In this document: positions 1 to 64,000 of the stretch, in pieces | How the letters are laid out: each line of letters begins with the position of its first letter | How positions within the stretch are numbered: the first letter of the stretch is position 1 | From: a bacterium | GTDB taxonomy: Bacteria > Chloroflexota > Anaerolineae > Aggregatilineales > Phototrophicaceae | Length of the DNA: 64,000 bases | Direction: 5' to 3' | Assembly (NCBI GenBank): GCA_033763335.1 | Contig: JANRKU010000016.1 | Location: forward strand, 6,534-70,533 | Position numbers and translations under genes: made by a program | Notes under the pieces: model-generated | Seen by the model: only the letters and a program-made list of their open reading frames with translations | What the model was told of the DNA's origin: nothing | Database searches by the model: none

Positions 1-1
1 A

Positions 2-793
2 TGCTGGGATTATGCCTTGCCCTGTGTCCCCAAACAACATTATTCTCCTCTGCTCAAAGAACGGGCAGAGGGTGGTTATCAATTGCCGAGCTATGCTGTG
101 TTATTTAACCCTGCTACCCGTCAAATTTTATTGGTGATGGATACCCTAGAAGCAGTTGCATTGGATGAAACCACATCTCTCACTGCCACGCTCACCCCTC
201 TGAACGCCGATTTTACGCCAATGACCAATACACCGCCTGAGAATGTGTTTAATGACTACACGAAAGAAATAATGCCTATATCACTCGAAAATCGGAATAA
301 TTTCCCGACGACACTCCAAATGGGCATAATAGAATTACCCATTTTGCCAGATGGGCTATATGCCCTCATAGGCGAATGGAATGGCGCACAATCGGCATTG
401 GCTGATGTGTGGCAAATCCGCAATTTTCGGTTTGGCGATAATCTACAAATCACCGATGCGATTTTACGCCGTGATGAAAATCGGGTCATTGTGCAATTGG
501 TCGGTGTGCCATTACGCGCCATCCCCACCCGTTATCATGTGGCGATATGGCTACGTGGGGAATCTGGTGAATTTCAGATGGATGTGAGTCCCACTATCCC
601 CACACATGATTGGGGCTTAGATGGGCGCTATGATATTTCTGCCCAATTTGGTAATTTGCCACGCGGAACATATAGCCTCTCGGTAGTCTGGTATGATGTT
701 TATGATGCTAATTTATCGCGTTTGAAAGGGTACGATGCGGATGATGTGCCATTGGGGGAAGATGTGGTGCTTATAAAAGATATGGATTTATGA
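2..793 (+). CDS. hypothetical protein, C-terminal part (gene begins upstream of the window)
   Basis: The frame is open from nt 2 to TGA at 791-793, with no stop before the TTG at 17 that the ORF track uses. I recognise no motif. It ends 18 nt before a palindromic hairpin. Confidence 0.5.
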   Translation, partial: CWDYALPCVPKQHYSPLLKERAEGGYQLPSYAVLFNPATRQILLVMDTLEAVALDETTSLTATLTPLNADFTPMTNTPPENVFNDYTKEIMPISLENRNNFPTTLQMGIIELPILPDGLYALIGEWNGAQSALADVWQIRNFRFGDNLQITDAILRRDENRVIVQLVGVPLRAIPTRYHVAIWLRGESGEFQMDVSPTIPTHDWGLDGRYDISAQFGNLPRGTYSLSVVWYDVYDANLSRLKGYDADDVPLGEDVVLIKDMDL

Positions 794-810
794 GTAGAGA
801 CATAATAAGC

Positions 811-842
811 ATGTATGGGCTTGCCATGGCAAGCCCGTACAT
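811..842. repeat. REP-like palindrome, family 1 (core GGGCTTGCCATGGCAAGCCC); possible bidirectional terminator
   Basis: ATGTATGGGCTTGCCATGGCAAGCCCGTACAT is a 32-nt near-perfect palindrome between convergent genes. It overlaps the stop codon at 842-844. The same core recurs at 31380, 51965 and 60952. Confidence 0.8.
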
Positions 843-2173
843 CATGGCGAAGGGGTTGCAGTATTTTCTGCCGTTGGCATAGATGTGTTTTCTGGCGTAA
901 TTTCGGGTATAGCGGTTGGTGTGGCTTCTGCATCAGAAGAGAGTATCACCGTCAAATTAGTAGGTAAAATCGAAATATCCTGCGCCAAAATATCACTACG
1001 ACCACTGGCAATTTGGGGGACAGTGTCATATGTGCCTGCACCCTTGCCATTCATATCCACAATAATACGAATATCTGTCGCCGTCATGGTGTCCAGAATC
1101 GTCTGCGCCCCTGTGACCAATGCGGTCACTTTATCGGGAATCAGGCGCGGGGTCAACCCCTCTGCCACGCCAATTATATCCACCGTCACATTATCAAATT
1201 GACGGGTGGTGGTTTGGGCATCAATATTGACCAAAACTGTCACCAATGGGTTGCCCAATACAGATAGTGCCACATCATCTGGCAAAACAAGCGGTACTTG
1301 AACCTCAAAATCGGCAGTTTGACCGCTTAAATCAATCAATTGGGTGCGGAGTGTGTCGGGCAAATTGGCTAAATTTTGTGGTGAACCAATCACAAATACG
1401 GTTTGTGGGTCATAACTCACCGATATAATCACATATCCGGGCGTGAGGGTTTGTGTATCCAAATCGGGCGCAATTGCCAATTCTCGTAAATCATCGCGCC
1501 GACGAATTTCGACCACCGTCTGTACCATTTGCGGGTCTAATATGACATCATTCACGGTGCGCCCATCGGCATCTACAGGCACAAGGCGAATATCACCTGT
1601 ATAGGTTTCGCGTTGGGCGCTCAAATCTAAAACAGCACGCGCCGCCACCACTTGTTGCACACGGCTCGATGCACCACTAACACTGACGGTTTGAATGTTA
1701 AATTGTGGCTCTGTGCGGGTAAAATTGGTCGGTGGCTCATTCGTATCTGCGATAAATGCCACCACAGGCACAGATTGCGATTGCATTTCCTCTATGGTGA
1801 CTGTAATTTGGCGCGGTTGGGTATCGGCAATGGCTCGCCGCGAAATATCCGTTTGGAGTTCAATAGTATGTGTTCCAGCAGGGAGTCCGCGCAAATCGGC
1901 TCGCACAATAATATCTTCGCGGGAAAGGATATTGATGATAGATTGTGAACTGCGTACCGTGACTTGTGCATAGCGAGTCGCTTGCTCAATCAACAACATG
2001 CCTTCATCTAATTCCACCAAAATTGGCACTTGAGTATACCCACGTTCAATGATGGGGTCAGATTGGGTGCTTGATGATACCCAAATAAAAAAGGCGAGTC
2101 CCAACGAGGCTAAAAACCATACGATATTATTGACGAGGGGATTCGGAATCCATGTAGATTGAGTCGTTCTCAT
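842..2173 (-). CDS. cdaR: YbbR-domain protein (CdaR-like regulator of diadenylate cyclase)
   Basis: An N-terminal TM helix (IVWFLASLGLAFFIWV) is followed by repeated YbbR-type modules (e.g. VTVRSSQSIINILSREDIIVRADLRGLPAGTHTIELQ). The gene is directly downstream of cdaA. The ATG at 2173 gives an ATGA stop/start overlap; the track start at 2200 would overlap cdaA by 31 nt. Confidence 0.8.
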   Translation of the reverse strand: MRTTQSTWIPNPLVNNIVWFLASLGLAFFIWVSSSTQSDPIIERGYTQVPILVELDEGMLLIEQATRYAQVTVRSSQSIINILSREDIIVRADLRGLPAGTHTIELQTDISRRAIADTQPRQITVTIEEMQSQSVPVVAFIADTNEPPTNFTRTEPQFNIQTVSVSGASSRVQQVVAARAVLDLSAQRETYTGDIRLVPVDADGRTVNDVILDPQMVQTVVEIRRRDDLRELAIAPDLDTQTLTPGYVIISVSYDPQTVFVIGSPQNLANLPDTLRTQLIDLSGQTADFEVQVPLVLPDDVALSVLGNPLVTVLVNIDAQTTTRQFDNVTVDIIGVAEGLTPRLIPDKVTALVTGAQTILDTMTATDIRIIVDMNGKGAGTYDTVPQIASGRSDILAQDISILPTNLTVILSSDAEATPTAIPEITPENTSMPTAENTATPSP

Positions 2174-3027
2174 GAAACTTTCCGTTGTTCTTGCAACCAC
2201 TGAACCAAACCCCTAAATCGTTCAATTGCGCGTAGGGTTGGCGTGACAGGGGTGATGGGTGCGCCATAAAAGGTGTTGAGCATGTGCCGAAGGCGGTCTA
2301 AATTCATTTGCGAGACCATGCGCCCGCCATTAGTGACAGAAATCCTGCCTGTTTCTTCAGAGACAATCACACACAGCGCATCACTCACTTCACTAATGCC
2401 AAGCGCGGCGCGGTGACGTGTCCCCATTTTTTTACTGGGCAAATTTCGGCTGGCAGTGAGGGGCAACACACATGCCGCCGCCGCTAATAATCCATCATTA
2501 TCAATAATCGCCGCCCCATCATGCAATTCGGTCTTGGGCCAAAAAATAGTGAGGAGCATTTCTGCGCTCACCTGACTTTTGAGGCTAATACCTGTGCGAA
2601 TATAATCGTCTAAGCCACTTTTACGTTGCAAAACGATGAGCGCCCCATGTCGCCGTTCAGCGAGTTTTTCTGCCGCCTCACAAATTTCGGTGATGATGGC
2701 TTGGCGCACCGTCTCTGGGGCGCTTCGTCCAAAAAAATTACCACGTCCCAATCGTTCCAAAAATCGGCGTAATTCTGGCTGAAAAATCACAGGCACAGCA
2801 ACAGCGAGTGCAGTGAGGATATTGGTGAGTAACCACCCCACTGCCCGCAATTGGAAAACGCTCGAAAACAGGCTCATTACCACAGCGACCAAAATTGTGC
2901 CACGTACCAATGCCATCGCCTGTGTGCCACGCACGAAGTAGGCGAGAGAATAAAAGAACAAGGCAACAATAAAAATGTCGATAATGTCGGTAAAGGTGAT
3001 GCTTTCTAGCGTCCAAAGCAGTTCCAC
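2170..3027 (-). CDS. cdaA: diadenylate cyclase CdaA (c-di-AMP synthase)
   Basis: Three N-terminal TM helices, then a DAC domain with DGAAII and GTRHRAALGISEVSDALCVIVSEETGRISV. A YbbR gene follows. Confidence 0.9.
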   Translation of the reverse strand: MELLWTLESITFTDIIDIFIVALFFYSLAYFVRGTQAMALVRGTILVAVVMSLFSSVFQLRAVGWLLTNILTALAVAVPVIFQPELRRFLERLGRGNFFGRSAPETVRQAIITEICEAAEKLAERRHGALIVLQRKSGLDDYIRTGISLKSQVSAEMLLTIFWPKTELHDGAAIIDNDGLLAAAACVLPLTASRNLPSKKMGTRHRAALGISEVSDALCVIVSEETGRISVTNGGRMVSQMNLDRLRHMLNTFYGAPITPVTPTLRAIERFRGLVQWLQEQRKVS

Positions 3028-3036
3028 GCAATCCCC

Positions 3037-5319
3037 TTACTGTTGCTCTAAGTTAGAGGTCGTCCCTAATTTCACTAACAACCGCCGATAATCATCTATA
3101 TTATCTGGTTGTAGGGCGATAATTTTCTTAATCGTATTCCGTGCCTCAACATTCAAGCCCGCCTCAAGTTGCAATTCGCCCAACGCATCGAGTTGTGCAA
3201 TCGCTTCCATCTTGCGTCCCAATTGTTGATACAATTTTGCCAATCTATCGCGCAAGCCAAAATCATTGGCATAAGACCGCACCAATTCTTCGAGCAGTTT
3301 GGCAATTTTATTGATTTGCTTGGCTTTGGCAAAAATATTGAGTAATTTATCAAGATTTTTGGTCGCTTCTAGTTGATTATTTTGGCTATAGTGCAAATCA
3401 ATAAGGGCGCGATAGGCACGTTCATCTTCTGGCATCAAATCCAAAATTTCTTCGTATGTTCGCAAAGCACGGCGGGTATCAAGACGAATCTGATCCATAT
3501 CTGCCAAATTATGCTTAATTTCGACCAATTTCACGGGGTCAGAATTGAGGCGCTTGGCAGTCCGTTCTGCTTGTTGGAATGTCTCGCGGGAGAGTTCAAA
3601 ATTCCCCAATTGGTTATGTGTTTTTGCCAGCTCAATATATTGGTCGAGCATTTCATCGAAGCGTTCTTCACTTTCGAGCAACGCAATGAGGCTTGTCCGC
3701 ACCGAAATATCCAATGGAGCCATCTCTAGCACTTCTGCGAGGATGGATGTAGCACGGGCATTTTCGTCGCGCGACATATAGGCTTTGGCAATCACATTAT
3801 ATTTGTTGATGGCTTGGCGCAATCTGCCTTCACGCATCATGATTTCTGCCATCCGCACATGCAACGGCAGGTAATATGGCGAGGCGAGCATGGCATTATG
3901 ACATTCATCCATGGCGAGGGTGAGTAACCCACGTTGGATGTAATTATCAATACTGGCGAGGGTTGTCGCTAATTTCTCACTACCGCCTGTGCCTAAGAAG
4001 TCCACCACACCTTGTTCACCTTGGTCATGGAATACTTCTTCAAGATGCTTGCGTGTCTCTGCGACCCGCTTTTTCCAATCTGTCCCACTGAGCAAATCGG
4101 AGAAGCGTTGATTAATTGCCGCCAACATCTCATCTGAGCGCCCATCCAATGCTGTGAGCAGTTGGTTATAGGTGGCGGCGAGTTCTGCCTCTTCCTTTTT
4201 ATTTGCCGCGAGGAGTGCATCCACCGCCTGCAAACTTTGGATGAGAAAGCGCGAGGCTTGTTTTTGCTTGCCCAATTTATAATGCGCTAATCCCAGTGCA
4301 TGAAGCGCCCCAGATGCCAATTTTGGCTCTGTAACTGCCTCAGTGAGCGATTTAATCGCCAAGTCGTATTGTTCGGTGAGATAGAGCAATCCGCCCAAAT
4401 TGAGTTGTAAGGCGGGGTGGCGCATCTTGCCCTGTGCCGCTTTGGTATACGATTCAACCGCCTGTGGATATTGGCTTTGGCGTTGCAATTCCATCCCCTG
4501 CATGGCAGAGGCAGTTGCCATATCCATCGAACCGCTTTCCATCACATACGCCGCCAACATGCCCTGTGCTTCGGTCATGGCTTCGCCCAATGGACCAAGC
4601 GGGTCGGCATCGCCTACTTTTTTGCGAGCATCCACCATTTCTTCTTTGAATAAATCCAGAATACTTTGGTCTTCGGTGGTTTTTGGCTTAGAAACAGGCG
4701 GGGTGCTATCTGTGGGCAATGTTACTGCCCCACCAGAGCGCAATGCGCGGAGGGTATTCAGGGCTTGTGGGTTACGCTTATCCAGCCGTAGCGCCCGTTC
4801 CACCGCTTTAATCGCTTTATCAGTATCCCCCTGTCGCTGAAAATTGAAGGCAAGGGTCAAATATTCGCGCAATGCCCGTTTATTATCGCCAATACGTTCA
4901 TAGGCTTGCGCCAAACGTGCGTGAATGGTGATAAGACCGGGTGTTAATTGAGTGGCACGTTCCCAATTGCTGATGGATTTATCGAGGTCGCGTTGCCCAA
5001 GATAAACATCAGCCACTGTGATATACCGTTGTGCCGCCTCTTTTAAGCGCCCCATGCGTTCTAGCACATCTGCGCCACGTTCCAATGGTGTGGGGTCGTC
5101 TGGTGATAGTTGATGGGCGCGGTTATAGACCTTAAGCGCATCTTCCAAACGCCCTGCCTTGAGCAATGCCAACCCCAAATGGATATGGGCTTCGCCATCC
5201 TCGGGGATTTCTTGAATCGCATGGGAATAGGCTTTAATTGCGCCTACCCAGTTCTGTTCCCAAGCGGCATTATGCCCCAAGTTCATACTCTTTTGATATG
5301 TTTCGCGGTCTCCAGCCAT
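3037..5319 (-). CDS. tetratricopeptide (TPR) repeat protein, 760 aa
   Basis: Many 34-aa TPR-like units (A..Y..A....P....A...LG.......G....A). It sits 9 nt upstream of cdaA and 17 nt downstream of argF on the same strand. Confidence 0.8.
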   Translation of the reverse strand: MAGDRETYQKSMNLGHNAAWEQNWVGAIKAYSHAIQEIPEDGEAHIHLGLALLKAGRLEDALKVYNRAHQLSPDDPTPLERGADVLERMGRLKEAAQRYITVADVYLGQRDLDKSISNWERATQLTPGLITIHARLAQAYERIGDNKRALREYLTLAFNFQRQGDTDKAIKAVERALRLDKRNPQALNTLRALRSGGAVTLPTDSTPPVSKPKTTEDQSILDLFKEEMVDARKKVGDADPLGPLGEAMTEAQGMLAAYVMESGSMDMATASAMQGMELQRQSQYPQAVESYTKAAQGKMRHPALQLNLGGLLYLTEQYDLAIKSLTEAVTEPKLASGALHALGLAHYKLGKQKQASRFLIQSLQAVDALLAANKKEEAELAATYNQLLTALDGRSDEMLAAINQRFSDLLSGTDWKKRVAETRKHLEEVFHDQGEQGVVDFLGTGGSEKLATTLASIDNYIQRGLLTLAMDECHNAMLASPYYLPLHVRMAEIMMREGRLRQAINKYNVIAKAYMSRDENARATSILAEVLEMAPLDISVRTSLIALLESEERFDEMLDQYIELAKTHNQLGNFELSRETFQQAERTAKRLNSDPVKLVEIKHNLADMDQIRLDTRRALRTYEEILDLMPEDERAYRALIDLHYSQNNQLEATKNLDKLLNIFAKAKQINKIAKLLEELVRSYANDFGLRDRLAKLYQQLGRKMEAIAQLDALGELQLEAGLNVEARNTIKKIIALQPDNIDDYRRLLVKLGTTSNLEQQ

Positions 5320-5336
5320 AAGGGATTTATCTCATG

Positions 5337-6260
5337 TCATGATAACAAACGGACGAGTAAGGCTTTCTGTGCATGTAGCCGATTTTCGGCTTGTTCAAAG
5401 ACGAGTGATTGAGCGCCATCCATCACCTCATCGGTGATTTCTTGCCCACGGTGGGCAGGCAAACAATGTAACACAACAGCAGTCGGCTTTGCGTTACGGA
5501 GCAAGGCATCATTCACCTGATACGGCGCGAAGATGGGCAACCGAATTTCTGCCTCTTTTTCTTGTCCCATGCTCACCCATGTATCAGTATACACCACATC
5601 GGCTTGATACACGGCGGCAGTTGGGTCGGTGAATGTTTCAATTTTAATTTTGATACCAGAGGCACTTGCCAATTGTGCCGCTTTGACCATAAATCGCGCA
5701 GGCACTTCATACCCATGTGGGGTTGCAATCGAAAAATCCAATCCAAATTGAGCGCACGCCAACAAGAGCGATGCCGCAACATTATTGCCATCGCCCACAT
5801 AGGTCAATTTTAACCCTTTGAGTGTGCCAAAATGTTCGTAAATCGTGAGCATATCGGCTAAGGCTTGGCAGGGATGTTCATCATCACTCAAACCGTTGAT
5901 GACGGGTACAGATGCCCATTGCGCCAATTCCACCACATGAGCATGGTCAAAAACCCGTGCCATAATCCCTTGCACGAATCCATTCAACACACGCGCCACA
6001 TCGGGGATACTCTCGCGCTTGCCAAGTCCAATTTCATCGGGACCGAGCATAATGGCATCACCACCTAAATGTTTCATCCCCACTTCAAATGACACACGGG
6101 TACGGAGTGATGGTTTTTGGAACACCAGCGCCAATACTTTCCCCGCCAATACTGGGCGATTGCCTCCGCTTTTCCACTCGCGTTTGAGATGAACTGCCAG
6201 TTCAATGAGTTCAAACAATTCCTTCGCAGACCAGCTAGAAAAATCGAGAAAATCTTTCAT
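5337..6260 (-). CDS. argF: ornithine carbamoyltransferase
   Basis: Motifs SLRTRVSFE, HPCQALAD and HCLPAHRGQE. I prefer the ATG at 6260 (MKDFLDF...), which lies 7 nt after an AAGG. The track start is 6290. Confidence 0.92.
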   Translation of the reverse strand: MKDFLDFSSWSAKELFELIELAVHLKREWKSGGNRPVLAGKVLALVFQKPSLRTRVSFEVGMKHLGGDAIMLGPDEIGLGKRESIPDVARVLNGFVQGIMARVFDHAHVVELAQWASVPVINGLSDDEHPCQALADMLTIYEHFGTLKGLKLTYVGDGNNVAASLLLACAQFGLDFSIATPHGYEVPARFMVKAAQLASASGIKIKIETFTDPTAAVYQADVVYTDTWVSMGQEKEAEIRLPIFAPYQVNDALLRNAKPTAVVLHCLPAHRGQEITDEVMDGAQSLVFEQAENRLHAQKALLVRLLS

Positions 6261-6465
6261 TACCATGCCTTTATCGGGTGTTCTGCACAATATAAAGATA
6301 GTATAGCATCAATTACGCTATTTCGCATGAGGGGGATAAAAATCGCTCCCCACTCCATATACATCTTCATACCTATTTTAACGCAAAATTAGGATGATTC
6401 GCCACCATAAAATACAAAATGATGGGTAAAAGGGGCGCAAATTTAACTATGAAATTGCTCTTTTA

Positions 6466-6569
6466 CCTCACCCCCCTGCCCCCTTTCCAAATTGGAGAGG
6501 GGGAGAAAAGCATTTTGTAGGTCGGTTTAAGTCCCCTCGCCAGACTGGAGAGGGGATTTAGGGGTGAGG
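6466..6569. repeat. ~105-nt nested-hairpin intergenic element, copy A
   Basis: Outer stem CCTCACCCC...GGGGTGAGG encloses hairpin 1 (CCCCCTTTCCAAATTGGAGAGGGGG), a 29-nt spacer (AGAAAAGCATTTTGTAGGTCGGTTTAAGT) and hairpin 2 (CCCCTCGCCAGACTGGAGAGGGG). It lies 28 nt 3' of the polA stop. Confidence 0.85.
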
Positions 6570-6597
6570 TTTATTTCTTAAGTTGTCGCTTATAGTA

Positions 6598-9345
6598 TCA
6601 AGCCATATCGCGCCAATTCGTCCCAGATTCGGCATTAGCTTTGAGCCGTACCTTGAGAGGATACGCCCCCTCCATCACCCCCAAGACCATTGCCTGCACA
6701 TCGGCTAAATGGGCATTTGGCACTTCTAAGACCAATTCGTCATGGACTTGGAGCAACATATTCGCGCCGTGTCCATCGGTTTGTAACACCCTATCCAATT
6801 CAATCATGGCGCGTTTCATAATATCCGCCGCCGACCCCTGAATCGGATGATTAATCGCCGCCCGCAATTCTGCCTCTTCGGTCTGTTTATTGGCTTTGGG
6901 GTCTTTGAATATGGGGAAATAGCGCCTACGCCCAAAAAGCGTCTCCACAAACCCTTCTTCCCGTGCCTGCTTTTTGGTGTCGTTCAAATACCGTTCAACA
7001 TCGGGCAGGCGCTTGAAATAGGTATCTATGAATTTTCGCGCTTCGGCTAGGGTCAGGTCACTATCGCGTGCCAGCCGATACGCTCCCATGCCATAAATCA
7101 GCCCAAAATTGACGCGCTTGGCAAAACTACGTTGCTCGTATGTCACCGCATCCAGCGCAATCCCAAACACTGCCGCCGCCGTTGCCGCATGAATATCTTC
7201 ATCGCGCGAAAAGGCTTCTAACAGCGTTTCATCGTTGCTCACATGCGCCAAAACACGTAATTCGATTTGGCTATAATCCACCGAGAGCAATTGATACCCC
7301 TCTGGCGCGATAAATGCCCGCCGTACTTCGCGCCCCAATTCGGTGCGAATGGGGATATTTTGCAGGTTGGGATTGTTGCTACTCAAGCGCCCTGTGTTCG
7401 TCCCTGTCTGATTATAACTGGTATGCAAACGGCGCGTATTGGGGTTCACCAGCTTGGGGAGCGCATCAATATACGTCCCTTTCAGCTTCACCAACTCCCG
7501 ATATTCGATGATGGCGCGGATGATTTTATCGCCCGTATCCTCATAGAGTTTTTCCAGCGTGGCGGCATCAGTCGAAAATCCGAGTGTCGTCTTTTTTAGC
7601 CCTACGGTGGGCAATCCCATCGTATTGAACAGCACATCGCTCAATTGCTTGGGGCTATTGATGTTAAAATTCTCGCCACTCATCTCATAAATTTTACCTT
7701 CGGCGGTGCGTACTAGCGCATCCACCCGCGTGCTAAGTTCTGCCAGATATGCCACATCCAACAAAACGCCATTGCTCTCCATCCGTCCCAAAACAGGGAT
7801 GAGGGGCAATTCTAATTCCATATACAAATCCATCATGCCCATCGTGGTCAATTCTTCGACCAAAAAACGCCATGCAAGGTAGGTTATGGTCACATCAGCC
7901 GTTGCATACACCCCCGCTTTTTCGACAGGCACTTGTGCCATCGTGATTTGCTTTTTGCCTGTGCCGATGAGTTCATCAATGGATGTCATCTTTTTATGCA
8001 GATATTTGGTCGCAAACCGCTTTAATCCCAAAAAGCGACTATCAGGATTCCGCACCCACTCGGCAATCATGGTATCAAATGCCAATGGGAATACCTCTAT
8101 GCCATGCCGACGCATCACCACACAGTCATAACTGGCATTATGCGCCACTTTGGGGATAGTGGGGTTGGTCATCGCGGGGCGGATGGCATCCATCACCACC
8201 GCCAGAGTCAATTGTGATGGGGCTGGTGACGGAAACAATGTATTTGCCCCCTCCCCCAAATGCCCAACAGGGATGTAATATCCCTTTTTCTCATCCATCG
8301 CCAACGCAATGCCCACCAAATCCACCGTCATCTGGTCAATGCCTGTGGTCTCGGTATCGAACATAATCGCACCCGCAGAATTGAGGTGTACTACTAATTC
8401 TGCCAATTTTTCTGATGTATCCACAATCACTGTTTCATAGACATGCGGTTCTACACTCTCAAAATCGAATTGGGTGTGCAAAGAACGGAAGGTCTCGCCC
8501 AATGTGACGAATTCCATTTTTTCAAAAAATTTATTCACCGCGTTAGGGTCGTAATCTTCGGTCTTACACGCCTCTAAATCCAATTGAATCGGCACATCCC
8601 GAATGATACGGGCAAGTCGTTGGCTGACAAAAGCACTTTCGCGCCCATCTATCAACTTTTGGCGCAATTTTTCTGGGATTTCATGCAGATGGTCATAGAG
8701 TGCCTCTAATGTGCCATGTGCTTGTAGCAGTGTGGTCGCCCCTTTTTCGCCAATACCCTTTACCCCTGGGATGTTGTCGGATGTATCGCCCACCAACGCC
8801 TTATAATCCACCAATTGACGGGGCGAAATGCCCCATTTTTCGATGAATAGGTTGGTATCATATACAATATCTTCTTTGGCAGATGGCAATTGCACCCGCA
8901 CATGATTATCGAGCAATTGCAATAAATCTCTATCGCCTGTGATGACATGCACCAACACATTTTGGGGTTTGGCTTGGTCTACCAATGTACCGATAATATC
9001 ATCTGCCTCAAAGCCATCTTTGGTCAAAATGGGGATATTAAAGGCGCGGATGAGTTCAAAAATGCTCTCCATCTGCGAATCAAGGCTTTCTGGCATATCA
9101 TCCCGATGCGCTTTATAGGCGGGATAATACTCCTCGCGCCCACTCAATCCTTTATCAAAACACACGGCAATATATTGGGGTTGCTGATTTTTGAGCAAAT
9201 CTATCAACAACCGCGCAAATCCGAACACAGCATTGGTCGCCTCACCTGTGCGCGGATGCACCATGCGACTATATGCCATCCCATGAAATTGACGGTAAGC
9301 GATGGCATGACCATCTAACACATATAAAATTGGCGGAATCGCCAT
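6598..9345 (-). CDS. polA: DNA polymerase I
   Basis: 915 aa. It has a 5'-3' exonuclease N-terminus (GDTSDNIPGVKGIGEKGA), a 3'-5' exo-like region (IMFDTETTG), and polymerase motifs DYSQIELRVLAH, RSFAKRVNFGLIYG and QVHDELVLE. Confidence 0.97.
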   Translation of the reverse strand: MAIPPILYVLDGHAIAYRQFHGMAYSRMVHPRTGEATNAVFGFARLLIDLLKNQQPQYIAVCFDKGLSGREEYYPAYKAHRDDMPESLDSQMESIFELIRAFNIPILTKDGFEADDIIGTLVDQAKPQNVLVHVITGDRDLLQLLDNHVRVQLPSAKEDIVYDTNLFIEKWGISPRQLVDYKALVGDTSDNIPGVKGIGEKGATTLLQAHGTLEALYDHLHEIPEKLRQKLIDGRESAFVSQRLARIIRDVPIQLDLEACKTEDYDPNAVNKFFEKMEFVTLGETFRSLHTQFDFESVEPHVYETVIVDTSEKLAELVVHLNSAGAIMFDTETTGIDQMTVDLVGIALAMDEKKGYYIPVGHLGEGANTLFPSPAPSQLTLAVVMDAIRPAMTNPTIPKVAHNASYDCVVMRRHGIEVFPLAFDTMIAEWVRNPDSRFLGLKRFATKYLHKKMTSIDELIGTGKKQITMAQVPVEKAGVYATADVTITYLAWRFLVEELTTMGMMDLYMELELPLIPVLGRMESNGVLLDVAYLAELSTRVDALVRTAEGKIYEMSGENFNINSPKQLSDVLFNTMGLPTVGLKKTTLGFSTDAATLEKLYEDTGDKIIRAIIEYRELVKLKGTYIDALPKLVNPNTRRLHTSYNQTGTNTGRLSSNNPNLQNIPIRTELGREVRRAFIAPEGYQLLSVDYSQIELRVLAHVSNDETLLEAFSRDEDIHAATAAAVFGIALDAVTYEQRSFAKRVNFGLIYGMGAYRLARDSDLTLAEARKFIDTYFKRLPDVERYLNDTKKQAREEGFVETLFGRRRYFPIFKDPKANKQTEEAELRAAINHPIQGSAADIMKRAMIELDRVLQTDGHGANMLLQVHDELVLEVPNAHLADVQAMVLGVMEGAYPLKVRLKANAESGTNWRDMA

Positions 9346-9370
9346 AGGGGTATTCCTTTCTAATTTTTCA

Positions 9371-9475
9371 CCTCACCCCTAAATCCCCTCTCCAAATTGG
9401 AGAGGGGACTTGAACCCATTTTATAGGTGGAATTTCTCCCCTTCTCCAGACTGGAGAAGGGGTTGGGGGATGAGG
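9371..9475. repeat. ~105-nt nested-hairpin intergenic element, copy B
   Basis: CCTCACCCC TAAAT CCCCTCTCCAAATTGGAGAGGGG ...CCATTTTATAGGTGG... CCCCTTCTCCAGACTGGAGAAGGGG TTG GGGGATGAGG. It lies 22 nt 3' of the stop of the 9498 gene and 25 nt upstream of the polA start. Confidence 0.85.
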
Positions 9476-9497
9476 TTAAGGGATAAAAGGTGGTTTT

Positions 9498-11621
9498 TTA
9501 CGCGACAGAAAATGCGATAAATTGCTCAATTTCGGTATGTTGCATCTCACGTCCGGGGGCAAGGACACAATAACTTTCTGCCCATAGCCCATTTAACGGA
9601 AATTGCCTATCTACATGGTGAATAATCCACGCCGAGCGTTGTTTGAGGTCGTTAATCACCACATGGGGCGGGGTTTCGCTCGGTGTTTTTGCCAATAAAT
9701 AGATATATGTCTCTTGCACCACCAAGGTGGTGATGGTGATGCCCATTTCGGTCAATTGGCGTTCCAATTCGCCCCTCAAAACATCACGTAATTGGGGCGA
9801 TAAGGCACTATCGGGATGCGCCAAGCGCCACACATACGTGAATGGGGCGGGTGTGCCACTATACACAGGATAAGGTAAATCTGGAATTTGCCATTGTTGC
9901 ACCGCTTCGATGGTGCTTGGCAATGCCAACGGCTCTAATTTGATAGGAATTGGCGTGAAGGGGTCAGAATCGTCTAATGGCACATCAGATAATTGCGCCA
10001 ATGAAGATTCCCAATGTGCTACCGCCACCTCAAGTTGCTCCAGCTCCCGTTCTTGCAATTCATCTAAAATAGATGGGGTATTCTGGGGGATTTCTGGCAC
10101 ACTTTGGAGCGCACTCAACAGCCTATCTGATTGTTTCCGCATAGCACGCAGGGGAATTGACCCGCCAAATACCATCGCTAGGGTGTATTTGCCCGCCGCC
10201 AACCGCGAATAGACCATGTATTCCTGCCCGCTAATGGGCAATGTGATAAATTTGAGTCGCGCTTCGTCGGGTTGTGCATCGCCATCATCAGCCAAAAATT
10301 GTACCAATTGGGCAATTTCCAAATCGGGCAATTCACCCGCATGAGCCACCATTTTGCCATTTTTGATGAGCAAGGTCGCATCTGCCGAAAGTTCTAGCGA
10401 TGTTTGCGTCAAGGTGAGCGCCAATTGTGCCGTTGGCGAGGTGTCTGTTGGCACAATATCGGCAACAGGTGGTGGCGGGGGGCTAATCGGCATTGGAGGC
10501 AGTGGGGATTCTGCTGGTTTGCGTTGCTTGGGCAATGATGTGGGTTTAGGCGGTTTTGGATGTTCTTTGGGATAGCGGTCTGTCTCTAGATCGTGCGGAT
10601 TTTTGACTACATCCACCGAACTTTGGGCATGGGTGGTCGCATTGGCACTATCGGTATTGGGTTCTAAAACGATGCTCAAAAAATCGGGTTCTTTGATATA
10701 TTTTTCGAGGTCTTGTCGCCATCCAAAGGGTAATTTTTGTGCGGGACTATCATTTGCCAGTGTGTCAATTAATTTACCGATGACCACCTGCAACGATTGT
10801 GTGTCATCATGCGTTTCGCGCAAAATATGTTGTGCGGGAATATTCTCTGTGGCTTGATTCGCTATTTCGCCACTGGGCAAAAGAGGCATATACGGTGTGA
10901 GGGCTTCTTGTAATACCGCATTCACACGCCCCAAATCCACCTGCCCCACCACATCGCGCAAATCGGCAACGGTGCCAATTTCTTCGAGTGTGGGCATGGG
11001 GGGTTCTTCTGCCGCTAATTGCTTAAAGAGGATGTCATCATGAGGGTTTTCGTCTAATTCTGCCCCATCGCCCTTAAACACCACTTCCAATGAAATGGGG
11101 CTTGCATCACCACCACCCAAAAAGGTCGCATTCCCCATCTGTGTGAGGACTTCATCCAATTTATTGGGCGGTAGTGACATTTTGAGCGTGTCCGATTCAT
11201 CGCCCATGGGGAGTGCTTCGGATGTATCGGGCAAGGCATCGTTATAAATCATCTTTTTGAGGATGGGCAACAAGTCGCGTAATGACATGGGGACATCTAC
11301 CACCCCATCCAAATTTAATTGACGCGCCATCGTCATAATAGCGGGCATGTGCGGACTCGCCAAAATGCGTATATCAGGGGATATAGCACGAATCCGCGAG
11401 ACCAATTCTTGCCCGTTCATACTCGGCAAGCCAAATTCCACAATCGCAATATCATGTGGACGCGCCCGCAACAGCTCTAATGCCGCATCGGGTGTGGTAA
11501 AAGAAGATACCTCAAATTCACTAGTACGCTCTAGGGCTTGTTTCATCCCTAATAATGCGGAGAGGTTCTTGTTTATCATCAATATGTGGATTATGGAAGT
11601 TGCCATAGTATCCCATTCCAA
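9498..11621 (-). CDS. multidomain signalling protein: pseudo-receiver + Pro-rich linker + Roadblock/LC7-like + inactive IS200-like (Y1) transposase fold
   Basis: aa 10-124 have a CheY-like pattern with the key residues replaced (ILMINKN, DIAIVEFGLPSMNG, VVDVP). aa 403-506 are Roadblock-like. aa 593-707 are collinear with IS200/IS605 TnpA (FTYVWRL, VQETYIYLL, LKQRS, GLWAESY, EIEQFI). The start is either TTG 11621 or ATG 11606. Confidence 0.6.
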   Translation of the reverse strand: MEWDTMATSIIHILMINKNLSALLGMKQALERTSEFEVSSFTTPDAALELLRARPHDIAIVEFGLPSMNGQELVSRIRAISPDIRILASPHMPAIMTMARQLNLDGVVDVPMSLRDLLPILKKMIYNDALPDTSEALPMGDESDTLKMSLPPNKLDEVLTQMGNATFLGGGDASPISLEVVFKGDGAELDENPHDDILFKQLAAEEPPMPTLEEIGTVADLRDVVGQVDLGRVNAVLQEALTPYMPLLPSGEIANQATENIPAQHILRETHDDTQSLQVVIGKLIDTLANDSPAQKLPFGWRQDLEKYIKEPDFLSIVLEPNTDSANATTHAQSSVDVVKNPHDLETDRYPKEHPKPPKPTSLPKQRKPAESPLPPMPISPPPPPVADIVPTDTSPTAQLALTLTQTSLELSADATLLIKNGKMVAHAGELPDLEIAQLVQFLADDGDAQPDEARLKFITLPISGQEYMVYSRLAAGKYTLAMVFGGSIPLRAMRKQSDRLLSALQSVPEIPQNTPSILDELQERELEQLEVAVAHWESSLAQLSDVPLDDSDPFTPIPIKLEPLALPSTIEAVQQWQIPDLPYPVYSGTPAPFTYVWRLAHPDSALSPQLRDVLRGELERQLTEMGITITTLVVQETYIYLLAKTPSETPPHVVINDLKQRSAWIIHHVDRQFPLNGLWAESYCVLAPGREMQHTEIEQFIAFSVA

Positions 11622-11654
11622 GTGAACGCCTGTCCTAAATATTATAGCACATTT

Positions 11655-13871
11655 TTACGGTGTGATGACAACTAATTCACTTTCATCGCCATTCAAAGTA
11701 ACACTGACATTCTTCACAATCCACCCTGTTTCGCCTTGATAGGTGATGGCATACCAGTCGCCATCAGGCGAAATTCCTATCACATCCACTGTCGCATCAA
11801 TGAGTGACCCCAAGCGTGTTGAATCGGATTGTGGGGCAGAACGCACCCATGCGCCCAATCGGTCAATCGTAACAGTCAAATTTCCCCCTACCACTGGTAA
11901 TAGGCTCTCATTGCCATTTAACTGTATGCTCGAATTTTTCACAATCCAAGCCAAATTGCCTTCAAATTCAATCTGATACCAATCGCCATCTGCTGATATA
12001 CCGATAACAGGGATAGTTTCGTTGATGATAGCACCCAACCGTGTTGATTCTGCGTCTGGCGCTTCCCTCACCCACGCTCCCAAACGGTCAATTGTGACAG
12101 TCATGCTTTGCGATTCTGCCACGACAACAGGCACAAGCGATACATCGCCTAAAAGGGTCACGCTAGATGTATTTTGTATCCAGCCAATTTCACCCTGATA
12201 TGGCACCCCATACCACTCGCCATCTGCCGACATACTAACGACTTCCACACTATCGTCAATGATAGACCCCAACCGTGAGGCACTAGAATCGGGTTGTGAG
12301 CGTACCCATGCCCCAAAGCGGTCAATTTGTAGCATAACGGTAGTAGATGCGGGTGTCTCAGTCGGTGGCATAGGTGTATAAGAGGGCAAGGGTGTATTGG
12401 TAACACGAATCGCCGTCTCAGTCGGTGGGACAGGTGTATAAGAGGGCAAAGGCGTATTGGTGATAAGAAACGGTGTTTCTGTCGGTGGTTGTGGTGTATA
12501 GGATGGTAAGGGTGTATTCGTCACACGCACAGGAATATCTGTCGGTATAATTTCTGGTGTTTCAGTCACTTCTGCGCTGATAGGTGTAGATGATGTGACA
12601 TTATCGCCCATCGTCTGTGCTGTTTGTGTGGCAAAAATAATTTCTGCAATGCGGGTCATTTCGATGACTACCGCCGTTTCGGTAATATCCACAGGGGTAA
12701 TAATTGGTTCATCGGTACGCAAAATCACGACAGAGGAATCATTCGTGCCTGTTGGGGAAAGCGCAATAATATCATCATTATCACCCGTGTTGTTGTTGGA
12801 TAGCAACAACACAATCACTGCCCCAATGAGGAGTAAAATAACCGCCGCCATCCCAAAAACCAACCCGCTATTGCGTTTTTGTGTAGGTGGCGGGGGATAC
12901 ATCCCACCAGCCCCCGTAGACATATATTGTGGTGGGGTTGCATAGGGTTGTGGCGCTGGTGCAAAATTTGCCTGTTGCTTAGGCGGAACTTTGAATACAA
13001 AAAAGTTGGTTTCTCCGCCCTTTTGTCCCTCAATGGCACTCTCAAAGGCTTGTGCGAATGCCGTACACGATTGAAAGCGGGCTTTAGGGTCTTTTGCCAA
13101 TGCCCGTGCAAGGACTAAATCCAACGCAGGGGGCAAATCTGTCCGCAAAATCGTGAGGGGAGTGGGCATTTCATGGAGGTGTTTGTTCAATAACTGAAAT
13201 GGGGTCGTTGCTTCAAATGGCTCACGCCCTGTCACAGCGATATAAGCCAATACCCCTAATGAATATTGGTCGGTGGCAGGAAAAACTTCATCCCCACTCC
13301 ATTGTTCGGGTGCCATATAGGTCGGTGTGCCAACCGCCATACCCGTCCCCGTGAGTTTATTGGTGGCATTCATCAATTTGGCGATACCAAAATCCACCAA
13401 ATACGAATTTCCCTGATTATCAAACATGACATTGCTGGTTTTTATATCCCGATGGATGACACCCCGATTATGGGCATAATCTAAGGCGCTGGCGAGTTCT
13501 CGCAATAATTTTGCCGTCTCACCGAGCGATGGCAATCCGCGATTATCGGCTTGTGCCTGATTAATCCGTTCTGCCAATGTGCCACCCGTGAGCAGGCGCA
13601 TGACCACATAACTAATCCCGCGTTGGGTGCCATAATCTACAATTGGGACGATATGGGGATGCTCTAATGCGGCAGATGTTTCGGCTTCGCGGGTGAATCT
13701 TTCGATATACCCCGGTTGTTGTGCCAGTGTGGATGGCAACACTTTGACCGCAACTTCGCGCTTGAGTGCCGTCTGAAATCCGCGATAAACCGACCCCATC
13801 CCCCCCACACCGAGCAATTCGCGTAATTCGTATTGTCCGAGCATCTGCCCTTTTAGGTTATCACTACCCAT
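11655..13871 (-). CDS. Ser/Thr protein kinase with one TM helix and an extracytoplasmic 3x SH3b-like domain
   Basis: Hanks kinase motifs GVGGMGSV, VAVKVL, HRDIKTSN, DFGIAK and YMAPEQ. TM helix GLVFGMAAVILLLIGAVIVLLLS. Three TNTPLPSYTPxPPTET repeats. Three ~75-aa repeats of the form IDRLGAWVRS.P...S.RLG..I......V.G.S.DG.WY...Y.G..GWI. Confidence 0.9.
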   Translation of the reverse strand: MGSDNLKGQMLGQYELRELLGVGGMGSVYRGFQTALKREVAVKVLPSTLAQQPGYIERFTREAETSAALEHPHIVPIVDYGTQRGISYVVMRLLTGGTLAERINQAQADNRGLPSLGETAKLLRELASALDYAHNRGVIHRDIKTSNVMFDNQGNSYLVDFGIAKLMNATNKLTGTGMAVGTPTYMAPEQWSGDEVFPATDQYSLGVLAYIAVTGREPFEATTPFQLLNKHLHEMPTPLTILRTDLPPALDLVLARALAKDPKARFQSCTAFAQAFESAIEGQKGGETNFFVFKVPPKQQANFAPAPQPYATPPQYMSTGAGGMYPPPPTQKRNSGLVFGMAAVILLLIGAVIVLLLSNNNTGDNDDIIALSPTGTNDSSVVILRTDEPIITPVDITETAVVIEMTRIAEIIFATQTAQTMGDNVTSSTPISAEVTETPEIIPTDIPVRVTNTPLPSYTPQPPTETPFLITNTPLPSYTPVPPTETAIRVTNTPLPSYTPMPPTETPASTTVMLQIDRFGAWVRSQPDSSASRLGSIIDDSVEVVSMSADGEWYGVPYQGEIGWIQNTSSVTLLGDVSLVPVVVAESQSMTVTIDRLGAWVREAPDAESTRLGAIINETIPVIGISADGDWYQIEFEGNLAWIVKNSSIQLNGNESLLPVVGGNLTVTIDRLGAWVRSAPQSDSTRLGSLIDATVDVIGISPDGDWYAITYQGETGWIVKNVSVTLNGDESELVVITP
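12357..12536. repeat. in-frame 60-bp tandem repeat (3 units) inside the kinase gene
   Basis: Units start at about 12357, 12417 and 12477 (GTCTCAGTCGGTGG.AYAGGTGTATAAGAGGGCAARGG.GTATTGGT...). They encode the Pro/Thr-rich TNTPLPSYTP.PPTET linker repeats. Confidence 0.85.
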
Positions 13872-13992
13872 CGTGATTATCTCCCATGATGATGTTCCCC
13901 AAGCCCCTCTATTTTAGCCCGTCTGAGCGATATGGGCAACCAAATCATGATAGAATAATGACATACACCATTTCTATATGAGGATTTTGGCG

Positions 13993-14571
13993 ATGCTAAC
14001 CGATAACCCCCAAATTGATTTGCGCGAAGGCATGTCACTAGACGATTTTTTGCGCCAGAGCAACGACCAACCATTTGAACTGATAGATGGACGAAGGATA
14101 GATAAGATGCCATCAGGATTACCGCATAATGTGATTTTGCGTGCCATTTTTCGCTTGTTAGACCCATTTGTCGTACAAAACGATTTAGGCGAGGCGTTTG
14201 CAGAAAACGCATTTATCATAGAGGAACGTACCAATTGGGTACGCGGGTCGCGGGTGCCAGATATTGCCTTTTATCGTAAAGCACGAATTCAACACATTAT
14301 GACCGCCATGCCCGCGGTGATTCCTATCGTTCCTGATTTGATTATCGAAATTATCTCCCCCACTGATTCGTATGATGATATTCAATTGAAAACTATTTTT
14401 GATTTAGACAATGGTGTAAAAGCCATTTGGATTATAGACCCAGTGAACCATAGTGCATGGGTCTATACCCCTGATACGATGCGCCCGCAACGCTTTGGCG
14501 AAGATGGCGTGTTATCTGCACCCGATATTCTGCCAAATTTCACGCTGGAATTAAGTAAAATCTGGGCATAA
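13993..14571 (+). CDS. Uma2 family (DUF820) PD-(D/E)XK-type endonuclease
   Basis: Motifs FELIDG, GSRVPDIAFY, VPDLIIEIISPTD and NGVKAIWIIDP. The ATG at 13993 lies 8 nt after GAGGA. The track start is 13978. Confidence 0.85.
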   Translation: MLTDNPQIDLREGMSLDDFLRQSNDQPFELIDGRRIDKMPSGLPHNVILRAIFRLLDPFVVQNDLGEAFAENAFIIEERTNWVRGSRVPDIAFYRKARIQHIMTAMPAVIPIVPDLIIEIISPTDSYDDIQLKTIFDLDNGVKAIWIIDPVNHSAWVYTPDTMRPQRFGEDGVLSAPDILPNFTLELSKIWA

Positions 14572-14633
14572 AAACAGGGCGAGATAATTATTTATCGCAC
14601 CCTGTCTATCAACACTATGTTTATCGCATCTTG

Positions 14634-15827
14634 TTACGGTGCGTTGGTCACAGTGACATTAATTGACCCCGTATTATTCACCTCATTGCCCTCTGCAATC
14701 GTATTGCCTGTATCGGCTTGGAATTGCAGAATATAGGTGTTTGCAGAGGTAAAAGTCACATTCACTGTGAGGCTGATGGTCTGCCCTGCCGCCAAATTGC
14801 CAACCACGCCCAAATCTTGTTGGGTGTTATTTGGCAAAATGAACAAGATATTGTTGAATTGGGTGTTAATGGCATTGCCATTATTGGTGATATTCACACC
14901 ATATTGCACCGTGACCTGTGTCTGCCCTGCGGGGATTGTCACCGCCGTTGGACCCGTGATATTGCTCACCACCAAATCGCCCGGAGTCGGTGTAAAGGTC
15001 GGCGCGGGTGTATTCGTTGGCACATTCGGCGTAAAGGTTGGTGCAAGGGTCGTAGTCGCAAATGGGGTTGGGGTGGCGGGAGGTGCTTGTGCAGGAATGG
15101 TCGCACATTGCGTCCCATAGAGGTTGATATATGGTGTGGTTTCGGGTCCACGAGCCACCCAGCCCAATGTGCCGTTATTATCACGCAATTGCCACCAACT
15201 GTTATCACTCAACCGTGCCACGACAGGCAATAATTCACCCGCCGCGAGTGTGCGAACCACATCAAAATTGGTGCTGGGACCACGGCGCAAGCGCAATGCC
15301 GTCATCACCAATGCGCGACAAGTCGGGTCGTTGGGATTAATCACAGGTTGGGTTGGACCCGGTTGTTGCACGGGCGTTGATGTGACCTGAACACTGGTTT
15401 GGCGGATAATCACGCGCACTTCGGCAGGGTCACTCACAACAGAACTACCGCCAACACCACGCACAGCCGTCACACTGAGGACAACTTCGCCTGCGGTACG
15501 GGGGGTATAATCGAGCAAAACCTGTTTATTGGTCTCCCCTGTAGGTGATTCTGACCCCACAGTGCGGACATTCGTGCCATTGGCAGATAAACGCACGCTG
15601 GTCACGCCAACCGTATCGGTCACTTGAACACTCATCAAAATGGGGGTATTAACCACAAATTCTTCTCCGCTTTGTGGAGAAAGAATGGTCACAACGGGTT
15701 TTCCTGTATTAGCTTGATTGGTTGGGGTTGGGGTCACACGAGAATCATTGCTTTCAGCATCGAGATTACATGCCGCCAAAATGCACATTATCCCCAAAAG
15801 GAGTATAAATCTAAGTAATCGTGTCAT
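14634..15827 (-). CDS. secreted lipoprotein with Ig-like, SH3b and CARDB-like domains
   Basis: Signal peptide plus lipobox from the ATG at 15827 (MTRLLRFILLLGIMCILAAC). SH3b-like segment RLRRGPSTNFDVVRTLAAGELLPVVARLSDNSWWQLRDNNGTLGWV. Pro/Thr linker. C-terminal CARDB-like GDLVVSNITGP...NITNNGNA... Confidence 0.6.
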   Translation of the reverse strand: MTRLLRFILLLGIMCILAACNLDAESNDSRVTPTPTNQANTGKPVVTILSPQSGEEFVVNTPILMSVQVTDTVGVTSVRLSANGTNVRTVGSESPTGETNKQVLLDYTPRTAGEVVLSVTAVRGVGGSSVVSDPAEVRVIIRQTSVQVTSTPVQQPGPTQPVINPNDPTCRALVMTALRLRRGPSTNFDVVRTLAAGELLPVVARLSDNSWWQLRDNNGTLGWVARGPETTPYINLYGTQCATIPAQAPPATPTPFATTTLAPTFTPNVPTNTPAPTFTPTPGDLVVSNITGPTAVTIPAGQTQVTVQYGVNITNNGNAINTQFNNILFILPNNTQQDLGVVGNLAAGQTISLTVNVTFTSANTYILQFQADTGNTIAEGNEVNNTGSINVTVTNAP

Positions 15828-15912
15828 AGTTTTTATCCTACACAAACACAACAAGCCCTACCAAAAATGATGCTGTAGGGCTTGATGCGAAATGAACAAA
15901 TAAGAGCAGGTG

Positions 15913-16545
15913 TTAGCTAATCGGTTCTTTGTAGATGACATATTTACCCATTTCATCGCCCTTTGCGATGCAGTGGGTCATATCCACCTTAAATTCATGC
16001 CCACCAGAAACCCAGCGAAGCCCTTCTTGCAAAAGCCCCTGCCCAACGAAGCACACTGGCTTGTCGGTAGTACGCCCCCAACACATTGGGCAACGCTCTA
16101 AGGTGTAGATGATACGGTCTGTACCCTCTTCATACACATTAGAAATTTGGTCAGAAAATTGATTAAAAATGTTTGCCATGGCGGGAACCCCGATTTTGAG
16201 TTTCGCATTCATCGGAAGCACCTTAAAGGCAAGGTCGCCAACACCAGCCAGCGCCCCAAATCCACGTAACGCATCAGCAAAGGTTGCACGACCAGCACGC
16301 AACGCCAAGCCACGTCCACCACGCGGTCCATACATTTCTTCCAGCGCCACGTTCAAAGCGGTATAATCGGCAAAATCATATTCTTTATCGAGGTTATCGG
16401 GGGGATAATTGCCGATGAGCGTACTCAACTGCGCCCGATGTAGAATGGCGTTCAACCCATTCGTCCCCATGATTTCTTCCATCGCTTCAATCGTGATGCG
16501 GGCGAATTTATTTGGATAATAAAACCCGCTTTTCTCTTTTGCCAT
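15913..16545 (-). CDS. V4R (4-vinyl-reductase-like, COG1719) domain protein
   Basis: The C-terminal pattern ERCPMCWGRTTDKPVCFVGQGLLQEGL....HCIAKGDE fits the V4R Cys/Gly signature. Confidence 0.65.
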   Translation of the reverse strand: MAKEKSGFYYPNKFARITIEAMEEIMGTNGLNAILHRAQLSTLIGNYPPDNLDKEYDFADYTALNVALEEMYGPRGGRGLALRAGRATFADALRGFGALAGVGDLAFKVLPMNAKLKIGVPAMANIFNQFSDQISNVYEEGTDRIIYTLERCPMCWGRTTDKPVCFVGQGLLQEGLRWVSGGHEFKVDMTHCIAKGDEMGKYVIYKEPIS

Positions 16546-16646
16546 TGTGGCTCTTCCTCCAATCGGTGTGCAAAAACCAACCGTGGTTCATAATTTTTCT
16601 AAAGCGTCTATACGATAACACAGGTTGCCAAGACTAGCAAATCTAT

Positions 16647-18020
16647 TTAAGAAAATACTAGTAATGGGTCTGAACTTGCCTCAACTTGTGGCAACCGTCC
16701 TTGTAGGCTCCATGGACTTGTCCATGTAATTTCCACATCAACGAGTTTGCCCCTAAAATCCCCCTCAGCATCAAAAAACACGAGCTTATTTTGAGGGGTT
16801 CTACCACGCCATCTGTCTTTGTGAAGGTCTTCCACTAACACCTGTACATGTTTACCCAATAATGTGGCATTTTTCTCTGCCAAAATTTGGGCTTGCAGGG
16901 TATCTAACATCTCATAACGGCGACGCTTTTCATCTTCTGGCACATCATCTTGCATACGGCGGGCGCTCACCGTATTGGGACGCGGGCTATACCGCGCCAA
17001 ATGCACCTTATCTAAGCGTAGTTCCGCTAAGGTTTGGTAGGTATCCATGAATTGCGCTTCGGTCTCGCCAGAAAAACCAACAATAATATCGGTGTGAATG
17101 GCGACATCTGGAATTGTAGCACGGATTTTGTCTACCAACTGCCGATATTGTGCATTGGTATATCCGCGCTTCATATTTTCTAATACTTGGTCATTACCCG
17201 CTTGTATAGGCACTTCAATTTGGGGCATCACACGGGGCAAATCTGCCACCGCTTGAAGCAGTTTGTCGGTCATCCAATTGGGATGGCTCGTCAAAAAGCG
17301 AATTCGCTCTACCCCTGTTTCTTCTGCCACATCATTTACCACGCGCAATAAATCGGCAAGGTCGGGACCGTCTTCAATATCTTTGCCATAACGGTCTACA
17401 ATTTGACCCAACAGGGTGACTTCTTTTACCCCCTGCAAGGCAAGGCTACGAACATGCGCCACAATTTCGCCAACACTACGGCTACGTTCTACCCCCCGCC
17501 GAAACGGGATGATGCAGAATGTACACGCATGGGAACACCCATATACAATTGGCACATGGGCGCTAATCAAATTACCTTGTTCATGAGACGGCAACAATAA
17601 ATCACCATCTTGTACCAAATCACGCTCATGACGCGATTTTTCTTCGTAGGCGAGCAATTCCGCCTCATCCATGCGGTCTTTCAGAAATTCGACCATCGGC
17701 GCGGGTTCCGATGGGGGCATGAACACATCTACGAAAGGCAACTTTTTACGCAGGTGGAGGGGGTCTTTCATCCCAACCATACATCCCATGACACTGATAA
17801 TTTTTTCTGGGAATTCCTTTTTTACATCACGGAGCAAATACAACCGCCCCATCGCTTTATCCTCAGATGTCTGACGGACAACGCAGGTATTCACCACAAA
17901 AATATCAGCTTCATCAGGGTTCTCTGTAGCAGAATGACCCATACGCTCTAGCTCCGAAGCCAGCCGTTGGGAATCTGCCATATTCATCTGACAACCAAAA
18001 GTCCAAATATGATACTGCAT
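16647..18020 (-). CDS. miaB: tRNA (N6-isopentenyl-A37) methylthiotransferase MiaB
   Basis: MTTase N-terminus IWTFGCQMNMADS, radical-SAM CSHACTFC, and a C-terminal TRAM-like region. Confidence 0.93.
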   Translation of the reverse strand: MQYHIWTFGCQMNMADSQRLASELERMGHSATENPDEADIFVVNTCVVRQTSEDKAMGRLYLLRDVKKEFPEKIISVMGCMVGMKDPLHLRKKLPFVDVFMPPSEPAPMVEFLKDRMDEAELLAYEEKSRHERDLVQDGDLLLPSHEQGNLISAHVPIVYGCSHACTFCIIPFRRGVERSRSVGEIVAHVRSLALQGVKEVTLLGQIVDRYGKDIEDGPDLADLLRVVNDVAEETGVERIRFLTSHPNWMTDKLLQAVADLPRVMPQIEVPIQAGNDQVLENMKRGYTNAQYRQLVDKIRATIPDVAIHTDIIVGFSGETEAQFMDTYQTLAELRLDKVHLARYSPRPNTVSARRMQDDVPEDEKRRRYEMLDTLQAQILAEKNATLLGKHVQVLVEDLHKDRWRGRTPQNKLVFFDAEGDFRGKLVDVEITWTSPWSLQGRLPQVEASSDPLLVFS

Positions 18021-18193
18021 TTGTTTTTATCAATTTCTACTGAACACGACTTTTCTATCTAGTGTAATTGTATCCAAACCAACATATCACGTCAATGCAA
18101 CGGCGTATCAATTTATTTATATTGGCTAGATTTATCATACAAACACCCGTAAAATTGAATATATAGTGCATATATTGAGGGATAATCCACGCC

Positions 18194-19066
18194 ATGAGCG
18201 ATAATGAAACCACCAGCACCACCGAAATTTCACCCCTATCTCTTGCAAAACGTCAATTGCAACAGGTCAAGGCGGTTTTAGGCGAGGTGTTTCCACCCGA
18301 TGTTAGTGTGGGGGTTAAGATGCCTCGTGAACTCAAAACGGCAGTCGAAACACTCAGCCGTCAATTGAGCGATGCCGAGCGTGTATCGCGCTCTACCCAA
18401 AAATATTTTGACCTTCTCCGTGACATTATCCAAAAAACGGCGATGATTTCCAGTTCTCTGGAATTGGAACAGGTGCTAGAACGGGTGATGGATACCGTCA
18501 TTGAACTCACAGGGGCAAACCGCGCCTATTTAATGCTATACGACAAAACCACCCACGACTATAAATCCCGTATTGCCCGCAATTGGGAACAAGCCTCGCT
18601 CAAGCCACAAGATATTTTATTTAGCCAAAGTGTTATTGAGGTGGCAATCAAAGAAGGCAAACCCATTTTTACCAGTAGCGCCCAAGAAGATAGCCGTTTT
18701 CAAGGTGCGACAAGCGTCGTTGCTTATGATTTACTCGCCATTTTGTGCATCCCCATGATTTTATCTGGTGAGGTGATGGGCGTGATTTATGCCGACAACA
18801 AATCACAACGGTGGATTTTTGATGATGAAATGCTCTCACTGCTCTCGACATTTGCCAACCAAACCGCAATCGCCATCAACAATGCCCGTCAATTTGAGCA
18901 AGTGATAGATGATTTTGCCCAAGTGCAAGTCCATGTCCAAAATTTGCAAATTGAAATGAACAAGACGCACATGGACGAAAAAGTGCGCGAAGTGACCGAA
19001 AGCGATTATTTCAAACGCCTATCTGAGATGAAAAACCAACTCCGCAATCGCATGAAGGGCGAATAA
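18194..19066 (+). CDS. GAF domain protein with flanking coiled coils
   Basis: GAF-like core LEQVLERVMDTVIELTGANRAYLMLYD...LAILCIPMILSGEVMGVIYADN...LLSTFANQTAIAINNA. I see no output domain. Confidence 0.7.
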   Translation: MSDNETTSTTEISPLSLAKRQLQQVKAVLGEVFPPDVSVGVKMPRELKTAVETLSRQLSDAERVSRSTQKYFDLLRDIIQKTAMISSSLELEQVLERVMDTVIELTGANRAYLMLYDKTTHDYKSRIARNWEQASLKPQDILFSQSVIEVAIKEGKPIFTSSAQEDSRFQGATSVVAYDLLAILCIPMILSGEVMGVIYADNKSQRWIFDDEMLSLLSTFANQTAIAINNARQFEQVIDDFAQVQVHVQNLQIEMNKTHMDEKVREVTESDYFKRLSEMKNQLRNRMKGE

Positions 19067-19080
19067 TTTCCCCCTACCCC

Positions 19081-19118
19081 AATAATAAAAAAATGGGCGC
19101 AATTTGTATTTGCGCCCA
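19081..19118 (-). terminator. intrinsic terminator for the MinD/ParA-like gene (family-2-like palindrome plus U tract)
   Basis: On the minus strand, TGGGCGCAA-ATACAAA-TTGCGCCCA (19118-19094) is followed by TTTTTTTATTATT. It begins 12 nt after the stop at 19130. Confidence 0.65.
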
Positions 19119-19129
19119 CCCCATTCATG

Positions 19130-19897
19130 CTATAAACTCAATTGACGCAACAAATTCGCCGCCAATTCCCGATATTCTTTGGTCATGGCATGTTCGGGAT
19201 AGCGCATCACAAAAATGCCCGCACTCCCCAACATCATCATTTCGTTGGAATGTGGCAATAATGCCGCCACTTCACACGAAAAGGCTTCTTCCATTTGTGT
19301 TTTCACGGCTTCCATGTCCATCAACGGGGGAATTTTGTTCACCACTAATTTAATGCGGGGAACATCCAACATTTGGGCAATTTTGAGTGTGACACCTGTG
19401 CCTTCATAATCTTGTTGGTCAGGGCGCATCACCAATGCCAGCGCATCCGAAATACTCAATGCCAGCAGTGTTTCTTCGTTCAAACCGGGATGTGTGTCTA
19501 CAATCAACACATCCAGTTTATATGCCTCAATAAAGGTCTTAAACCCCTCTGTGAGCCTATCTACATCATATCCATCACGCAACACCAGCGCGAGTTCTGT
19601 CGGATGAATACTCGATGGCACAAGATAGACCTTGCCTTTTACGGGTAAACCAAGATAAGGGGTGACATCCACCACAGCATCTTCAATTTTGGCATCGTGC
19701 AACAAATAGTCATTTAACGACTTAGAAATAGTCTCACCTTTTAAGCCAAATAAAATGTGAATCCCGGGCGATTGAATATCGGTATCTACCAACCCCACAC
19801 GCCGACCAGAAGCCGCCATGACCGCCGCCAAATTTGCAGATGTATTGGATTTACCTGTCCCGCCACGATAACTATGTACCGAAATAATTGTAGCCAA
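19130..19897 (-). CDS. MinD/ParA-family P-loop ATPase
   Basis: Deviant Walker A SYRGGTGKSN, VGLVDTDIQSPG, and Walker B VLIVDTHPG. Confidence 0.75.
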   Translation of the reverse strand: MATIISVHSYRGGTGKSNTSANLAAVMAASGRRVGLVDTDIQSPGIHILFGLKGETISKSLNDYLLHDAKIEDAVVDVTPYLGLPVKGKVYLVPSSIHPTELALVLRDGYDVDRLTEGFKTFIEAYKLDVLIVDTHPGLNEETLLALSISDALALVMRPDQQDYEGTGVTLKIAQMLDVPRIKLVVNKIPPLMDMEAVKTQMEEAFSCEVAALLPHSNEMMMLGSAGIFVMRYPEHAMTKEYRELAANLLRQLSL

Positions 19898-20082
19898 AGT
19901 TTTCCTCCCTCATGAGCAATCTACATGCCCTAACTATAACATTATCTTGCATTTCATCAAAACAATTCAAAGGTCTGCATGGAACTATCTTGGCAATAGC
20001 CCATTTTTGCCCAATGCGTTACAATGGGGCATATTGTACTCGTATTCACAATTGATTGTGTATCAGAAAGGCTGTTCTTGTC

Positions 20083-20745
20083 ATGCGGAACAAACTTTTA
20101 GTCTTATTTGGGCTTATGCTCACCCTCTCCATCACGGCTTGCGGGACAATTGCCACGCCTGTCCCCAATATGGAGACCCTAGAAGCACAAAATCATCAAG
20201 AAATTGTCGCAGAACCGACTGGCGAAGTGGAAGTGGTCGCGGTTATCCCTACCAATACACCAGTCCCCCCAACAGCGACATCTATCCCCCCTACCGAAAT
20301 CCCGACTGAAGCCCCAACCGAAGTTGTTGTAGAAGCCACCGAAGTAGTCACAGAAGCCCCTGCGGTAGAACTGTCTACAGAAGACCAACAAGTCCTCATT
20401 TTCATTCAAGAATTTGGCAACCCTGTCAAAGGCGAAGAAATTTTTAACACCACTTATGAAGTCAATACCATGTCTGGGTTAGCAGAATGGAAATGCGCGA
20501 CTTGCCATTTGGTAGATAGCGATGTGGCAGGTGTTGGACCGGGGTTATATAGCCTGAGTGACCGCGCTGGCGGACGTATTCCGGGGTATCCCGCAGAAGT
20601 CTATGTATATCACTCCATCATGACCCCTGCACAATATATTGTCAGTGGGTATCCAGAAGGGTTGATGCCAATCGGCTATAGCGAGGTGTTATCGCAACAA
20701 GATATTTATGATGTGGCGGCATATATTTTGTCGCTGAATAAATAA
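20083..20745 (+). CDS. c-type cytochrome lipoprotein
   Basis: From the ATG at 20083: MRNKLLVLFGLMLTLSITAC (lipobox), a Pro/Thr/Glu-rich linker, the CATCH heme-binding site, and a Met-ligand region GLMPIGY. Confidence 0.7.
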   Translation: MRNKLLVLFGLMLTLSITACGTIATPVPNMETLEAQNHQEIVAEPTGEVEVVAVIPTNTPVPPTATSIPPTEIPTEAPTEVVVEATEVVTEAPAVELSTEDQQVLIFIQEFGNPVKGEEIFNTTYEVNTMSGLAEWKCATCHLVDSDVAGVGPGLYSLSDRAGGRIPGYPAEVYVYHSIMTPAQYIVSGYPEGLMPIGYSEVLSQQDIYDVAAYILSLNK

Positions 20746-20749
20746 CCCA

Positions 20750-21358
20750 CTACATCCATATTTTAGTAAGTTCCAGCTTAAAATTGGGCAGGAGTGTTTC
20801 TTCTGTGAGGATACCTTCTGCCCCAAATACCACAGGACTATCCCCATCAGGGGTATATACCCATGCTTTACGCAATAGAGGGTCTATGAGCCATACCACT
20901 TTTACACCGTTGGCTAAATCCAAATAGGCTTTTTCATTCACTTTGCTAAACATATCTGTATGTGATATGACTTCAATCACCATATCAGGCACTATTGGCA
21001 TGGGGCGTTTTATCCAATCAGGTGTATTTTGAAAATATTCAGCAACACGAGTGCCCTCAAAAAGCATAATATCAGGAATTCGTGAACCACGTACCCAATT
21101 GGCATCATTTCGGTCAGGTGTAATATATGTTGTCTCTTGATAAACACGCCCCCAATTGTGTTCTGAAACATAAAAATAAAACAAAAAAAACACCCGTTGC
21201 AATATCTCGCTATGCAACATCCAATTTGGCATTTGATATACCCTCTCCCCATTGATAATTTCAAATGGCTTTTCATTCGCCTCACGCAGGTAATCTTCTA
21301 ACAACATCCCCTGTTGTATATCAGTTTGTGAATTGTCTGTTATCATGATTTGTCCCAT
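20750..21358 (-). CDS. Uma2 family (DUF820) endonuclease
   Basis: Motifs FEIINGE, GSRIPDIMLF, VPDMVIEVISHTD and NGVKVVWLIDP. Its start codon abuts the stop of the upstream paralog. Confidence 0.85.
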   Translation of the reverse strand: MGQIMITDNSQTDIQQGMLLEDYLREANEKPFEIINGERVYQMPNWMLHSEILQRVFFLFYFYVSEHNWGRVYQETTYITPDRNDANWVRGSRIPDIMLFEGTRVAEYFQNTPDWIKRPMPIVPDMVIEVISHTDMFSKVNEKAYLDLANGVKVVWLIDPLLRKAWVYTPDGDSPVVFGAEGILTEETLLPNFKLELTKIWM

Positions 21359-21964
21359 TTACATCCATATTTTGGCAAGTTCCAGCTTAAAATTGGGCAG
21401 GAGTGTTTCTTCTGTGAGGATACCTTCTGCCCCAAATACCACAGGACTATCCCCATCAGGGGTATATACCCATGCTTTACGGCGGGTTGGGTCTATAAAC
21501 CATACCACTTTTACCCCATTGGCTAAATCATAGCTCACTTTTTCATCCATCAGGCTGAATGTGTCGTTTGGTGATAAAATTTCGATTGCCAAATCGGGGA
21601 CAATCAACATAGGGGTAGATTGCCAATCGGGATGGTCACGAAAATATTGGTCTAAACGATTACGGGTATAGAATATAATATCTGGCGCACGAGACCCCGT
21701 CACCCAATTGCTATCATAGCGTTCTGGAAGAATATATGCCATCTCTGGAAAAGATTCCCCTAAACCATGTTGAATCACATAAGATTCAAGTGTAAACAAT
21801 ATAGCTTTGAGTATTCTTGTATGTAAGGTCATTGGTGGCATTTTATATAGTCTCTCCCCATTGATTATTTCAAAAGGCTTTTCGTTTGCCTCGCGCATAT
21901 AGTCCTCTAAAGACATCCCCACGCGCACATCGGGTTTGGGTTTTTCAGAAATCATGGTGAACAC
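21359..21964 (-). CDS. Uma2 family (DUF820) endonuclease, tandem paralog
   Basis: Motifs FEIINGE, GSRAPDIIFY, VPDLAIEILSPND and NGVKVVWFIDP. The last 40 aa match the downstream copy at 39 of 40 positions. Confidence 0.85.
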   Translation of the reverse strand: MFTMISEKPKPDVRVGMSLEDYMREANEKPFEIINGERLYKMPPMTLHTRILKAILFTLESYVIQHGLGESFPEMAYILPERYDSNWVTGSRAPDIIFYTRNRLDQYFRDHPDWQSTPMLIVPDLAIEILSPNDTFSLMDEKVSYDLANGVKVVWFIDPTRRKAWVYTPDGDSPVVFGAEGILTEETLLPNFKLELAKIWM

Positions 21965-22000
21965 CTCACTCTATGGATATTTTTTATCATAGCATATTTT

Positions 22001-24256
22001 TTAGCGTGGTTTACGAAGCACATCCTCTGGCAATTTCACATTCAACGCCACCGTATCACCATCACTGATTGGCGTTTCGATGATGCTCATCCCCTCCACA
22101 ACGGTCAATGGCAAAGTCATATAGATGGCTGTGCCAACCCCTACCGTGCTTTTGACCTTTATCGCCCCGCCATGTGCTTCGATGATATGTTGCGCGGTTG
22201 CCAACCCCTGCCCCATTCCAGGGACGCGGATAATTTCGCCAGAAGCAGTCATCGGCGTTCCCCGATAAAAACGGGTGAAGATATGAGGCATGTCCTCTTT
22301 GCGGATTCCCACCCCATTATCGCGCACGCGCAAATGCGCCACACCATCTTCTCCATCGGCTTGAATTTCTAGGGTCAAATCGCCCCCAGAAGGGGTGTAT
22401 TTGATGGCATTATCCACAATGTTACCCAATGCCCACCGTAACCGTTTTTCATCGCCTAGCACGTATTGACCTTGTTTTTGCAAAATGACATGCAAGGTGA
22501 GTCCATTGGCAATTGCCACTTGTCGCCATTCATTCGCCACCGCCCATAATAATGTCTCTAAGCGGATAGGACGCTGGTTACGTTGAATTTGGGCGATATT
22601 GCTATCGGACATTTCGCGCAATTCCAAAATCATCCGTTGGAGTGCCACTGATTGCCGTGTGACCTCACGCGCAAATGAGCGCATCATATCCGAATCTTGC
22701 CCACCTGCCATCCGTCCCAAATTAGCGAGGGGTTGCTGAATTTCTTGTGATAACCGTTTGAGTGCCTCTGCCCGTTCTTGTTCTGCGCGGACTTCTTCGC
22801 TCATATCACGCAATAAAATTACCGTGCCGAGCCGTTGACTATCCGCAGAAAGAATTGCCCCTGCTTGTGCGCTGAGGATACGCTCATCAATATGGACACG
22901 TTGTGGGTCTCCGAGTGCGTATAATCCGGGTGCCAAGTTTGCACCCAACACCTGCGGGACAAATTGTGCCACATCGCCTATGCCAGATGACCGAAAAGCG
23001 CGTTGTGACCCCAATAAATCACGGGCAAGGTCATTCATCATCAATACCCGCCCATCGAGGTCTTGCACAATAACCCCTTGTGGCAAATTGCTGATGACCG
23101 CCGTCAAATGGGTTAATTCCCGTCGTTTTTGGCGTAAAGCCGTTTGCAACGCATCTTGTTGCACCTGCACTGCATCGGCATATTGGTCTAACGATTGCCC
23201 TAATCTGCCAATTTCATCACGGGCTTTCATCCGTGTGCGGATTTTTTCGCCACGCGCCAACGCATCCACCGTATCCGACACACCTTCCACGCGCCCCACA
23301 AACCGACTAATGCCGATATACCCCACCACAATCACCACCCCCGTCATGAGGGAAATGAGCATGGCAGAAATTTGTTTGCCCGTCTCGGTGATAAAAGGTG
23401 CATCATCCGCCAAAAACACACCCACCGCCCCAACGACATCCACGCCCATCCGCAACGGCACATAGGCGGCGTTATAAGGCGCATTATTCAGAAAAATATC
23501 GCGTAAGGGGATAGAATCGGTTGCGTTCACTGCTTGTTGATATTGCACCCCATCCAGAGCAAATTCGCTCACGGCAATATCACCAGTGAACGTGGTCAAT
23601 AACAAATCACCTGTACCCCCATAAAGGGCTAATTGAGCGATGGCACTCCCTTTGAGCGATTCCAGCGCCGTAATGCCATCTAACCCCACCAAAACCGCGC
23701 CGATAGGCGCATCTTCTAGGCGGATAGGAACGGCAGTAAATAGGTGTAAGCCTTGTTGGGTGGTGATAAACCCACTGGCACTATCGGCAGATTGGGTTAA
23801 TGCTTGTGCGATGAGGGGCGATTGGCTCATATCGGCACTCGTGCTGATGGTGAAGCGTGTTTCTGCACCTATCGTCACCCGTTGAACACCAATGACCTCA
23901 ATCCCCGCCGTATCCACCACAATCATGCTATCCAGATTATGGGTTTGGAGCATGGCTTCGAGCATGGGCTGAAGTGTGGAAACATCCAATGCTTCTACCG
24001 CTTGGGGCAATCCATCCAAGAATGCCGTTTGCAGGGCGATTAGGCGTTGTGATTGATATAATTCGTCACTACGGTCTAATACCGCACGGCTACTTTGGAG
24101 CAATAAATTATCTTGCGAAATTTGAATCCCACCGACCAAATTACGCGAGAGGAAAAATGCACCGAGCATCGCCACAATCAGCAATATCACAAAAAATGGC
24201 GAGAGGAATTGCCATCGCACAGAGAAAAATTTAGGATTAGCGGGTTGGTCACTCAT
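22001..24256 (-). CDS. membrane sensor histidine-kinase-like protein (sensor loop-HAMP-PAS-DHp-CA) with Gln at the phospho-His position
   Basis: Two TM helices bracket a ~260-aa loop. HAMP region (DEIGRLGQSLDQYADAV) and PAS region (LPQGVIVQDLDGRVLMMNDLARDLLG). The H-box reads LSQEIQQPL rather than SHE..P.. The N, G1, F and G2 boxes are intact (NIVDNAIKYT, DNGVGI, FTRFYRG, GMGQGLA). Confidence 0.85.
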   Translation of the reverse strand: MSDQPANPKFFSVRWQFLSPFFVILLIVAMLGAFFLSRNLVGGIQISQDNLLLQSSRAVLDRSDELYQSQRLIALQTAFLDGLPQAVEALDVSTLQPMLEAMLQTHNLDSMIVVDTAGIEVIGVQRVTIGAETRFTISTSADMSQSPLIAQALTQSADSASGFITTQQGLHLFTAVPIRLEDAPIGAVLVGLDGITALESLKGSAIAQLALYGGTGDLLLTTFTGDIAVSEFALDGVQYQQAVNATDSIPLRDIFLNNAPYNAAYVPLRMGVDVVGAVGVFLADDAPFITETGKQISAMLISLMTGVVIVVGYIGISRFVGRVEGVSDTVDALARGEKIRTRMKARDEIGRLGQSLDQYADAVQVQQDALQTALRQKRRELTHLTAVISNLPQGVIVQDLDGRVLMMNDLARDLLGSQRAFRSSGIGDVAQFVPQVLGANLAPGLYALGDPQRVHIDERILSAQAGAILSADSQRLGTVILLRDMSEEVRAEQERAEALKRLSQEIQQPLANLGRMAGGQDSDMMRSFAREVTRQSVALQRMILELREMSDSNIAQIQRNQRPIRLETLLWAVANEWRQVAIANGLTLHVILQKQGQYVLGDEKRLRWALGNIVDNAIKYTPSGGDLTLEIQADGEDGVAHLRVRDNGVGIRKEDMPHIFTRFYRGTPMTASGEIIRVPGMGQGLATAQHIIEAHGGAIKVKSTVGVGTAIYMTLPLTVVEGMSIIETPISDGDTVALNVKLPEDVLRKPR

Positions 24257-24274
24257 GAATACATACTCTCCTAC

Positions 24275-24850
24275 TTATGCCCAAACCTTACTCAATTCAA
24301 GTGAAAAATTGGGCAGAATATCGGGTGCAGATAACACACCCTCTTCGCCAAAGCGTTGTGGGCGGGTTGTGTCGGACGTATAAACCCACGCACTCCGACT
24401 TTCTGGGTTTATAATCCAGATGACCTTCGCGCCATTATCTAAATCAAACAATATCCGAAGTTGAATGTCGTCATATCTATCGGTTGGGGAGATAATTTCG
24501 ATAATCAAATCGGGGACAAGTGGCAAAACACGGGGCATATCCGTCATGTATTGTTCAACACGCGATTTGACATAAAAACTGATGTTAGGCGTGCGTGACC
24601 CTTTGACCCAATTGCGACGCGCTTCGAGGATGAATGCGGTTTCAGAGAAAACTTCGCCGAGTTGATTATCAACCATCGCAAAATCTTCTAATAAACGTCG
24701 AATCGTGCGTAAAATGACCTGATGTTTTAACCCCGGTGGCATTTTATCTAGTTTCTCCCCGTCAATTAATTCAAAGGGTTGTTCATGGCTGAGGCGTAAA
24801 AAATCATCCAATGACATGCCTTCGCGTAAATTGGGTTTATCGGTTATCAT
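24275..24850 (-). CDS. Uma2 family (DUF820) protein (PD motif reads PN)
   Basis: Motifs FELIDGE and VPDLIIEIISPTD, but GSRTPNISFY where the paralogs have PD. By eye it is about 60% identical to the 13993 copy. Confidence 0.8.
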   Translation of the reverse strand: MITDKPNLREGMSLDDFLRLSHEQPFELIDGEKLDKMPPGLKHQVILRTIRRLLEDFAMVDNQLGEVFSETAFILEARRNWVKGSRTPNISFYVKSRVEQYMTDMPRVLPLVPDLIIEIISPTDRYDDIQLRILFDLDNGAKVIWIINPESRSAWVYTSDTTRPQRFGEEGVLSAPDILPNFSLELSKVWA

Positions 24851-24931
24851 AAAAACCGTCCTTAATCTATCCGATAAGATATATCTATCTTATCGCTCTA
24901 CAATGATTGTATAAAACATTGCCAAATAAAT

Positions 24932-25759
24932 CTAACAACTCCCATAACCGCGACTTTCAAATGTCAACGGGTCTACTGGCACATCATTAATGCGTACTTC
25001 GTAATGCACATGCGGTCCGCTACTATTGCCTGTGCTACCACTCCATGCAATCACACTCCCCTTGCCCACATATTGCCCGACATTCACATTGAATGAGGTG
25101 TTATGGGCATAATAAGTGATGAACGCCCCACTTTGCACAATCACCAAATAGCCATACCCCACATTGCTCCAATCGGCATAGGTGATTTGTCCGCTATGCG
25201 TGGCATATACCGCCGACCCCAATGGGATGCCAATATCAATCCCGCTATGATAGGGATGAAATCGTTGGGTGAGCAATCCATCCACAGGGTTGCCAGCAGG
25301 CGCACAGTCTGACCCGTTAGGGGTATAGGGCAGTGTGCGCGGTGTGCCATCATCATTGAATGTGGAGGCAGTCGGCAACGCCACCGATGGGTTATACGGC
25401 AATGGCAATGGTGGCGATGTTGGATATGGCAACGGGGTTGGCAACACCCCCGTTTGGGGAAAATTATTCGCCACACGGGGTAAATATTGCCCTAATGGTT
25501 GCAAGCGATTATTTGACGCGGGATTTATCGGTGGCGCGAGTAAATAGGCTTCTATGGCAGGATTCACCGCATAATAAGCGGGTATGGTGAGTGGAAATTC
25601 ATAAACAGTCGGTGTGCGATCGAGCGCGATGGTGCGGTCATCACCAGTATTCGCCGTTTGGCTGATAGCATACATCACCAACGCGGTCATCAGGATAAAA
25701 CCGAGTGTGAGGGGCAAAATGAGTTTGTGTTTATTGATAAATCGTCTGATGGTTTGCAT
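24932..25759 (-). CDS. M23 family metallopeptidase, membrane anchored
   Basis: N-terminal TM helix LILPLTLGFILMTALVMYAI. Motifs HSGIDIG and GSTGNSSGPHVHYEV. Confidence 0.85.
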   Translation of the reverse strand: MQTIRRFINKHKLILPLTLGFILMTALVMYAISQTANTGDDRTIALDRTPTVYEFPLTIPAYYAVNPAIEAYLLAPPINPASNNRLQPLGQYLPRVANNFPQTGVLPTPLPYPTSPPLPLPYNPSVALPTASTFNDDGTPRTLPYTPNGSDCAPAGNPVDGLLTQRFHPYHSGIDIGIPLGSAVYATHSGQITYADWSNVGYGYLVIVQSGAFITYYAHNTSFNVNVGQYVGKGSVIAWSGSTGNSSGPHVHYEVRINDVPVDPLTFESRGYGSC

Positions 25760-25818
25760 AACCCCATTTTACACCTAAATGAAAAATATGTAACAAAGGG
25801 GTTTGTTTTTGTGGATGC

Positions 25819-26451
25819 TTATCTCGGTTGGTGGCGCAAAACAAAATTATCCACATACGCCATCAATGCCTCGACCATCTCTGTAATGACCACATCAAAC
25901 GGAACATCATCGGGTGGTTGTGCCATCATCATCATGCCCTTAACAATGCCCATCCCTGCCGCCGCACATAAATGAATCTTATCCGCCGATAAAGCAGGAT
26001 GATAAACTGTGAGCAACCCCTCTACCCACCCTTCTAATGTGAGGTGCAGTTGAATGGCGACTTGTGATAAGTGACCTGTATTGGCAGGCGATAAAATATA
26101 GGCAAATGCCACCTGTTGACGTGCAAATTCAAACACATTTTCGAGCATTGTGCGAACAACGAGTGCTATAGGGGTATTTTTTTGTATATCGCGGGGCAAA
26201 ACGGTTTGCAGTTCTGTGATGTAATAAGCTGTGAGCGCATCCACCAACGCCTCTTTACCAGAAAAAAATTGATAAAACGACCCCACCGAAATCCCTGCCT
26301 CATCTGCAATATGATTTGTCCCCACATTGTCATACCCTACCCGCGCAAACATATTGGCGGCGGTATGCAAAATATGGTGATAGCGCATAAGGCTACGGTG
26401 TTGCTTTGGCGTATGAATATAATATTTTTTTTCTGATGAATTATCGGACAT
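25819..26451 (-). CDS. TetR/AcrR family transcriptional regulator
   Basis: N-terminal HTH ILHTAANMFARVGYDNVGTNHIADEAGISVGSFYQFFSGKEAL. It is divergent from the MBL hydrolase gene. Confidence 0.85.
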   Translation of the reverse strand: MSDNSSEKKYYIHTPKQHRSLMRYHHILHTAANMFARVGYDNVGTNHIADEAGISVGSFYQFFSGKEALVDALTAYYITELQTVLPRDIQKNTPIALVVRTMLENVFEFARQQVAFAYILSPANTGHLSQVAIQLHLTLEGWVEGLLTVYHPALSADKIHLCAAAGMGIVKGMMMMAQPPDDVPFDVVITEMVEALMAYVDNFVLRHQPR

Positions 26452-26496
26452 CTCTCACCATTCTGCTGAATAAGGATTTGATTAATTTTTTCAAAA

Positions 26497-26543
26497 ATGT
26501 GATGAAAGTATCGCATTTTTGAAATATGATGAATGTATCACAT
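26497..26543. promoter_or_regulatory. two tandem imperfect palindromes, candidate TetR operators
   Basis: O1 is ATGTGATGAAAGTATCGCAT (26497-26516) and O2 is ATATGATGAATGTATCACAT (26524-26543). Each has the form ATRTGAT-N6-ATCRCAT, with a 27-bp period, and both lie in the divergent TetR/MBL intergenic region. Confidence 0.45.
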
Positions 26544-26604
26544 TTTTATATAGTGAGCATATCACAGAACATCCCTGTGATTCAATCATGAATGAGAGGT
26601 TATC

Positions 26605-27510
26605 ATGCAAGCAACCAACATATCAAAAGACTTAATCAGAGCTGGTGTCGCCGTTGCGCCCACTAGCATCACAACGGCAAATGGTATTCGCGTTCACCAC
26701 ATTCAAACAGGCTTTGTCGCCGTAAAAAAAGTTCACCGCCGTTATCATGGCATCAATGGAACGGGTATTTTAGCCATTGTAGCCGACCCACGCTGGACAG
26801 AATGGATGCCCATTAGTGTTTGGGCAATAGAACACCCCGAAGGCGTTATCCTTGTAGATACAGGAGATGTCCCCCAAGCCAATGACCGCAATTATTATGC
26901 GTGCGATAAAGGCTCGGCATTTTTTTATACCTCATTTTTACGCTTTTCAGTGACCCCAGAAGAGCAAATTCATGCTCAATTAAGCAATTTAGGCATTCAC
27001 CCATCCGATGTGCGGTGGGTCATTCAAACCCACCTGCATGGCGACCACATTCACGGCATTAATCACTTTTCGCAATCAGAAATCATCGTTTCATCCATAG
27101 ATTACCCCAAGTCCCTCGGCGCTGTTCCATGTTTATATCCAAGCTGGTTAAATCCCACCTTCACCCGCTTTCAGCCACATGATATAGCGGGATTTAAGCA
27201 AGCACATATCGTCACTAAAGCACAAGATGTAATGATTGTGCCAACACCCGGTCATAGCAATGGGCATCAATCTATATTATTACGCGATAATGACCAGTCA
27301 TATATTTTTGCGGGTGATGCCAGTTTTGACGAAGCACAACTGCTATCGGGTGAAATTGCGGGCATTGCCAGTAATCCCAAAGCCTCACGACAAACCTTAG
27401 CCAATATCCGTACCTATTGTGCATGGCATCCAACCGTATATTTACCCACCCATGACCATGAAACCACCAAACGCCTACGTGAAAATCAGGTGGTGACTAT
27501 CGTAAAATAA
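26605..27510 (+). CDS. MBL-fold metallo-hydrolase (lactonase-like)
   Basis: Motifs HLHGDHIHG (HxHxDH), TPGHSNGH and THDH. Confidence 0.8.
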   Translation: MQATNISKDLIRAGVAVAPTSITTANGIRVHHIQTGFVAVKKVHRRYHGINGTGILAIVADPRWTEWMPISVWAIEHPEGVILVDTGDVPQANDRNYYACDKGSAFFYTSFLRFSVTPEEQIHAQLSNLGIHPSDVRWVIQTHLHGDHIHGINHFSQSEIIVSSIDYPKSLGAVPCLYPSWLNPTFTRFQPHDIAGFKQAHIVTKAQDVMIVPTPGHSNGHQSILLRDNDQSYIFAGDASFDEAQLLSGEIAGIASNPKASRQTLANIRTYCAWHPTVYLPTHDHETTKRLRENQVVTIVK

Positions 27511-27781
27511 TCACCCATCAACACCTGTTTGGGCGCTCGTTGTGTGTTAACAAATGCCACCGCATCATAATTAAGAGTAATGGTAGCAACTTTCGGGGTA
27601 TGAAATTCGTATAGGAATATGAGAGATAAATATTTGCCAATAATCACCTCACCCCAAAAATTGGGGGATTCACCCTTTTTTCATACAATCTTCACAATTT
27701 GGGTGCATAATCAAGTATGTATTTGAATTATTTTGAATGGTATGATATTTTTATACCGTCCACTATATAAAGGAGAATTTC

Positions 27782-28792
27782 ATGCAACAAACTGCGATTA
27801 CTGTCGAGCATATTACCAAAACGTATGGGACTTTCAAAGCGGTAGATAACCTATCATTTGATGTGCGTCCGGGTGAAATTTTTGCCATGCTCGGACCAAA
27901 TGGCGCGGGCAAATCCACCACTATCCGTATGATTTTAGACATTCTAAGACCCGATACGGGCAAAATCACTGTTTTTAACGAAAAAATTAGTGATGAACTC
28001 AAACATCGCATTGGTTATTTGCCAGAAGAACGTGGCTTGTATCGTGAAGTCCCTGTCATTGAAGTGATGACCTATTTGGGGGCGCTCAAAGGGTTATCTC
28101 GCCCAGAAGCGAAAAAACGCTCCATGCTCCTACTAGAACAACTTGAACTAGCAGATAAAGCGAAAAAGAAAGTCAAAGAATTTAGCAAGGGGATGCAACA
28201 AAAAGTCCAATTCGCCGTGACCATCCTCCACGAGCCAGACCTCATCATCATAGATGAACCCTTTAGCGGATTAGACCCCGTGAATACCCAACTCATCAAG
28301 GGTATGGTCAAAGACCTCAAACAAAAAGGTACAGCCATTGTGATGAGTTCTCATGAAATGTTCCAAGTCGAAGAAATGGCAGACCGCCTGCTCATGGTGA
28401 ATCGTGGCAAATTGGCGCTTTATGGCGAAGTGGATGAAGTTCGCAGACGCTATGCCATTCACGGCATCATCGTAGAAGGCTCTGGGGATTGGGCGCAATT
28501 AAAGGGCGTAGAAAAGGTCGAAGCCGCCAGCAATAGCCGTAATGGGATGTTTCTCCACCTCAACCCTGCTATTAGTACCGATGCGGTACTCGCAGAAATC
28601 GCCAGCAATAGTGCCTATCACATCACCAAATTTGAACAAGCTGTGCCAAGCCTCAATGACATTTTTATCACGGTTGCGGGTGAACGACCAGAAGATATTG
28701 AAGCCGAACACAAAGAAAAGATAAGCACCAGCACCAATAAAGTGGTGAAACGCGGGTTATTGGGACGTTCAGCAAATGCAAGTACCAAATAA
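27782..28792 (+). CDS. ABC transporter ATP-binding protein (ABC-2/NatA-like)
   Basis: Walker A GPNGAGKST, signature FSKGMQQK, Walker B LIIIDEPFSGLD. AAGGAG lies 6 nt upstream of the ATG. Confidence 0.9.
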   Translation: MQQTAITVEHITKTYGTFKAVDNLSFDVRPGEIFAMLGPNGAGKSTTIRMILDILRPDTGKITVFNEKISDELKHRIGYLPEERGLYREVPVIEVMTYLGALKGLSRPEAKKRSMLLLEQLELADKAKKKVKEFSKGMQQKVQFAVTILHEPDLIIIDEPFSGLDPVNTQLIKGMVKDLKQKGTAIVMSSHEMFQVEEMADRLLMVNRGKLALYGEVDEVRRRYAIHGIIVEGSGDWAQLKGVEKVEAASNSRNGMFLHLNPAISTDAVLAEIASNSAYHITKFEQAVPSLNDIFITVAGERPEDIEAEHKEKISTSTNKVVKRGLLGRSANASTK

Positions 28793-28805
28793 AGGATGAT
28801 GGCTA

Positions 28806-30077
28806 ATGTCTAAAATTTTAGAAATTGCTAAGCGAGAATACCTGTATAACCTTCGCAAACCATCCTTCTTATTTGCCGCCTTTGGCACGCCACTCATCAT
28901 CATTTTTACATGGATTTTGGTGTTTGCGGGCATGGGTAGCCAATCAGAGCCAGAACCCCTCACCCAAGTGGGGATGGTAGATTTGGTGGGGATAATTGAC
29001 CCCACTGTGACCGTAGACAATGTAACCATGACGGTCATCCCCTATACAGATGAGGCAACCGCCCGCGCCGATTTGGATGAGAAACGCCTAGAAGCCTATT
29101 TTGTCTTGCCAGAGGGGTTTAAGACGAGTGGCATATTGCCCATTTATTCATATCAAGAAGTACCATCGAGTTTGCAGGGTGATATTCGCAGATTGATTGT
29201 GGGCAATATTCGGTCACAATCCCAAGTAGATATGCCCCTAGACCGCATTTTAGTCCCTGTCAACGAGATGACCATTCAAATTCTCGACTCTGGGCGCACG
29301 ATTAATGAGGCGGGTATTGTATTCACCTTTTTAGCCCCATTCTTCTTTTCGTTGCTATTCTGGATTTCAATGCAAACCACCGGCAATTTTTTGATGAATG
29401 GGTTAGTAGAAGAAAAGAAAAATCGGATTATCGAAATTCTTGTGACCACCGTCACCCCTACCCAATTGCTAACAGGCAAAATTATCGGGCTTGGATTGCT
29501 GGGCTTAACCCAAGTCGGGTTATGGCTTAGTGTGGCATTATTAGCGATTACCTTTGGTCCACAAATCGAGTTTTTAGAGGGGTTGGGCAATGTTCAATTA
29601 CCCGCCGACCTCATCATCTCCGGATTTTTGTTTTTTGGCATGGGCTATCTGTTTAATGCCAGTTTGCTCGCAGGGGCGGGTGTTTTGGCGGGAACAGAAC
29701 AACAAAGCGCCCAATACAGCGCATTGATTTTGATGCCCGGTTATTTGCCACCCGTCTTTCTGATTATCGAATTTATCTCCAATACCAACGGACCAACTGC
29801 CACCTTGCTTTCAATGATTCCCTTCACCGCCCCACTGTCTATGGTCATGCGGATTGGGTTTGGTGCTGTGCCGATTGAGCAAATCCTTCTCAGTTTGGGC
29901 ATTTTGGCGCTATCTACCCTCATCGTAAGTTGGGCATCGGGTAAAGTATTCCGTTGGGGCTTATTGCTCTATGGCAAAAAAATCAACCTACGAGAATTAC
30001 TCGGTGTCGTGGCATCGCGCAAGGTGACTTACGCCACCTCTGCCACCTTATCAGAATCTGGGCGAGGAGCAGAATAA
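28806..30077 (+). CDS. ABC-2 family transporter permease (NatB-like)
   Basis: TM1, a large external loop, the motif EEKKNRIIEIL, then about 5 TM helices. It lies 13 nt after the ATPase gene. Confidence 0.75.
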   Translation: MSKILEIAKREYLYNLRKPSFLFAAFGTPLIIIFTWILVFAGMGSQSEPEPLTQVGMVDLVGIIDPTVTVDNVTMTVIPYTDEATARADLDEKRLEAYFVLPEGFKTSGILPIYSYQEVPSSLQGDIRRLIVGNIRSQSQVDMPLDRILVPVNEMTIQILDSGRTINEAGIVFTFLAPFFFSLLFWISMQTTGNFLMNGLVEEKKNRIIEILVTTVTPTQLLTGKIIGLGLLGLTQVGLWLSVALLAITFGPQIEFLEGLGNVQLPADLIISGFLFFGMGYLFNASLLAGAGVLAGTEQQSAQYSALILMPGYLPPVFLIIEFISNTNGPTATLLSMIPFTAPLSMVMRIGFGAVPIEQILLSLGILALSTLIVSWASGKVFRWGLLLYGKKINLRELLGVVASRKVTYATSATLSESGRGAE

Positions 30078-30078
30078 C

Positions 30079-31311
30079 ATGGGACGTTCATTTTGGAGTG
30101 TATTCAATTACGAAATTCTCCGTACCATCAAGAAAAAAGGCTTTTTGTTTAGTCTGTTTGGGTTGCCCCTTTTGGGCTTGATATTGGTCGCCATCCTTCG
30201 CCTTTCCACAGGCAACGCAGACCCCACCCAACAATTGCTGGAATTGGCATTTGATACTGAAGGGGTCAACAAAGCAGGCTATATAGATGAATCTGGCTTA
30301 TTTCCAGAAGTCGGAAATTTGGCTCAAGGTGTCATGATTCGGTTTGAGGACGAAGCCAGCGCCCGTTCTGCATTAGACGCAGGCGAAATCAATGTCTATT
30401 ACATCATCCCCGCCGATTATGTCGAAACAGGCAATGTCCAAAGTATTTTGCCCAGTTTTTCGCTATCGGCTATAACAGCCAGCCCGTTACGGATGTTATT
30501 TTTTAGCCAAATTGGAGAAAAGGTAGACCAAGAGAATTTGACGCTTCTGGGCGCATCTCCCAATTTCCAAGTGACGAAACTGGAAACAGAAGCAACCGAC
30601 CAAGTGATTAATGAGGATAACAGAACCTCGGCAGTGTCATTATTTGCCATCTTGTTCATCTTTGCCCTCTTTGGCACCAATGGCTACCTCATGCAAACCG
30701 TCATTGAGGAAAAAGAAACGCGCCTCATCGAAATTTTGCTGTCATCTGTCACCCCATTCTCTTTGTTGACAGGTAAAATTTTGGCGTTGGGTGTGTTGGG
30801 ATTATTCCAATTGGTGGTCTATATCGCCTCACTGCTGATTGGTGTTACGATTTTTGGTGGCAATCTCGATTTTGTCAGCTCATTGAACCTCTCGGTAGAG
30901 ACAATCGCTATTTTGGTGATTTATTTCCTGCTCGGATACCTATTCTTTGCGGCGGCATTTGGCGCGGTGGGGGCATTATCCACATCCATCACCGAAGGTC
31001 CTGCATTGGCAACGGTGTTCATTTTGCCCGCCATGATACCCTTGTTCTTCACCTCGTTATTCGCAGAAAATCCCAGTGGGAGCTTTGCTACTTTTATGAG
31101 CCTGTTCCCCCTCACCTCTCCCATGGCGATGGTTATGCGGACAAGTATTATTGATGTCCCGATTACCGAATTGGTGTTGAGCATCGGCATTTTGGCGGTG
31201 TCTGTGGCGGGGATGTTATGGTTTGCGGCGCGTCTTTTCCGCGAACATACCCTCCTAGCGGGTGCTGGCTTCAAATTGCGCGATATTCCAAAATTGGTTT
31301 TTGGGAAGTAA
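30079..31311 (+). CDS. ABC-2 family transporter permease (NatB-like), paralog
   Basis: Same architecture as the preceding permease, with motif EEKETRLIEIL. It starts 1 nt after the preceding stop. Confidence 0.75.
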   Translation: MGRSFWSVFNYEILRTIKKKGFLFSLFGLPLLGLILVAILRLSTGNADPTQQLLELAFDTEGVNKAGYIDESGLFPEVGNLAQGVMIRFEDEASARSALDAGEINVYYIIPADYVETGNVQSILPSFSLSAITASPLRMLFFSQIGEKVDQENLTLLGASPNFQVTKLETEATDQVINEDNRTSAVSLFAILFIFALFGTNGYLMQTVIEEKETRLIEILLSSVTPFSLLTGKILALGVLGLFQLVVYIASLLIGVTIFGGNLDFVSSLNLSVETIAILVIYFLLGYLFFAAAFGAVGALSTSITEGPALATVFILPAMIPLFFTSLFAENPSGSFATFMSLFPLTSPMAMVMRTSIIDVPITELVLSIGILAVSVAGMLWFAARLFREHTLLAGAGFKLRDIPKLVFGK

Positions 31312-31332
31312 ACCCGTTTTACCTATAAACAC

Positions 31333-31360
31333 GTAAGGGCGCAACCTGTTGCGCCCTTAC
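31333..31360. repeat. REP-like palindrome, family 2 (GTAAGGGCGCAAC-N-GTTGCGCCCTTAC)
   Basis: GTAAGGGCGCAACCTGTTGCGCCCTTAC, 21 nt after the permease stop. Related copies occur at 54530, 43002, 19094 and, in degenerate form, 39428. Confidence 0.8.
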
Positions 31361-31379
31361 ATGTTACCCGCTTATTCGT

Positions 31380-31407
31380 GTAGGGGCTTGCCATGGCAAG
31401 CCCCTAC
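31380..31407. repeat. REP-like palindrome, family 1
   Basis: GTAGGGGCTTGCCATGGCAAGCCCCTAC is a perfect 28-nt palindrome, 25 nt 3' of the glgP stop. Confidence 0.8.
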
Positions 31408-31432
31408 GATAGAAAATACCATTTCTACACAC

Positions 31433-34024
31433 CTACGCCCATGTAATCAGATGGGGTTGGAATGGCGTGGTCAACAATTCATGTTGGGGTAAAATCCGCA
31501 CCGAAATGCCTCTATCACCACTCGCCACGCATTTAATTTGTGCCTTAAAGGTATAGACAGCGCCTTCAGCTTTGCCATTCGCTTTCATCTCAACCGCTTC
31601 GCTGGTGGTATCGTTGATTTGTCCGCGCAGGTCGAGTGTGCCATAGTACAATTCCACACGCACACTTTCGGGCTTCAAATCGCCCAAATTCACCGTAGCA
31701 GAGACTTCGATACTCTCATCTACCTTAACCTCTTGGTCAGATACCGTCACCGATTGCACCTTAATCTTGCCCCACACCTTATTAAGGTTCATACGCCAGT
31801 CAGCAAATTGCTTGGCGACCTCATTCTCTGGTGATTTCATCTTGCGGGTGAGGTCAAACAAGGGCATATAATATTTTTCGGTGTATTCTTGTACCATACG
31901 GCGTGTATTGAAGATGGGTGCAAGGTGCTTCATAGAAGCCTTCACCTTATCGAGCCATTCACGGGGCAGACCATCACGTCCACGATTATAAAATGTTGGG
32001 ATGAGGTCATTTTCTAGCACATTCAACAAGGCTTGGGCTTCAATACGGTCTTGATGTTCCCAATTTTCCTCATCATATTCTTCGCCATTGCCAATTGCCC
32101 AACCAACCTTAGACCCAAAATCGGAATAGGCTTCTGCCCACCAGCCGTCAAGGATGCTAAAATTTAAGCCACCGTTATAGATGACTTTCATGCCACTGGT
32201 GCCACTGGCTTCTTTGGGGCGGCGGGGATTATTGAGCCAAATATCCACCCCTTGCACCAAATAACGCGCAACGAGCATGTCATAATTTTCTAGGAACACA
32301 ATTTTATGACGGAATTCTGGCAGATGTGCCACACGGACAATTTCACGGATAAAGGCTTTACCCGGTTCATCATGGGGATGTGCCTTACCTGCAAAAATGA
32401 ACTGCACAGGGCGGTCAGCATCATTCACGAGACGGTTAAACCGTTCTAAATCTTCAAATATCAATGTGGCGCGTTTATAAGTCGCAAAACGCCGCGCAAA
32501 ACCGATGGTGAGCGTATCTGGATTTAGCACTTCTTGGGCTTCTTCAATTTCGGATTGAGGCGCACCACGGCGAATCAATTGTTGATGTAGGCGTTGACGG
32601 GCAAATGCCACCAGCCGTTCCCGACGACGTTCATGGGTACGCCATAATTCACCCCCCGGAATGTGGTCAACGGCTTCCCAAATAGCGGGGTCAGCTTCGT
32701 TGGTGCGCCATTCTGGGCTAAGATAACGGTCAAATAACCCACTCATCTCACCGCTCACCCATGTCATCATGTGAATACCATTGGTGATAGAATCAATCGG
32801 CACTTCTTTTTCTGGCACATCGGGATAGACATAATTCCACATCTCGCGGGAAACACGTCCGTGTAATTTTGCCACACCATTCGCCCCAGAAGAGCAATTG
32901 AGCGCCAAAAGTGCCATTGAGAACAATTGATATGTCCCCATGTCCTCACGCCCCAAATCAATAAATTGTTCGCGGGTGAGTCCCAATTGGCGCATGAAGT
33001 CGGTGAAATGTTCGTCAATCAAATCGAACCCAAAACGCTCCAACCCAGCAGGTACAGGGGTATGGGTGGTGAACATATTCGATAATTTTGAAATTTCTTT
33101 TGCCTGCCAAAAATTCAGCCCGTGTTCAGTCATCAATTGGCGAATCCGTTCCAACGCCAAAAATGCCGAGTGACCTTCGTTCATGTGGCAAACGGTGGGG
33201 CGCAATCCGAGCGCATCTAATACACGGATACCACCGATACCCACCAAAATTTCTTGGCGAATACGGGTGCGTTTATCACCACCATACAAACGGTCGGTTA
33301 GGATACGGTCATCTGCGCGGGGATTATCATCAATATTGGTATCGAGCAAATAAAGCGCCACACGTCCCACTTGCACTTTCCATACTTGGGCGTATAACTG
33401 ACGACCCGGGAGGGATACATTGATTTTGATGGGGTTGCCTTCACCATCGCGTTGGAGGCTGATGGGAAGTGTGGAGAAATCGTTGATGGGGTACAATTCT
33501 TGTTGATACCCATCGGCATTGAGATATTGTTGAAAATATCCCTCTTGATAGAGTAACCCAACGCCCACTAAGGGAATTCCCAAGTCGCTGGCACTCTTGA
33601 GATGGTCGCCACTCAAAATTCCCAAACCACCCGAATAATTTTGCAAACATTCGGTCAAACCAAATTCCATCGAAAAATAAGCAAGAAGTGGGCGAGCAAC
33701 ACCCTTATAGTTTTTCTCGTACCATTTATCAAACCATGTATTTTTTGCCCCCATATACTCATCAAAAGAGGCTAAAACCCGATTATAATTTGCCATGAAT
33801 GCCGCATCTTTTTGTACCGCATCCAACCGTTCCTGACTCACCAATCCCAACATCCGTACAGGGTTGCGCCCTACCGAAAGCCACAAATCGTTATCTATCC
33901 GCGCAAATAAGCGTGCGGTTTCATAATCCCATGCCCAGCGCAAGTTATGCGCCAGTTCTTGAAGCCGTGCTAATTTTTTTGGAATATCTGGCACGACATT
34001 AATGGTTGCTACAGGTTTTACCAT
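31433..34024 (-). CDS. glgP: alpha-glucan phosphorylase (GT35, DUF3417-type)
   Basis: N-terminus KKLARLQELAHNLRWAWD. PLP-lysine motif EASGTSGMKVIYNGGLNFSILDGWW. Confidence 0.9.
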   Translation of the reverse strand: MVKPVATINVVPDIPKKLARLQELAHNLRWAWDYETARLFARIDNDLWLSVGRNPVRMLGLVSQERLDAVQKDAAFMANYNRVLASFDEYMGAKNTWFDKWYEKNYKGVARPLLAYFSMEFGLTECLQNYSGGLGILSGDHLKSASDLGIPLVGVGLLYQEGYFQQYLNADGYQQELYPINDFSTLPISLQRDGEGNPIKINVSLPGRQLYAQVWKVQVGRVALYLLDTNIDDNPRADDRILTDRLYGGDKRTRIRQEILVGIGGIRVLDALGLRPTVCHMNEGHSAFLALERIRQLMTEHGLNFWQAKEISKLSNMFTTHTPVPAGLERFGFDLIDEHFTDFMRQLGLTREQFIDLGREDMGTYQLFSMALLALNCSSGANGVAKLHGRVSREMWNYVYPDVPEKEVPIDSITNGIHMMTWVSGEMSGLFDRYLSPEWRTNEADPAIWEAVDHIPGGELWRTHERRRERLVAFARQRLHQQLIRRGAPQSEIEEAQEVLNPDTLTIGFARRFATYKRATLIFEDLERFNRLVNDADRPVQFIFAGKAHPHDEPGKAFIREIVRVAHLPEFRHKIVFLENYDMLVARYLVQGVDIWLNNPRRPKEASGTSGMKVIYNGGLNFSILDGWWAEAYSDFGSKVGWAIGNGEEYDEENWEHQDRIEAQALLNVLENDLIPTFYNRGRDGLPREWLDKVKASMKHLAPIFNTRRMVQEYTEKYYMPLFDLTRKMKSPENEVAKQFADWRMNLNKVWGKIKVQSVTVSDQEVKVDESIEVSATVNLGDLKPESVRVELYYGTLDLRGQINDTTSEAVEMKANGKAEGAVYTFKAQIKCVASGDRGISVRILPQHELLTTPFQPHLITWA

Positions 34025-34349
34025 GAACTAGAAGCTCCTGTTTCATCTTAAATACATCCCTTTTTGTGTGTGAATCAATCATAACCACACAAAAATCGTC
34101 TCAAGCATAGCGTGTTTGGGGCATGTTCGCTAGTTCAAACTGTACAATTTGGGGTGATATTAGGGTGATATTTGGCACTTTTTGAGGGTAAAACCCTAGC
34201 CAAAAATACAGGTTTCATCATTTTTGGCATTGCAACGCTAAAAATCGCTATATCATGCCACCACACCCCATGAAAACGATTCCAATTATACAATGTCGTC
34301 ATTGTGGGATAATTTGTGATAAATTTCTCTTTTAAGCCCACTCATATGT

Positions 34350-34358
34350 TGATACAAT
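34350..34358 (+). promoter_or_regulatory. candidate extended -10 element (TGATACAAT) for the CBM48 gene
   Basis: The TGnTACAAT pattern lies 63 nt upstream of the ATG at 34421. The -35 is weak (TTTTAA). Confidence 0.3.
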
Positions 34359-34420
34359 GAGTAATAGAGGGATTGCGAACAGGCATCCACGCACTGTCAA
34401 AGTAGACTAAGGAGTAACAC

Positions 34421-34720
34421 ATGCTAAAAAAACAAAGTGTCGAAAAAGGCAAGTTTATCAAAGTGACCTTCTACACCCATGCCATCAAAGAAGCCACTAC
34501 CGCTTTTTTAGTCGGTGATTTCAACGAATGGAACGAAACCTCTCATCCAATGGAAAAACTCAAGGACGGGCGTTTTAGCCTTGCCATTAAAGTGGCACCG
34601 GGCAAAGACTACCAATTCCGTTATTTAATTAATGGCGAATGGCACAATGATTGGGAAGCCGATAAATATGTGGCAAATCCCTTTAGCGGTGATAATTCAG
34701 TTGTGACTGCCAACGCATAG
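34421..34720 (+). CDS. stand-alone glycogen-binding module (CBM48 / AMPK-beta-like) protein, 99 aa
   Basis: FLVGDFNEWNETSHPMEKLKDGRFSLAIKVAPGKDYQFRYLINGEWHNDW. AAGGAG lies 8 nt upstream of the ATG. Confidence 0.7.
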   Translation: MLKKQSVEKGKFIKVTFYTHAIKEATTAFLVGDFNEWNETSHPMEKLKDGRFSLAIKVAPGKDYQFRYLINGEWHNDWEADKYVANPFSGDNSVVTANA

Positions 34721-34750
34721 AAATATCCCCACCCCTACCCCATTATAACC

Positions 34751-34849
34751 GTAAGGGCGGACATACGCGCCAAAAGGCGCTAGTACCGCCCCTACTCATA
34801 AACAGGCAAAATGTAGTGGCGGACTAACGCGAAGCGTGTATGTCCGCCA
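34751..34849. terminator. two tandem GC-rich hairpins (third palindrome family) between convergent genes
   Basis: H1 is GTAAGGGCGGACATACGCGCC-AAAA-GGCGCTAGTACCGCCCCTAC (34751-34795). H2 is TGGCGGACTAACGC-GAA-GCGTGTATGTCCGCCA (34817-34849). Confidence 0.5.
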
Positions 34850-34866
34850 TAAACAAAATACCATCT

Positions 34867-36126
34867 TTATTTCCGTTTATAACCTACATGCGTTCCGTTG
34901 GGGATGACTTTATTTTCAAATGGCTTAAATTGGGCAGGGTTCAAATCTGGACCCAAAATCACATTGCGTCCAACCGTAAAGCCCGCAGGCACATGCGTAT
35001 TTTTACCCACACAGGTGATGCCCAAATCGCCACCATTTTCAATCCGCCCAACACGAGCGCCCTGACGCACCACCGCGATTTTATCCATAATACAGCGTTC
35101 TACCACTGCCCCTGCTTCGACATAGGCATCATTGAGCAAAATGGATTCGCGCACCACAGCGCCCGGTCCAATATAGACACCCGGTGATAAAACCGAGCGT
35201 TCTACAATCGCGCCATCGGCAATTGTCGTGCCATCGGTGATAAGGCTATCCCGAATAATGGCGTTATTATGAATCCGTACAGGTGGGCGTTCTTCACTCT
35301 TGGTATGAATAACCCATGTACGGTCATTAAGGTTCATGGATGGGGGTGCTTGCAACAAATCCATGTGGGCTTCCCAATAGGCATCAATCGTCCCCACATC
35401 AATCCAATACCCGCCATAAGGATAGGCATAGACATTCATATTGTCTGTGACCATGTTGGGGATAATATCCTTGCCAAAATCGTGACTAGACCCGCTATCG
35501 GCATGGTCTTTGGCGAGCATTTCTTCTAATACGCTATAGGAGAATACATACACACCCATGCTGGCGAGGTTGCTGGGGGGATTTTTTGGTTTTTCGACAA
35601 AATCGGTCACGCGATAATTTTCATCTGTCGCCAAAATGCCAAAGCGATGGGCTTCATCCAATGGCACACGAATCGTACACACGGTGCAATCGGCACCCTT
35701 TTCGCGGTGGAATTGCACCAATACATCGTAATCCATCTGATAAATATGGTCTCCAGACAGGATAAGCACATATTCTGGGCGACCATTCCGCACAAAGTTC
35801 ATATTTTGAATGACGGCATCGGCTGTGCCTGCATACCAATCGGTATCAAAATATCCCTTATAGGGTTGTAAAATCTGAACACCACCTGTAAAGGTGCGGT
35901 CTAAGTCCCATGGGCGACCCCGCGCAATATGGTCAATGAGGCTATGAGGACGATATTGGGTGAGGATGAGGACATCAAATATGCCCGAATTCACACAATT
36001 GCTGAGGGTAAAATCTATAATGCGATATTTTCCCCCAAAGGGTACGGCGGGCTTGGCTCTTTTTGCGGTCAGGGTTGCCAAGCGCGTCCCTTCCCCACCT
36101 GCTAAAATAACTGCTTTGATTTTCAT
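34867..36126 (-). CDS. glgC: glucose-1-phosphate adenylyltransferase
   Basis: LAGGEGTRLATLTAKRAKPAVPFGGKYRIIDFTLSN, plus C-terminal left-handed beta-helix repeats. Confidence 0.93.
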   Translation of the reverse strand: MKIKAVILAGGEGTRLATLTAKRAKPAVPFGGKYRIIDFTLSNCVNSGIFDVLILTQYRPHSLIDHIARGRPWDLDRTFTGGVQILQPYKGYFDTDWYAGTADAVIQNMNFVRNGRPEYVLILSGDHIYQMDYDVLVQFHREKGADCTVCTIRVPLDEAHRFGILATDENYRVTDFVEKPKNPPSNLASMGVYVFSYSVLEEMLAKDHADSGSSHDFGKDIIPNMVTDNMNVYAYPYGGYWIDVGTIDAYWEAHMDLLQAPPSMNLNDRTWVIHTKSEERPPVRIHNNAIIRDSLITDGTTIADGAIVERSVLSPGVYIGPGAVVRESILLNDAYVEAGAVVERCIMDKIAVVRQGARVGRIENGGDLGITCVGKNTHVPAGFTVGRNVILGPDLNPAQFKPFENKVIPNGTHVGYKRK

Positions 36127-36214
36127 AATTTTCTCTCCATTATGTCCACGAATAATCGTGTCTCTATAAGTATATCCAGATTTAAGATGGGCAATAGCAT
36201 TTATGCCAACAGCA

Positions 36215-37672
36215 TCATGATTTTTTGTTGATTGCTTTGTGATACATCTCCAAATATTGGCGGGCGCTCAAATCCCAGCTAAAATCGCGTTCCATGCCAC
36301 GTTTTTGCATCCGCTTCCACGCCTCTGGTTTTTCTCGATAGGTCGCATAAGCCCAACGTAGGGTATTAAAAACGGCTTCGGATTCTTCCCATTGAAAGAC
36401 AAATCCTGTACCACGCTCGGCTTTATCACCATCATAATTTTCGACTGTATCTGCCAAGCCACCTGTTTCGCGCACTAAGGGCAATGCCCCATAGCGCATA
36501 GCGACCATCTGCCCTGTGCCACACGGTTCAAAATGACTGGGCATGAGGAACAGGTCACAACCCGCATAAATTTGTTGTGCCACTGCGCCATCATAACTGA
36601 GCTTGCAACGGGCGTTGCGATAATAGGTCTGTTCCAATTGGCGTAATGCCGCCTCAACCTCTGGCTCACCCGTACCAAGCGCGACCAATTGCACATCATA
36701 TTGTGCCAATAATCGGCGCAGGGCTGGTATTGCCAAATCCATCCCTTTTTGCCATACCATACGGGTCACAATGCCCACCAAAAAGGCATCATCGCGTACT
36801 TCTAAGCCAAGTGAGGCTTGTAGATGGCGCTTATTCAAAATGCGTTTTTCTGCAACATTTTCCACAGAAAAATGGGTGGTAATATCGGGGTCGGTGGCGG
36901 GATTCCATAACTTAACATCTATGCCGTTCAGAATACCATATAAATCATTGATGCGCGTGCGGAGCAGACCATCGAGTCCATAGCCCATATAGGGGTATTG
37001 AATTTCAGTGGCGTAGCGTGGGCTAACCGTCGAAATCATATCGCTGTATGCCAGCGCAATCGCCAACAAATTGTCGGTGAGGTTCTGATAAACCAAATCG
37101 GGATGATGCCGACCATGTACTCCTGCTTGGTATAGCCACCCACCCACATGGTCGCCCTGATATGCCATGTTATGGATGCTCAACACACTCGCCAATTTGC
37201 TCCAACGGGGTTCGTTCCGATTTTGCGAAATCAGAAATGGCACGAGTCCTGTATGCCAATCATTCACATGAGCAACATCGGGAAACCAGCCAAACCGCAC
37301 GCCCATCTCCCACATAAAACCCATCACAATTTGGTTAAAGAAGATAAAACGGGGTGAATCCCAATCCCAGACGGTATATACGGTGTTTTCATTGCCAAAA
37401 TAAGGATAGGCTTGTAAAAAATAAAATGGAACGCCGTCATACACGGTGGTATAGACCTTTACATCGGCAGTTCCTTCACGCAAGACCACACTATAACTAA
37501 ACAAATGGGTAATTTTATATTTATCATGCTTGATGAATCCATAACAAGGCAATACCACCCGCGCATCGGCTTTTGCTTCGCGCAATGCTGAGGGCAAAGA
37601 CCCAACAACATCTGCCATACCACCTACTTTGGCAAAGGGTGCGGCTTCTGCGGCGATGAATAAGACGTTCAT
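36215..37672 (-). CDS. glgA: glycogen synthase
   Basis: MNVLFIAAEAAPFAKVGGMADVVGSLP from the ATG at 37672, which follows AAGGGGAAG. The track start at 37741 would overlap the upstream gene by 50 nt. Confidence 0.92.
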   Translation of the reverse strand: MNVLFIAAEAAPFAKVGGMADVVGSLPSALREAKADARVVLPCYGFIKHDKYKITHLFSYSVVLREGTADVKVYTTVYDGVPFYFLQAYPYFGNENTVYTVWDWDSPRFIFFNQIVMGFMWEMGVRFGWFPDVAHVNDWHTGLVPFLISQNRNEPRWSKLASVLSIHNMAYQGDHVGGWLYQAGVHGRHHPDLVYQNLTDNLLAIALAYSDMISTVSPRYATEIQYPYMGYGLDGLLRTRINDLYGILNGIDVKLWNPATDPDITTHFSVENVAEKRILNKRHLQASLGLEVRDDAFLVGIVTRMVWQKGMDLAIPALRRLLAQYDVQLVALGTGEPEVEAALRQLEQTYYRNARCKLSYDGAVAQQIYAGCDLFLMPSHFEPCGTGQMVAMRYGALPLVRETGGLADTVENYDGDKAERGTGFVFQWEESEAVFNTLRWAYATYREKPEAWKRMQKRGMERDFSWDLSARQYLEMYHKAINKKS

Positions 37673-37691
37673 AACTTCCCCTTTTTTGCCG

Positions 37692-39308
37692 TTAATCGGC
37701 ATACCACCGATAATCCACTTCTGCCAATCCATACGCTTCATCGGCAGTCATGGGCAACGAGACATCTGTCTTGAGGCTCTCTGCTAATTTTGTGAACTGC
37801 TCATAAAATTCATAAAAACGCCCAATGGCATATTCCCGTTCTTGCATCAAGGTCACATGCCACAACCAATCGGATGTTTCGAGTTGCATCAATTGGCGCA
37901 CCATCCGATTCAATGTTTGCCGTTGAATCTCCGTTGGATTGGGATATTCATTCGCCATAACCGTCATTCGCGCCTCTGCTTGATGAATCATGCGCCACAT
38001 CCATGTGGTTTCGGCATTATTCCACATAAAATGTGCGCCACCATACCCCCATGAACTCTCTGGGAGTGTGACAGTCGTCTTGGGCGGAAATTGCTCCAAA
38101 TAGCTACTGGGTGTGGCAAATCCGATTTCTGGGTTATTCCCCAAATGCCGTAATACCTTCCCTAGCCATTGAATCCCCTCAAACCAGCGATACCCAAATA
38201 AATCGGTGGGGAATGTGGAGGCTACAAAGCCCATTTCGCTGGATTCATTATAAAATTCGCGCAACACATCGCCCACAATATGGACAAAATGCTCGGCGTG
38301 TTGGTCTACTTTATAAGATGCCCATTCGGGATGATAAAAATCTTTGTGGGTCAAATCTACTTTTGCCCCTGTCACCCGCCAATAACGCAACCCTCCTGTC
38401 CCCGATTTTTTGCGGAGTTCCCGATAATCAAAATCGCCCGGGTAGCCCCAATCATTGCTCCATACTTGTTGACCCGTGCGGTTATCGCGCCCAATCACAG
38501 CCACACCAGCAGATTCTTCACTCACCCAATGGGGGCGCAGGGTCTTGATATGTTTCCGCAGGGGAATTTGGGGCATAGTCGGTGTCATATAACGGCGTTT
38601 CGGTTCACCATACAACCCCAACACATCACCAGATGCCACCCCAATGGGTTGTCCGCCTGTGATAGGATGTGCCTCTGTGAAGAAAAATTGAAGCCCCAAG
38701 TCTTTGAGCAACTTTTCAAAACCGGGTTTATACCCACATTCAGGCAACCATATCCCTTTTGGTGCAATGCCAAAATGGCGTTGATGAATGGTCATAGCCG
38801 TTTGTAATTGTGCTTTGACGCTTTTATCATCTTTGAGCAATGGCAGATAGGCATGGGTGGCAGAACTGGTGAGTAATTCCACTAAGCCCGCATCTTGTAA
38901 TTGCTTGAACGCACCGATGAAATCACGGTTAAATTGTTTATTAAATGACTCACGCAGACTTTCATACCAAGACTTATACCACCCACTCAGAAAATTCAAA
39001 TGCGTATCTGGTGATTTTTCGCCAAATTGCGCCATATCATGTTCTGCAAAGCGAATTTTTTCTTGAAGATATTGGTCAAAATACTCCAAATGGGCGAGGT
39101 CTGCCATCTGCTCCAATAAAATAGGAGAAAAGCTGATGGCGATGCGATATTGCACACCATCATGTTTGAGGTCATGAAGCATTTTCAATAGGGGAAGATA
39201 AGTCTCTGCAAGAATGTCATAAAACCACGTACCCGCATAGTAGCGATGTGGTTGCACATGAGGCAAATGACTATGTAGCACAAATGTAAAATATCCGATT
39301 GCGCTCAC
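37692..39308 (-). CDS. GH57 family 1,4-alpha-glucan branching enzyme
   Basis: The FVLHSHLPHV N-terminus and the GIWLPECGY nucleophile region are typical of GH57 (DUF1957-type) branching enzymes. Confidence 0.8.
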   Translation of the reverse strand: MSAIGYFTFVLHSHLPHVQPHRYYAGTWFYDILAETYLPLLKMLHDLKHDGVQYRIAISFSPILLEQMADLAHLEYFDQYLQEKIRFAEHDMAQFGEKSPDTHLNFLSGWYKSWYESLRESFNKQFNRDFIGAFKQLQDAGLVELLTSSATHAYLPLLKDDKSVKAQLQTAMTIHQRHFGIAPKGIWLPECGYKPGFEKLLKDLGLQFFFTEAHPITGGQPIGVASGDVLGLYGEPKRRYMTPTMPQIPLRKHIKTLRPHWVSEESAGVAVIGRDNRTGQQVWSNDWGYPGDFDYRELRKKSGTGGLRYWRVTGAKVDLTHKDFYHPEWASYKVDQHAEHFVHIVGDVLREFYNESSEMGFVASTFPTDLFGYRWFEGIQWLGKVLRHLGNNPEIGFATPSSYLEQFPPKTTVTLPESSWGYGGAHFMWNNAETTWMWRMIHQAEARMTVMANEYPNPTEIQRQTLNRMVRQLMQLETSDWLWHVTLMQEREYAIGRFYEFYEQFTKLAESLKTDVSLPMTADEAYGLAEVDYRWYAD

Positions 39309-39427
39309 AAATGTTACTCCTCATAAATCTATTTTAGTTAAAAGGTCGCCCATTGGCGATTTTGTGTCATTGTAACGCCAATGTGAGGGGGGCGCAAATT
39401 TTTTATATGAGTGTTTGTAATTTTATT

Positions 39428-39450
39428 GGGCGCAACATGTCACGCCCTTA
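39428..39450. repeat. degenerate family-2 palindrome overlapping the kinase stop codon
   Basis: GGGCGCAACATGTCACGCCCTTA. The stem is imperfect, with 2 mismatches. Confidence 0.45.
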
Positions 39451-40749
39451 TGACCCAATAGTCGCAATGGGGAGGATACAGGTCATGGTCGTTCCCGCGC
39501 CAATTTCGGTCTTGAGGACACTCACATAACCGCCATGAGCCTCTGCTACTCTGCGGGCGATGTATAGCCCCTGCCCCAACCCACGCGGGTCTAACAGTTT
39601 GCCTTGCAAATTACGCGGTTCTCCACGATAAAATTGCTCAAAAATATGAGGTAAATCTTTTTTAGAAATGCCAACCCCGTTATCCACCACATCCAAACGC
39701 ATATAACGATGGTCTTGGGCATCTATCCCCGCCATGACCACCACATGCCCCCCAGATTCGGTGTAATGGATGGCATTTTGGAGCAAATGCCCCAATGCCC
39801 ATCGTAACCGTTGTTCATCGCCCATCACGCGCAAAGCCGATGAATCCCGCACCATCACCATCACATCTAACCGCTTGCGCTTCACTTCTGGATTTGCCCC
39901 ATTGACCACCGCCCATAAAAGGGGTTCTAGCAACACCTCATCATGGCGAATATCCAGTGTGCCACTGCCCATTTCTGAGACATCTAGTAATTCAACAATC
40001 ATGCGGTCTAAAATATCCACATTGCGGATGAGCGTCTCTAATGGGCGTTGTGCCATCTCTTTATTTTCGGGGGGGATATGCTTTAAGACATCTGCCATCC
40101 CCTTAATCGCCGTCATAGGGGTTTTGAGTTCATGCGAGAGCGCCGTGACAAATTGTGTTTTGATGCGGTCTGCCAATGATTCTTGGGTGACATCACGCAA
40201 CACAATCACCGTCCCAAGTCTTTCGCCTTTATTATTGGCGACAGCCGCCACTTGCGCCCCCAAAATGCGATTATTCACCTGCACCTTATTGGGTTCACCC
40301 AATGGCACAATTTCGCTATCCAATGCCTGTGTTTGGCTATAGGTATCGAATAACTGCCCCAATTCGGTATCTCTAAAATTTTTATATGACCCCAAAAGGT
40401 TGTGTGCCGCTTTGTTGATAAAAACGACCTTCCCCTCTAGGTCTTGCATGATAATACCTTCGGGGACGATGGCGAGTATGCCATCGAGTCGCTCGACATC
40501 TTTTTGTTTTTGGCGCAAATTGACCTTGAGTTGGCGGTTCTGCACAGCAATTGCCCGCGCTTGCGTAATTTTTGCCTGCAATTCGGCTTTACGCCGTTGA
40601 CGGGCTTCGCGCTCACTTTCGGCATGAGCGCGTTGATTGAGTGACGCAAACAGACGGCTAAAAAGCCGTTCTGTTGCCGCCCCCAATTGATTCACTCGCC
40701 GTAACACCCCGCCAATTTCTTGTGCTTGGTCATTTGCCTTATCGCTCAT
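39448..40749 (-). CDS. cytoplasmic sensor histidine kinase (coiled coil-PAS-HisKA-HATPase)
   Basis: No TM helix. PAS region VPEGIIMQDLEGKVVFINKAAHNLLG. H-box LSHELKTPM, N-box LLQNAIHYT, G1 DNGVGI, F FEQFYRG, G2 GLGQGLYIA. Confidence 0.9.
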   Translation of the reverse strand: MSDKANDQAQEIGGVLRRVNQLGAATERLFSRLFASLNQRAHAESEREARQRRKAELQAKITQARAIAVQNRQLKVNLRQKQKDVERLDGILAIVPEGIIMQDLEGKVVFINKAAHNLLGSYKNFRDTELGQLFDTYSQTQALDSEIVPLGEPNKVQVNNRILGAQVAAVANNKGERLGTVIVLRDVTQESLADRIKTQFVTALSHELKTPMTAIKGMADVLKHIPPENKEMAQRPLETLIRNVDILDRMIVELLDVSEMGSGTLDIRHDEVLLEPLLWAVVNGANPEVKRKRLDVMVMVRDSSALRVMGDEQRLRWALGHLLQNAIHYTESGGHVVVMAGIDAQDHRYMRLDVVDNGVGISKKDLPHIFEQFYRGEPRNLQGKLLDPRGLGQGLYIARRVAEAHGGYVSVLKTEIGAGTTMTCILPIATIGS

Positions 40750-40755
40750 AAGCCT

Positions 40756-41469
40756 CTATGTCTTGGGTTGGTCTTTTGGCGGTTCTGTTGTGGTTGCTTC
40801 TGGCTTTGGCGCATCAGATGATGGCGTTTCTGTCACAGGGGCATCCGTTTTTGGCGCATCAGTAGTCGGCATAGGTGGCTTTGAGGGTTGGGTTTTTGCC
40901 GTGTCGGTCATTGTTGATAGTGGTTTTGGTGCTTCCACAGGTGGCACGACTGGCGGTTTTGGCGCTTCGGTCGTGGTCACAGGTGGCTTTGGTGCTTCGG
41001 CAGTTGGTACGGGTGGTTTTGGTGCTTCTGCTGGTGTTTCTGCCTTTTTGCGATTGATGATGTCATACAAAATTGTCCGCAAACGGTCAAAATCGGGCAA
41101 CGGCTTGTTAATCACCGCATCTACCCCAAAATCTTTTTTCATTTGATTCATTTCATCTTCACTCATGACAAATGCTGTCATCAGCACAATTGGGATATGT
41201 TGAAGTTGTTTCACAGTGCGGATACGCGCAGAAATCTCGTTGCCACGTTTACCGGGCATCCGAATATCCATCAACGCAAAATCGGGCATTGCGCCTTTAT
41301 ACTGCCCAGATTCGACTGCATCTAACCATTCCCACGCTTTCTGTCCGCTTTCATATGCCAATGGCACATTGCCCCATACTTGACACATCATAGAGACCAG
41401 ACTGCGAATATCTGCTTCATCTTCGACGATTAACCAGTTCAAGTTTCGCCCCTTCTTCCTGTTGCACAT
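40756..41469 (-). CDS. single-domain response regulator with ~100-aa Pro-rich (EAPKPPV)n tail
   Basis: Canonical receiver motifs LIVEDE, ALMDIRMPG, VLMTA and NKPL. The tail has four EAPKPPV-like units. The ATG at 41469 lies 5 nt after AGGTGA; the track start is GTG 41478. The gene ends 6 nt before the kinase start. Confidence 0.85.
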   Translation of the reverse strand: MCNRKKGRNLNWLIVEDEADIRSLVSMMCQVWGNVPLAYESGQKAWEWLDAVESGQYKGAMPDFALMDIRMPGKRGNEISARIRTVKQLQHIPIVLMTAFVMSEDEMNQMKKDFGVDAVINKPLPDFDRLRTILYDIINRKKAETPAEAPKPPVPTAEAPKPPVTTTEAPKPPVVPPVEAPKPLSTMTDTAKTQPSKPPMPTTDAPKTDAPVTETPSSDAPKPEATTTEPPKDQPKT

Positions 41470-41622
41470 ATTTTTCACCTGATTATACCGCCAACAGACA
41501 AGAATCGAAAGTTTTTCCCACCATTTTCCTAAAATTCGCTATAATATCCCTCAATAGGGTAATCGTTTTGTTGTATCATAGTAGCAGTTATGTTTGATAA
41601 CATGGAAAAGTGAGGAAGCCTC

Positions 41623-42072
41623 TTGTCTACATGGATGGTTGTAGAAGACGAGCCAGATATTTACGAAGTGTTAATGGCAATGTTTGGGATATGGGGCATT
41701 GACGGTGTCGCGTTTGTAGATGGCGAAGAAGCGATGGCGTGGATTGATGATGTAGACAATGCACGCTTTCAGGGAGAATTGCCAGAACTCGCCTTACTCG
41801 ATATTCGCCTGCCCGGAGATATACAAGGTCCCAAGGTAGGGGAGCGCCTTCGTAAAAGCCCGTTGCTCAATCAGGTTGCGATTGTTTTTGCCACTGCCTA
41901 TAAATTGACACCCGATGAAGAAAAAGAAATTATGGCACAAGCAGGCGCAGACAGGCTTATTTATAAACCCCTGCCAAAATTTGCCGATTTGCAAAAATTA
42001 CTCGAAGATACGATAACCACCCGTCGGGCGGCATCGCAATCTCAAACACAGTCAGAACCCAAAACACCTTGA
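41623..42072 (+). CDS. single-domain (CheY-like) response regulator
   Basis: Motifs MVVEDE, ALLDIRLPG, VFATA and YKPL. The TTG at 41623 lies 6-7 nt after GAGGAAG. An alternative ATG is at 41635. Confidence 0.85.
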   Translation: MSTWMVVEDEPDIYEVLMAMFGIWGIDGVAFVDGEEAMAWIDDVDNARFQGELPELALLDIRLPGDIQGPKVGERLRKSPLLNQVAIVFATAYKLTPDEEKEIMAQAGADRLIYKPLPKFADLQKLLEDTITTRRAASQSQTQSEPKTP

Positions 42073-42107
42073 TTGGCTATTACACAAATTTTTAGGAGCG
42101 ACTCTCT

Positions 42108-42851
42108 ATGCGAAATGTGTCTCCTGCAAAAGCGTTATTAAGACGCTCACAGCTATTACTCCAGTTTGCCTTCGTATTTCTTACAGGGGGCATATTTTTG
42201 GGCGTGGTCGGGTTAGCCCTCTACGCCATCCCTGTCACCAGCGCAGGTGGCGAAATTAACCCCATCGTCAATTTGGGACGGTTAATGATGCTCCTCGCAG
42301 GCGCGGTATTATTCCTCATCGGCGCGGGGATGGTCATGCGGGCTGTCACATGGAAAACCGATAACGACCTCGCCATGATTACGAGCAAAGTATTGATGGA
42401 ATATGTAGATGACCGTTATACCCTCATCCGCAATATCAACGGCAGACCAGTCGGCTATGTAGATGCCCTATTGGTCGGACCGGGTGGTGTCTTGGTCTTT
42501 CGGATAACGGATATGGTGGGCAAATTCCTCAATGAGCGCAGTAAGTGGCTCAAACGTGCCAACAATCAATGGAAAATTAACCTCAGCAACCCCACCCAAG
42601 ACGCGCTAGACGACCTCAAAAGTGTGCGCGATTACCTCGTGCGTCAAAAATTAGAGGATGTGCCTGTTTATGCCATTGTCGTCCTCACTCAACCAGAAGA
42701 CCAAGCCCGTCTCATGCTCAAAGACCCTGTTATCCCTGTCGTCCATTTAGATGGACTGGTTCAACGTCTCCATGAGGGATTTTTGGCAAAAGAACGTGTG
42801 ACCAATCCCAAAAGCATCGAAGCTGTGGTGAAATTATTTTATAAAACCTAA
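42108..42851 (+). CDS. membrane protein with NERD-like (nuclease-related) domain
   Basis: Two N-terminal TM helices, then YTLIRNINGRPVGYVDALLVGPGGVLVFRITDMVGKF, which resembles the NERD core (..IDhll.gp.Gi.viE.K). Confidence 0.55.
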   Translation: MRNVSPAKALLRRSQLLLQFAFVFLTGGIFLGVVGLALYAIPVTSAGGEINPIVNLGRLMMLLAGAVLFLIGAGMVMRAVTWKTDNDLAMITSKVLMEYVDDRYTLIRNINGRPVGYVDALLVGPGGVLVFRITDMVGKFLNERSKWLKRANNQWKINLSNPTQDALDDLKSVRDYLVRQKLEDVPVYAIVVLTQPEDQARLMLKDPVIPVVHLDGLVQRLHEGFLAKERVTNPKSIEAVVKLFYKT

Positions 42852-42869
42852 TATTTAGATAGCAAAATC

Positions 42870-42981
42870 ATCCCCTATCCCCCCGCCCCCTTTCCCCATT
42901 TCATGGAGAAAGGGGGTGAAACCTATTTTTAAGGTTGGTTTTAGCCCCTCTCCACAGCGTGGGGAGGGGTTGGGGTGGGGA
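42870..42981. repeat. ~105-nt nested-hairpin intergenic element, copy C (diverged)
   Basis: ATCCCCTATCCCC..CCCCCTTTCCCCAT-TTC-ATGGAGAAAGGGGG..CTATTTTTAAGGTTGGTTTTAG..CCCCTCTCCAC-AGC-GTGGGGAGGGG..GGGGTGGGGAT. It begins 18 nt 3' of the NERD gene stop. Confidence 0.75.
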
Positions 42982-43001
42982 TAAAAGCCTTAAGTTGCCG
43001 T

Positions 43002-43029
43002 GTACGGGCGCAACATATTGCGCCCGCAT
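43002..43029. repeat. REP-like palindrome, family 2 variant
   Basis: GTACGGGCGCAACATATTGCGCCCGCAT, with stem CGGGCGCAA/TTGCGCCCG. Confidence 0.7.
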
Positions 43030-43047
43030 ATCTAAAAGGACATTTTT

Positions 43048-43755
43048 ATGAAGCGCATTTTTATCACAGGGGCAACTCGTGGCTTGGGGTTAGAGATGGT
43101 GCGTCAATATGCCCAACAAGGGAATACGCAAATCTTTGCGACCTATCGGGATGAACAACACGCCCACACCCTAAAATCCCTCGCAACCCAATATGCCCCA
43201 CACATAGAACTTGTGCCGTTGGATGTGGCAAATCCGCAATCCATCAGCGAAATCGTTCATCATGTCGAACACAAGACCAATGGACTCGACCTTCTCATCA
43301 ACAATGCAGGCGTTGACCCAAAAGATGAAAGCCAAACCATTGGCAGTTTAACGATGGACGGATTTTTAGACGTATTACGAATCAATACAGTCGCCCCTGC
43401 CCTCATCGTTCAGGCGTTATTGCCATTGCTCAAAGCAGGGCATAATGCCCGCATCGTTAATATTTCATCCGAGATGGCATCTATTGAGCATCGCACCTAT
43501 GGCGGGTCTCATTCTTACTGTGCCAGCAAAGCCGCGCTGAATATGGTCTCGCGCGGATTAGCCGCCGACCTCACTCCATATAATATCATCGTTATCGCAC
43601 TTGACCCCGGTTGGGTGCAAACCGACATGGGCGGAAAAAGCGCCACACTCACCCCTCATGAGTCAATTTCTGGGGTGATAAAAGTCGTGGACGGATTAAC
43701 CATGCGCCAAACAGGGCATTACCTCAATTATCGCGGGAAAAATATCCCATGGTAA
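43048..43755 (+). CDS. short-chain dehydrogenase/reductase (SDR)
   Basis: Motifs TGATRGLG, NNAG and YCASK (YxxxK). It overlaps the addB-like start by 7 nt. Confidence 0.85.
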   Translation: MKRIFITGATRGLGLEMVRQYAQQGNTQIFATYRDEQHAHTLKSLATQYAPHIELVPLDVANPQSISEIVHHVEHKTNGLDLLINNAGVDPKDESQTIGSLTMDGFLDVLRINTVAPALIVQALLPLLKAGHNARIVNISSEMASIEHRTYGGSHSYCASKAALNMVSRGLAADLTPYNIIVIALDPGWVQTDMGGKSATLTPHESISGVIKVVDGLTMRQTGHYLNYRGKNIPW

Positions 43756-46700
43756 ACGCACAACTCATCCTAGCCCCTGTGGGGGCAGGCAAAACGGAAT
43801 TTGTGCTAAACGAATTGCAACGGCATTACAGCCAAAACCCATTTGCCCGCATCTGGGTATTACTCGCCACGCAACGCCAAGAAGTCGCCCTACGGGAACG
43901 CCTATTCAGAGCAGAGGGGGACGACACCTATTTCAACATCGAATTTTTCAATTTTTCGACCCTCTATCAACGCCTATTAGATATGGCGGGCAATCCGCAA
44001 CGCATGATGAATAAGCAGGGGCAGGCGGTATTATTGCGCCACCTCATTCATCATCTCGATTTGCCCGTTTTTGAATCGGTGGCACATACACACGGATTCG
44101 TCCGCATTATCGAAAATTGGATAGAAGAACTCAAAAGCAATCGCGTTAATGCCGATGATTATAAGCGGGTCGCCTCTACACCGCGTGAGCATGACCTCGC
44201 CCAAATTTATGAAACCTATCAACATGCCCTCATCGCCAATCGGTTGATGGATGAGCAAGGGCAAGGCTGGCTGGCAGTAGAGGCATTACAAGCCCGCCCC
44301 AATTTATTGTCACATGCGCGGGTAGATGTCCTCATCGTAGACGGATTTGACCAATTTTCGCACACCCAAACCGACCTTTTGGCGCATATCGCCAAGCAAG
44401 TGCCACAACTCCTCATCACCCTAACCCAAGTGACTGGCAGAGAAGCCACTATCGGCAGGCGTTTTTCTACTGCCAAAACCGAATTAGAAGGCGCTTTTGC
44501 CCGTTTGGGAGAAGATTTAACCATCACGCCCATCGGTGTAGCCCCAACCACCAAACATCCCGATTTAAGCCACCTCGTCCATGCTATTTTTTCACGGGGG
44601 AGCAAAAAAGGGACTATTACCGATGGCATCACCTTTTTGGAAGCCCCTACCCTTGCCGATGAAACCGCCAATGTGCTACGACATGTCAAACAAGCATTGC
44701 TCAATGGTGCAAAACCAGATGACATCCTCATTGCTGTGCGTGATTGGAATAATTATCGCCATCATCTAAGCGCGTATGCAGAAAAATATGACTTGCCCAT
44801 CGTGCTTCACTACGATGAACCCCTCACAGAAACGCCATTTGTGATGACACTCAGCCATCTATTAGACCTCGCCCATGCCAATTTTCCGCGCAGAGGGGTA
44901 TTAGATGCCCTGCGTTCACCGTATATCAACGGGGCGGGGTTATCTGCTGGTGATATAGACCAACTCGAAGCCATCAGCGAAAAGCAAATGGTGATTCATG
45001 GGCGCGAGGCGTGGCTATCTGCCATAGCAGAAAGCACCCATACACCACAATTAGACGAAGAAGAAGATGAGCTATCCGATTTCAAAATTTTGCCCGAACA
45101 AGCCGAGCATCTCCAAACCACGCTAGGGGCATTTTTTGATACCATCACCCCACCCGAACAAGCCACACTCAGCCAATTTATTGTATGGATAGAAACCCTC
45201 ATTGGCACAGACCCCATACTAGATGTGACAGGCGATGATGAACCGCCAGACGAATCTAACGCCCCTAGCCTCAATATGCTCACGGCGTTGCGATTAGGCG
45301 ATAGTGCATGGCTATGGCGTGATTTGCTGGTCATTCAAGCCATCAAAGGATGCCTACGAGATTTATATGTCGCCCATGCCCAATTGCGCCCCATTATCGG
45401 TGCAGAAGCACCTATTTTATGGGATGATTTTTATGCTCTATTGAATACCAGCCTCATGAGTGGCAAAACCTCACCCCGCCCCAGTCGTGCAGGGCGTATT
45501 TTGGTCACAACTGCCACGGGTGGGCGCGGATTGCCCCATGCCCATGTGTTCATTTTAGGCTTGAGCGATGGCATTTTCCCTGCGCCCATCCCACAAGACC
45601 CGTTGTATCTGGAAAGTGAACGCACACGACTGAATCAGGCATTACCCCAAAATCCGATTAAGACCCAAATGGAGCAACGCGATGATGAAGGCGTGTTCTA
45701 TGAACTCATCTGCCTGCCGAGCCAATCGCTGACTCTCTCCCGCCCTACCCTAAAAGATGGCAAGGAATGGCTTCCTAGCCCATTATGGCGCGGGGCAATT
45801 GCCGTTTATGAAAACGCCCCACAAATCATCGCCACGCATAGAATTGGCGTTGGGAAAACGGTCTCACTCGCCCAAGCGGTGACGGTGGATGAAGCCTTCA
45901 CCGCCCTGAGCATCGCCCTTAGCAATTCCGATGAAACGCTGTTAGATATGGGCGCGTGGCTCATCCAAACCTATCCACACCAATGGGAGCGACTGCGTCA
46001 TCATCGCATGATGGAATTGGGGCGCATTGGTCACGGCAAAAATGCCTATAACGGCGTATTGTCATCGGCAAGACTCAAGGACTATGTGCAAAATCGGCTG
46101 GGCAAAGACTACACATGGAGCGCCACCCGCCTCACCGACCAAGGGCAATGTGGATTCCGCTTTTTCGCCAAGCACCTACTCAAACTATCGGAACGCAAAG
46201 AACCCGAAATCGGCATGGATGTTTTACAACGCGGGTCTGTGCTTCATGCCATTTTAGAAGAGGTGTATAAGACCATCCGTGAACAAAATTTGAGCATCTC
46301 TGCCCAAAATATGGAGATGGCACATGCCCTGTTGGATGAGATTGGGGCGCGGGTATTAAAAACCGCCCCACATGATTTTGGATTCCGCCCCACCGCATTA
46401 TGGGAGCAAGAAAAAGCCAATATCCTCCAAAAATTACACCAATTGATAGAAGAAGATTTTAATCCCGAAAAAGATACCATCGCCAAAAAACTTGGCATAA
46501 ACGGGGAACGCACACCGTATCGCCTAGAAGCCAGTTTCGGCTTCGATAACAACCCGCTATGGCTCGATTTGGGCGATGATGTGGGGCAAATTCGGCTACG
46601 GGGCAAAATTGACCGTATGGACATCATTGGGGATGCTGTGGTGGTGATGGATTACAAATCGGGTAGCACCGAAATCAAACCCCAAGAAATTGCCGATGGG

Positions 46701-47009
46701 CGCAATTATCAGATGTTGATTTATTTGCAGGCGGCGCGTCAAATCGCCAAAGGCTATCGGGTGGCGGGTGGCTTCTTTTGGCATTTAGCCGATGTCAAAC
46801 CCAAAGGATTCGTCCATGCCGATACTAACGAAGAAACTTTGACCAGTGGCATGAACCACCTCACCCATCAAATTAGCGCCTCACGTGAGGGGAATTTTGC
46901 CATAGAACCCAATAAACCCCAACCAAATGGGTTATGTTCACGTTATTGCGAATTTGGCAAGTTATGTCGGCATTATCGGGGTAGCCAAGACGACGAGGAC
47001 GAATCATGA
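43749..47009 (+). CDS. addB: AddB-like helicase-nuclease subunit (PD-(D/E)XK nuclease with Fe-S cysteines)
   Basis: Walker A APVGAGKT. C-terminal nuclease GKIDRMD...VVVMDYKSG. Cysteines QCGFRFF plus CSRYCEFGKLC. ATGA overlap with addA. Confidence 0.8.
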   Translation: MVNAQLILAPVGAGKTEFVLNELQRHYSQNPFARIWVLLATQRQEVALRERLFRAEGDDTYFNIEFFNFSTLYQRLLDMAGNPQRMMNKQGQAVLLRHLIHHLDLPVFESVAHTHGFVRIIENWIEELKSNRVNADDYKRVASTPREHDLAQIYETYQHALIANRLMDEQGQGWLAVEALQARPNLLSHARVDVLIVDGFDQFSHTQTDLLAHIAKQVPQLLITLTQVTGREATIGRRFSTAKTELEGAFARLGEDLTITPIGVAPTTKHPDLSHLVHAIFSRGSKKGTITDGITFLEAPTLADETANVLRHVKQALLNGAKPDDILIAVRDWNNYRHHLSAYAEKYDLPIVLHYDEPLTETPFVMTLSHLLDLAHANFPRRGVLDALRSPYINGAGLSAGDIDQLEAISEKQMVIHGREAWLSAIAESTHTPQLDEEEDELSDFKILPEQAEHLQTTLGAFFDTITPPEQATLSQFIVWIETLIGTDPILDVTGDDEPPDESNAPSLNMLTALRLGDSAWLWRDLLVIQAIKGCLRDLYVAHAQLRPIIGAEAPILWDDFYALLNTSLMSGKTSPRPSRAGRILVTTATGGRGLPHAHVFILGLSDGIFPAPIPQDPLYLESERTRLNQALPQNPIKTQMEQRDDEGVFYELICLPSQSLTLSRPTLKDGKEWLPSPLWRGAIAVYENAPQIIATHRIGVGKTVSLAQAVTVDEAFTALSIALSNSDETLLDMGAWLIQTYPHQWERLRHHRMMELGRIGHGKNAYNGVLSSARLKDYVQNRLGKDYTWSATRLTDQGQCGFRFFAKHLLKLSERKEPEIGMDVLQRGSVLHAILEEVYKTIREQNLSISAQNMEMAHALLDEIGARVLKTAPHDFGFRPTALWEQEKANILQKLHQLIEEDFNPEKDTIAKKLGINGERTPYRLEASFGFDNNPLWLDLGDDVGQIRLRGKIDRMDIIGDAVVVMDYKSGSTEIKPQEIADGRNYQMLIYLQAARQIAKGYRVAGGFFWHLADVKPKGFVHADTNEETLTSGMNHLTHQISASREGNFAIEPNKPQPNGLCSRYCEFGKLCRHYRGSQDDEDES

Positions 47010-50000
47010 TGTTTACACCCGCACAAGCCATTGCTGTAAAACAGCATAAAAAGAATGTCATCGTGTCTGCGGGGGCGGGGTCTGGCAAGACGCACGTCCT
47101 TGTAGAGCGTTATTTGGCATTACTCGAAGCCAACCCCACATGGCACTTGAATCATATTGTCGCTATCACCTTCACGCGCAAAGCCGCCGATGAAATGCGT
47201 GACCGTGTACGGCAAAAATTAGAAGAACGCTATCATGATGCCGTGTCAAAAAATAACCCACTGGCTGACCATTGGGCGTTGTGGCTGAGTGAAATTGACG
47301 GCGCACAAATCGCCACCATTCACGGCTTATGTGCCAATTTGCTCCGCGCCAATTTTGCCGAAGCAGGGCTAGACCCCGATTTTGCCGTGATGGATGAAAT
47401 CCAAGCCACCTTGCTCTTAGAGCAAGCCGTCCAATCGGTATTTATTGCGCTATCAGAAGAAACCCCGCCCGCCCCAGAATTGGCATTATTCGCCCAATAT
47501 GGCGAAAATACCGTGCGCGGGGTGGTATCAAATGCCAGTTTGCTCTCTGCAGATGTTAAGCCATTAGCCAATAGCAGGGTGATTTATGAGCAATTTGTCG
47601 CCATTCATACCCTCTATATTCAAGAAAAAGCGAATGCGCTAAAGGTCTATGAATGGCACGATGACGATGAACGCTGGCGCATCCTCATTCAGCAATTAGG
47701 CATCATGGAAGCCACGACCGATGTGGATGAACAACTATCCGCCATCAGTACCATCGCAAACATTCAATTTAATGTTGGTACAAGAATCAAAGACCCGCAC
47801 ACCAAATTCATCCTCACTGAAATGCGCGATATTGCCAAAGAGACGGGCAAAACCATCGGTGAGGCGCATAGTGCCACCCTCCTCAATGACCAAGTACAGG
47901 AATCAGAAAATTTATGGCATAGCCTTATCAATCGGGTAAAAGATGCCTATACAGATGCCAAAATTGACCAAAATATGCTCGATTTTGACGATTTAGAAAA
48001 ACGCACCGATGCCCTTTTGCAAAATCAAGCCGTGATTGACCGTTATCGCCACAAAGAAATTCTGCACCTCATGGTAGATGAATTTCAAGATACCAACCGC
48101 ACCCAATGGGGCATTGTAGAGGCGCTTGGCGGTGGTGATAAAACAACCATGACCTTTTTAGTCGGTGATGACAAGCAGAGCATTTATGGCTTTCGCGGTG
48201 CAGATGTGAGTGTATTTCATACTGTGCGCGAAAAAATCGTCCATGCCAATGGCGAAAATCCCGCCCTCACGACCTCATTTCGCACACAAAACCGCCTCAT
48301 CGCTTGGTTTAATGACCTATTTGCCAAATTGCTCCAACCCAATTTTTTGCTACCGTCTGTCATTCGCAATTTTCAGGTGAGCTATGGCGACCCAATGGAA
48401 TCGAATCGCGTCTCAGCGCATCCATCCGCCCCTGTGCGCTTGCTCCTCATCAACAACCACACGGCAGATAAACCCGATGAAAAGCTCAACTCATCTACCC
48501 GCCGTGAATGGGAAGCAGAGACCATCGCCAGCGAAATTCACCGCCTCATCACCGAAAAAACACCCGTATGGGATAAAAAACTGAGTGCGTATCGCCCACT
48601 GCAATACCGCGACATCGTGATTTTATTCCGCCGTATGACCTATATCGGCGCGTATGAAGAGGCGCTGAATGTGCAAAAATTACCATCGGTCACGGTGGCA
48701 GGAAAAGGTTATTATGACCGTCAAGAAGCATGGGATTTAATCAATCTGCTCCAAGCGGTTTATAACCCCTATGATGAATTGGCGCTGGTCTCGGCATTGC
48801 GCTCCCCACTTTTTGGTGTGAGCGATGACGGCTTGTTGGCATTGCGTCTTTTTGCCGATGAAAACCCAAATACCTCATTATCATTATGGGAAGCCATGCC
48901 CCTTTTGCCAGAATTTGCCGTGTCAGATAGCGACTATTCACGGTTTGCCGATGCGGGCGCTATCATCAGCGATTTACGCGCCCAAATGGGCAGAAGAACC
49001 CTATCGGAATTGCTCCATGTGGCATTACAACGCACCGATTATTTAGCCATCCTCAGTGGGCTACCCGACGGAGATAGGCGGCGGGGCAATATCGAAAAAC
49101 TCATCGAAAAAGCCACCATCACCCCAACCCTCTCATTAGGGGAATTTGTCGCCTATTGGCGCAACCTCAATGAAAAAGAAATCCGCGAAGGCGAAGCCCC
49201 GCTCGAAGTGGGCAATGCCATCACCCTCATGACCATCCATGCCAGCAAAGGGCTAGAATACCCTGTGGTATTCATCCCCGATGCCCAAAGCAGAAATCCA
49301 TCCGATAAATCGCATGTCATCTATGAGGCAGGTGGCACATTTGCCTCCAAAGTGATGATAAATGGCACAGCCGAAAAATCGTTCCCGTATATGTGGGTCA
49401 ATTTTCTCAATGGAGAACGCGCCAAAGCCGAATCGTTGCGCTTGCTGTATGTTGCCGCCACCCGCGCAGGGGATTATCTGTTCATCAGTGGACAAATAAA
49501 TCTCAGTAAAGCCAGTGATAAGAAAAAAGAACGTGAATTACTCGGCGGGGGCTGGTTACGAACAGTTATTGACACACTCGGAATGGCTAATAGCATCCAA
49601 CAGGCACTAGAAGAGGAAACCGATTCATTCCAAGAAAATGACACCTCGGTTTTCATCCCACAAACCCGACTCGCCACCCAATCGGGAAAAAAACAACGCA
49701 TAACCGATTTGTGGCAAACCGATTTTAATGCCTATACCCCTACAGCCCTGCCCTTTTTGGGGGATATTCGCATTGAAGCCAGCGCGCCCATCAAACATCT
49801 CTCCGCGACCATGCTGGCAGATTTGGGTAGCACCAAACTCCCGCCACCCGAACAAGCCCGTATTTTTGCCCAACGCTTTCGTCAGCGCGTCTTTCATGAT
49901 GCCCCAGAACGGATTGAGTGGGTCTCACATGCCCGTAAATCCAAACGGCAATTGGGCGAGGTGGTGCATGAGGCACTCCGTCATTGGCATTTACCTAGCC

Positions 50001-50497
50001 ATACCGATGAAACCCACCTACGTCAAATTTTAGAGAGTTATGCGTGGCGTTTTTCTGTGCGCGATGAAGAACAGGCAGAATTAGTCGTTAATGATGCGAT
50101 TCGCCTACTCGAAAATTTTGAAAAAGGCGATGTTTATAAGGCAATTAATGGTGCAAATAGGGTGTATCGGGAATTGCCATTCGTATTCAATTGGCAGGAG
50201 CATGTGTTACATGGGGTGATTGATGTGCTATGCGAAATTAACAACGAATGGGTCATTTATGATTATAAAACCAGCACCGTCTGGAATGAGTCACTCGAAA
50301 ATCATGCCAAACGCTATTATCTTCAACTCGCCATTTATGCCCATGCAGTAGAAAAACGCCTAAAAGTATTACCACAGGCACACGTGTATTACATCCGTTA
50401 TAATCAGGTAGTGGATATATCAGCAGAAGCATTGCGACAAGAATTAACCCAAAGCCTGACAGACCGAATCAACGAAATGGAGCATCAACTTGATTAA
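47006..50497 (+). CDS. addA: AddA-like UvrD-family helicase-nuclease subunit
   Basis: Motifs AGAGSGKT, VDEFQDTN and LVGDDKQSIYGFRGA. C-terminal nuclease GVIDVLCEINNEWVIYDYKTS. Confidence 0.85.
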   Translation: MMFTPAQAIAVKQHKKNVIVSAGAGSGKTHVLVERYLALLEANPTWHLNHIVAITFTRKAADEMRDRVRQKLEERYHDAVSKNNPLADHWALWLSEIDGAQIATIHGLCANLLRANFAEAGLDPDFAVMDEIQATLLLEQAVQSVFIALSEETPPAPELALFAQYGENTVRGVVSNASLLSADVKPLANSRVIYEQFVAIHTLYIQEKANALKVYEWHDDDERWRILIQQLGIMEATTDVDEQLSAISTIANIQFNVGTRIKDPHTKFILTEMRDIAKETGKTIGEAHSATLLNDQVQESENLWHSLINRVKDAYTDAKIDQNMLDFDDLEKRTDALLQNQAVIDRYRHKEILHLMVDEFQDTNRTQWGIVEALGGGDKTTMTFLVGDDKQSIYGFRGADVSVFHTVREKIVHANGENPALTTSFRTQNRLIAWFNDLFAKLLQPNFLLPSVIRNFQVSYGDPMESNRVSAHPSAPVRLLLINNHTADKPDEKLNSSTRREWEAETIASEIHRLITEKTPVWDKKLSAYRPLQYRDIVILFRRMTYIGAYEEALNVQKLPSVTVAGKGYYDRQEAWDLINLLQAVYNPYDELALVSALRSPLFGVSDDGLLALRLFADENPNTSLSLWEAMPLLPEFAVSDSDYSRFADAGAIISDLRAQMGRRTLSELLHVALQRTDYLAILSGLPDGDRRRGNIEKLIEKATITPTLSLGEFVAYWRNLNEKEIREGEAPLEVGNAITLMTIHASKGLEYPVVFIPDAQSRNPSDKSHVIYEAGGTFASKVMINGTAEKSFPYMWVNFLNGERAKAESLRLLYVAATRAGDYLFISGQINLSKASDKKKERELLGGGWLRTVIDTLGMANSIQQALEEETDSFQENDTSVFIPQTRLATQSGKKQRITDLWQTDFNAYTPTALPFLGDIRIEASAPIKHLSATMLADLGSTKLPPPEQARIFAQRFRQRVFHDAPERIEWVSHARKSKRQLGEVVHEALRHWHLPSHTDETHLRQILESYAWRFSVRDEEQAELVVNDAIRLLENFEKGDVYKAINGANRVYRELPFVFNWQEHVLHGVIDVLCEINNEWVIYDYKTSTVWNESLENHAKRYYLQLAIYAHAVEKRLKVLPQAHVYYIRYNQVVDISAEALRQELTQSLTDRINEMEHQLD

Positions 50498-51491
50498 AAG
50501 ACTAATCGGCACCCTTCCCGAATGGGCGCAAAAAAAACATCCTCACATGCGCTATTTATTCTCTGGGGAGAAAAAATCATCTCGTTTGGCGCGTATTCTA
50601 GGCTTTTTATCGCTGATATTCATCCTTGTCATGTTTGGCATGATTGGTTATGCCAATGCCAGTACCTTTTTTCAGAATAACCCGTTTGAATTGCCCCTCA
50701 GTATGTTCTTATTTGAATTTTTATTTTGGGCAATCCTCATTTTACAAGTCGGGTTATCCATCACATCCCTATTACCCCTCATCAATTTTGTCTCTGTAGA
50801 AAAATCGAAGCAAACATGGGATTCCATTCGCACCACCCATCAGGGCGTAAATTTGCTCTTTCGGGCGCGGTGGTCGGCGGCGATATTCCATCGGTTGCGC
50901 CCCATCATCATCGTTTTATGGACAGCCCGCCTCATCCTGATTGGCGGATTGCTCTATGACCTCACCGCCTTCGGTGGCGATTATCTGAATAGCCTGTCTG
51001 CCAATATCACACCCAAATTACCCGCATGGGGTGTTTTGGCGCTGGTGGTGATGGGTATCACCGCCAGTTTACTTATGCCCATTACATCCATCGGATTTAA
51101 TACTGCGCTAGGGTTATGGCTCTCAACATGGGTACAAAAACGGCTCTATGTGGCAATGCTACAAATCTTTTTGGTGATGGTACAAACCATATTAGCTGGC
51201 GGGTTTGTCATCTTATTCTTGAGTTTGCGCGATGAGCAAATTTTGACAGGGATGTTGGCAGAAGGCGACACGCAAAAAATTCTGTTATGGGGGCTATTGC
51301 TCGGATTTGTCGTATTCACCGATTGGGGAATGGTGTTTTTATATTTGGGATTATATGCAGGGACAATATGGGCAAAAATCCCCTACGGCATCTTTTTGGG
51401 CGCAGGGGCATTATTGGTGGTCTTATTACAAGCCTTCATCACCGACAGACTGGTTGATTGGGCAATTCGGCGGGCAGAAGCCAAAGACTAG
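50490..51491 (+). CDS. polytopic membrane protein, function unknown
   Basis: About 7 hydrophobic helices. The segment VEKSKQTWDSIRTT faintly resembles ABC-2/NosY-type permease motifs. The TTG start overlaps the addA stop by 8 nt; an alternative ATG is at 50547. Confidence 0.5.
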   Translation: MIKRLIGTLPEWAQKKHPHMRYLFSGEKKSSRLARILGFLSLIFILVMFGMIGYANASTFFQNNPFELPLSMFLFEFLFWAILILQVGLSITSLLPLINFVSVEKSKQTWDSIRTTHQGVNLLFRARWSAAIFHRLRPIIIVLWTARLILIGGLLYDLTAFGGDYLNSLSANITPKLPAWGVLALVVMGITASLLMPITSIGFNTALGLWLSTWVQKRLYVAMLQIFLVMVQTILAGGFVILFLSLRDEQILTGMLAEGDTQKILLWGLLLGFVVFTDWGMVFLYLGLYAGTIWAKIPYGIFLGAGALLVVLLQAFITDRLVDWAIRRAEAKD

Positions 51492-51521
51492 ACATTTTGG
51501 ACGGCATATATGCTATCCCTA

Positions 51522-51902
51522 CTATAACGCTTTTTCAGAAATCACATACATCGCAGTGGCAGAATTGGTCGCCAATGGCACATTATGGGCATTACAAATC
51601 CGCATGAGGCTTTGAATATCGGGGTCATGTGGATGTTTGCCCAATGGGTCTACAAAAAAGAATACTGCCTCAATTTTGCCTTCTGCGACTTGGGCGGCAA
51701 TTTGGGCATCACCCCCAATAGGACCCGATAACATCCGTGTCACGGGCAACCCACATTTATCTGCCAACAATGAGCCTGTGGTGCTGGTAGCGATGAGGTT
51801 ATATCGCTCTAATACATCTCTAAAACGGAGTGCAAATGCCACCATATCGGCTTTTTTGCCATCATGGGCGATGAGTGCCAGTGTTTTTCTGTCATCAGTC
51901 AT
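51522..51902 (-). CDS. mgsA: methylglyoxal synthase
   Basis: Motifs LIAHDGKK, SGPIGGDAQI, DPLGKHPHDPDI and CNAHNVPLATN. Confidence 0.92.
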   Translation of the reverse strand: MTDDRKTLALIAHDGKKADMVAFALRFRDVLERYNLIATSTTGSLLADKCGLPVTRMLSGPIGGDAQIAAQVAEGKIEAVFFFVDPLGKHPHDPDIQSLMRICNAHNVPLATNSATAMYVISEKAL

Positions 51903-51964
51903 AAAAATGTCTCCAGATGCGTTTCCGTTTAGTAGCTATATAAACGTTTTGTAGGTGGGATGAT

Positions 51965-51992
51965 GTAAAGGCTTGCCATGGCAAGCCCTTAC
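51965..51992. repeat. REP-like palindrome, family 1
   Basis: GTAAAGGCTTGCCATGGCAAGCCCTTAC, 3' of the PPIase gene. Confidence 0.8.
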
Positions 51993-52035
51993 AATCAGTC
52001 ATACACAATATTGCTTTAGTACAATATTGTGCCTG

Positions 52036-53892
52036 TTATTCTTCGACTTGCAATGTCCGCAAGGTGTTGACGATATTGGTGCTTTCTTGATAAGCACGAA
52101 TACTGGCACGCGCCTCATCGAGGAGCAAATTCAGTTGAACCAAATCGGGATAAACATCCGATGGGATGGGGTCGGTGGGGATAAATGTGCGCCAAGTTTC
52201 TGTTTTAACAACGCGCCCAGAAGCCTCTTGTTCACTTTCCCAATTGGTCACATATTCGGTCTTTTTCTCTTCTAATTGTTGTGCTGTATAAGCGCGAGTA
52301 GCTTTTTCTTGAATTTCGATGATATAGAAGCCCAAGCGGGTCTCGATGGGTCCCAAAATATCACCCACTTCGACACCATCGGCAAAGACAGCCGCATCTA
52401 TTTCGTCACGAATTTCACCCGCAATATACAAGCCAGAGGATTGTCCTTCGGTAAAAATAGCGAAGGTATCGCCATTTGCGCCACGAGCAGAGGGGTCAAC
52501 CGAGAGTTCCACAGCCAAATCGCCAAAATCTTCGCCATTGTTGAGGCGAGCTAATGCGGCTTCGGCTTCGGCTTGGGTTTCGAGCAAAATATGGCTGGCA
52601 CGGACGAGTGTTGGCGAATTGACCTTCGATTCGACCTTCAACACAACCCAACCGCGAGGGGTCTCAAATATGCCAGCAATCTGACCATCTTCGGTGGCAT
52701 ATACGGCTTCGGCAACGGCTTCGCTAAATTGAGCAACAACCGTAGGGCGGTCTATGGGGGTCATCATCCCGCCAGAGCGTTTTGTCGCCGCGTCCAATGA
52801 GAAGCGTGTGACCAAATCACCAAAATCTGCGCCTTCATTCAACAAACGCAAGGCGACATTGGCTTCGTCTTCGGTTGCCAATAAAATTTGGCGCAATTGG
52901 ATTTGTTCAGCGACTTCGCCAATTTCTTCAATGCGAATGATATGAAATCCGAATTGGGTTTGAACAGGTTGTGGATATAACCCAACTGGGTTGTTAAATA
53001 CAATCGCATCAAATTCAGCGACTGTTTGTCCTTGACGGAGCAAACCCAAATCACCACGATTCCCAAGTGAGCCAGAATCGGCGGTGGTTTCGGTGAGGAC
53101 AGTCATAAAATCTTCGCCATTGTTGAGACGTGCCAATACTGCCTCGGCATCGGCAAGTTCCCGAACCCGAATATGACGGCTTCTGATGGCGGGTTGGTCT
53201 TCTACCACAAAATCATTGGCGAGTAATTCTTGGATTTTGGCATACGCCACGCGCCCAACCACAATTTGTTCGAGTAATTCGGCAGAAATGCCCGATACAC
53301 GGGTCACAAAGGCGATGTAGTCAGCTTTTTGTGTCGCAAAATCTTCTGGGAAGACACATTCTTCTGCGACCTCAATTTGCAAAATACCTGCCCAATTGGT
53401 GTCGAGTTCACATTGGGTAAATTCAACATTACGGGCGGCGGCTTCTTGGCGATACAATGATTCCAAAACCATCACATTATAAATTTCTGCGGGAAATTGA
53501 TTGTCATCTGCCAATAAATTCACCACATTGATAATCGCCATGGCGTATTGATTTTCTTCGGCTTGTAAATCAAATACAGAAGGACCTTGTACATCTACCA
53601 AGCCCTGAAAGGCACGATAATAACGTACCCATTCGTAGCGCATCCGTGTGGCATAATCGCCCAGTGTAATGGTTTCATCGCCAACGGTGGCGACTACTTG
53701 GGTCAAATCTATGCCTTCTGGCACAACAAATTCGAGGGGGGCTAATTCTGGTGTTGGTTCTACAGTTGCTTCTGTGGTAGGTTCTGGTGTTGGCTCTGGA
53801 GTGGCTTCTTGTGCCAATACCCCACCAGCCATAGTAAGAAGGATGAAGCAGAGTAAAGCTGTAATAAAACGGCGTTGTAAAGCAAAACGCAT
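52036..53892 (-). CDS. secreted peptidyl-prolyl isomerase with three parvulin (PpiC) domains
   Basis: From the ATG at 53892, 8 nt after GGAGA, the signal peptide is MRFALQRRFITALLCFILLTMAGGVLA. Three rotamase starts are visible: RSRHIRV..ARLNNGEDF, LRQILLA..LLNEGADF and ASHILLE..ARLNNGEDF. Confidence 0.8.
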   Translation of the reverse strand: MRFALQRRFITALLCFILLTMAGGVLAQEATPEPTPEPTTEATVEPTPELAPLEFVVPEGIDLTQVVATVGDETITLGDYATRMRYEWVRYYRAFQGLVDVQGPSVFDLQAEENQYAMAIINVVNLLADDNQFPAEIYNVMVLESLYRQEAAARNVEFTQCELDTNWAGILQIEVAEECVFPEDFATQKADYIAFVTRVSGISAELLEQIVVGRVAYAKIQELLANDFVVEDQPAIRSRHIRVRELADAEAVLARLNNGEDFMTVLTETTADSGSLGNRGDLGLLRQGQTVAEFDAIVFNNPVGLYPQPVQTQFGFHIIRIEEIGEVAEQIQLRQILLATEDEANVALRLLNEGADFGDLVTRFSLDAATKRSGGMMTPIDRPTVVAQFSEAVAEAVYATEDGQIAGIFETPRGWVVLKVESKVNSPTLVRASHILLETQAEAEAALARLNNGEDFGDLAVELSVDPSARGANGDTFAIFTEGQSSGLYIAGEIRDEIDAAVFADGVEVGDILGPIETRLGFYIIEIQEKATRAYTAQQLEEKKTEYVTNWESEQEASGRVVKTETWRTFIPTDPIPSDVYPDLVQLNLLLDEARASIRAYQESTNIVNTLRTLQVEE

Positions 53893-54121
53893 TTTGTTTA
53901 TCTCCATGATTCTGGTTAGTCAAGTTGCCCACTAGGATAGCGCAATTTGGCATAAATACCTATCCCAAAATGAATTTAGGTTTGTAAACCGCTAGAAAAC
54001 CGACCAATCTGGCGATATTAATTTTAAGCCCGTTGCGAGAAGGTTAAAAAGAGTGGTACACTATGAAATAGCATTCAAAAAATAATTATCATACACGCCC
54101 GTGTTTCGGGAGGACTTTTTT

Positions 54122-54499
54122 ATGAAGCGTAATATTCTGGTTGTGGACGATGAAATTGGCGCACTCACCCTTATCGGTATAATGTTAGAACGAGGCGGAT
54201 TTAGTGTCTTAAAAGCCAAAGATGCTACCACGGCACTCGCTGTTTTAGAACAAAATACCCCCGACATGATTATTCTCGATGTTATGATGCCCGGTATGGA
54301 TGGCATTGAATTATGCCGTGTCATTCGTCATCGAGAACTCACACAAAGCACGCCAGTTCTCATTTTATCTGCGCGTGGTGATGCCGAAAGTGTCATGCGT
54401 GGGATGGAAGCAGGCGCAACCGATTACTTACCAAAACCCATTTTGCATCATGACCTTGTATCTAAAGTACGCTCTATTTTAGAAGGCGTACCTAGCTAA
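54122..54499 (+). CDS. single-domain (CheY-like) response regulator
   Basis: Motifs ILVVDDE, IILDVMMPGMDG, LILSA and PKP. GGGAGGA lies 7 nt upstream of the ATG at 54122. Confidence 0.85.
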   Translation: MKRNILVVDDEIGALTLIGIMLERGGFSVLKAKDATTALAVLEQNTPDMIILDVMMPGMDGIELCRVIRHRELTQSTPVLILSARGDAESVMRGMEAGATDYLPKPILHHDLVSKVRSILEGVPS

Positions 54500-54529
54500 A
54501 AAATAATTATCAGCATTAGTGCTGTTTGT

Positions 54530-54557
54530 GTAAGGGCGCAACATGTTGCGCCCTTAC
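54530..54557. repeat. REP-like palindrome, family 2
   Basis: GTAAGGGCGCAACATGTTGCGCCCTTAC is a perfect 28-nt palindrome between convergent genes. Confidence 0.8.
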
Positions 54558-54572
54558 TTTACAGTTCCTAAT

Positions 54573-57023
54573 TTACCCCCCTGCCCCATATAATGCCCGA
54601 TACATCGCATAATTATTATAAATCCGTTGAACATACGTCTGGGTGCTACTGATGGTGATAGCCGCCATAAACCTATCGGGGTCATCACCAGCGACTTCTA
54701 ACCACGCCATCCCACGCCCCGGTCCCGCGTTATAGGCACTCAATGACGCATACACATTGCCATCAAATAAATTCAATTGCTCAGATAAATAATATGCCCC
54801 AAATTCGATACCCGCATATGGGCGGAACAAATCGCTATGGTCATAATCGCGCCATCCAATTTGTTGGGCAATATATTCCCCAGTGGGCGGAATCACCTGT
54901 GTGAGTCCTTTTTCACCTGCGGCGGCTGTGGCGTATGTCTCGAAAAAACTTTCATGGCGGATGAGCGAAAACATCAGCAACGGGTCAAAATTATAGCGGT
55001 CTGCCACATTCACCACCACATCCCGATAATAAATCGGGAAGCGCAAACGTCCCAAATACGGAGGGGCATCTAACGTCCCCACCCCCGCCACGACAAATAC
55101 ATTGGCGGCGGCGAATATCGAAGGGCGATACGCCCCCAAAATACTCATATACACGGCTAGTTGATACGATGCCAGCGCGTTATCACTATAGCTCTCAATC
55201 ACCTCATCAAATTCGTCTTGTGCTTCATCCACAATGCCCAACGCCCATAATTCACGCCCCCGAACAATACGCGGGTCTTGCTCTAATTCGGGTGATAGCA
55301 CCCATAACGGGCTTGGCTGAATAATGCCAAAAGTCGCCCGTAGCCAATCTTCGGTCTCGGTGATGTCTGCCAGCGCGTCAAATTCAAAGACATATTGGGC
55401 GGGCGGGGTAAATGGAATCCGATTTGCCAAAATATCCCGCGCACGCGAGGCATAATAGGACGATGGTGCAAGGCTAATCACCTGATTAAATGCCGTTTGG
55501 GTTGTATTTTGGTCGCCCCGCAAAGATGCCAATCTGCCGACCTGTAAATAGGCATTGGCGCGTTCATCGGCGGTTGCGACAGGTGTGGTAGCGATTCGTG
55601 CATAGAGTGTTTCTGCGCCAAATGTATCGTTCACCGCCAAAAGTGCATCGGCGGCAATCTGTAGCCCACTAACGGCTTGCGTGCTATTGGGGAATGTATC
55701 GGCAAGGCGCAAGAAAATATCACGCGCTTCTACAGGGCGTTCTGTGGTGGCATATAAATAACCTGCCCGCCATAATGCCTCCGCCGCCGTCTGCTCCAAA
55801 TAGCCAAAATTTTGGGCAATGGCTAAATATTCGCTGATAGCACCCTCGACATCTTGTGCGACAAAACGGGTGCGTGCCTGCTCTAGCAACCCATTGCTAA
55901 ATAATTCATCGTTGGGATATTGCGTGGTGATGGTCTTAAATGCGATGATTGCCGCCTCAAAATTGCCGATAGCACGATACGATATACCTAAATAGAGGTG
56001 CAAATCGGCGGGAATATCGGCGAGTTGGGCTTCGGTGGTATAGGTATTAAAGGCAGTCACCGCGCCTTCATAATCTTCGTTAAAATAACTGACCAATCCG
56101 CGTTGATAATTATTCAACACTTGCCCATTTTGCAATAAAATTTGCATAGCACTATAGGCTTGTTCGGTATCGGGGTAATCATTAAACACTTGCGTCATGC
56201 GGATAGTGCCACGCGGTAAATCGCCAGCAGAGAGCAGTGCCTCTCCCGCCATATAAGTGATTTGAGCGCGATAGGCATCGTTTTGGGCAAATGCCAAAAT
56301 TTTATCATATTCTGCTACAGCCGATTCAACCTCACCACGCGCCAAATGCAACCGTGCCACCCGTTCATGCAATGAGGCTTGTGCCGATACATAGCGTGCG
56401 GTTTCGGCGGCACTTACATAACTGGCATAGGCATTATCGGTTTGCCCCAAATTCACTTGGGCATCGCCAATACGCTCATGCACATAGCTATCTATTAAAT
56501 TGGGGCGAATTTGCAAATATATCTGATAATCGTTGATGGCTTCTTGCCACCGTGAGAGTCCCATAAAGGCATCCCCACGCATAAAATAGGCTTGTGCGCC
56601 TCTAAAATCGTTGGGAAATTCGGTGATGAGGATGGTTAATGGGGATATGGCATAATCGAATAATCCTTCACGGAGCGCCGCACGCCCCATGCCATAGGCG
56701 GCTTCTGCGCGGATTTCTGGTGAAATTTCGCCACCCCGTTGGAGTAGCCCTTCATACGCATAGACGGCATTTTCAAAATAACCGTCTATCCAATAGCGAT
56801 TTGCCACCTGCAACGCGATATCGGGGGGCATATCGGGCGTGGGGGTGAGTTGTTGCCCTTGTACAGGAATCACAGCAAGCGATGGCGGGGTGTTGGTGAT
56901 AACCACATAGGTCACATTTTCGCCTTGTGATGGTGCGGGTGAACAAGCTACCAGCACAACGACAGATATAATCAACCACAGGCGTTTGAGCGTCTTTTGT
57001 TGGGAGAAATGTATGTTTTTCAT
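54573..57023 (-). CDS. lytic transglycosylase (SLT domain) with N-terminal TPR/superhelical region
   Basis: Signal/lipobox-like N-terminus LIISVVVLVAC. SLT catalytic region LIRHESFFETYATAAAGEKGLTQVIPPTG and YNAGPGR. Confidence 0.8.
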   Translation of the reverse strand: MKNIHFSQQKTLKRLWLIISVVVLVACSPAPSQGENVTYVVITNTPPSLAVIPVQGQQLTPTPDMPPDIALQVANRYWIDGYFENAVYAYEGLLQRGGEISPEIRAEAAYGMGRAALREGLFDYAISPLTILITEFPNDFRGAQAYFMRGDAFMGLSRWQEAINDYQIYLQIRPNLIDSYVHERIGDAQVNLGQTDNAYASYVSAAETARYVSAQASLHERVARLHLARGEVESAVAEYDKILAFAQNDAYRAQITYMAGEALLSAGDLPRGTIRMTQVFNDYPDTEQAYSAMQILLQNGQVLNNYQRGLVSYFNEDYEGAVTAFNTYTTEAQLADIPADLHLYLGISYRAIGNFEAAIIAFKTITTQYPNDELFSNGLLEQARTRFVAQDVEGAISEYLAIAQNFGYLEQTAAEALWRAGYLYATTERPVEARDIFLRLADTFPNSTQAVSGLQIAADALLAVNDTFGAETLYARIATTPVATADERANAYLQVGRLASLRGDQNTTQTAFNQVISLAPSSYYASRARDILANRIPFTPPAQYVFEFDALADITETEDWLRATFGIIQPSPLWVLSPELEQDPRIVRGRELWALGIVDEAQDEFDEVIESYSDNALASYQLAVYMSILGAYRPSIFAAANVFVVAGVGTLDAPPYLGRLRFPIYYRDVVVNVADRYNFDPLLMFSLIRHESFFETYATAAAGEKGLTQVIPPTGEYIAQQIGWRDYDHSDLFRPYAGIEFGAYYLSEQLNLFDGNVYASLSAYNAGPGRGMAWLEVAGDDPDRFMAAITISSTQTYVQRIYNNYAMYRALYGAGG

Positions 57024-57125
57024 ATACCGATTATTGACCAGAATAGGGAATTATCGCAAGTGGCTTATTGGGTGAGATACCTATGACCAGTAAAAAGTAC
57101 CATCCCAATAGCCACAAAAATCCCG

Positions 57126-58406
57126 TTATATCACCTTCCATAACAACGGCACGAGCATTTCCCAAGCCGATAACCCTGCATGAAGGCTAAAGACCTTATC
57201 CTCTGGGCGTGGAATATCAGCATGACGATAGGTGGGGCGTGGAATAGCGATTAAATCACCTATCCGATATTTTGCTTCTGGGTGATGATTGCCACGCCCA
57301 AATAATCCCGCTTCTAATGCTGTTTCCGATGAAATGAGGGCGATATTCTCTCCAAATAATGTTTTAGCCTGTCGAATAGCCGTGTCTCGTTGCCCATCCC
57401 GCAAATATAAATACGAAAAACGGACATCTCCGCCAAAAAACATGCGAAATGTATCAAAAAATGGGCGATTTTCGGGCGCATTGAATTGGATAAAATTCGG
57501 TGCATCCTGATGTCCGTGGTCTGCCACGAACATAAAGAGGGTGCGCCCATCGGCAATTTCGGGGTCGGTGACAATCTGATGCAATTGGCGCAATTGATGT
57601 TTGATTTCGGCTGATGTTTGTGGTGATATGGCATGATAAAAATGCGAGATTTGGTCTATGTTGTGATTATACATGCTCACATATGTTTTTTGTCCGCGTG
57701 TTTGGTGCAACAGATTACGAAATTGCCCCCACATATCATCAAAACCCAAATTTGGGGTGATGTGTTGCACACCTGTATGTAGTATTTTAGATAATCCACT
57801 ACCGATTAAATTGTATAACGCGCAAATATAGGTCGAGACCCCATTTTCTGCCAAGCGTTGCGCCAATGTCGGCACTTGGGTGAATTGAGTGGGGTCTATG
57901 CCCCATGTTTCCAGTATACCCGATGGCAAATCGCCCATTTTTGGCTTGAAATGCAGGATATTGCAGTGCATCGCCAATTCGCGTAAAAATAACACCGTAC
58001 CCATCACGCCGTGCTGGGCAGGTGGGACACCCGTCCAGAGCGTGTTCAATGCCGCAACCGTGGTGGAAGGTGTTGTGGATGTGAGTGGCATTGCACCACG
58101 TCCATCGGTGAGGTGATGTACCAATTCTGCGACTTCTGGGTCATGTTCAATCAAGTGTTGCAGGCGCAAATACCCCAATCCATCCGAGATATATAACACC
58201 ACACGGTCAACATGGGTGGGGATGCCCAACATGGGGTGTAATGGGGTGGGATAATCTGCCCCCAAAATATGCCCAATGGTCTGTGCAAGATTGGCAATCG
58301 AAAATCCATCATAGGCGGGATAGATGAGTTCATCTTCCCATGAAACATCTAATGAAAATGGGCGATTGGCACGATAACGGGTCAATAATTCCTGTGCTAA
58401 GGTCAT
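57126..58406 (-). CDS. alkaline-phosphatase-superfamily protein (type I phosphodiesterase / PglZ-like)
   Basis: Motifs YISDGLGY, TSTTPSTTVAALNTLWTG and FVADHGH. I prefer the ATG at 58406 (MTLAQELL). Confidence 0.7.
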   Translation of the reverse strand: MTLAQELLTRYRANRPFSLDVSWEDELIYPAYDGFSIANLAQTIGHILGADYPTPLHPMLGIPTHVDRVVLYISDGLGYLRLQHLIEHDPEVAELVHHLTDGRGAMPLTSTTPSTTVAALNTLWTGVPPAQHGVMGTVLFLRELAMHCNILHFKPKMGDLPSGILETWGIDPTQFTQVPTLAQRLAENGVSTYICALYNLIGSGLSKILHTGVQHITPNLGFDDMWGQFRNLLHQTRGQKTYVSMYNHNIDQISHFYHAISPQTSAEIKHQLRQLHQIVTDPEIADGRTLFMFVADHGHQDAPNFIQFNAPENRPFFDTFRMFFGGDVRFSYLYLRDGQRDTAIRQAKTLFGENIALISSETALEAGLFGRGNHHPEAKYRIGDLIAIPRPTYRHADIPRPEDKVFSLHAGLSAWEMLVPLLWKVI

Positions 58407-58523
58407 GTATAGCCTTTCGGATAACCGGCAACGACACCTTTTATACACCGAAAAAGCCGTTTATGCACCAGTAGATGAGGCGTTTTATGTTATGATTAGG
58501 TAAAATAAGTGAGGAGCAAAATC

Positions 58524-58811
58524 ATGTCTACACCAACCATCACAACTAAAACCTTGACCGTTCAAATTACCCTTTCCAAAAAATTGGCACGCATTATCAC
58601 TCAAGAGGCAAAGGATAAAAATGTCTCTGTGGATGACCTCATCAGCCAATATCTGGAAGCCTATTACGAGCCAGAATATGAAGATACACCTGATGAGCAA
58701 ATTTTAGCCGATGTGCGCGAGGGATTCCGTGACATTAAAAAAGGGAACTATCGCCCTGCACGCGAATTTTTAGAAGAATTAAAGCGAATGGATGAGGAGA
58801 TAATTAAGTAA
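58524..58811 (+). CDS. small RHH-like protein (orphan antitoxin-like), 95 aa
   Basis: The ATG at 58524 lies 7 nt after GAGGAG. A beta-alpha-alpha pattern is visible ([37 protein letters not shown]), followed by an acidic C-terminal region. Confidence 0.4.
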
Positions 58812-60846
58812 GCATCCCCCGCAACTCATCCACACTGTTCACTGGCAATTTACAGGTCATTTCTCGGCATACATACACCGTTGGCAACGCCCCTTTTAAT
58901 CCGCGCCCATGCAATAACGGAATTTTCCCCTCATCCCCAACCGCCACAGGCGACAGGGCTAAAATCGCGTTGGGGCGATATTTACCGTTAATTTCTGCCA
59001 AAAGTGCCTTTGTCGCATCAGCTTTGGGGTCGCCAATGATGGCAATTTCATCTATTCCGCGCACCAACATATCTACAGCATTGAGCGCCTCGCCAAATCC
59101 GTGCGGATATTGCCCTAACGCATTGGTCAACAAACGCAATGCTCCCACGGCTATTTGCTGATATTTCGCCTCGCCCGTATAGGCATATAAACGGAGCAAT
59201 TGCTTCGCCATCATATTATTGCCACTGGGGACGGCGTTATCTTGTACCGTGCGCGGACGAACAATCAATGCTTCATGGTCATCGCTGGTATCAAAAAAGC
59301 CACCATCGGGTGTCATGAAGTGATTTAATACCCGTTCTGCCAATCCAACCGCACGGACAAACCACTTTTCATCCCATGTGAGCTGATATACCTCTAAAAA
59401 GGCATCAATCGTATTGGCATAATCTTCGAGATAGCCATTCAGTTTGCTCACACCGTCTTTATGACTGCGATAGAGCCGATAATCCGCCGTGAGTAATTGC
59501 TCCGCCATAAAATCGGCACAGCGCAACGCCGCTTGTGCATAATCAATACGATTCAACACACGGGCGGCTTCTGCGAGGCTGGCGAGTGCCATGCCATTCC
59601 ATCCCGCGAGGATTTTATCATCTAATCCGGGGGGTATCCGTTGCAGGCGGGTCGTATACAATTTGTCTTTGATGAGCGCAAGCCGTTCTGTGAGTATTTC
59701 TGATGATATGCCCAAGCGTTCCGCCGATATATCAGACGGATTGGGCAAGGTGAGGATATTATGCCCCTCAAAATTGCCACTTTTGGTCACACCAAACACC
59801 TCAATGGCGGTATCATATAGCGGGTCTGGGAGCAAATCGCGCAATTCTGCCACGCTCCACACAAAAAATTTGCCCTCTTCGCCTTCACTATCGGCATCTG
59901 TGGCGCTATAAAATCCGCCACTCGGCGCAGTCATCTCCCGCAACAGATAATCATACGTCTCGGTGGCAATCCGCAACAAAAACGGGTCGCCTGTGACTTG
60001 CCATGCGTGCAAATAGAGACGGCTCAATTGGGCGTTGTCATAGAGCATTTTCTCAAAATGAGGCACAAGCCATAGCGCATCCACACTATAGCGGGCAAAC
60101 CCGCCCCCAATTTGGTCATATATGCCCCCGCGCCCCATATTGATGAGCGTATTTGTGACCATTTCTAGGGTTTGCTTATCACCCGTATGTACGGATTGCC
60201 GAAGCAGATATTCCCACGCCATCGGTTGGGGGAATTTTGGCGCACCAGAAAATCCGCCATACATGGGGTCATAATCACGGGCGAGGCTTTGAACTGCTTG
60301 GGTGAGCAAGGTGGTATTGAGTGCATCGGCATCACCACCAATCCCCAAAATACTACGGTTGAGTGCTTCGGTGAGGTTGCCCGCCATTTGGCTCACTTCA
60401 TCGCGCCGATTGATAAACGCATCATGCACACCACTCAACACATCGCGGAAAGCAGGCATCCCATGTCGGCGTTCCAACGGGAAATATGTCCCGCCATAAA
60501 ATGGGCGACCATCTGGCATCAAAAACACGGTCATGGGCCATCCACCTCGCCCTGTCATGGCTTGCACTGCTTCCATGTAGATGGCATCCACATCGGGGCG
60601 TTCTTCGCGGTCTACTTTGATATTGATAAACCACTCATTCATCAATTTGGCGGTTTCGTCGTGTTCAAAACTTTCATGCGCCATGACATGACACCAATGA
60701 CAGGCGCTATAACCCACACTGAGCAAAATGGGCTTATCATGTGTTTTTGCGAGTCCTAATGCTTCATCGCCCCACGGATACCACTCTACAGGGTTATCTT
60801 TGTGTTGCAACAAATAGGGGCTGGTTTCATATTGGAGTTTATTCAT
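58804..60846 (-). CDS. thioredoxin-domain protein YyaL/DUF255 family
   Basis: N-terminus [20 protein letters not shown]...[19 protein letters not shown], then a long alpha/alpha-toroid-like C-terminus. Confidence 0.88.
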
Positions 60847-60951
60847 CTATTTTCACCATTTTTAAGATTAAAGATTAAAACAGGAGGCAACAATTATGCC
60901 CCATAAATGGGGTTAAGAGACCAATTTTTTAGGGGACAAAATGAGTGTATC

Positions 60952-60979
60952 GTAAGGGCTTGCCATGGCAAGCCCTTTA
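60952..60979. repeat. REP-like palindrome, family 1
   Basis: GTAAGGGCTTGCCATGGCAAGCCCTTTA, 22 nt 3' of the stop at 61002. Confidence 0.75.
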
Positions 60980-61001
60980 GCTTCGATGGATTTTTATATT
61001 A

Positions 61002-61742
61002 TCACCACAAATCGAGAACGGAATTGTCTTCAGACGGTGGCAACGGTGGTTCTTCGTTCCAAAATTCTTCGAGCCATTCGACAAGGTTGATGGTCACTTC
61101 TGGAATCAGGCGCACAGCCGCCTCATAATGCCGTGTCGAAAATGCGAATAGGCTGGTATAGTATCGCTTCGATACGCTGATGATATAATCTTCTTCCCAG
61201 CGTTTTGGACCCCATAAAAATGCGACACCGCCTTTTTCGCGCTTCATCAATGTCACCCATCGCGCCCTATCCACATTATTCAAACTCCGAAGGCTAAAGC
61301 GCAAACTGAGCATGGAATTGGTGATAAACGACAATTGCACCATACGCGAAATTTTATCGGCATCAAAAATAACACCCGCCGAATTATCTTGGGTAGATAG
61401 CATAGCAACACCACGAGGCATTTTTGTCCCCGCGATGCGCGTCTTGATGGTAGACATCACAGGCAACGATGGAAAGCGTCCACTGAGTTCTTCATCGAGC
61501 TTAATATCACCCTGAAAAAATTGTTGCAAGAGCCATGGGGGTTCAAGTTCTGCCCCAGCGATAACTTTTGCCTCTTGGGTAGATAAGCCATCGGCTTTGG
61601 TCTGCTCTAGGGCTTGAATCATCTTACCAACTAACCCACGCGCCTCGCTGATAGTCGTGGGCGATGTGGTTGTTGATTCTTCTAATGCCCGCATAATGGC
61701 ATTTTCACTATCATTTGGTTGGTTTGGGTTTTGGTTTGCCAT
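61002..61742 (-). CDS. hypothetical protein, 246 aa
   Basis: Clean ORF with no motif I recognise. The C-terminus is acidic and proline-rich (EEPPLPPSEDNSVLDLW). It is divergent from ftsH. Confidence 0.5.
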   Translation of the reverse strand: MANQNPNQPNDSENAIMRALEESTTTSPTTISEARGLVGKMIQALEQTKADGLSTQEAKVIAGAELEPPWLLQQFFQGDIKLDEELSGRFPSLPVMSTIKTRIAGTKMPRGVAMLSTQDNSAGVIFDADKISRMVQLSFITNSMLSLRFSLRSLNNVDRARWVTLMKREKGGVAFLWGPKRWEEDYIISVSKRYYTSLFAFSTRHYEAAVRLIPEVTINLVEWLEEFWNEEPPLPPSEDNSVLDLW

Positions 61743-61768
61743 TCTAATTATCCCTTAACAAGCGTAGA

Positions 61769-61780
61769 CTATAATTATAG
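61769..61780. promoter_or_regulatory. 12-bp perfect palindrome CTATAATTATAG carrying TATAAT on both strands
   Basis: It lies in the divergent intergenic region between the 61002 gene and ftsH. TATAAT is at 61770-61775 on the plus strand and at 61779-61774 on the minus strand. For the minus strand a TTGTTT lies 16 nt upstream. Confidence 0.3.
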
Positions 61781-61910
61781 TGTGAGTTGCCATAAAAACA
61801 AAATTTTTGTGAGGGCAATCTCATCTAACCATGAGGCGTTTCTTGTATGCTTCTAATAGTCCACCTTTATACTGATGAGAATACTCGCTAACTGAGAAGG
61901 TATCAAAAAG

Positions 61911-63938
61911 ATGCAGTTTCCAAATAACAATAATAAACCACGCAAGGATGACGACCCGCAGTCTGATAATCCACCCCCGCCCCAACAAGATTGGCGCAAG
62001 TGGCTTTGGCCCGCCTTAATCATTTTTGGCTTGACTTGGGTCTTTTTGATAATGATGGGTGGCACCCCAACTGCTGGTGGTGGCACAACGGTTGATTATT
62101 CAGTAATCCTTGACCAAGCGAAAAACAATAACATTCAAAAAATCACCTTTCGCGGGGGAGAAGCCTTTGGGTCTTTTATTAGCCCCATCCGTACTAGCAG
62201 TGGGCAACCTGTTACCAATTTTACAGTCGTTGTTCCAACAGCAACCGCACAAGAACAACTCCTCATCCCCCTTAATGAGGCGGGCGGCGCAACGATTGAT
62301 TTCGATGGTAATGATACCTCTAACCTATTGGTAATCTTCCTCAACCTCGCCCCATTATTGCTCATCATCGGCTTTTTGATATGGACGGCACGCCGCGCCC
62401 AACGTCAAATGGGAAGTGCGATGGGTTTTGGTCGCACACAAGCCCGTGAATACACAGTAGAACGTCCACAAGTCACATTTAACGATGTGGCAGGACAAGA
62501 TGCCGCCAAAGTCGAATTGACCGAGATTGTAGATTTCCTAAAAGAACCAGAAAAATATATCGCGTTGGGCGCACGGATTCCGCGCGGTGTATTGCTCATC
62601 GGACCTCCAGGGACGGGTAAGACCCTCTTGGCGCGTGCTGTTGCTGGTGAAGCCCATGTATCATTCTTTAGTATCGCCGCTTCTGAATTTGTAGAAATGT
62701 TCGTTGGTGTGGGTGCGTCTCGTGTGCGTGATTTATTCAAACGCGCCCGTGATAACGCCCCTAGCATCGTATTCATAGACGAAATTGATGCGGTTGGTCG
62801 CCAACGTGGTGCTGGCTTGGGTGGTGGGCATGATGAACGTGAGCAAACCCTCAACCAAATGCTGGCAGAAATGGATGGCTTTGACCAAACCGAGAGCGTC
62901 ATCATTATGGCGGCGACCAATCGCCACGATGTATTAGACCCTGCCCTATTGCGTCCGGGACGCTTTGACCGTCAAGTAACGGTTGGCTTGCCCGATAGAA
63001 AAGGTCGTCTGGAAATTTTGAAGATTCACACACGCGGAAAACCGCTCGATTCCAATGTGAATTTAGAAGATTTAGCACGCGGTACAATCGGATTTTCTGG
63101 CGCGGATTTATCGAATCTGAGCAACGAAGCCGCCCTCAATGCCGCCCGTCGCAACGCCAAACGCATCTCCATGCGCGACTTTTCTAACGCCTTTGACCGC
63201 ATTGTATTGGGTACAGAAAGCCCGCCGTTATCTGACCCCAATGAACGCAAAGTGGTTGCCTATCACGAAGCGGGTCATGCGGTGGTCTCGGCATTGTTGC
63301 CCAACAGTGACCCTGTGTTAAAAGTGACGATTGTCCCACGCGGGCAAGCATTGGGTGTGACGGCATACATGCCCGAATCTGACCGCAGAAATTACTCGCG
63401 TGCCTATCTGTATACCAAAATCATGACCTTGCTCGGTGGACGCGCCGCCGAAGAAATCGTCATCAAAGAAGTGACCACAGGGGCAGAAAATGACCTGCGC
63501 CGTGCCACCGACCTCGCTCGGCGGATGGTCTCCCAATTTGGCATGAGTGAAAGTTTTGGTCTGCTCAATTTTGGTGATGATGAACGGCAACCGTTCTTAG
63601 GCTATGCCCTCTCACAAGGCAAGAGTTATAGCGAAGAAACCGCCTCAGAAATTGATGCCGAAGTGCGCCGTGTGATTAAACAAGCCCATGAGCAAACGAT
63701 TGCCTTGCTCACCGAAAATAAAGACAAACTCATTGCCCTCGCAGAAGCCCTTTTGGTTCAAGAAATTATTGAACAAGAAGAAATGTTGCGAATTTTGGAC
63801 ATGGACACAGACCCACGCTTCGGCAAAAACGGCAATGCCCATTTCTCATTGGGGAAAATACCAAAAACCGATGATGTTTCAGAAACACCATCAGCCCAAA
63901 CACCTCCCCCAACCGTCACAGAAGCAGATGCTTCTTAG
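61911..63938 (+). CDS. ftsH: ATP-dependent zinc metalloprotease FtsH
   Basis: Two TM helices, Walker A GPPGTGKT, Walker [10 protein letters not shown], an SRH region, and the zinc site HEAGHAV. Confidence 0.97.
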
Positions 63939-63969
63939 ATAACAACTTAACGATAAAATCGCTCTTTGA

Positions 63970-64000
63970 CCTCACCCCCCTGCCCCCTCTCCAAATTGGA
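63970..64000. repeat. ~105-nt nested-hairpin element, copy D (cut by the window end)
   Basis: CCTCACCCCCCTGCCCCCTCTCCAAATTGGA matches the first 31 nt of copy A at 30 positions. It begins 31 nt 3' of the ftsH stop. Confidence 0.75.

Follow-up and report, generated by a model that had tools for sequence, protein, structure and literature searches.

The repeats described here are best explained as a whole as a family of selfish, non-coding palindromic DNA, part of which is packaged in a MITE of the IS4 family that inserts in REP hairpins; we put the probability of this explanation at roughly three in four. For one of the subfamilies, the mover appears to be an IS4-type transposase resident in the genome, which inserts in small hairpin repeats of another kind. 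The initial annotation of this DNA had left the choice between a structured 3'-UTR RNA and a MITE-like mobile element, and the latter is supported by the high copy number of the repeat, by empty sites in related genomes, by an insertion sequence (IS) with matching ends, by apparently duplicated targets and by copies inside genes. The repeat is conspicuous: it breaks assemblies and is common in one third of the Chloroflexota genomes sampled, and many spurious ORFs of the 'PLS..GEG..GVR' type arise from it as an annotation artefact.

The window, i.e. the whole stretch of 64,000 nucleotides that was analysed, corresponds to positions 6534-70533 of contig C16 in a draft genome (G000) of 5.02 Mb, 186 contigs and 46.5% G+C. 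It holds four copies, A to D, which lie where the initial annotation had placed them; they align over their full length, and the outer stem, the two hairpins and the spacer core that had been described are all present (Table 1). The distances to the preceding stop codon had also been given correctly, with 28, 22, 18 and 31 nt for copies A, B, C and D, respectively. Copies A and B are found 3' of minus-strand genes and copies C and D 3' of plus-strand genes, so that the sense of the element relative to its gene differs, and copy B in addition lies upstream of polA, 25 nt from its start. Beyond the annotated coordinates, the unit continues on both sides in conserved arms. The left-arm stretch of copy A belongs to an insertion specific for G000, copy D is 93% identical to copy A, and the full ...GTAGCAACTTAAC... 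arm, of which copy C retains a remnant, is present in other copies of subfamily C.

Table 1. Copies and arms of the repeat in the window, its subfamilies, and associated loci elsewhere in genome G000 (plain numbers, window positions; C numbers, contigs).
Feature	Position	Strand	Description
Copy A, subfamily A core	6466-6569	+	CCTCACCCC tag, hairpin 1, spacer with GTAGG, hairpin 2, GGGGTGAGG tag
Copy A, decayed left arm	6432-6465	+	half REP hairpin GGGGCGCAA fused to inner IS4-type end AATTTAAC, then A/T linker
Copy A, right arm	6570-6587	+	linker and inner part of IS4-type right end CTTAAGTTG; outer part decayed
Copy B, subfamily B	9371-9475	+	CCTCACCCCTAAATCCCC...GGGGGATGAGG; bare core without IS-type arms
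Copy C, subfamily C	42870-42981	+	CCCCTATCCCC...GGGGTGGGG; hairpin tips changed
Copy C, left-arm remnant	42856-42871	+	TAGATAGCAAAATCAT, shortened IS-type end
Copy C, right IS4-type end	42989-43005	+	CTTAAGTTGCCGTGTAC
REP hairpin	43006-43025	.	GGGCGCAACATATTGCGCCC; adjoins right end of copy C
Copy D, subfamily A core	63970-64000	+	cut by window end; reaches C16:70606 (window position 64073)
Copy D, left arm	63939-63969	+	ATAACAACTTAACGATAAAATCGCTCTTTGA; partly decayed IS4-type left end and linker
Subfamily A			ends CCTCACCCCCCTG...GGGGTGAGG; hairpin 1 CCCCCTCTCCAAATTGGAGAGGGGG
Subfamily A'			left end CCTCATCCCC...; hairpin 1 CCCCTTCTCCAGTCTGGAGAAGGGG
Subfamily B			ends CCTCACCCCTAAATCCCC...GGGGGATGAGG; hairpin 1 CCCCTCTCCA-loop-TGGAGAGGGG
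Subfamily C			ends CCCCTATCCCCCC...GGGGTGGGG; hairpin 1 CCCCCTTTCCCCATTGCATGGAGAAAGGGGG
Flanking hairpin variant	C77		GCATGGTCATCATGC; only 2 genome occurrences, both flanking the element
Flanking hairpin variant	C157		TATGATACATCATGTCC; only 2 genome occurrences, both flanking the element
Flanking hairpin variant	C92		CATGACCTATCATG; 4 genome occurrences, 2 flank the element
Flanking hairpin variant	C5		GCGCAACCAGTTGCGC; 5 genome occurrences, 2 flank the element
Intact RAYT-like gene	C186		bracketed by GGGCATGACATGTCATGCCC REPs
RAYT-like remnants	C86, C176		bracketed by GGGCTTGCC and GGGCGCAAC variants

The core of about 104 nt is an inverted doublet of a single tagged G/C hairpin module and thereby shares the doublet design of REPINs. 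Each module consists of a 9-nt tag (CCTCACCCC), a stretch of N2-5 and an 11-14-bp G/C hairpin (CCCCTCTCC...GGAGAGGGG); the 'outer stem' of the initial annotation is the pairing of the two tags, each module contributes one hairpin, and GTAGG is found in the spacer. At least four subfamilies can be distinguished among the full copies. Simpler forms exist elsewhere, namely a single hairpin with both tags (about 45-65 nt), seen in a pattern scan of Chloroflexota genomes as paired minus/plus module matches 6 nt apart, and one tag plus hairpin without a partner. In Caldilineaceae the copies are likewise built of two hairpins, and their spacer contains a GTAG-tagged one.

The stem-preserving substitutions reported initially are real, yet they represent few events, which divide the subfamilies from one another. 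Counted over the two hairpins of 45 non-redundant copies and compared with 500 shuffles, 94.9% of the cells are paired (92.0% in the shuffles) and 36 cells are changed at both sides (9.5 expected), values that were reached by none of the shuffles. Clean covariation is seen at three pairs: 29-48 (CG 22, UA 21), 23-55 (CG 30, UA 7) and 94-113 (CG 36, UA 6). On visual inspection, all four Watson-Crick combinations are represented among the subfamilies at the closing pair of hairpin 2 (CCAG/CTGG, CCAC/GTGG, CCAT/ATGG, CCAA/TTGG). Subfamily C has a C.A mismatch in hairpin 1 (17 copies) and U.G at the mirrored position of hairpin 2 (20 copies), which indicates that the two hairpins are inverted copies of one asymmetric hairpin. 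Folding of copy A is considerably stronger than that of shuffled sequences, with -29 kcal/mol (z = -6.0) for the DNA and -52 kcal/mol (z = -4.9) for RNA of the opposite strand. Selection on structure, as proposed in the initial annotation, is a reasonable reading of such patterns, but it is equally expected of a DNA hairpin that is recognised for mobilisation.

Using copies A-C as queries, blastn recovered 544 matches in G000, which merge into 210 loci; 113 of these are at least 90 nt long (63 on the plus and 50 on the minus strand), and the repeat is thus a dispersed family and not a chance resemblance. As many as 42 loci are located within 300 nt of contig ends, which indicates that the repeat breaks the assembly and that the copy counts are lower bounds. 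In G000, 134 exact occurrences of the module, searched as GGAGAGGGG-N2-8-GGGGTGAGG, were counted, compared with none for the reversed control. Beyond this genome, the element was matched in 27 of 41 relatives of the order, and the module was detected in 99 of 301 Chloroflexota genomes, representing 62 of 172 genera, with a maximum of 751 matches per genome and again none for the reversed control. Outside the phylum, the module was matched exactly in Bacteroidales/Prolixibacteraceae, Thermoanaerobaculia and Sericytochromatia. Viruses were considered as carriers and rejected, with 7 matching contigs among about 2.9 million viral ones. The module is old and widespread in Chloroflexota. A search for a longer, ORF-bearing element with CCTCACCCC/GGGGTGAGG ends gave only ordinary genes between two copies, and few large repeats are present in the G000 assembly.

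The link to an IS is provided by the flanks. Subfamily-A cores are preceded by a conserved left flank, ...hairpin-CATGTGTAGCAACTTAACGATAAAATCnCTnTTTTA, and followed by a conserved right flank, TTGATTTCTTAAGTTGCAGTATATG-hairpin, and the same ends bound a 1.31-kb element on contig C136. This IS has terminal inverted repeats of 23 nt (GCCCCATATGTAGCAACTTAAGG and CCTTAAGTTGCTACACATGGGGC, 1275 nt apart) and encodes, in a single ORF, an IS4-type DDE transposase of 432 aa, which scores 141.2 bits against NF033592 (cut-off 115) and also matches PF01609 (E = 4.7e-16). Ends beginning with 5'-CAT are those of the IS231 and ISH8 subgroups of the IS4 family (PMC2266710). The C136 IS is a single-copy element in the G000 assembly and was not found in 40 relatives, where G016 and G014 have just 33-35% identical homologues. 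The connection with the IS has a weak point in that arm-bearing copies of the repeat occur in G002 and G004 although the IS was found in G000 only; both are incomplete assemblies.

In its long form of about 165 nt the repeat has the ends CATGTGTAGCAACTTAAC and CATATACTGCAACTTAAG (CATGTGTAGCAACTTAA...), compared with CATATGTAGCAACTTAAG and CATGTGTAGCAACTTAAG for the IS. The left end agrees with the IS ends; among the outer 12 bases of the right end, with the consensus CATATACTGCAA, 4 are different. A simple pattern detected both arms on 17 subfamily-A cores and a single arm on 16, and full or shortened arms are present on some subfamily-C cores; the bare cores of subfamilies B and A' and most of those of C carry no IS-type arms. 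Short (104 nt for the core and about 165 nt for the long form, i.e. less than 300 bp), non-coding and present in 113 full copies, the repeat has the general properties of a MITE, and the terminal inverted repeats of long-form subfamily A and of some of C match those of a resident IS. A MITE of about 165 nt is thus the form in which about 17-33 cores of subfamily A and some of subfamily C are packaged, and copies A and D of the window are decayed examples of its long subfamily-A form.

Probable targets of this MITE can be recognised in a second family of small repeats. G000 contains 591 perfect GG...CC REP-type hairpins, the commonest of which is GGGCGCAACatGTTGCGCCC (177 copies), with GTAA/GTAG and TTAC/CTAC as the usual outer tags. 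In arm-bearing copies both IS-type ends adjoin a complete hairpin foot (...GCCC/CATG... and ...TATG/GGGC..., with the slash at the junction). At four G000 copies (on C77, C157, C92 and C5), the same hairpin variant, including its asymmetric loop, is found on both sides in direct orientation, and one element in G002 is a fifth copy with a duplicated hairpin. At the orthologous C77 site, the element is missing in G004 and G005, which have one REP with the same stem there; this is the empty site. The C136 IS itself sits between two GGGCGCAACATGTTGCGCCC hairpins, and its flanking direct repeat is the 20-bp hairpin, in contrast to the target duplication of about 10 bp that is normal for the IS4 family (PMC2266710). 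The IS homologue of G016 (33% identical), whose transposase frame carries a stop, shows a similar arrangement, GTAG-hairpin/CATATGCACCAAGTTAAG...CTTAACTTGGTGCATATG/hairpin-CTAC, in which the two flanking hairpins have the same stems and different loops.

Not all flanking hairpins are alike. At about ten REP-flanked copies the left and right hairpins are different variants, the right one being mostly of the GGGCGCAAC type, which is found next to the IS as well. For these copies it must be assumed that REPs were replaced later, that copies recombined with each other, or that the right hairpin can travel with the element. A systematic test of left/right hairpin duplication yielded 4 pairs only, due to a too strict right-end pattern, and no significance. 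Apparent target-site duplications, in the form of 18-20-bp REP hairpins, are present in five copies; for the bare cores, no consistent duplication was seen by eye in the aligned flanks, and the candidates TGA, CAA and TAAA each fit single copies only. The relationship between the two repeat families is reciprocal. A GTAG-tagged REP is located in the spacer of 9 cores, and in at least 7 of them it is the same REP at the same position, at different loci, which means that the composite itself was copied. Cores thus exchange insertions with GTAG-tagged REPs, with REPs in core spacers and cores inside REPs.

We propose that the IS4-family DDE transposase of the C136 IS moves the MITE in trans and would choose REP hairpins (GGG-N14-CCC) as its targets. 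Each strand would be cut by the enzyme at one of the two hairpin feet, and repair would then duplicate the whole hairpin of 18-20 bp. IS231A prefers GGG-N5-CCC and duplicates it, and the REP target would represent this rule extended by one helical turn. The location just 3' of genes and the conserved hairpins would then be consequences of this choice of targets, of purifying selection that removes harmful insertions and of a continued need for recognition, and need not mean RNA function. One IS4-family transposase and its mini-transposon, with a structure-defined target and an unusually long duplication, represent a concrete and testable pair.

Given the REPIN-like inverted doublet, the core might alternatively be a REP/REPIN or 'TIR-repeat' that is moved as single-stranded DNA by a Y1 HUH transposase (RAYT or TIRYT) recognising tag and hairpin, an explanation that we consider improbable. 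In its favour, the tag in the form GGGGTGAG fits the GGGGWSAS motif of the inverted repeats flanking TIRYT genes (PMC3733652), and GTAG is present in the spacer, where REPs insert. Furthermore, G000 has an intact RAYT-like gene and two remnants, each of them REP-flanked, and in an order-level sample a RAYT-like match was detected in 15 of 15 element-rich genomes, while the 11 genomes without such a match have 0-6 matches to the element (P = 0.0024). However, the tag of the module is CCTCACCCC, and GTAG is found in spacer and arms only. About 30 Y1/RAYT-like loci were inspected (those of G000 and about 25 from relatives), and none has the module as its direct neighbour; their flanks consist of GTAG REPs or other repeats. 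In addition, five genomes among those with the highest copy numbers, G139 (751 matches), G100, G088, G339 and G216, have hundreds of modules each and no Y1_Tnp or RAYT-like match, with a completeness of 96-100% for G139, G100, G088 and G216 (G339 is not in that range). An IS200-type TnpA on C52 was also considered as the mover and rejected, as it is flanked by a different repeat.

The position of the repeat has suggested a structured 3'-UTR RNA, co-transcribed with the upstream gene and acting as terminator, as 3' exonuclease block (mRNA stabiliser) or as sRNA precursor, the hairpins of which are kept by selection on RNA structure. We regard this as very improbable, although several observations would suit it. 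According to a rough ORF-based gene call for G000, the median distance between core and nearest upstream stop codon is 36 nt. The 76 clear cases comprise 53 tandem, 16 convergent and 7 divergent gene pairs, compared with 68% tandem, 16% convergent and 15% divergent among intergenic regions genome-wide; cores are thus somewhat depleted in gaps between divergent genes, which account for 9% of the cores as opposed to 15% of the intergenic regions and 25% of the intergenic length. The strong folding and the tolerance of G-U at several stem positions are also in line with an RNA, as is the 3' end of ftsH, the site of copy D, where a lone related hairpin with a T-run behind it is present in G001, and effects of REPs and MITEs on mRNA stability are known elsewhere (PMC3733652).

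On the other hand, the cores are oriented at random with respect to the upstream gene, 37 in the same and 32 in the opposite sense. The window contains no Rfam match at gathering score, the best sub-threshold scores being at most 16.5 bits, and no hairpin plus T-run terminator was called at copies A, B and C. Moreover, the C.A mismatch falls in one of the two hairpins on either strand, so that neither transcript strand has both hairpins intact, and an RNA element offers no place for IS-type ends and apparent target duplications.

Orthologous sites without copies also argue against a dedicated RNA. Copy A is absent from the orthologous site in G001, G002, G004 and G005, copy B is absent in 4 of 4 synteny-retaining congeners, three of which have a REP hairpin at its spot, and copy C is absent together with its right-hand REP in G004, G001 and G005. 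The place of copy D is taken in G002 by a related variant with a REP instead of hairpin 2 and in G004 by an ordinary terminator-like hairpin. Presence and absence of the repeat are hence polymorphic between related genomes.

In addition, 14 of the 113 copies (about 12%) overlap long ORFs. Within the gene for HypF (C39:19256-21838), three copies keep the frame and are free of stops, each coding for about 41 aa (PLTPSPQGGEGE...FSMQWGKGAGGIGD). Diverged versions, some with nested REPs, are found at the same three positions in G005 and G001, and the inserts are absent in the congener G003 and in G007, a member of another genus; their junctions are too diverged for a definition of boundaries. One copy each is also present in several large ORFs that by inspection resemble membrane proteins. 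Cores thus arise at new intergenic sites and also inside genes if they are stop-free and keep the frame, and in-frame palindromic repeats appear to be tolerated within enzymes such as HypF outside Rickettsia. Random orientation, empty sites, the lack of Rfam matches in the window and of a hairpin plus T-run at copies A, B and C, and mirrored mismatches do not support the view that the element is a dedicated 3'-UTR RNA, although it may have side effects on transcripts.

It is hardly credible that the module belongs to the Ssn-related motifs, which are targeted by small GIY-YIG single-strand nucleases as in the NTS/SsnA system of Neisseria: Ssn-hairpin pairs are diverse (PMC11893778) and GIY-YIG ORFs of 96 aa and 209 aa are present in G339 and G000, respectively, but the module lacks the HGTCWY head with which the published SRM pattern (HGTCWY...RNCYNB, together with a small GIY-YIG gene) begins (PMC11893778), and the sole GIY-YIG match in the high-copy genomes G139, G100, G088, G007 and G028 is an ORF of about 560-650 aa, the size expected for UvrC. 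Repeat-rich genomes can thus be without both enzyme families that are now linked to hairpin repeats, RAYT and Ssn.

A selfish palindromic repeat that is partly packaged in an IS4-family MITE and inserted in REP hairpins therefore remains our preferred explanation. A more far-reaching joint reading is tentative and may well prove wrong: the CCTCACCCC module might be a third cross-phylum REP-like superfamily beside GTAG and CGTC, moved by a class of enzyme not yet linked to such repeats, and there might be a clade of IS4 transposases that recognises REP hairpins or cruciforms, cuts at both feet and produces a duplication of about 20 bp, twice the family norm. If there is such a third superfamily, hundreds of copies per genome would have been reached without a Y1 transposase or an Ssn nuclease. 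The kind of element is known, a MITE with REP-like and RPE-like behaviour. As far as could be found, the module superfamily, its packaging in an IS4-family MITE and the duplication of whole hairpins in REP targets are new; no description of these three features was found in the searchable literature, in which the hairpin sequence used as a string returned only unrelated eukaryotic papers.

Among known systems, REPs and REPINs with their RAYTs and the mosaics termed BIMEs (PMC3116915, PMC3733652) have much in common with the repeat. They share the inverted doublet of tagged hairpins, the hundreds of copies, the mostly intergenic location between tandem or convergent genes, the mosaic arrangement with other palindromes and the compensatory stem changes between subfamilies. 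In contrast to REP/REPIN-RAYT systems, the tag is CCTCACCCC/GGGGTGAGG and neither GTAG nor CGTC, no RAYT gene inspected is flanked by the module, and most of the richest genomes are without Y1 matches. The copies in HypF, which are in frame, free of stops and missing from orthologues, resemble Rickettsia palindromic elements (RPE; summarised in PMC3733652), likewise in-frame palindromes in genes that are still open and absent from the orthologues of relatives. This likeness is one of behaviour. Compared with RPE, the repeat is another sequence family in another host phylum, its copies are mostly intergenic, and part of them is tied to an identifiable IS.

With respect to targets, a parallel is found in the REP-targeting ISs ISPsy8, ISPpu9/10, ISRm22 and IS1397 (PMC1525189), which likewise insert in REP palindromes at a fixed position. 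These ISs break the REP and have direct repeats of 0-6 bp, whereas the junctions described here are at the hairpin feet, with an intact hairpin on both sides in five copies. With respect to the partnership of a transposase and a short non-coding derivative, the repeat is comparable to bacterial MITEs derived from ISs, in particular IS231 and MIC231 of the IS4 family (cited in PMC2266710). These share with it the short, non-coding form, the terminal inverted repeats of a resident IS4-family IS, 5'-CAT ends, many copies per IS, polymorphic sites and a hairpin-rich interior, and targets are apparently duplicated in some copies of the repeat as well. In contrast to them, the apparent duplication here spans an entire REP hairpin (18-20 bp) and not about 10 bp; insertion takes place in a different family of repeats, the GTAG-tagged REPs; and the interior is a palindromic module that spreads on its own and is also found without IS ends.

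The draft genome from which the window is taken (G000) carries 591 perfect REP-type hairpins with the tags GTAA/GTAG...TTAC/CTAC, and three REP variants are present, each paired with a RAYT-like gene (REP-associated Y1 transposase) of its own. REPs also lie within the element itself: in 9 of its cores in G000 the spacer between the two hairpins holds a GTAG-tagged REP, which is usually GTAGGGACATGATATATCATGTCC and, in two cores (on contigs C157 and C69), GTAGGGGCGCAACATGTTGCGCCCTTAC, and an identical REP occupies the identical spacer position in at least seven core copies at separate loci. Where a pair of REPs surrounds one element on contig C92, the sole difference between the two hairpins is a compensatory pair, G3-C18 on the left being A3-T18 on the right. 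A repeat related to the family on the flanks of the IS200-type TnpA gene, ending TAATTTTAGTGTCG, is fused straight onto the foot of the element's hairpins at seven places, where it replaces the CCTCACCCC tag.

Coordinates of repeats and associated genes (in G000 unless stated otherwise)
Feature	Location	Remarks
IS200-type TnpA gene	C52:5700-7000	flanked by a repeat family distinct from the element, GGGCATCGCTAGAGGTTGAAAACCTCTAGC...TAAAGTCCACTAAAGGGACT
TnpA-flanking or related repeats, listed with C52:5700-7000	C7, C40, C71, C125, C127, C129	
Intact RAYT-like gene	C186:~376-920	bracketed by GGGCATGACATGTCATGCCC
RAYT-like remnants	C86:15308-15478; C176:5907-6074	bracketed by REP variants GGGCTTGCC and GGGCGCAAC
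REPs within the window	811-842, 31333-31407, 43006-43025, 51965-51992, 54530-54557, 60952-60979	
REP pair around one element	C92:12893 and 13068	
Cores with spacer REP (examples)	C17:8591-8717, C80:15127-15254, C2:26876-26999, C157:~97759	
hypF with element copies	C39:19256-21838	outside window; three in-frame copies, ~41 aa each
IS4-family IS	C136:14857-16169	outside window; 1.31 kb, single-copy
IS4-family IS homologue	L156 (G016:C240), 815-2278	33% identical

The 3' end of ftsH (window 63930-64000; orthologous sites L126-L128) is a hot spot for differing hairpins. Among the relatives, G004 has a plain terminator-like hairpin at this site; in G001 there is just one hairpin, which resembles the module and is accompanied by runs of A and of T, and G002 has an element with a REP in place of hairpin 2.

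At the same three positions as in G000, hypF of the relatives G005 and G001 contains versions of the element that are diverged or REP-nested; hypF of the congener G003 and of G007, a genome of another genus, is without any of the three copies. Further copies lie inside large ORFs of G000 on C72, C171, C32 and C184, three of which look like membrane proteins by inspection.

The IS4-family IS, whose ends are matched by the arms of the long-form elements, encodes a transposase of 432 aa, has 5'-CAT ends and is flanked on both sides by GGGCGCAACATGTTGCGCCC REP hairpins. Its homologue at locus L156, which contains one in-frame TGA, is likewise bracketed by two REP hairpins, with common stems, unlike loops and the outside tags GTAG and CTAC, and an extra REP is located 18 nt upstream.

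Follow-up and report, generated by a model that had tools for sequence, protein, structure and literature searches.

A transposase fold predicted to be catalytically dead, joined to a pseudo-receiver and a Roadblock-like fold in a protein family of the Anaerolineae

The question raised by this locus is why a fold of the IS200/IS605 transposases should stand at the end of a protein that begins like a response regulator, and whether such a protein is a working cellular component or what is left of a mobile element.

Gene layout and the two regulatory folds

The window, that is, the whole stretch of 64,000 nt that was analysed, contains an open reading frame (ORF) that can be read as 707 aa from a TTG codon. 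A public protein of 702 aa (P0001), named 'MAG: response regulator [bacterium]', is 100% identical to this ORF. Judging from the sequence, the true start of the gene is probably ATG 11606 (M6), because the public record and the homologues (beginning MATSII...) also give 702 aa. In a preliminary description of the window it was proposed that one protein joins a dead receiver, a Roadblock-like module and a dead Y1 fold, and all three were found in this ORF. The order of the modules is pseudo-receiver, acidic Pro-rich linker, Roadblock/LC7 fold, second linker and C-terminal TnpA fold, as follows:

9498..11621, minus strand: whole ORF, 707 aa from TTG 11621, with the stop codon at 9498-9500
11247..11594, minus strand: pseudo-receiver, aa 10-125, from Pfam, profile alignment to Spo0F/CheY and family residue counts
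11436-11438, minus strand: E62, at the phospho-Asp position by profile alignment
10437..11246, minus strand: acidic Pro-rich linker, aa 126-395, net charge -25 and 13% Pro, with islands of invariant residues
10956..11027, minus strand: invariant short motif FKQLAAEEPPMPTLEEIGTVADLR, aa 199-222, in which E206-P-P-M-P210, D220 and L221 are invariant in 38 sequences
10677..10733, minus strand: second conserved motif LPFGWRQDLEKYIKEPDFL, aa 297-315, in which E-P-D-F-L is at least 90% conserved
10086..10436, minus strand: Roadblock/LC7-fold domain, aa 396-512, from AF2 and Foldseek, with sub-threshold MglB sequence matches
9852..10085, minus strand: second acidic linker, aa 513-590, net charge -12
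9501..9851, minus strand: IS200/IS605 TnpA (Y1/HUH) fold, predicted to be dead, aa 591-707, from Pfam, PDB profile search, AF2 and Foldseek
9699..9707, minus strand: former HUH motif, Y639-I640-Y641, aligned to DHIHLF of 2f4f
9549..9557, minus strand: P689-G690-R691, family-specific and near-invariant (78/80), with the Arg inserted relative to TnpA
9519..9521, minus strand: F701, at the catalytic Tyr position, aligned to kkYIe

The whole protein has a net charge of -46 and no transmembrane segment (maximum hydropathy 1.27), and it is probably soluble and very acidic. The names given to the family in public databases conflict, being 'response regulator', 'transposase' or 'RayT', the last of which is the COG name that JGI gives to the homologues. 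Membership of the protein in a defence system was considered and rejected, as no PADLOC match was obtained. The linker at aa 126-395, over which the family alignment shows gaps and variable length except at the motifs, is presumed to be disordered from its composition and these alignment gaps. The FKQLAAEEPPMPTLEEIGTVADLR motif was used as the search pattern in the genome scan for the family.

The first module was matched by Pfam Response_reg (PF00072) over aa 14-117 with 36.6 bits, above the cut-off of 30.2, and the family profile matched Spo0F with E=2e-13. When the profile was aligned to Spo0F/CheY, the acidic pair fell on N17/K18, the phospho-Asp on E62, the Thr/Ser on S89 and the Lys on V110, the replacements of the acidic pair, the Asp and the Lys being those that had been proposed beforehand. 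The acidic pair (CheY D12/D13) was never DD in 74 homologues, the first position being N, H or T in 72 of them and the second R, K, Q, P or others. Likewise, the position of the Lys (CheY K109, before the cis-Pro), which is V110 in the window, was never Lys in the 74 sequences, the next Pro being kept in 67. As for the phospho-acceptor Asp (CheY D57), E62 is confined to the clade of the window, whereas the Asp is kept in 68 of 74 other homologues. Pseudo-receivers, which work without phosphotransfer, are widespread, and a Glu at the Asp position can mimic phosphorylation; to these poorly understood domains the family adds an unusual output architecture (PMC12632262).

The AF2 model of the Roadblock domain had a pLDDT of 80.8 and the topology a-b-b-a-b-b-b-a, which in the model is the same fold as in MglB/MglC, LAMTOR2/p14 and the Streptomyces CvnB-type structure 3kye. 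Foldseek comparison of this model with the PDB gave 63 matches at E<=1e-3 (best E=2.8e-5; TM 0.53-0.74 among the matches listed). All 50 matches listed were Roadblock or longin platform structures, including LAMTOR2/p14, MglB, 3kye, Rag C-terminal domains, the yeast EGO complex, CPLANE and Mon1-Ccz1. At the sequence level, however, Pfam Robl_LC7 (PF03259) matched none of 30 isolated family domains at E<=10 and nothing in the full protein at E<=1, and the family profile searched against PDB sequences gave MglB only below threshold (E=0.07-1, best 0.068), MglB making up seven of the 12 matches listed. Since Pfam was silent and AF2 and Foldseek (about 3e-5) were positive, the earlier term 'Roadblock-like' stands for the fold and was dropped for the sequence family, in which membership was rejected because no member out of 30 matched Robl_LC7. 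In addition, the domain differs from known Roadblock/LC7 proteins in being embedded in a large protein and in having no cognate small GTPase gene found nearby: tblastn with an approximate MglA query detected no small GTPase in the window or within 8 kb in 85 homologue loci, which is a weak negative. A homology search of the window found no second Roadblock copy.

The C-terminal TnpA-derived domain

Pfam Y1_Tnp (PF01797) matched aa 597-702 with 27.5 bits against a cut-off of 23, and it also matched 29 of 30 homologues. When the family profile was compared with PDB sequences, the significant matches were to IS200/IS605 TnpAs only (2f4f, 1e-13; ISDra2, 2xm3, 4e-8; IS608, 2a6m, 4e-6). The AF2 model of the domain (pLDDT 93.6) led to the same proteins, the best Foldseek match in the PDB having E 4e-8 and a TM of about 0.7 and the top 30 matches being all TnpA or RAYT. 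Both the profile and the structural checks of the C-terminal 115 aa or so were thus in favour of the proposed Y1 relationship.

In the alignments to TnpAs, DHIHLF lay opposite 'edyvyll' and kkYIe opposite 'qrFin'. Because of these profile alignments to solved TnpAs, Y639-I-Y641 would be the former HUH and F701 would occupy the place of the catalytic Tyr, as the preliminary description had it; an alignment restoring the HUH and the Tyr was not obtained, Y-I-Y and F being aligned there. The replacement of the HUH holds across 80 family sequences. At the first HUH position the counts were Tyr 61, Phe 14, Cys 3 and His 1, and at the last one Tyr was found in 75 and His in none, so that no intact HUH is present, and the catalytic position is occupied by Phe in 66 and by Tyr in 14, the Tyr being therefore not conserved. 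On the other hand, the core motifs of TnpA are kept in the family (the W of 'YHxVW', 'LW..SY' and 'K..S'), and W598, W680, Y684 and F704 are invariant or nearly so. The region of the former active site has new conserved residues, namely Y-x-Y, PGR, E697 and F704. Basic residues typical of TnpA are partly kept, in a 'DLKxRS' segment opposite 'fKGkSa', with R691 as a new invariant one.

The family domain differs from the known transposases in further respects. It is acidic and not basic, with a median net charge of -9 and a pI of 4.6 in the family, as against +7 and 9.4 for Sulfolobus TnpAs. It is the C-terminal part of a protein of 650-1470 aa, whereas TnpA has about 130-160 aa, and at most a few residues separate its end from the C-terminus in all of the best 150 of 187 clusters. 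Finally, the family is single-copy, syntenic and vertically inherited, and a homology search of the window found no second Y1 copy. On these sequences the Y1 domain is a catalytically dead, exapted TnpA fold, whose nuclease chemistry is predicted to have been lost in the ancestor of the family, the HUH becoming Y-[VI]-Y and the catalytic Tyr becoming Phe or Tyr.

Family spread, gene order and the upstream kinase

The loss of the catalytic residues and the disagreement of public annotations ('response regulator' against 'transposase') could be expected if the gene were a decaying remnant or a chimeric call, that is, an IS200 tnpA pseudogene that chance or mis-assembly had joined to a response-regulator gene. 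The distribution of the family bears directly on this. It occurs in 93 species-representative genomes, whose taxon, wherever one was given, was Anaerolineae or Chloroflexota, and a search of 1.84 billion proteins gave 187 clusters at E<=1e-30. All three domains were present in 75 of 85 independent homologue loci, the other 10 being cut by contig ends or, in one, having an apparently broken reading frame. The architecture is therefore fixed, not confined to the window and not decaying. Within the clade of the window, dN/dS was 0.09-0.17 for the Y1 domain, 0.03-0.07 for the receiver and 0.04-0.24 for the Roadblock domain, and a gene with dN/dS of about 0.1 is not decaying. The replacement residues are themselves conserved, as is the synteny, and the Y1 fold is modelled with high pLDDT. 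The architecture counts, the residue conservation and the dN/dS values effectively refuted the remnant or chimera, to which we give practically no chance.

The gene order MiaB, V4R, CARDB, family gene, PolA, OTCase, TPR is kept in homologues with as little as 26-30% protein identity. The elements next to the gene in the window, with their usual place in the homologue loci, are:

6598..9345, minus strand: polA, the usual immediate downstream neighbour, on the same strand and at most 600 nt downstream in 43/73 loci
11641..11649, minus strand: TGCTATAAT, extended -10-like element in the spacer that separates the kinase stop codon from the gene start, conserved in four clade members
11655..13871, minus strand: Hanks-type Ser/Thr kinase gene, with a transmembrane segment, three Pro/Thr repeats and three SH3b domains
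14634..15854, minus strand: Big_7/SH3_3/CARDB lipoprotein gene, from Pfam, with the lipobox LAAC read from the translation

The occurrence of the family in 93 genomes of a single lineage, as far as their taxa were given, and the conserved synteny indicate that the gene is not mobile; in agreement with this, the gene has one copy in the window and occupies the same syntenic position across the fetched loci, flanked by the kinase or lipoprotein gene and by polA. The family is inherited vertically. The preliminary description had taken the Y1 fold for a domesticated and inactive one, and this is backed by the catalytic residues missing in every member examined, the single copy, the synteny and the purifying selection.

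The CARDB lipoprotein gene lies on the same strand and at most 600 nt upstream of the family gene in at least 53 of 69 loci, and it is the ancestral immediate upstream neighbour. The conserved neighbours (secreted lipoprotein, polA and miaB) have no common theme, and the synteny may come from common inheritance and not from a common function. A conserved neighbour of 210 aa was named V4R ('4-vinyl reductase') protein from a weak Pfam match and from source names, and its comparison with solved structures gave nothing significant.

A Ser/Thr kinase 33 nt upstream had been part of the preliminary description. The kinase is present and ends at 11655, but with the ATG 11606 start its distance from the gene is probably 48 nt, the 33 nt corresponding to the TTG start. 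Its motifs VAVK, HRD and DFG are intact. In the window, L086/L087 and L004 it points in the same direction as the family gene and lies 48-56 nt before it, and in two further loci (L008 and L009) its 3' end was found at the contig edge. These loci all belong to the clade of the window (at least 71% identity), to which the Glu at the phospho-site is also confined. Such a coincidence, together with linkers of about 13% Ser plus Thr, would fit a cytoplasmic protein serving the upstream membrane kinase as its dedicated target, Ser/Thr phosphorylation having replaced that of Asp. However, the context survey found no kinase directly upstream in informative loci outside this clade, the other matches being 5.7-6.3 kb away and on the opposite strand in three loci, and in L010, inside the clade, only the last kinase codons are left while the family gene is intact. 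In addition, the family gene in this clade has its own conserved TGnTATAAT between the two genes, a putative promoter for which the reading relies on conservation, because no good -35 is present; a two-hexamer promoter scan did not report the element. The kinase is a clade-specific insertion upstream of the gene. As this insertion also carries Uma2 genes, and kinase and Uma2 match defence-system models, it suggests a variable islet. Altogether, a role as dedicated kinase substrate is improbable, and 'kinase-linked', offered earlier as a property of the family, was rejected as a family trait by the locus context surveys, since the adjacency is limited to one narrow clade.

Two other possibilities concerning the kinase were discarded: its consideration as a defence gene, as the PD-T4-6 matches reflect generic kinase-domain similarity, and a recent duplication between its SH3b domains and those of the CARDB lipoprotein, as BLASTP gave 24.6 bits only.

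Hairpins, known systems and possible role

REP-like hairpins had been noted in the window, and REP-like palindromes were found there: at least three families of 23-31 nt, with a compound palindrome 21 nt downstream of the gene. The palindrome near the gene recurs in the window, after polA as well as at other places. In L010 the corresponding position downstream of the gene is taken by a different REP-like copy. Since the fold is that by which TnpA binds hairpins, and the 'LK.RS' segment and invariant R691 are conserved, the old active site may bind nucleic acid or a nucleotide, and the dead Y1 domain might grip ssDNA or RNA hairpins as a nucleic-acid output, perhaps at the replication fork given the polA that usually follows. 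However, the Y1 domain is acidic across the family and so is the whole protein, and, a single copy apart, 88 homologue loci lack the palindrome families of the window, although the protein is conserved across the class. Moreover, the copies elsewhere in the window indicate that the palindromes mark intergenic space and not the gene. Hairpin or REP binding, as earlier suggested, was consequently abandoned as the leading explanation and is considered rather unlikely.

RAYTs are active nucleases in which HUH and Tyr are retained. The family resembles RAYT/TnpA-REP proteins in being a host-resident, single-copy relative of TnpA with REP-like palindromes in the window, but it has lost both the HUH and the Tyr. 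Besides, the RAYT structure 4er8 was the weakest match among the Y1 structures (E=1.8e-4, TM 0.59) and was unmatched by sequence, and the REP families of the window do not co-occur with the protein family, which did not qualify as RAYT.

Roadblock and TnpA folds act as dimers. The reading that we favour, with a probability of about one half, is that the protein would be a phosphorylation-independent dimeric scaffold or adaptor. The Roadblock and the TnpA-derived modules may jointly provide a dimeric platform for docking, partners may be recruited by the invariant linker motifs EEPPMP and EPDFL, and the pseudo-receiver may offer a surface for binding or switching that works independently of Asp phosphorylation. 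Our leading guess is that such a scaffold would serve the assembly or regulation of an NTPase-centred complex, because its layout of receiver, disordered linker and Roadblock resembles, by analogy, that of RomR bound to MglC. In the clade of the window, the upstream membrane kinase and the change of Asp to Glu may add Ser/Thr phosphorylation as a lineage-specific input.

In Myxococcus, the receiver of RomR is followed by a disordered region and by a Glu-rich tail, which docks on MglC, a Roadblock dimer (PMC10329633), and FrzS has a receiver without the phospho-Asp that acts without phosphorylation (PMC1974792). Comparably, the family has in one chain a receiver without the acidic pair and the Lys, an acidic linker and a Roadblock fold. 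A sequence relationship to both proteins was nevertheless shown for the receiver fold only, it has an additional dead-transposase domain, no coiled coil or Glu-rich helix was identified in it, and its hosts belong to another phylum and have no known MglA module at the locus.

A more specific proposal, which we hold as tentative and on the unlikely side, is that the old TnpA active site was rebuilt as a binding pocket and coupled through the Roadblock dimer to an Anaerolineae-specific NTPase-centred assembly, e.g., one of envelope or filament organisation. The pocket would be made of the Y-x-Y on the old HUH strand, the inserted PGR and the Glu and Phe conserved in what was the catalytic helix, and its ligand could be a peptide, a nucleotide or a small ligand. 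If this were true, an IS200/IS605 TnpA would have been exapted as a non-catalytic signalling or scaffold module.

Well-documented cases of exapted transposon proteins are TnpB/IscB (giving Cas12, Cas9 and TldR), Cas1 and the RAYTs, which are still active, and TldR keeps RNA-guided DNA binding. TldR is presented as a nuclease-dead, TnpB-derived transcription factor encoded by IS200/IS605 elements and exapted for host function (PMC10705468). The family differs from it in deriving from TnpA and not from TnpB, and no nucleic-acid binding is evident in it. Literature searches gave no report of a cellular protein that retains the small TnpA Y1/HUH fold as a domain without catalysis and no description of a receiver-Roadblock fusion in Chloroflexi; a broad survey of TnpA-Y1 proteins explicitly discarded long fusion proteins (PMC6006769). 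The family appears to be an undescribed case in which a cellular protein has taken over a transposase fold as a structural component. Exapted transposase domains as such being already known, what it would add is TnpA Y1 as a non-catalytic module, here including fusion to two classic regulatory folds. It also offers a clean case, in which the predicted loss of the chemistry is datable to the common ancestor of the family and the replacement residues were then conserved. As a practical matter, the label 'transposase' on members of the family could inflate the counts of mobile elements in the genomes that carry them.

The gene and its three modules

The ORF at 9498-11621 (minus strand) was called as a genuine gene, and its product was 100% identical to a public protein record (P0001, 702 aa, "MAG: response regulator [bacterium]") from a 150-kb contig. 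Since this record and all close homologues begin with MATSII..., which maps to the ATG at 11606 (M6 of the 707-aa ORF), the true protein probably comprises 702 aa from that codon. The kinase stop codon lies at 11655-11657 and, as a consequence, the gap to the studied gene would be 48 nt and not the 33 nt of the preliminary description. Residue numbering follows the 707-aa ORF of that description.

The N-terminal region (aa 14-117) matched Pfam Response_reg with 36.6 bits (cut-off 30.2), and the family profile could be aligned with both Spo0F (E=2e-13) and CheY. In these alignments N17/K18 occupy the acidic pair, E62 the phospho-Asp, S89 the Thr/Ser and V110 the Lys position, as expected for the dead receiver that had been proposed on N17/K18, E62 and V110. 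Among 74-80 distinct family sequences neither the DD pair nor the Lys was found in any. The phospho-site was D in 68 and E in 4, the Glu being confined to the window's clade (relatives with at least 71% protein identity).

Pfam Robl_LC7 matched neither the full protein nor, at E<=10, any of 30 isolated homologous segments, and the family profile of the central region gave sub-threshold matches only against PDB sequences (MglB in 7 of 12; best E=0.068). In contrast, the AF2 model of aa 396-512 (pLDDT 80.8), with the order a-b-b-a-b-b-b-a, gave 63 Foldseek matches in the PDB at E<=1e-3. All 50 listed of these 63 were Roadblock or longin platform proteins, among them LAMTOR2/p14, Myxococcus xanthus and Thermus MglB, Streptomyces 3kye, Rag C-terminal domains, the yeast EGO complex, CPLANE and Mon1-Ccz1. 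Because of this combination, the Roadblock-like character previously assigned to the region is real in the predicted fold but does not extend to membership of the sequence family.

At the C-terminus, Y1_Tnp matched aa 597-702 with 27.5 bits (cut-off 23), as it did in 29 of 30 homologues. The family profile gave significant E-values in the PDB for IS200/IS605 TnpAs alone (2f4f, 1e-13; 2ec2; 2fyx; ISDra2, 4e-8; IS608, 4e-6). In addition, the best 30 structural matches of the AF2 model (pLDDT 93.6) were all TnpAs, plus the RAYT structure 4er8. As judged from these comparisons, the domain is homologous to IS200/IS605 TnpA. HMMER placed "edyvyll" opposite the HUH segment DHIHLF and "qrFin" opposite kkYIe, so the HUH motif corresponds to Y639-I-Y641 and the catalytic Tyr to F701. 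The inactive Y1 fold postulated with these replacements was thus borne out by Pfam, the PDB profile search and AF2/Foldseek.

Residues of the dead Y1 domain in the family
HUH first position: Y61, F14, C3, H1 (74-80 distinct sequences)
HUH last position: Y75 (74-80 distinct sequences)
Catalytic Tyr position: F66, Y14 (74-80 distinct sequences)
W598, W680, Y684, P689-G690-R691, E697, F704: each kept in 78-80 of 80 sequences

In the PGR motif, the Arg is inserted in comparison with TnpA. These counts, with no intact catalytic set and conserved replacements, indicate that the TnpA chemistry was lost once and early, and that the replacement residues are themselves constrained. The structure that matched best (TM 0.77, rmsd 3.4) was 2fyx, Deinococcus radiodurans DR_0177, solved as a "putative transposase". 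It carries DYVHLL where TnpAs carry DHIHLF, the first HUH His being replaced by Tyr as in the studied family, and it may be another partly degenerate TnpA.

Extent of the family and relation to known systems

A word-indexed search recovered 42 homologues of 417-1122 aa (Response_reg tagged by Pfam in 36, Y1_Tnp in 24), and when one genome was scanned for each GTDB species, 93 genomes contained relatives. Of these, 78 were listed, under names of Anaerolineae lineages (Anaerolineae, Anaerolineaceae, Aggregatilineales, Phototrophicaceae), Chloroflexota/Chloroflexi or, in two cases, "bacterium". The three modules occurred together in 75 of 85 fetched loci, 9 of the other 10 being cut by contig ends and one having an apparently broken frame; the architecture is therefore conserved and not confined to the window. 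When the dead-Y1 profile was run exhaustively with HMMER against 1.84 billion representative proteins, 648 matches reached E<=1e-3, of which 331 reached <=1e-10 and 187 reached <=1e-30, and in the 150 best matches the domain always stopped within a few residues of the C-terminus. Nei-Gojobori dN/dS in the window's clade was 0.09-0.17 for Y1, 0.03-0.07 for the receiver and 0.04-0.24 for Roadblock, ratios that are rough because dS is partly saturated (about 0.8-1.9 for most pairs; 2.4-3.2 or not computable for a few). The possibility that the protein is a product of decay or chimerism was excluded by the shared architecture, the conserved replacement residues, the low dN/dS and the 187 strongest matches.

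The HUH motif, the catalytic Tyr and mobility, by which IS200/IS605 TnpAs are functionally defined, are all lacking in the C-terminal domain. The domain is nearer to IS200-type TnpAs than to RAYTs, since 4er8 was its weakest structural match and was not found by sequence. Furthermore, RAYTs are domesticated yet active, whereas this domain is catalytically dead; TldRs are dead, but derive from TnpB and not from TnpA. No account of a cellular multidomain protein with a dead TnpA domain came to light in full-text literature searches, and none of a Chloroflexi protein that fuses a receiver to a Roadblock domain. A large TnpA-Y1 survey left out long fusion proteins (PMC6006769). Databases automatically tag both Pfam domains on family members, so the architecture was already visible, though uninterpreted. 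The family can be classed as a pseudo-receiver protein joined to an exapted protein of transposon origin.

Gene neighbourhood and the upstream kinase

The ancestral order was MiaB, a 210-aa V4R protein, a Big_7/SH3_3/CARDB lipoprotein, the studied gene, PolA, OTCase, a TPR protein and CdaA, and it was present even at loci whose protein is 26-30% identical to that of the window. Of 69 informative loci, at least 53 have a CARDB-like gene no more than 600 nt upstream in the same orientation, and polA lies within 600 nt downstream in at least 43 of 73; both are lower bounds, as partial tblastn matches misplaced some starts. Other genes of the window are:

11655-13871, minus strand: Hanks-type Ser/Thr kinase
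13978-14571, plus strand: Uma2-family protein (putative restriction endonuclease)
15913-16545, minus strand: V4R protein ("4-vinyl reductase", "predicted hydrocarbon binding"), with a CPMC...C motif
20750-21358, 21359-21964 and 24275-24850, minus strand: three further Uma2 paralogues

The kinase directly upstream was limited to the window's clade: it was present in the window, L004 and L086/L087, and L008 and L009 show its 3' end where the contig stops. At L010 (78% identity) only the last kinase codons were left, and a Uma2 gene (1282-1860, minus strand; within L010 1-2060) fills the space. The interval from the lipoprotein gene to the studied gene behaves as an insertion hot spot. Elsewhere, kinase matches appeared at three loci only (L006, L053 and L083), on the opposite strand and 5.7-6.3 kb downstream, which may be chance in the kinase-rich Chloroflexota. 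Consequently, the kinase linkage of the preliminary description holds in this narrow clade but not across the family, and the protein could be a dedicated kinase substrate for that clade at most. In CCGTAAAAATGTGCTATAAT, which four clade members share without change, a TGnTATAAT element comes after the kinase stop codon, and this suggests that the studied gene has its own promoter; a two-hexamer promoter scan did not flag this element.

In the extracellular part of the kinase (11751-12277, 12352-12546), TNTPLPSYTP.PPTET is encoded by a 60-nt unit repeated three times in tandem, and an SH3b repeat of about 75 aa likewise occurs three times. Against PADLOC PD-T4-6 models the kinase domain reached 297 bits at most, probably reflecting generic kinase similarity. 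The distant kinase genes of L006, L053 and L083 encode Pkinase+SH3_3 proteins, in L006 near an FHA/TIR protein gene (12415-13671 and 15072-17987). The V4R protein, whose gene adjoins miaB at nearly all fetched loci, is 80-90% identical across Anaerolineae (4976 clusters), far above its neighbours. The four Uma2 paralogues are 72-98% identical in DNA over parts; two are in tandem and one is part of the kinase insertion. PADLOC candidate defence models (PDC-S03) were matched by the copy at 13978-14571.

Possible mode of action and palindromes

The identity of the family is solid, whereas its working mode is inferential. The protein is soluble by its maximum 19-residue hydropathy (1.27) and has a net charge of -46, its linkers contributing -25 and -12. 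Linker lengths differ widely among homologues, but invariant islands are kept (EEPPMP in FKQLAAEEPPMPTLEEIGTVADLR, and EPDFL). We propose that it may act as a scaffold or adaptor independent of phosphorylation. The Roadblock and TnpA modules, from dimer-forming folds, would form a platform that is dimeric, partners would be recruited by the linker motifs, and the pseudo-receiver would offer a surface for interaction or switching, as pseudo-receivers do elsewhere (PMC12632262; FrzS, PMC1974792). For the members of the window's clade, a new input may have been added, or an old one replaced, through the kinase insertion and the D62E change. In Myxococcus, the receiver-plus-linker protein RomR docks on the Roadblock dimer of MglC, which binds MglB (PMC10329633), and the studied protein parallels this order of receiver, presumably disordered linker and Roadblock. 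No MglA-like gene was detected in a search, with an approximate query sequence, that covered the window and the surrounding 8 kb at homologue loci.

Hairpin binding by the dead Y1 domain had also been suggested. The REP-like hairpins are real, forming three families in the window, and this reading retains a low probability because the "LK.RS" residues and the invariant R691 are still present. However, the domain is acidic family-wide (median net charge -9, pI 4.6), against +7 and pI 9.4 for the aligned parts of Sulfolobus TnpAs, and the window's palindromes were missing from 88 homologue loci but for one copy in L010, just after the homologous gene (4173-4192; GTAAGGGCGCAAC.TGTTGCGCCCTTAC family). 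Hairpin binding, kinase substrate and decay all rank below the scaffold or adaptor reading. Two of the palindrome families, listed first below, are perfect or near-perfect and 28-31 nt long, with four copies each.

Palindromic elements of the window
GTA.GGGCTTGCCATGGCAAGCCC.TAC: 811-841, 31378-31408, 51963-51993, 60950-60980
GTAAGGGCGCAAC.TGTTGCGCCCTTAC: 31333-31360, 39424-39451, 43002-43029, 54530-54557
Compound element (about 110 nt; an outer inverted repeat enclosing two hairpins, CCCCTCTCCAAATTGGAGAGGGG and CCCCTTCTCCAGTCTGGAGAAGGGG): 6440-6571, 9366-9477, 63944-64000; partial, 42868-42909

The compound element, which looks like a BIME or MITE, lies on both sides of polA, the copy at 9366-9477 being just downstream of the studied gene, and again at the window end.
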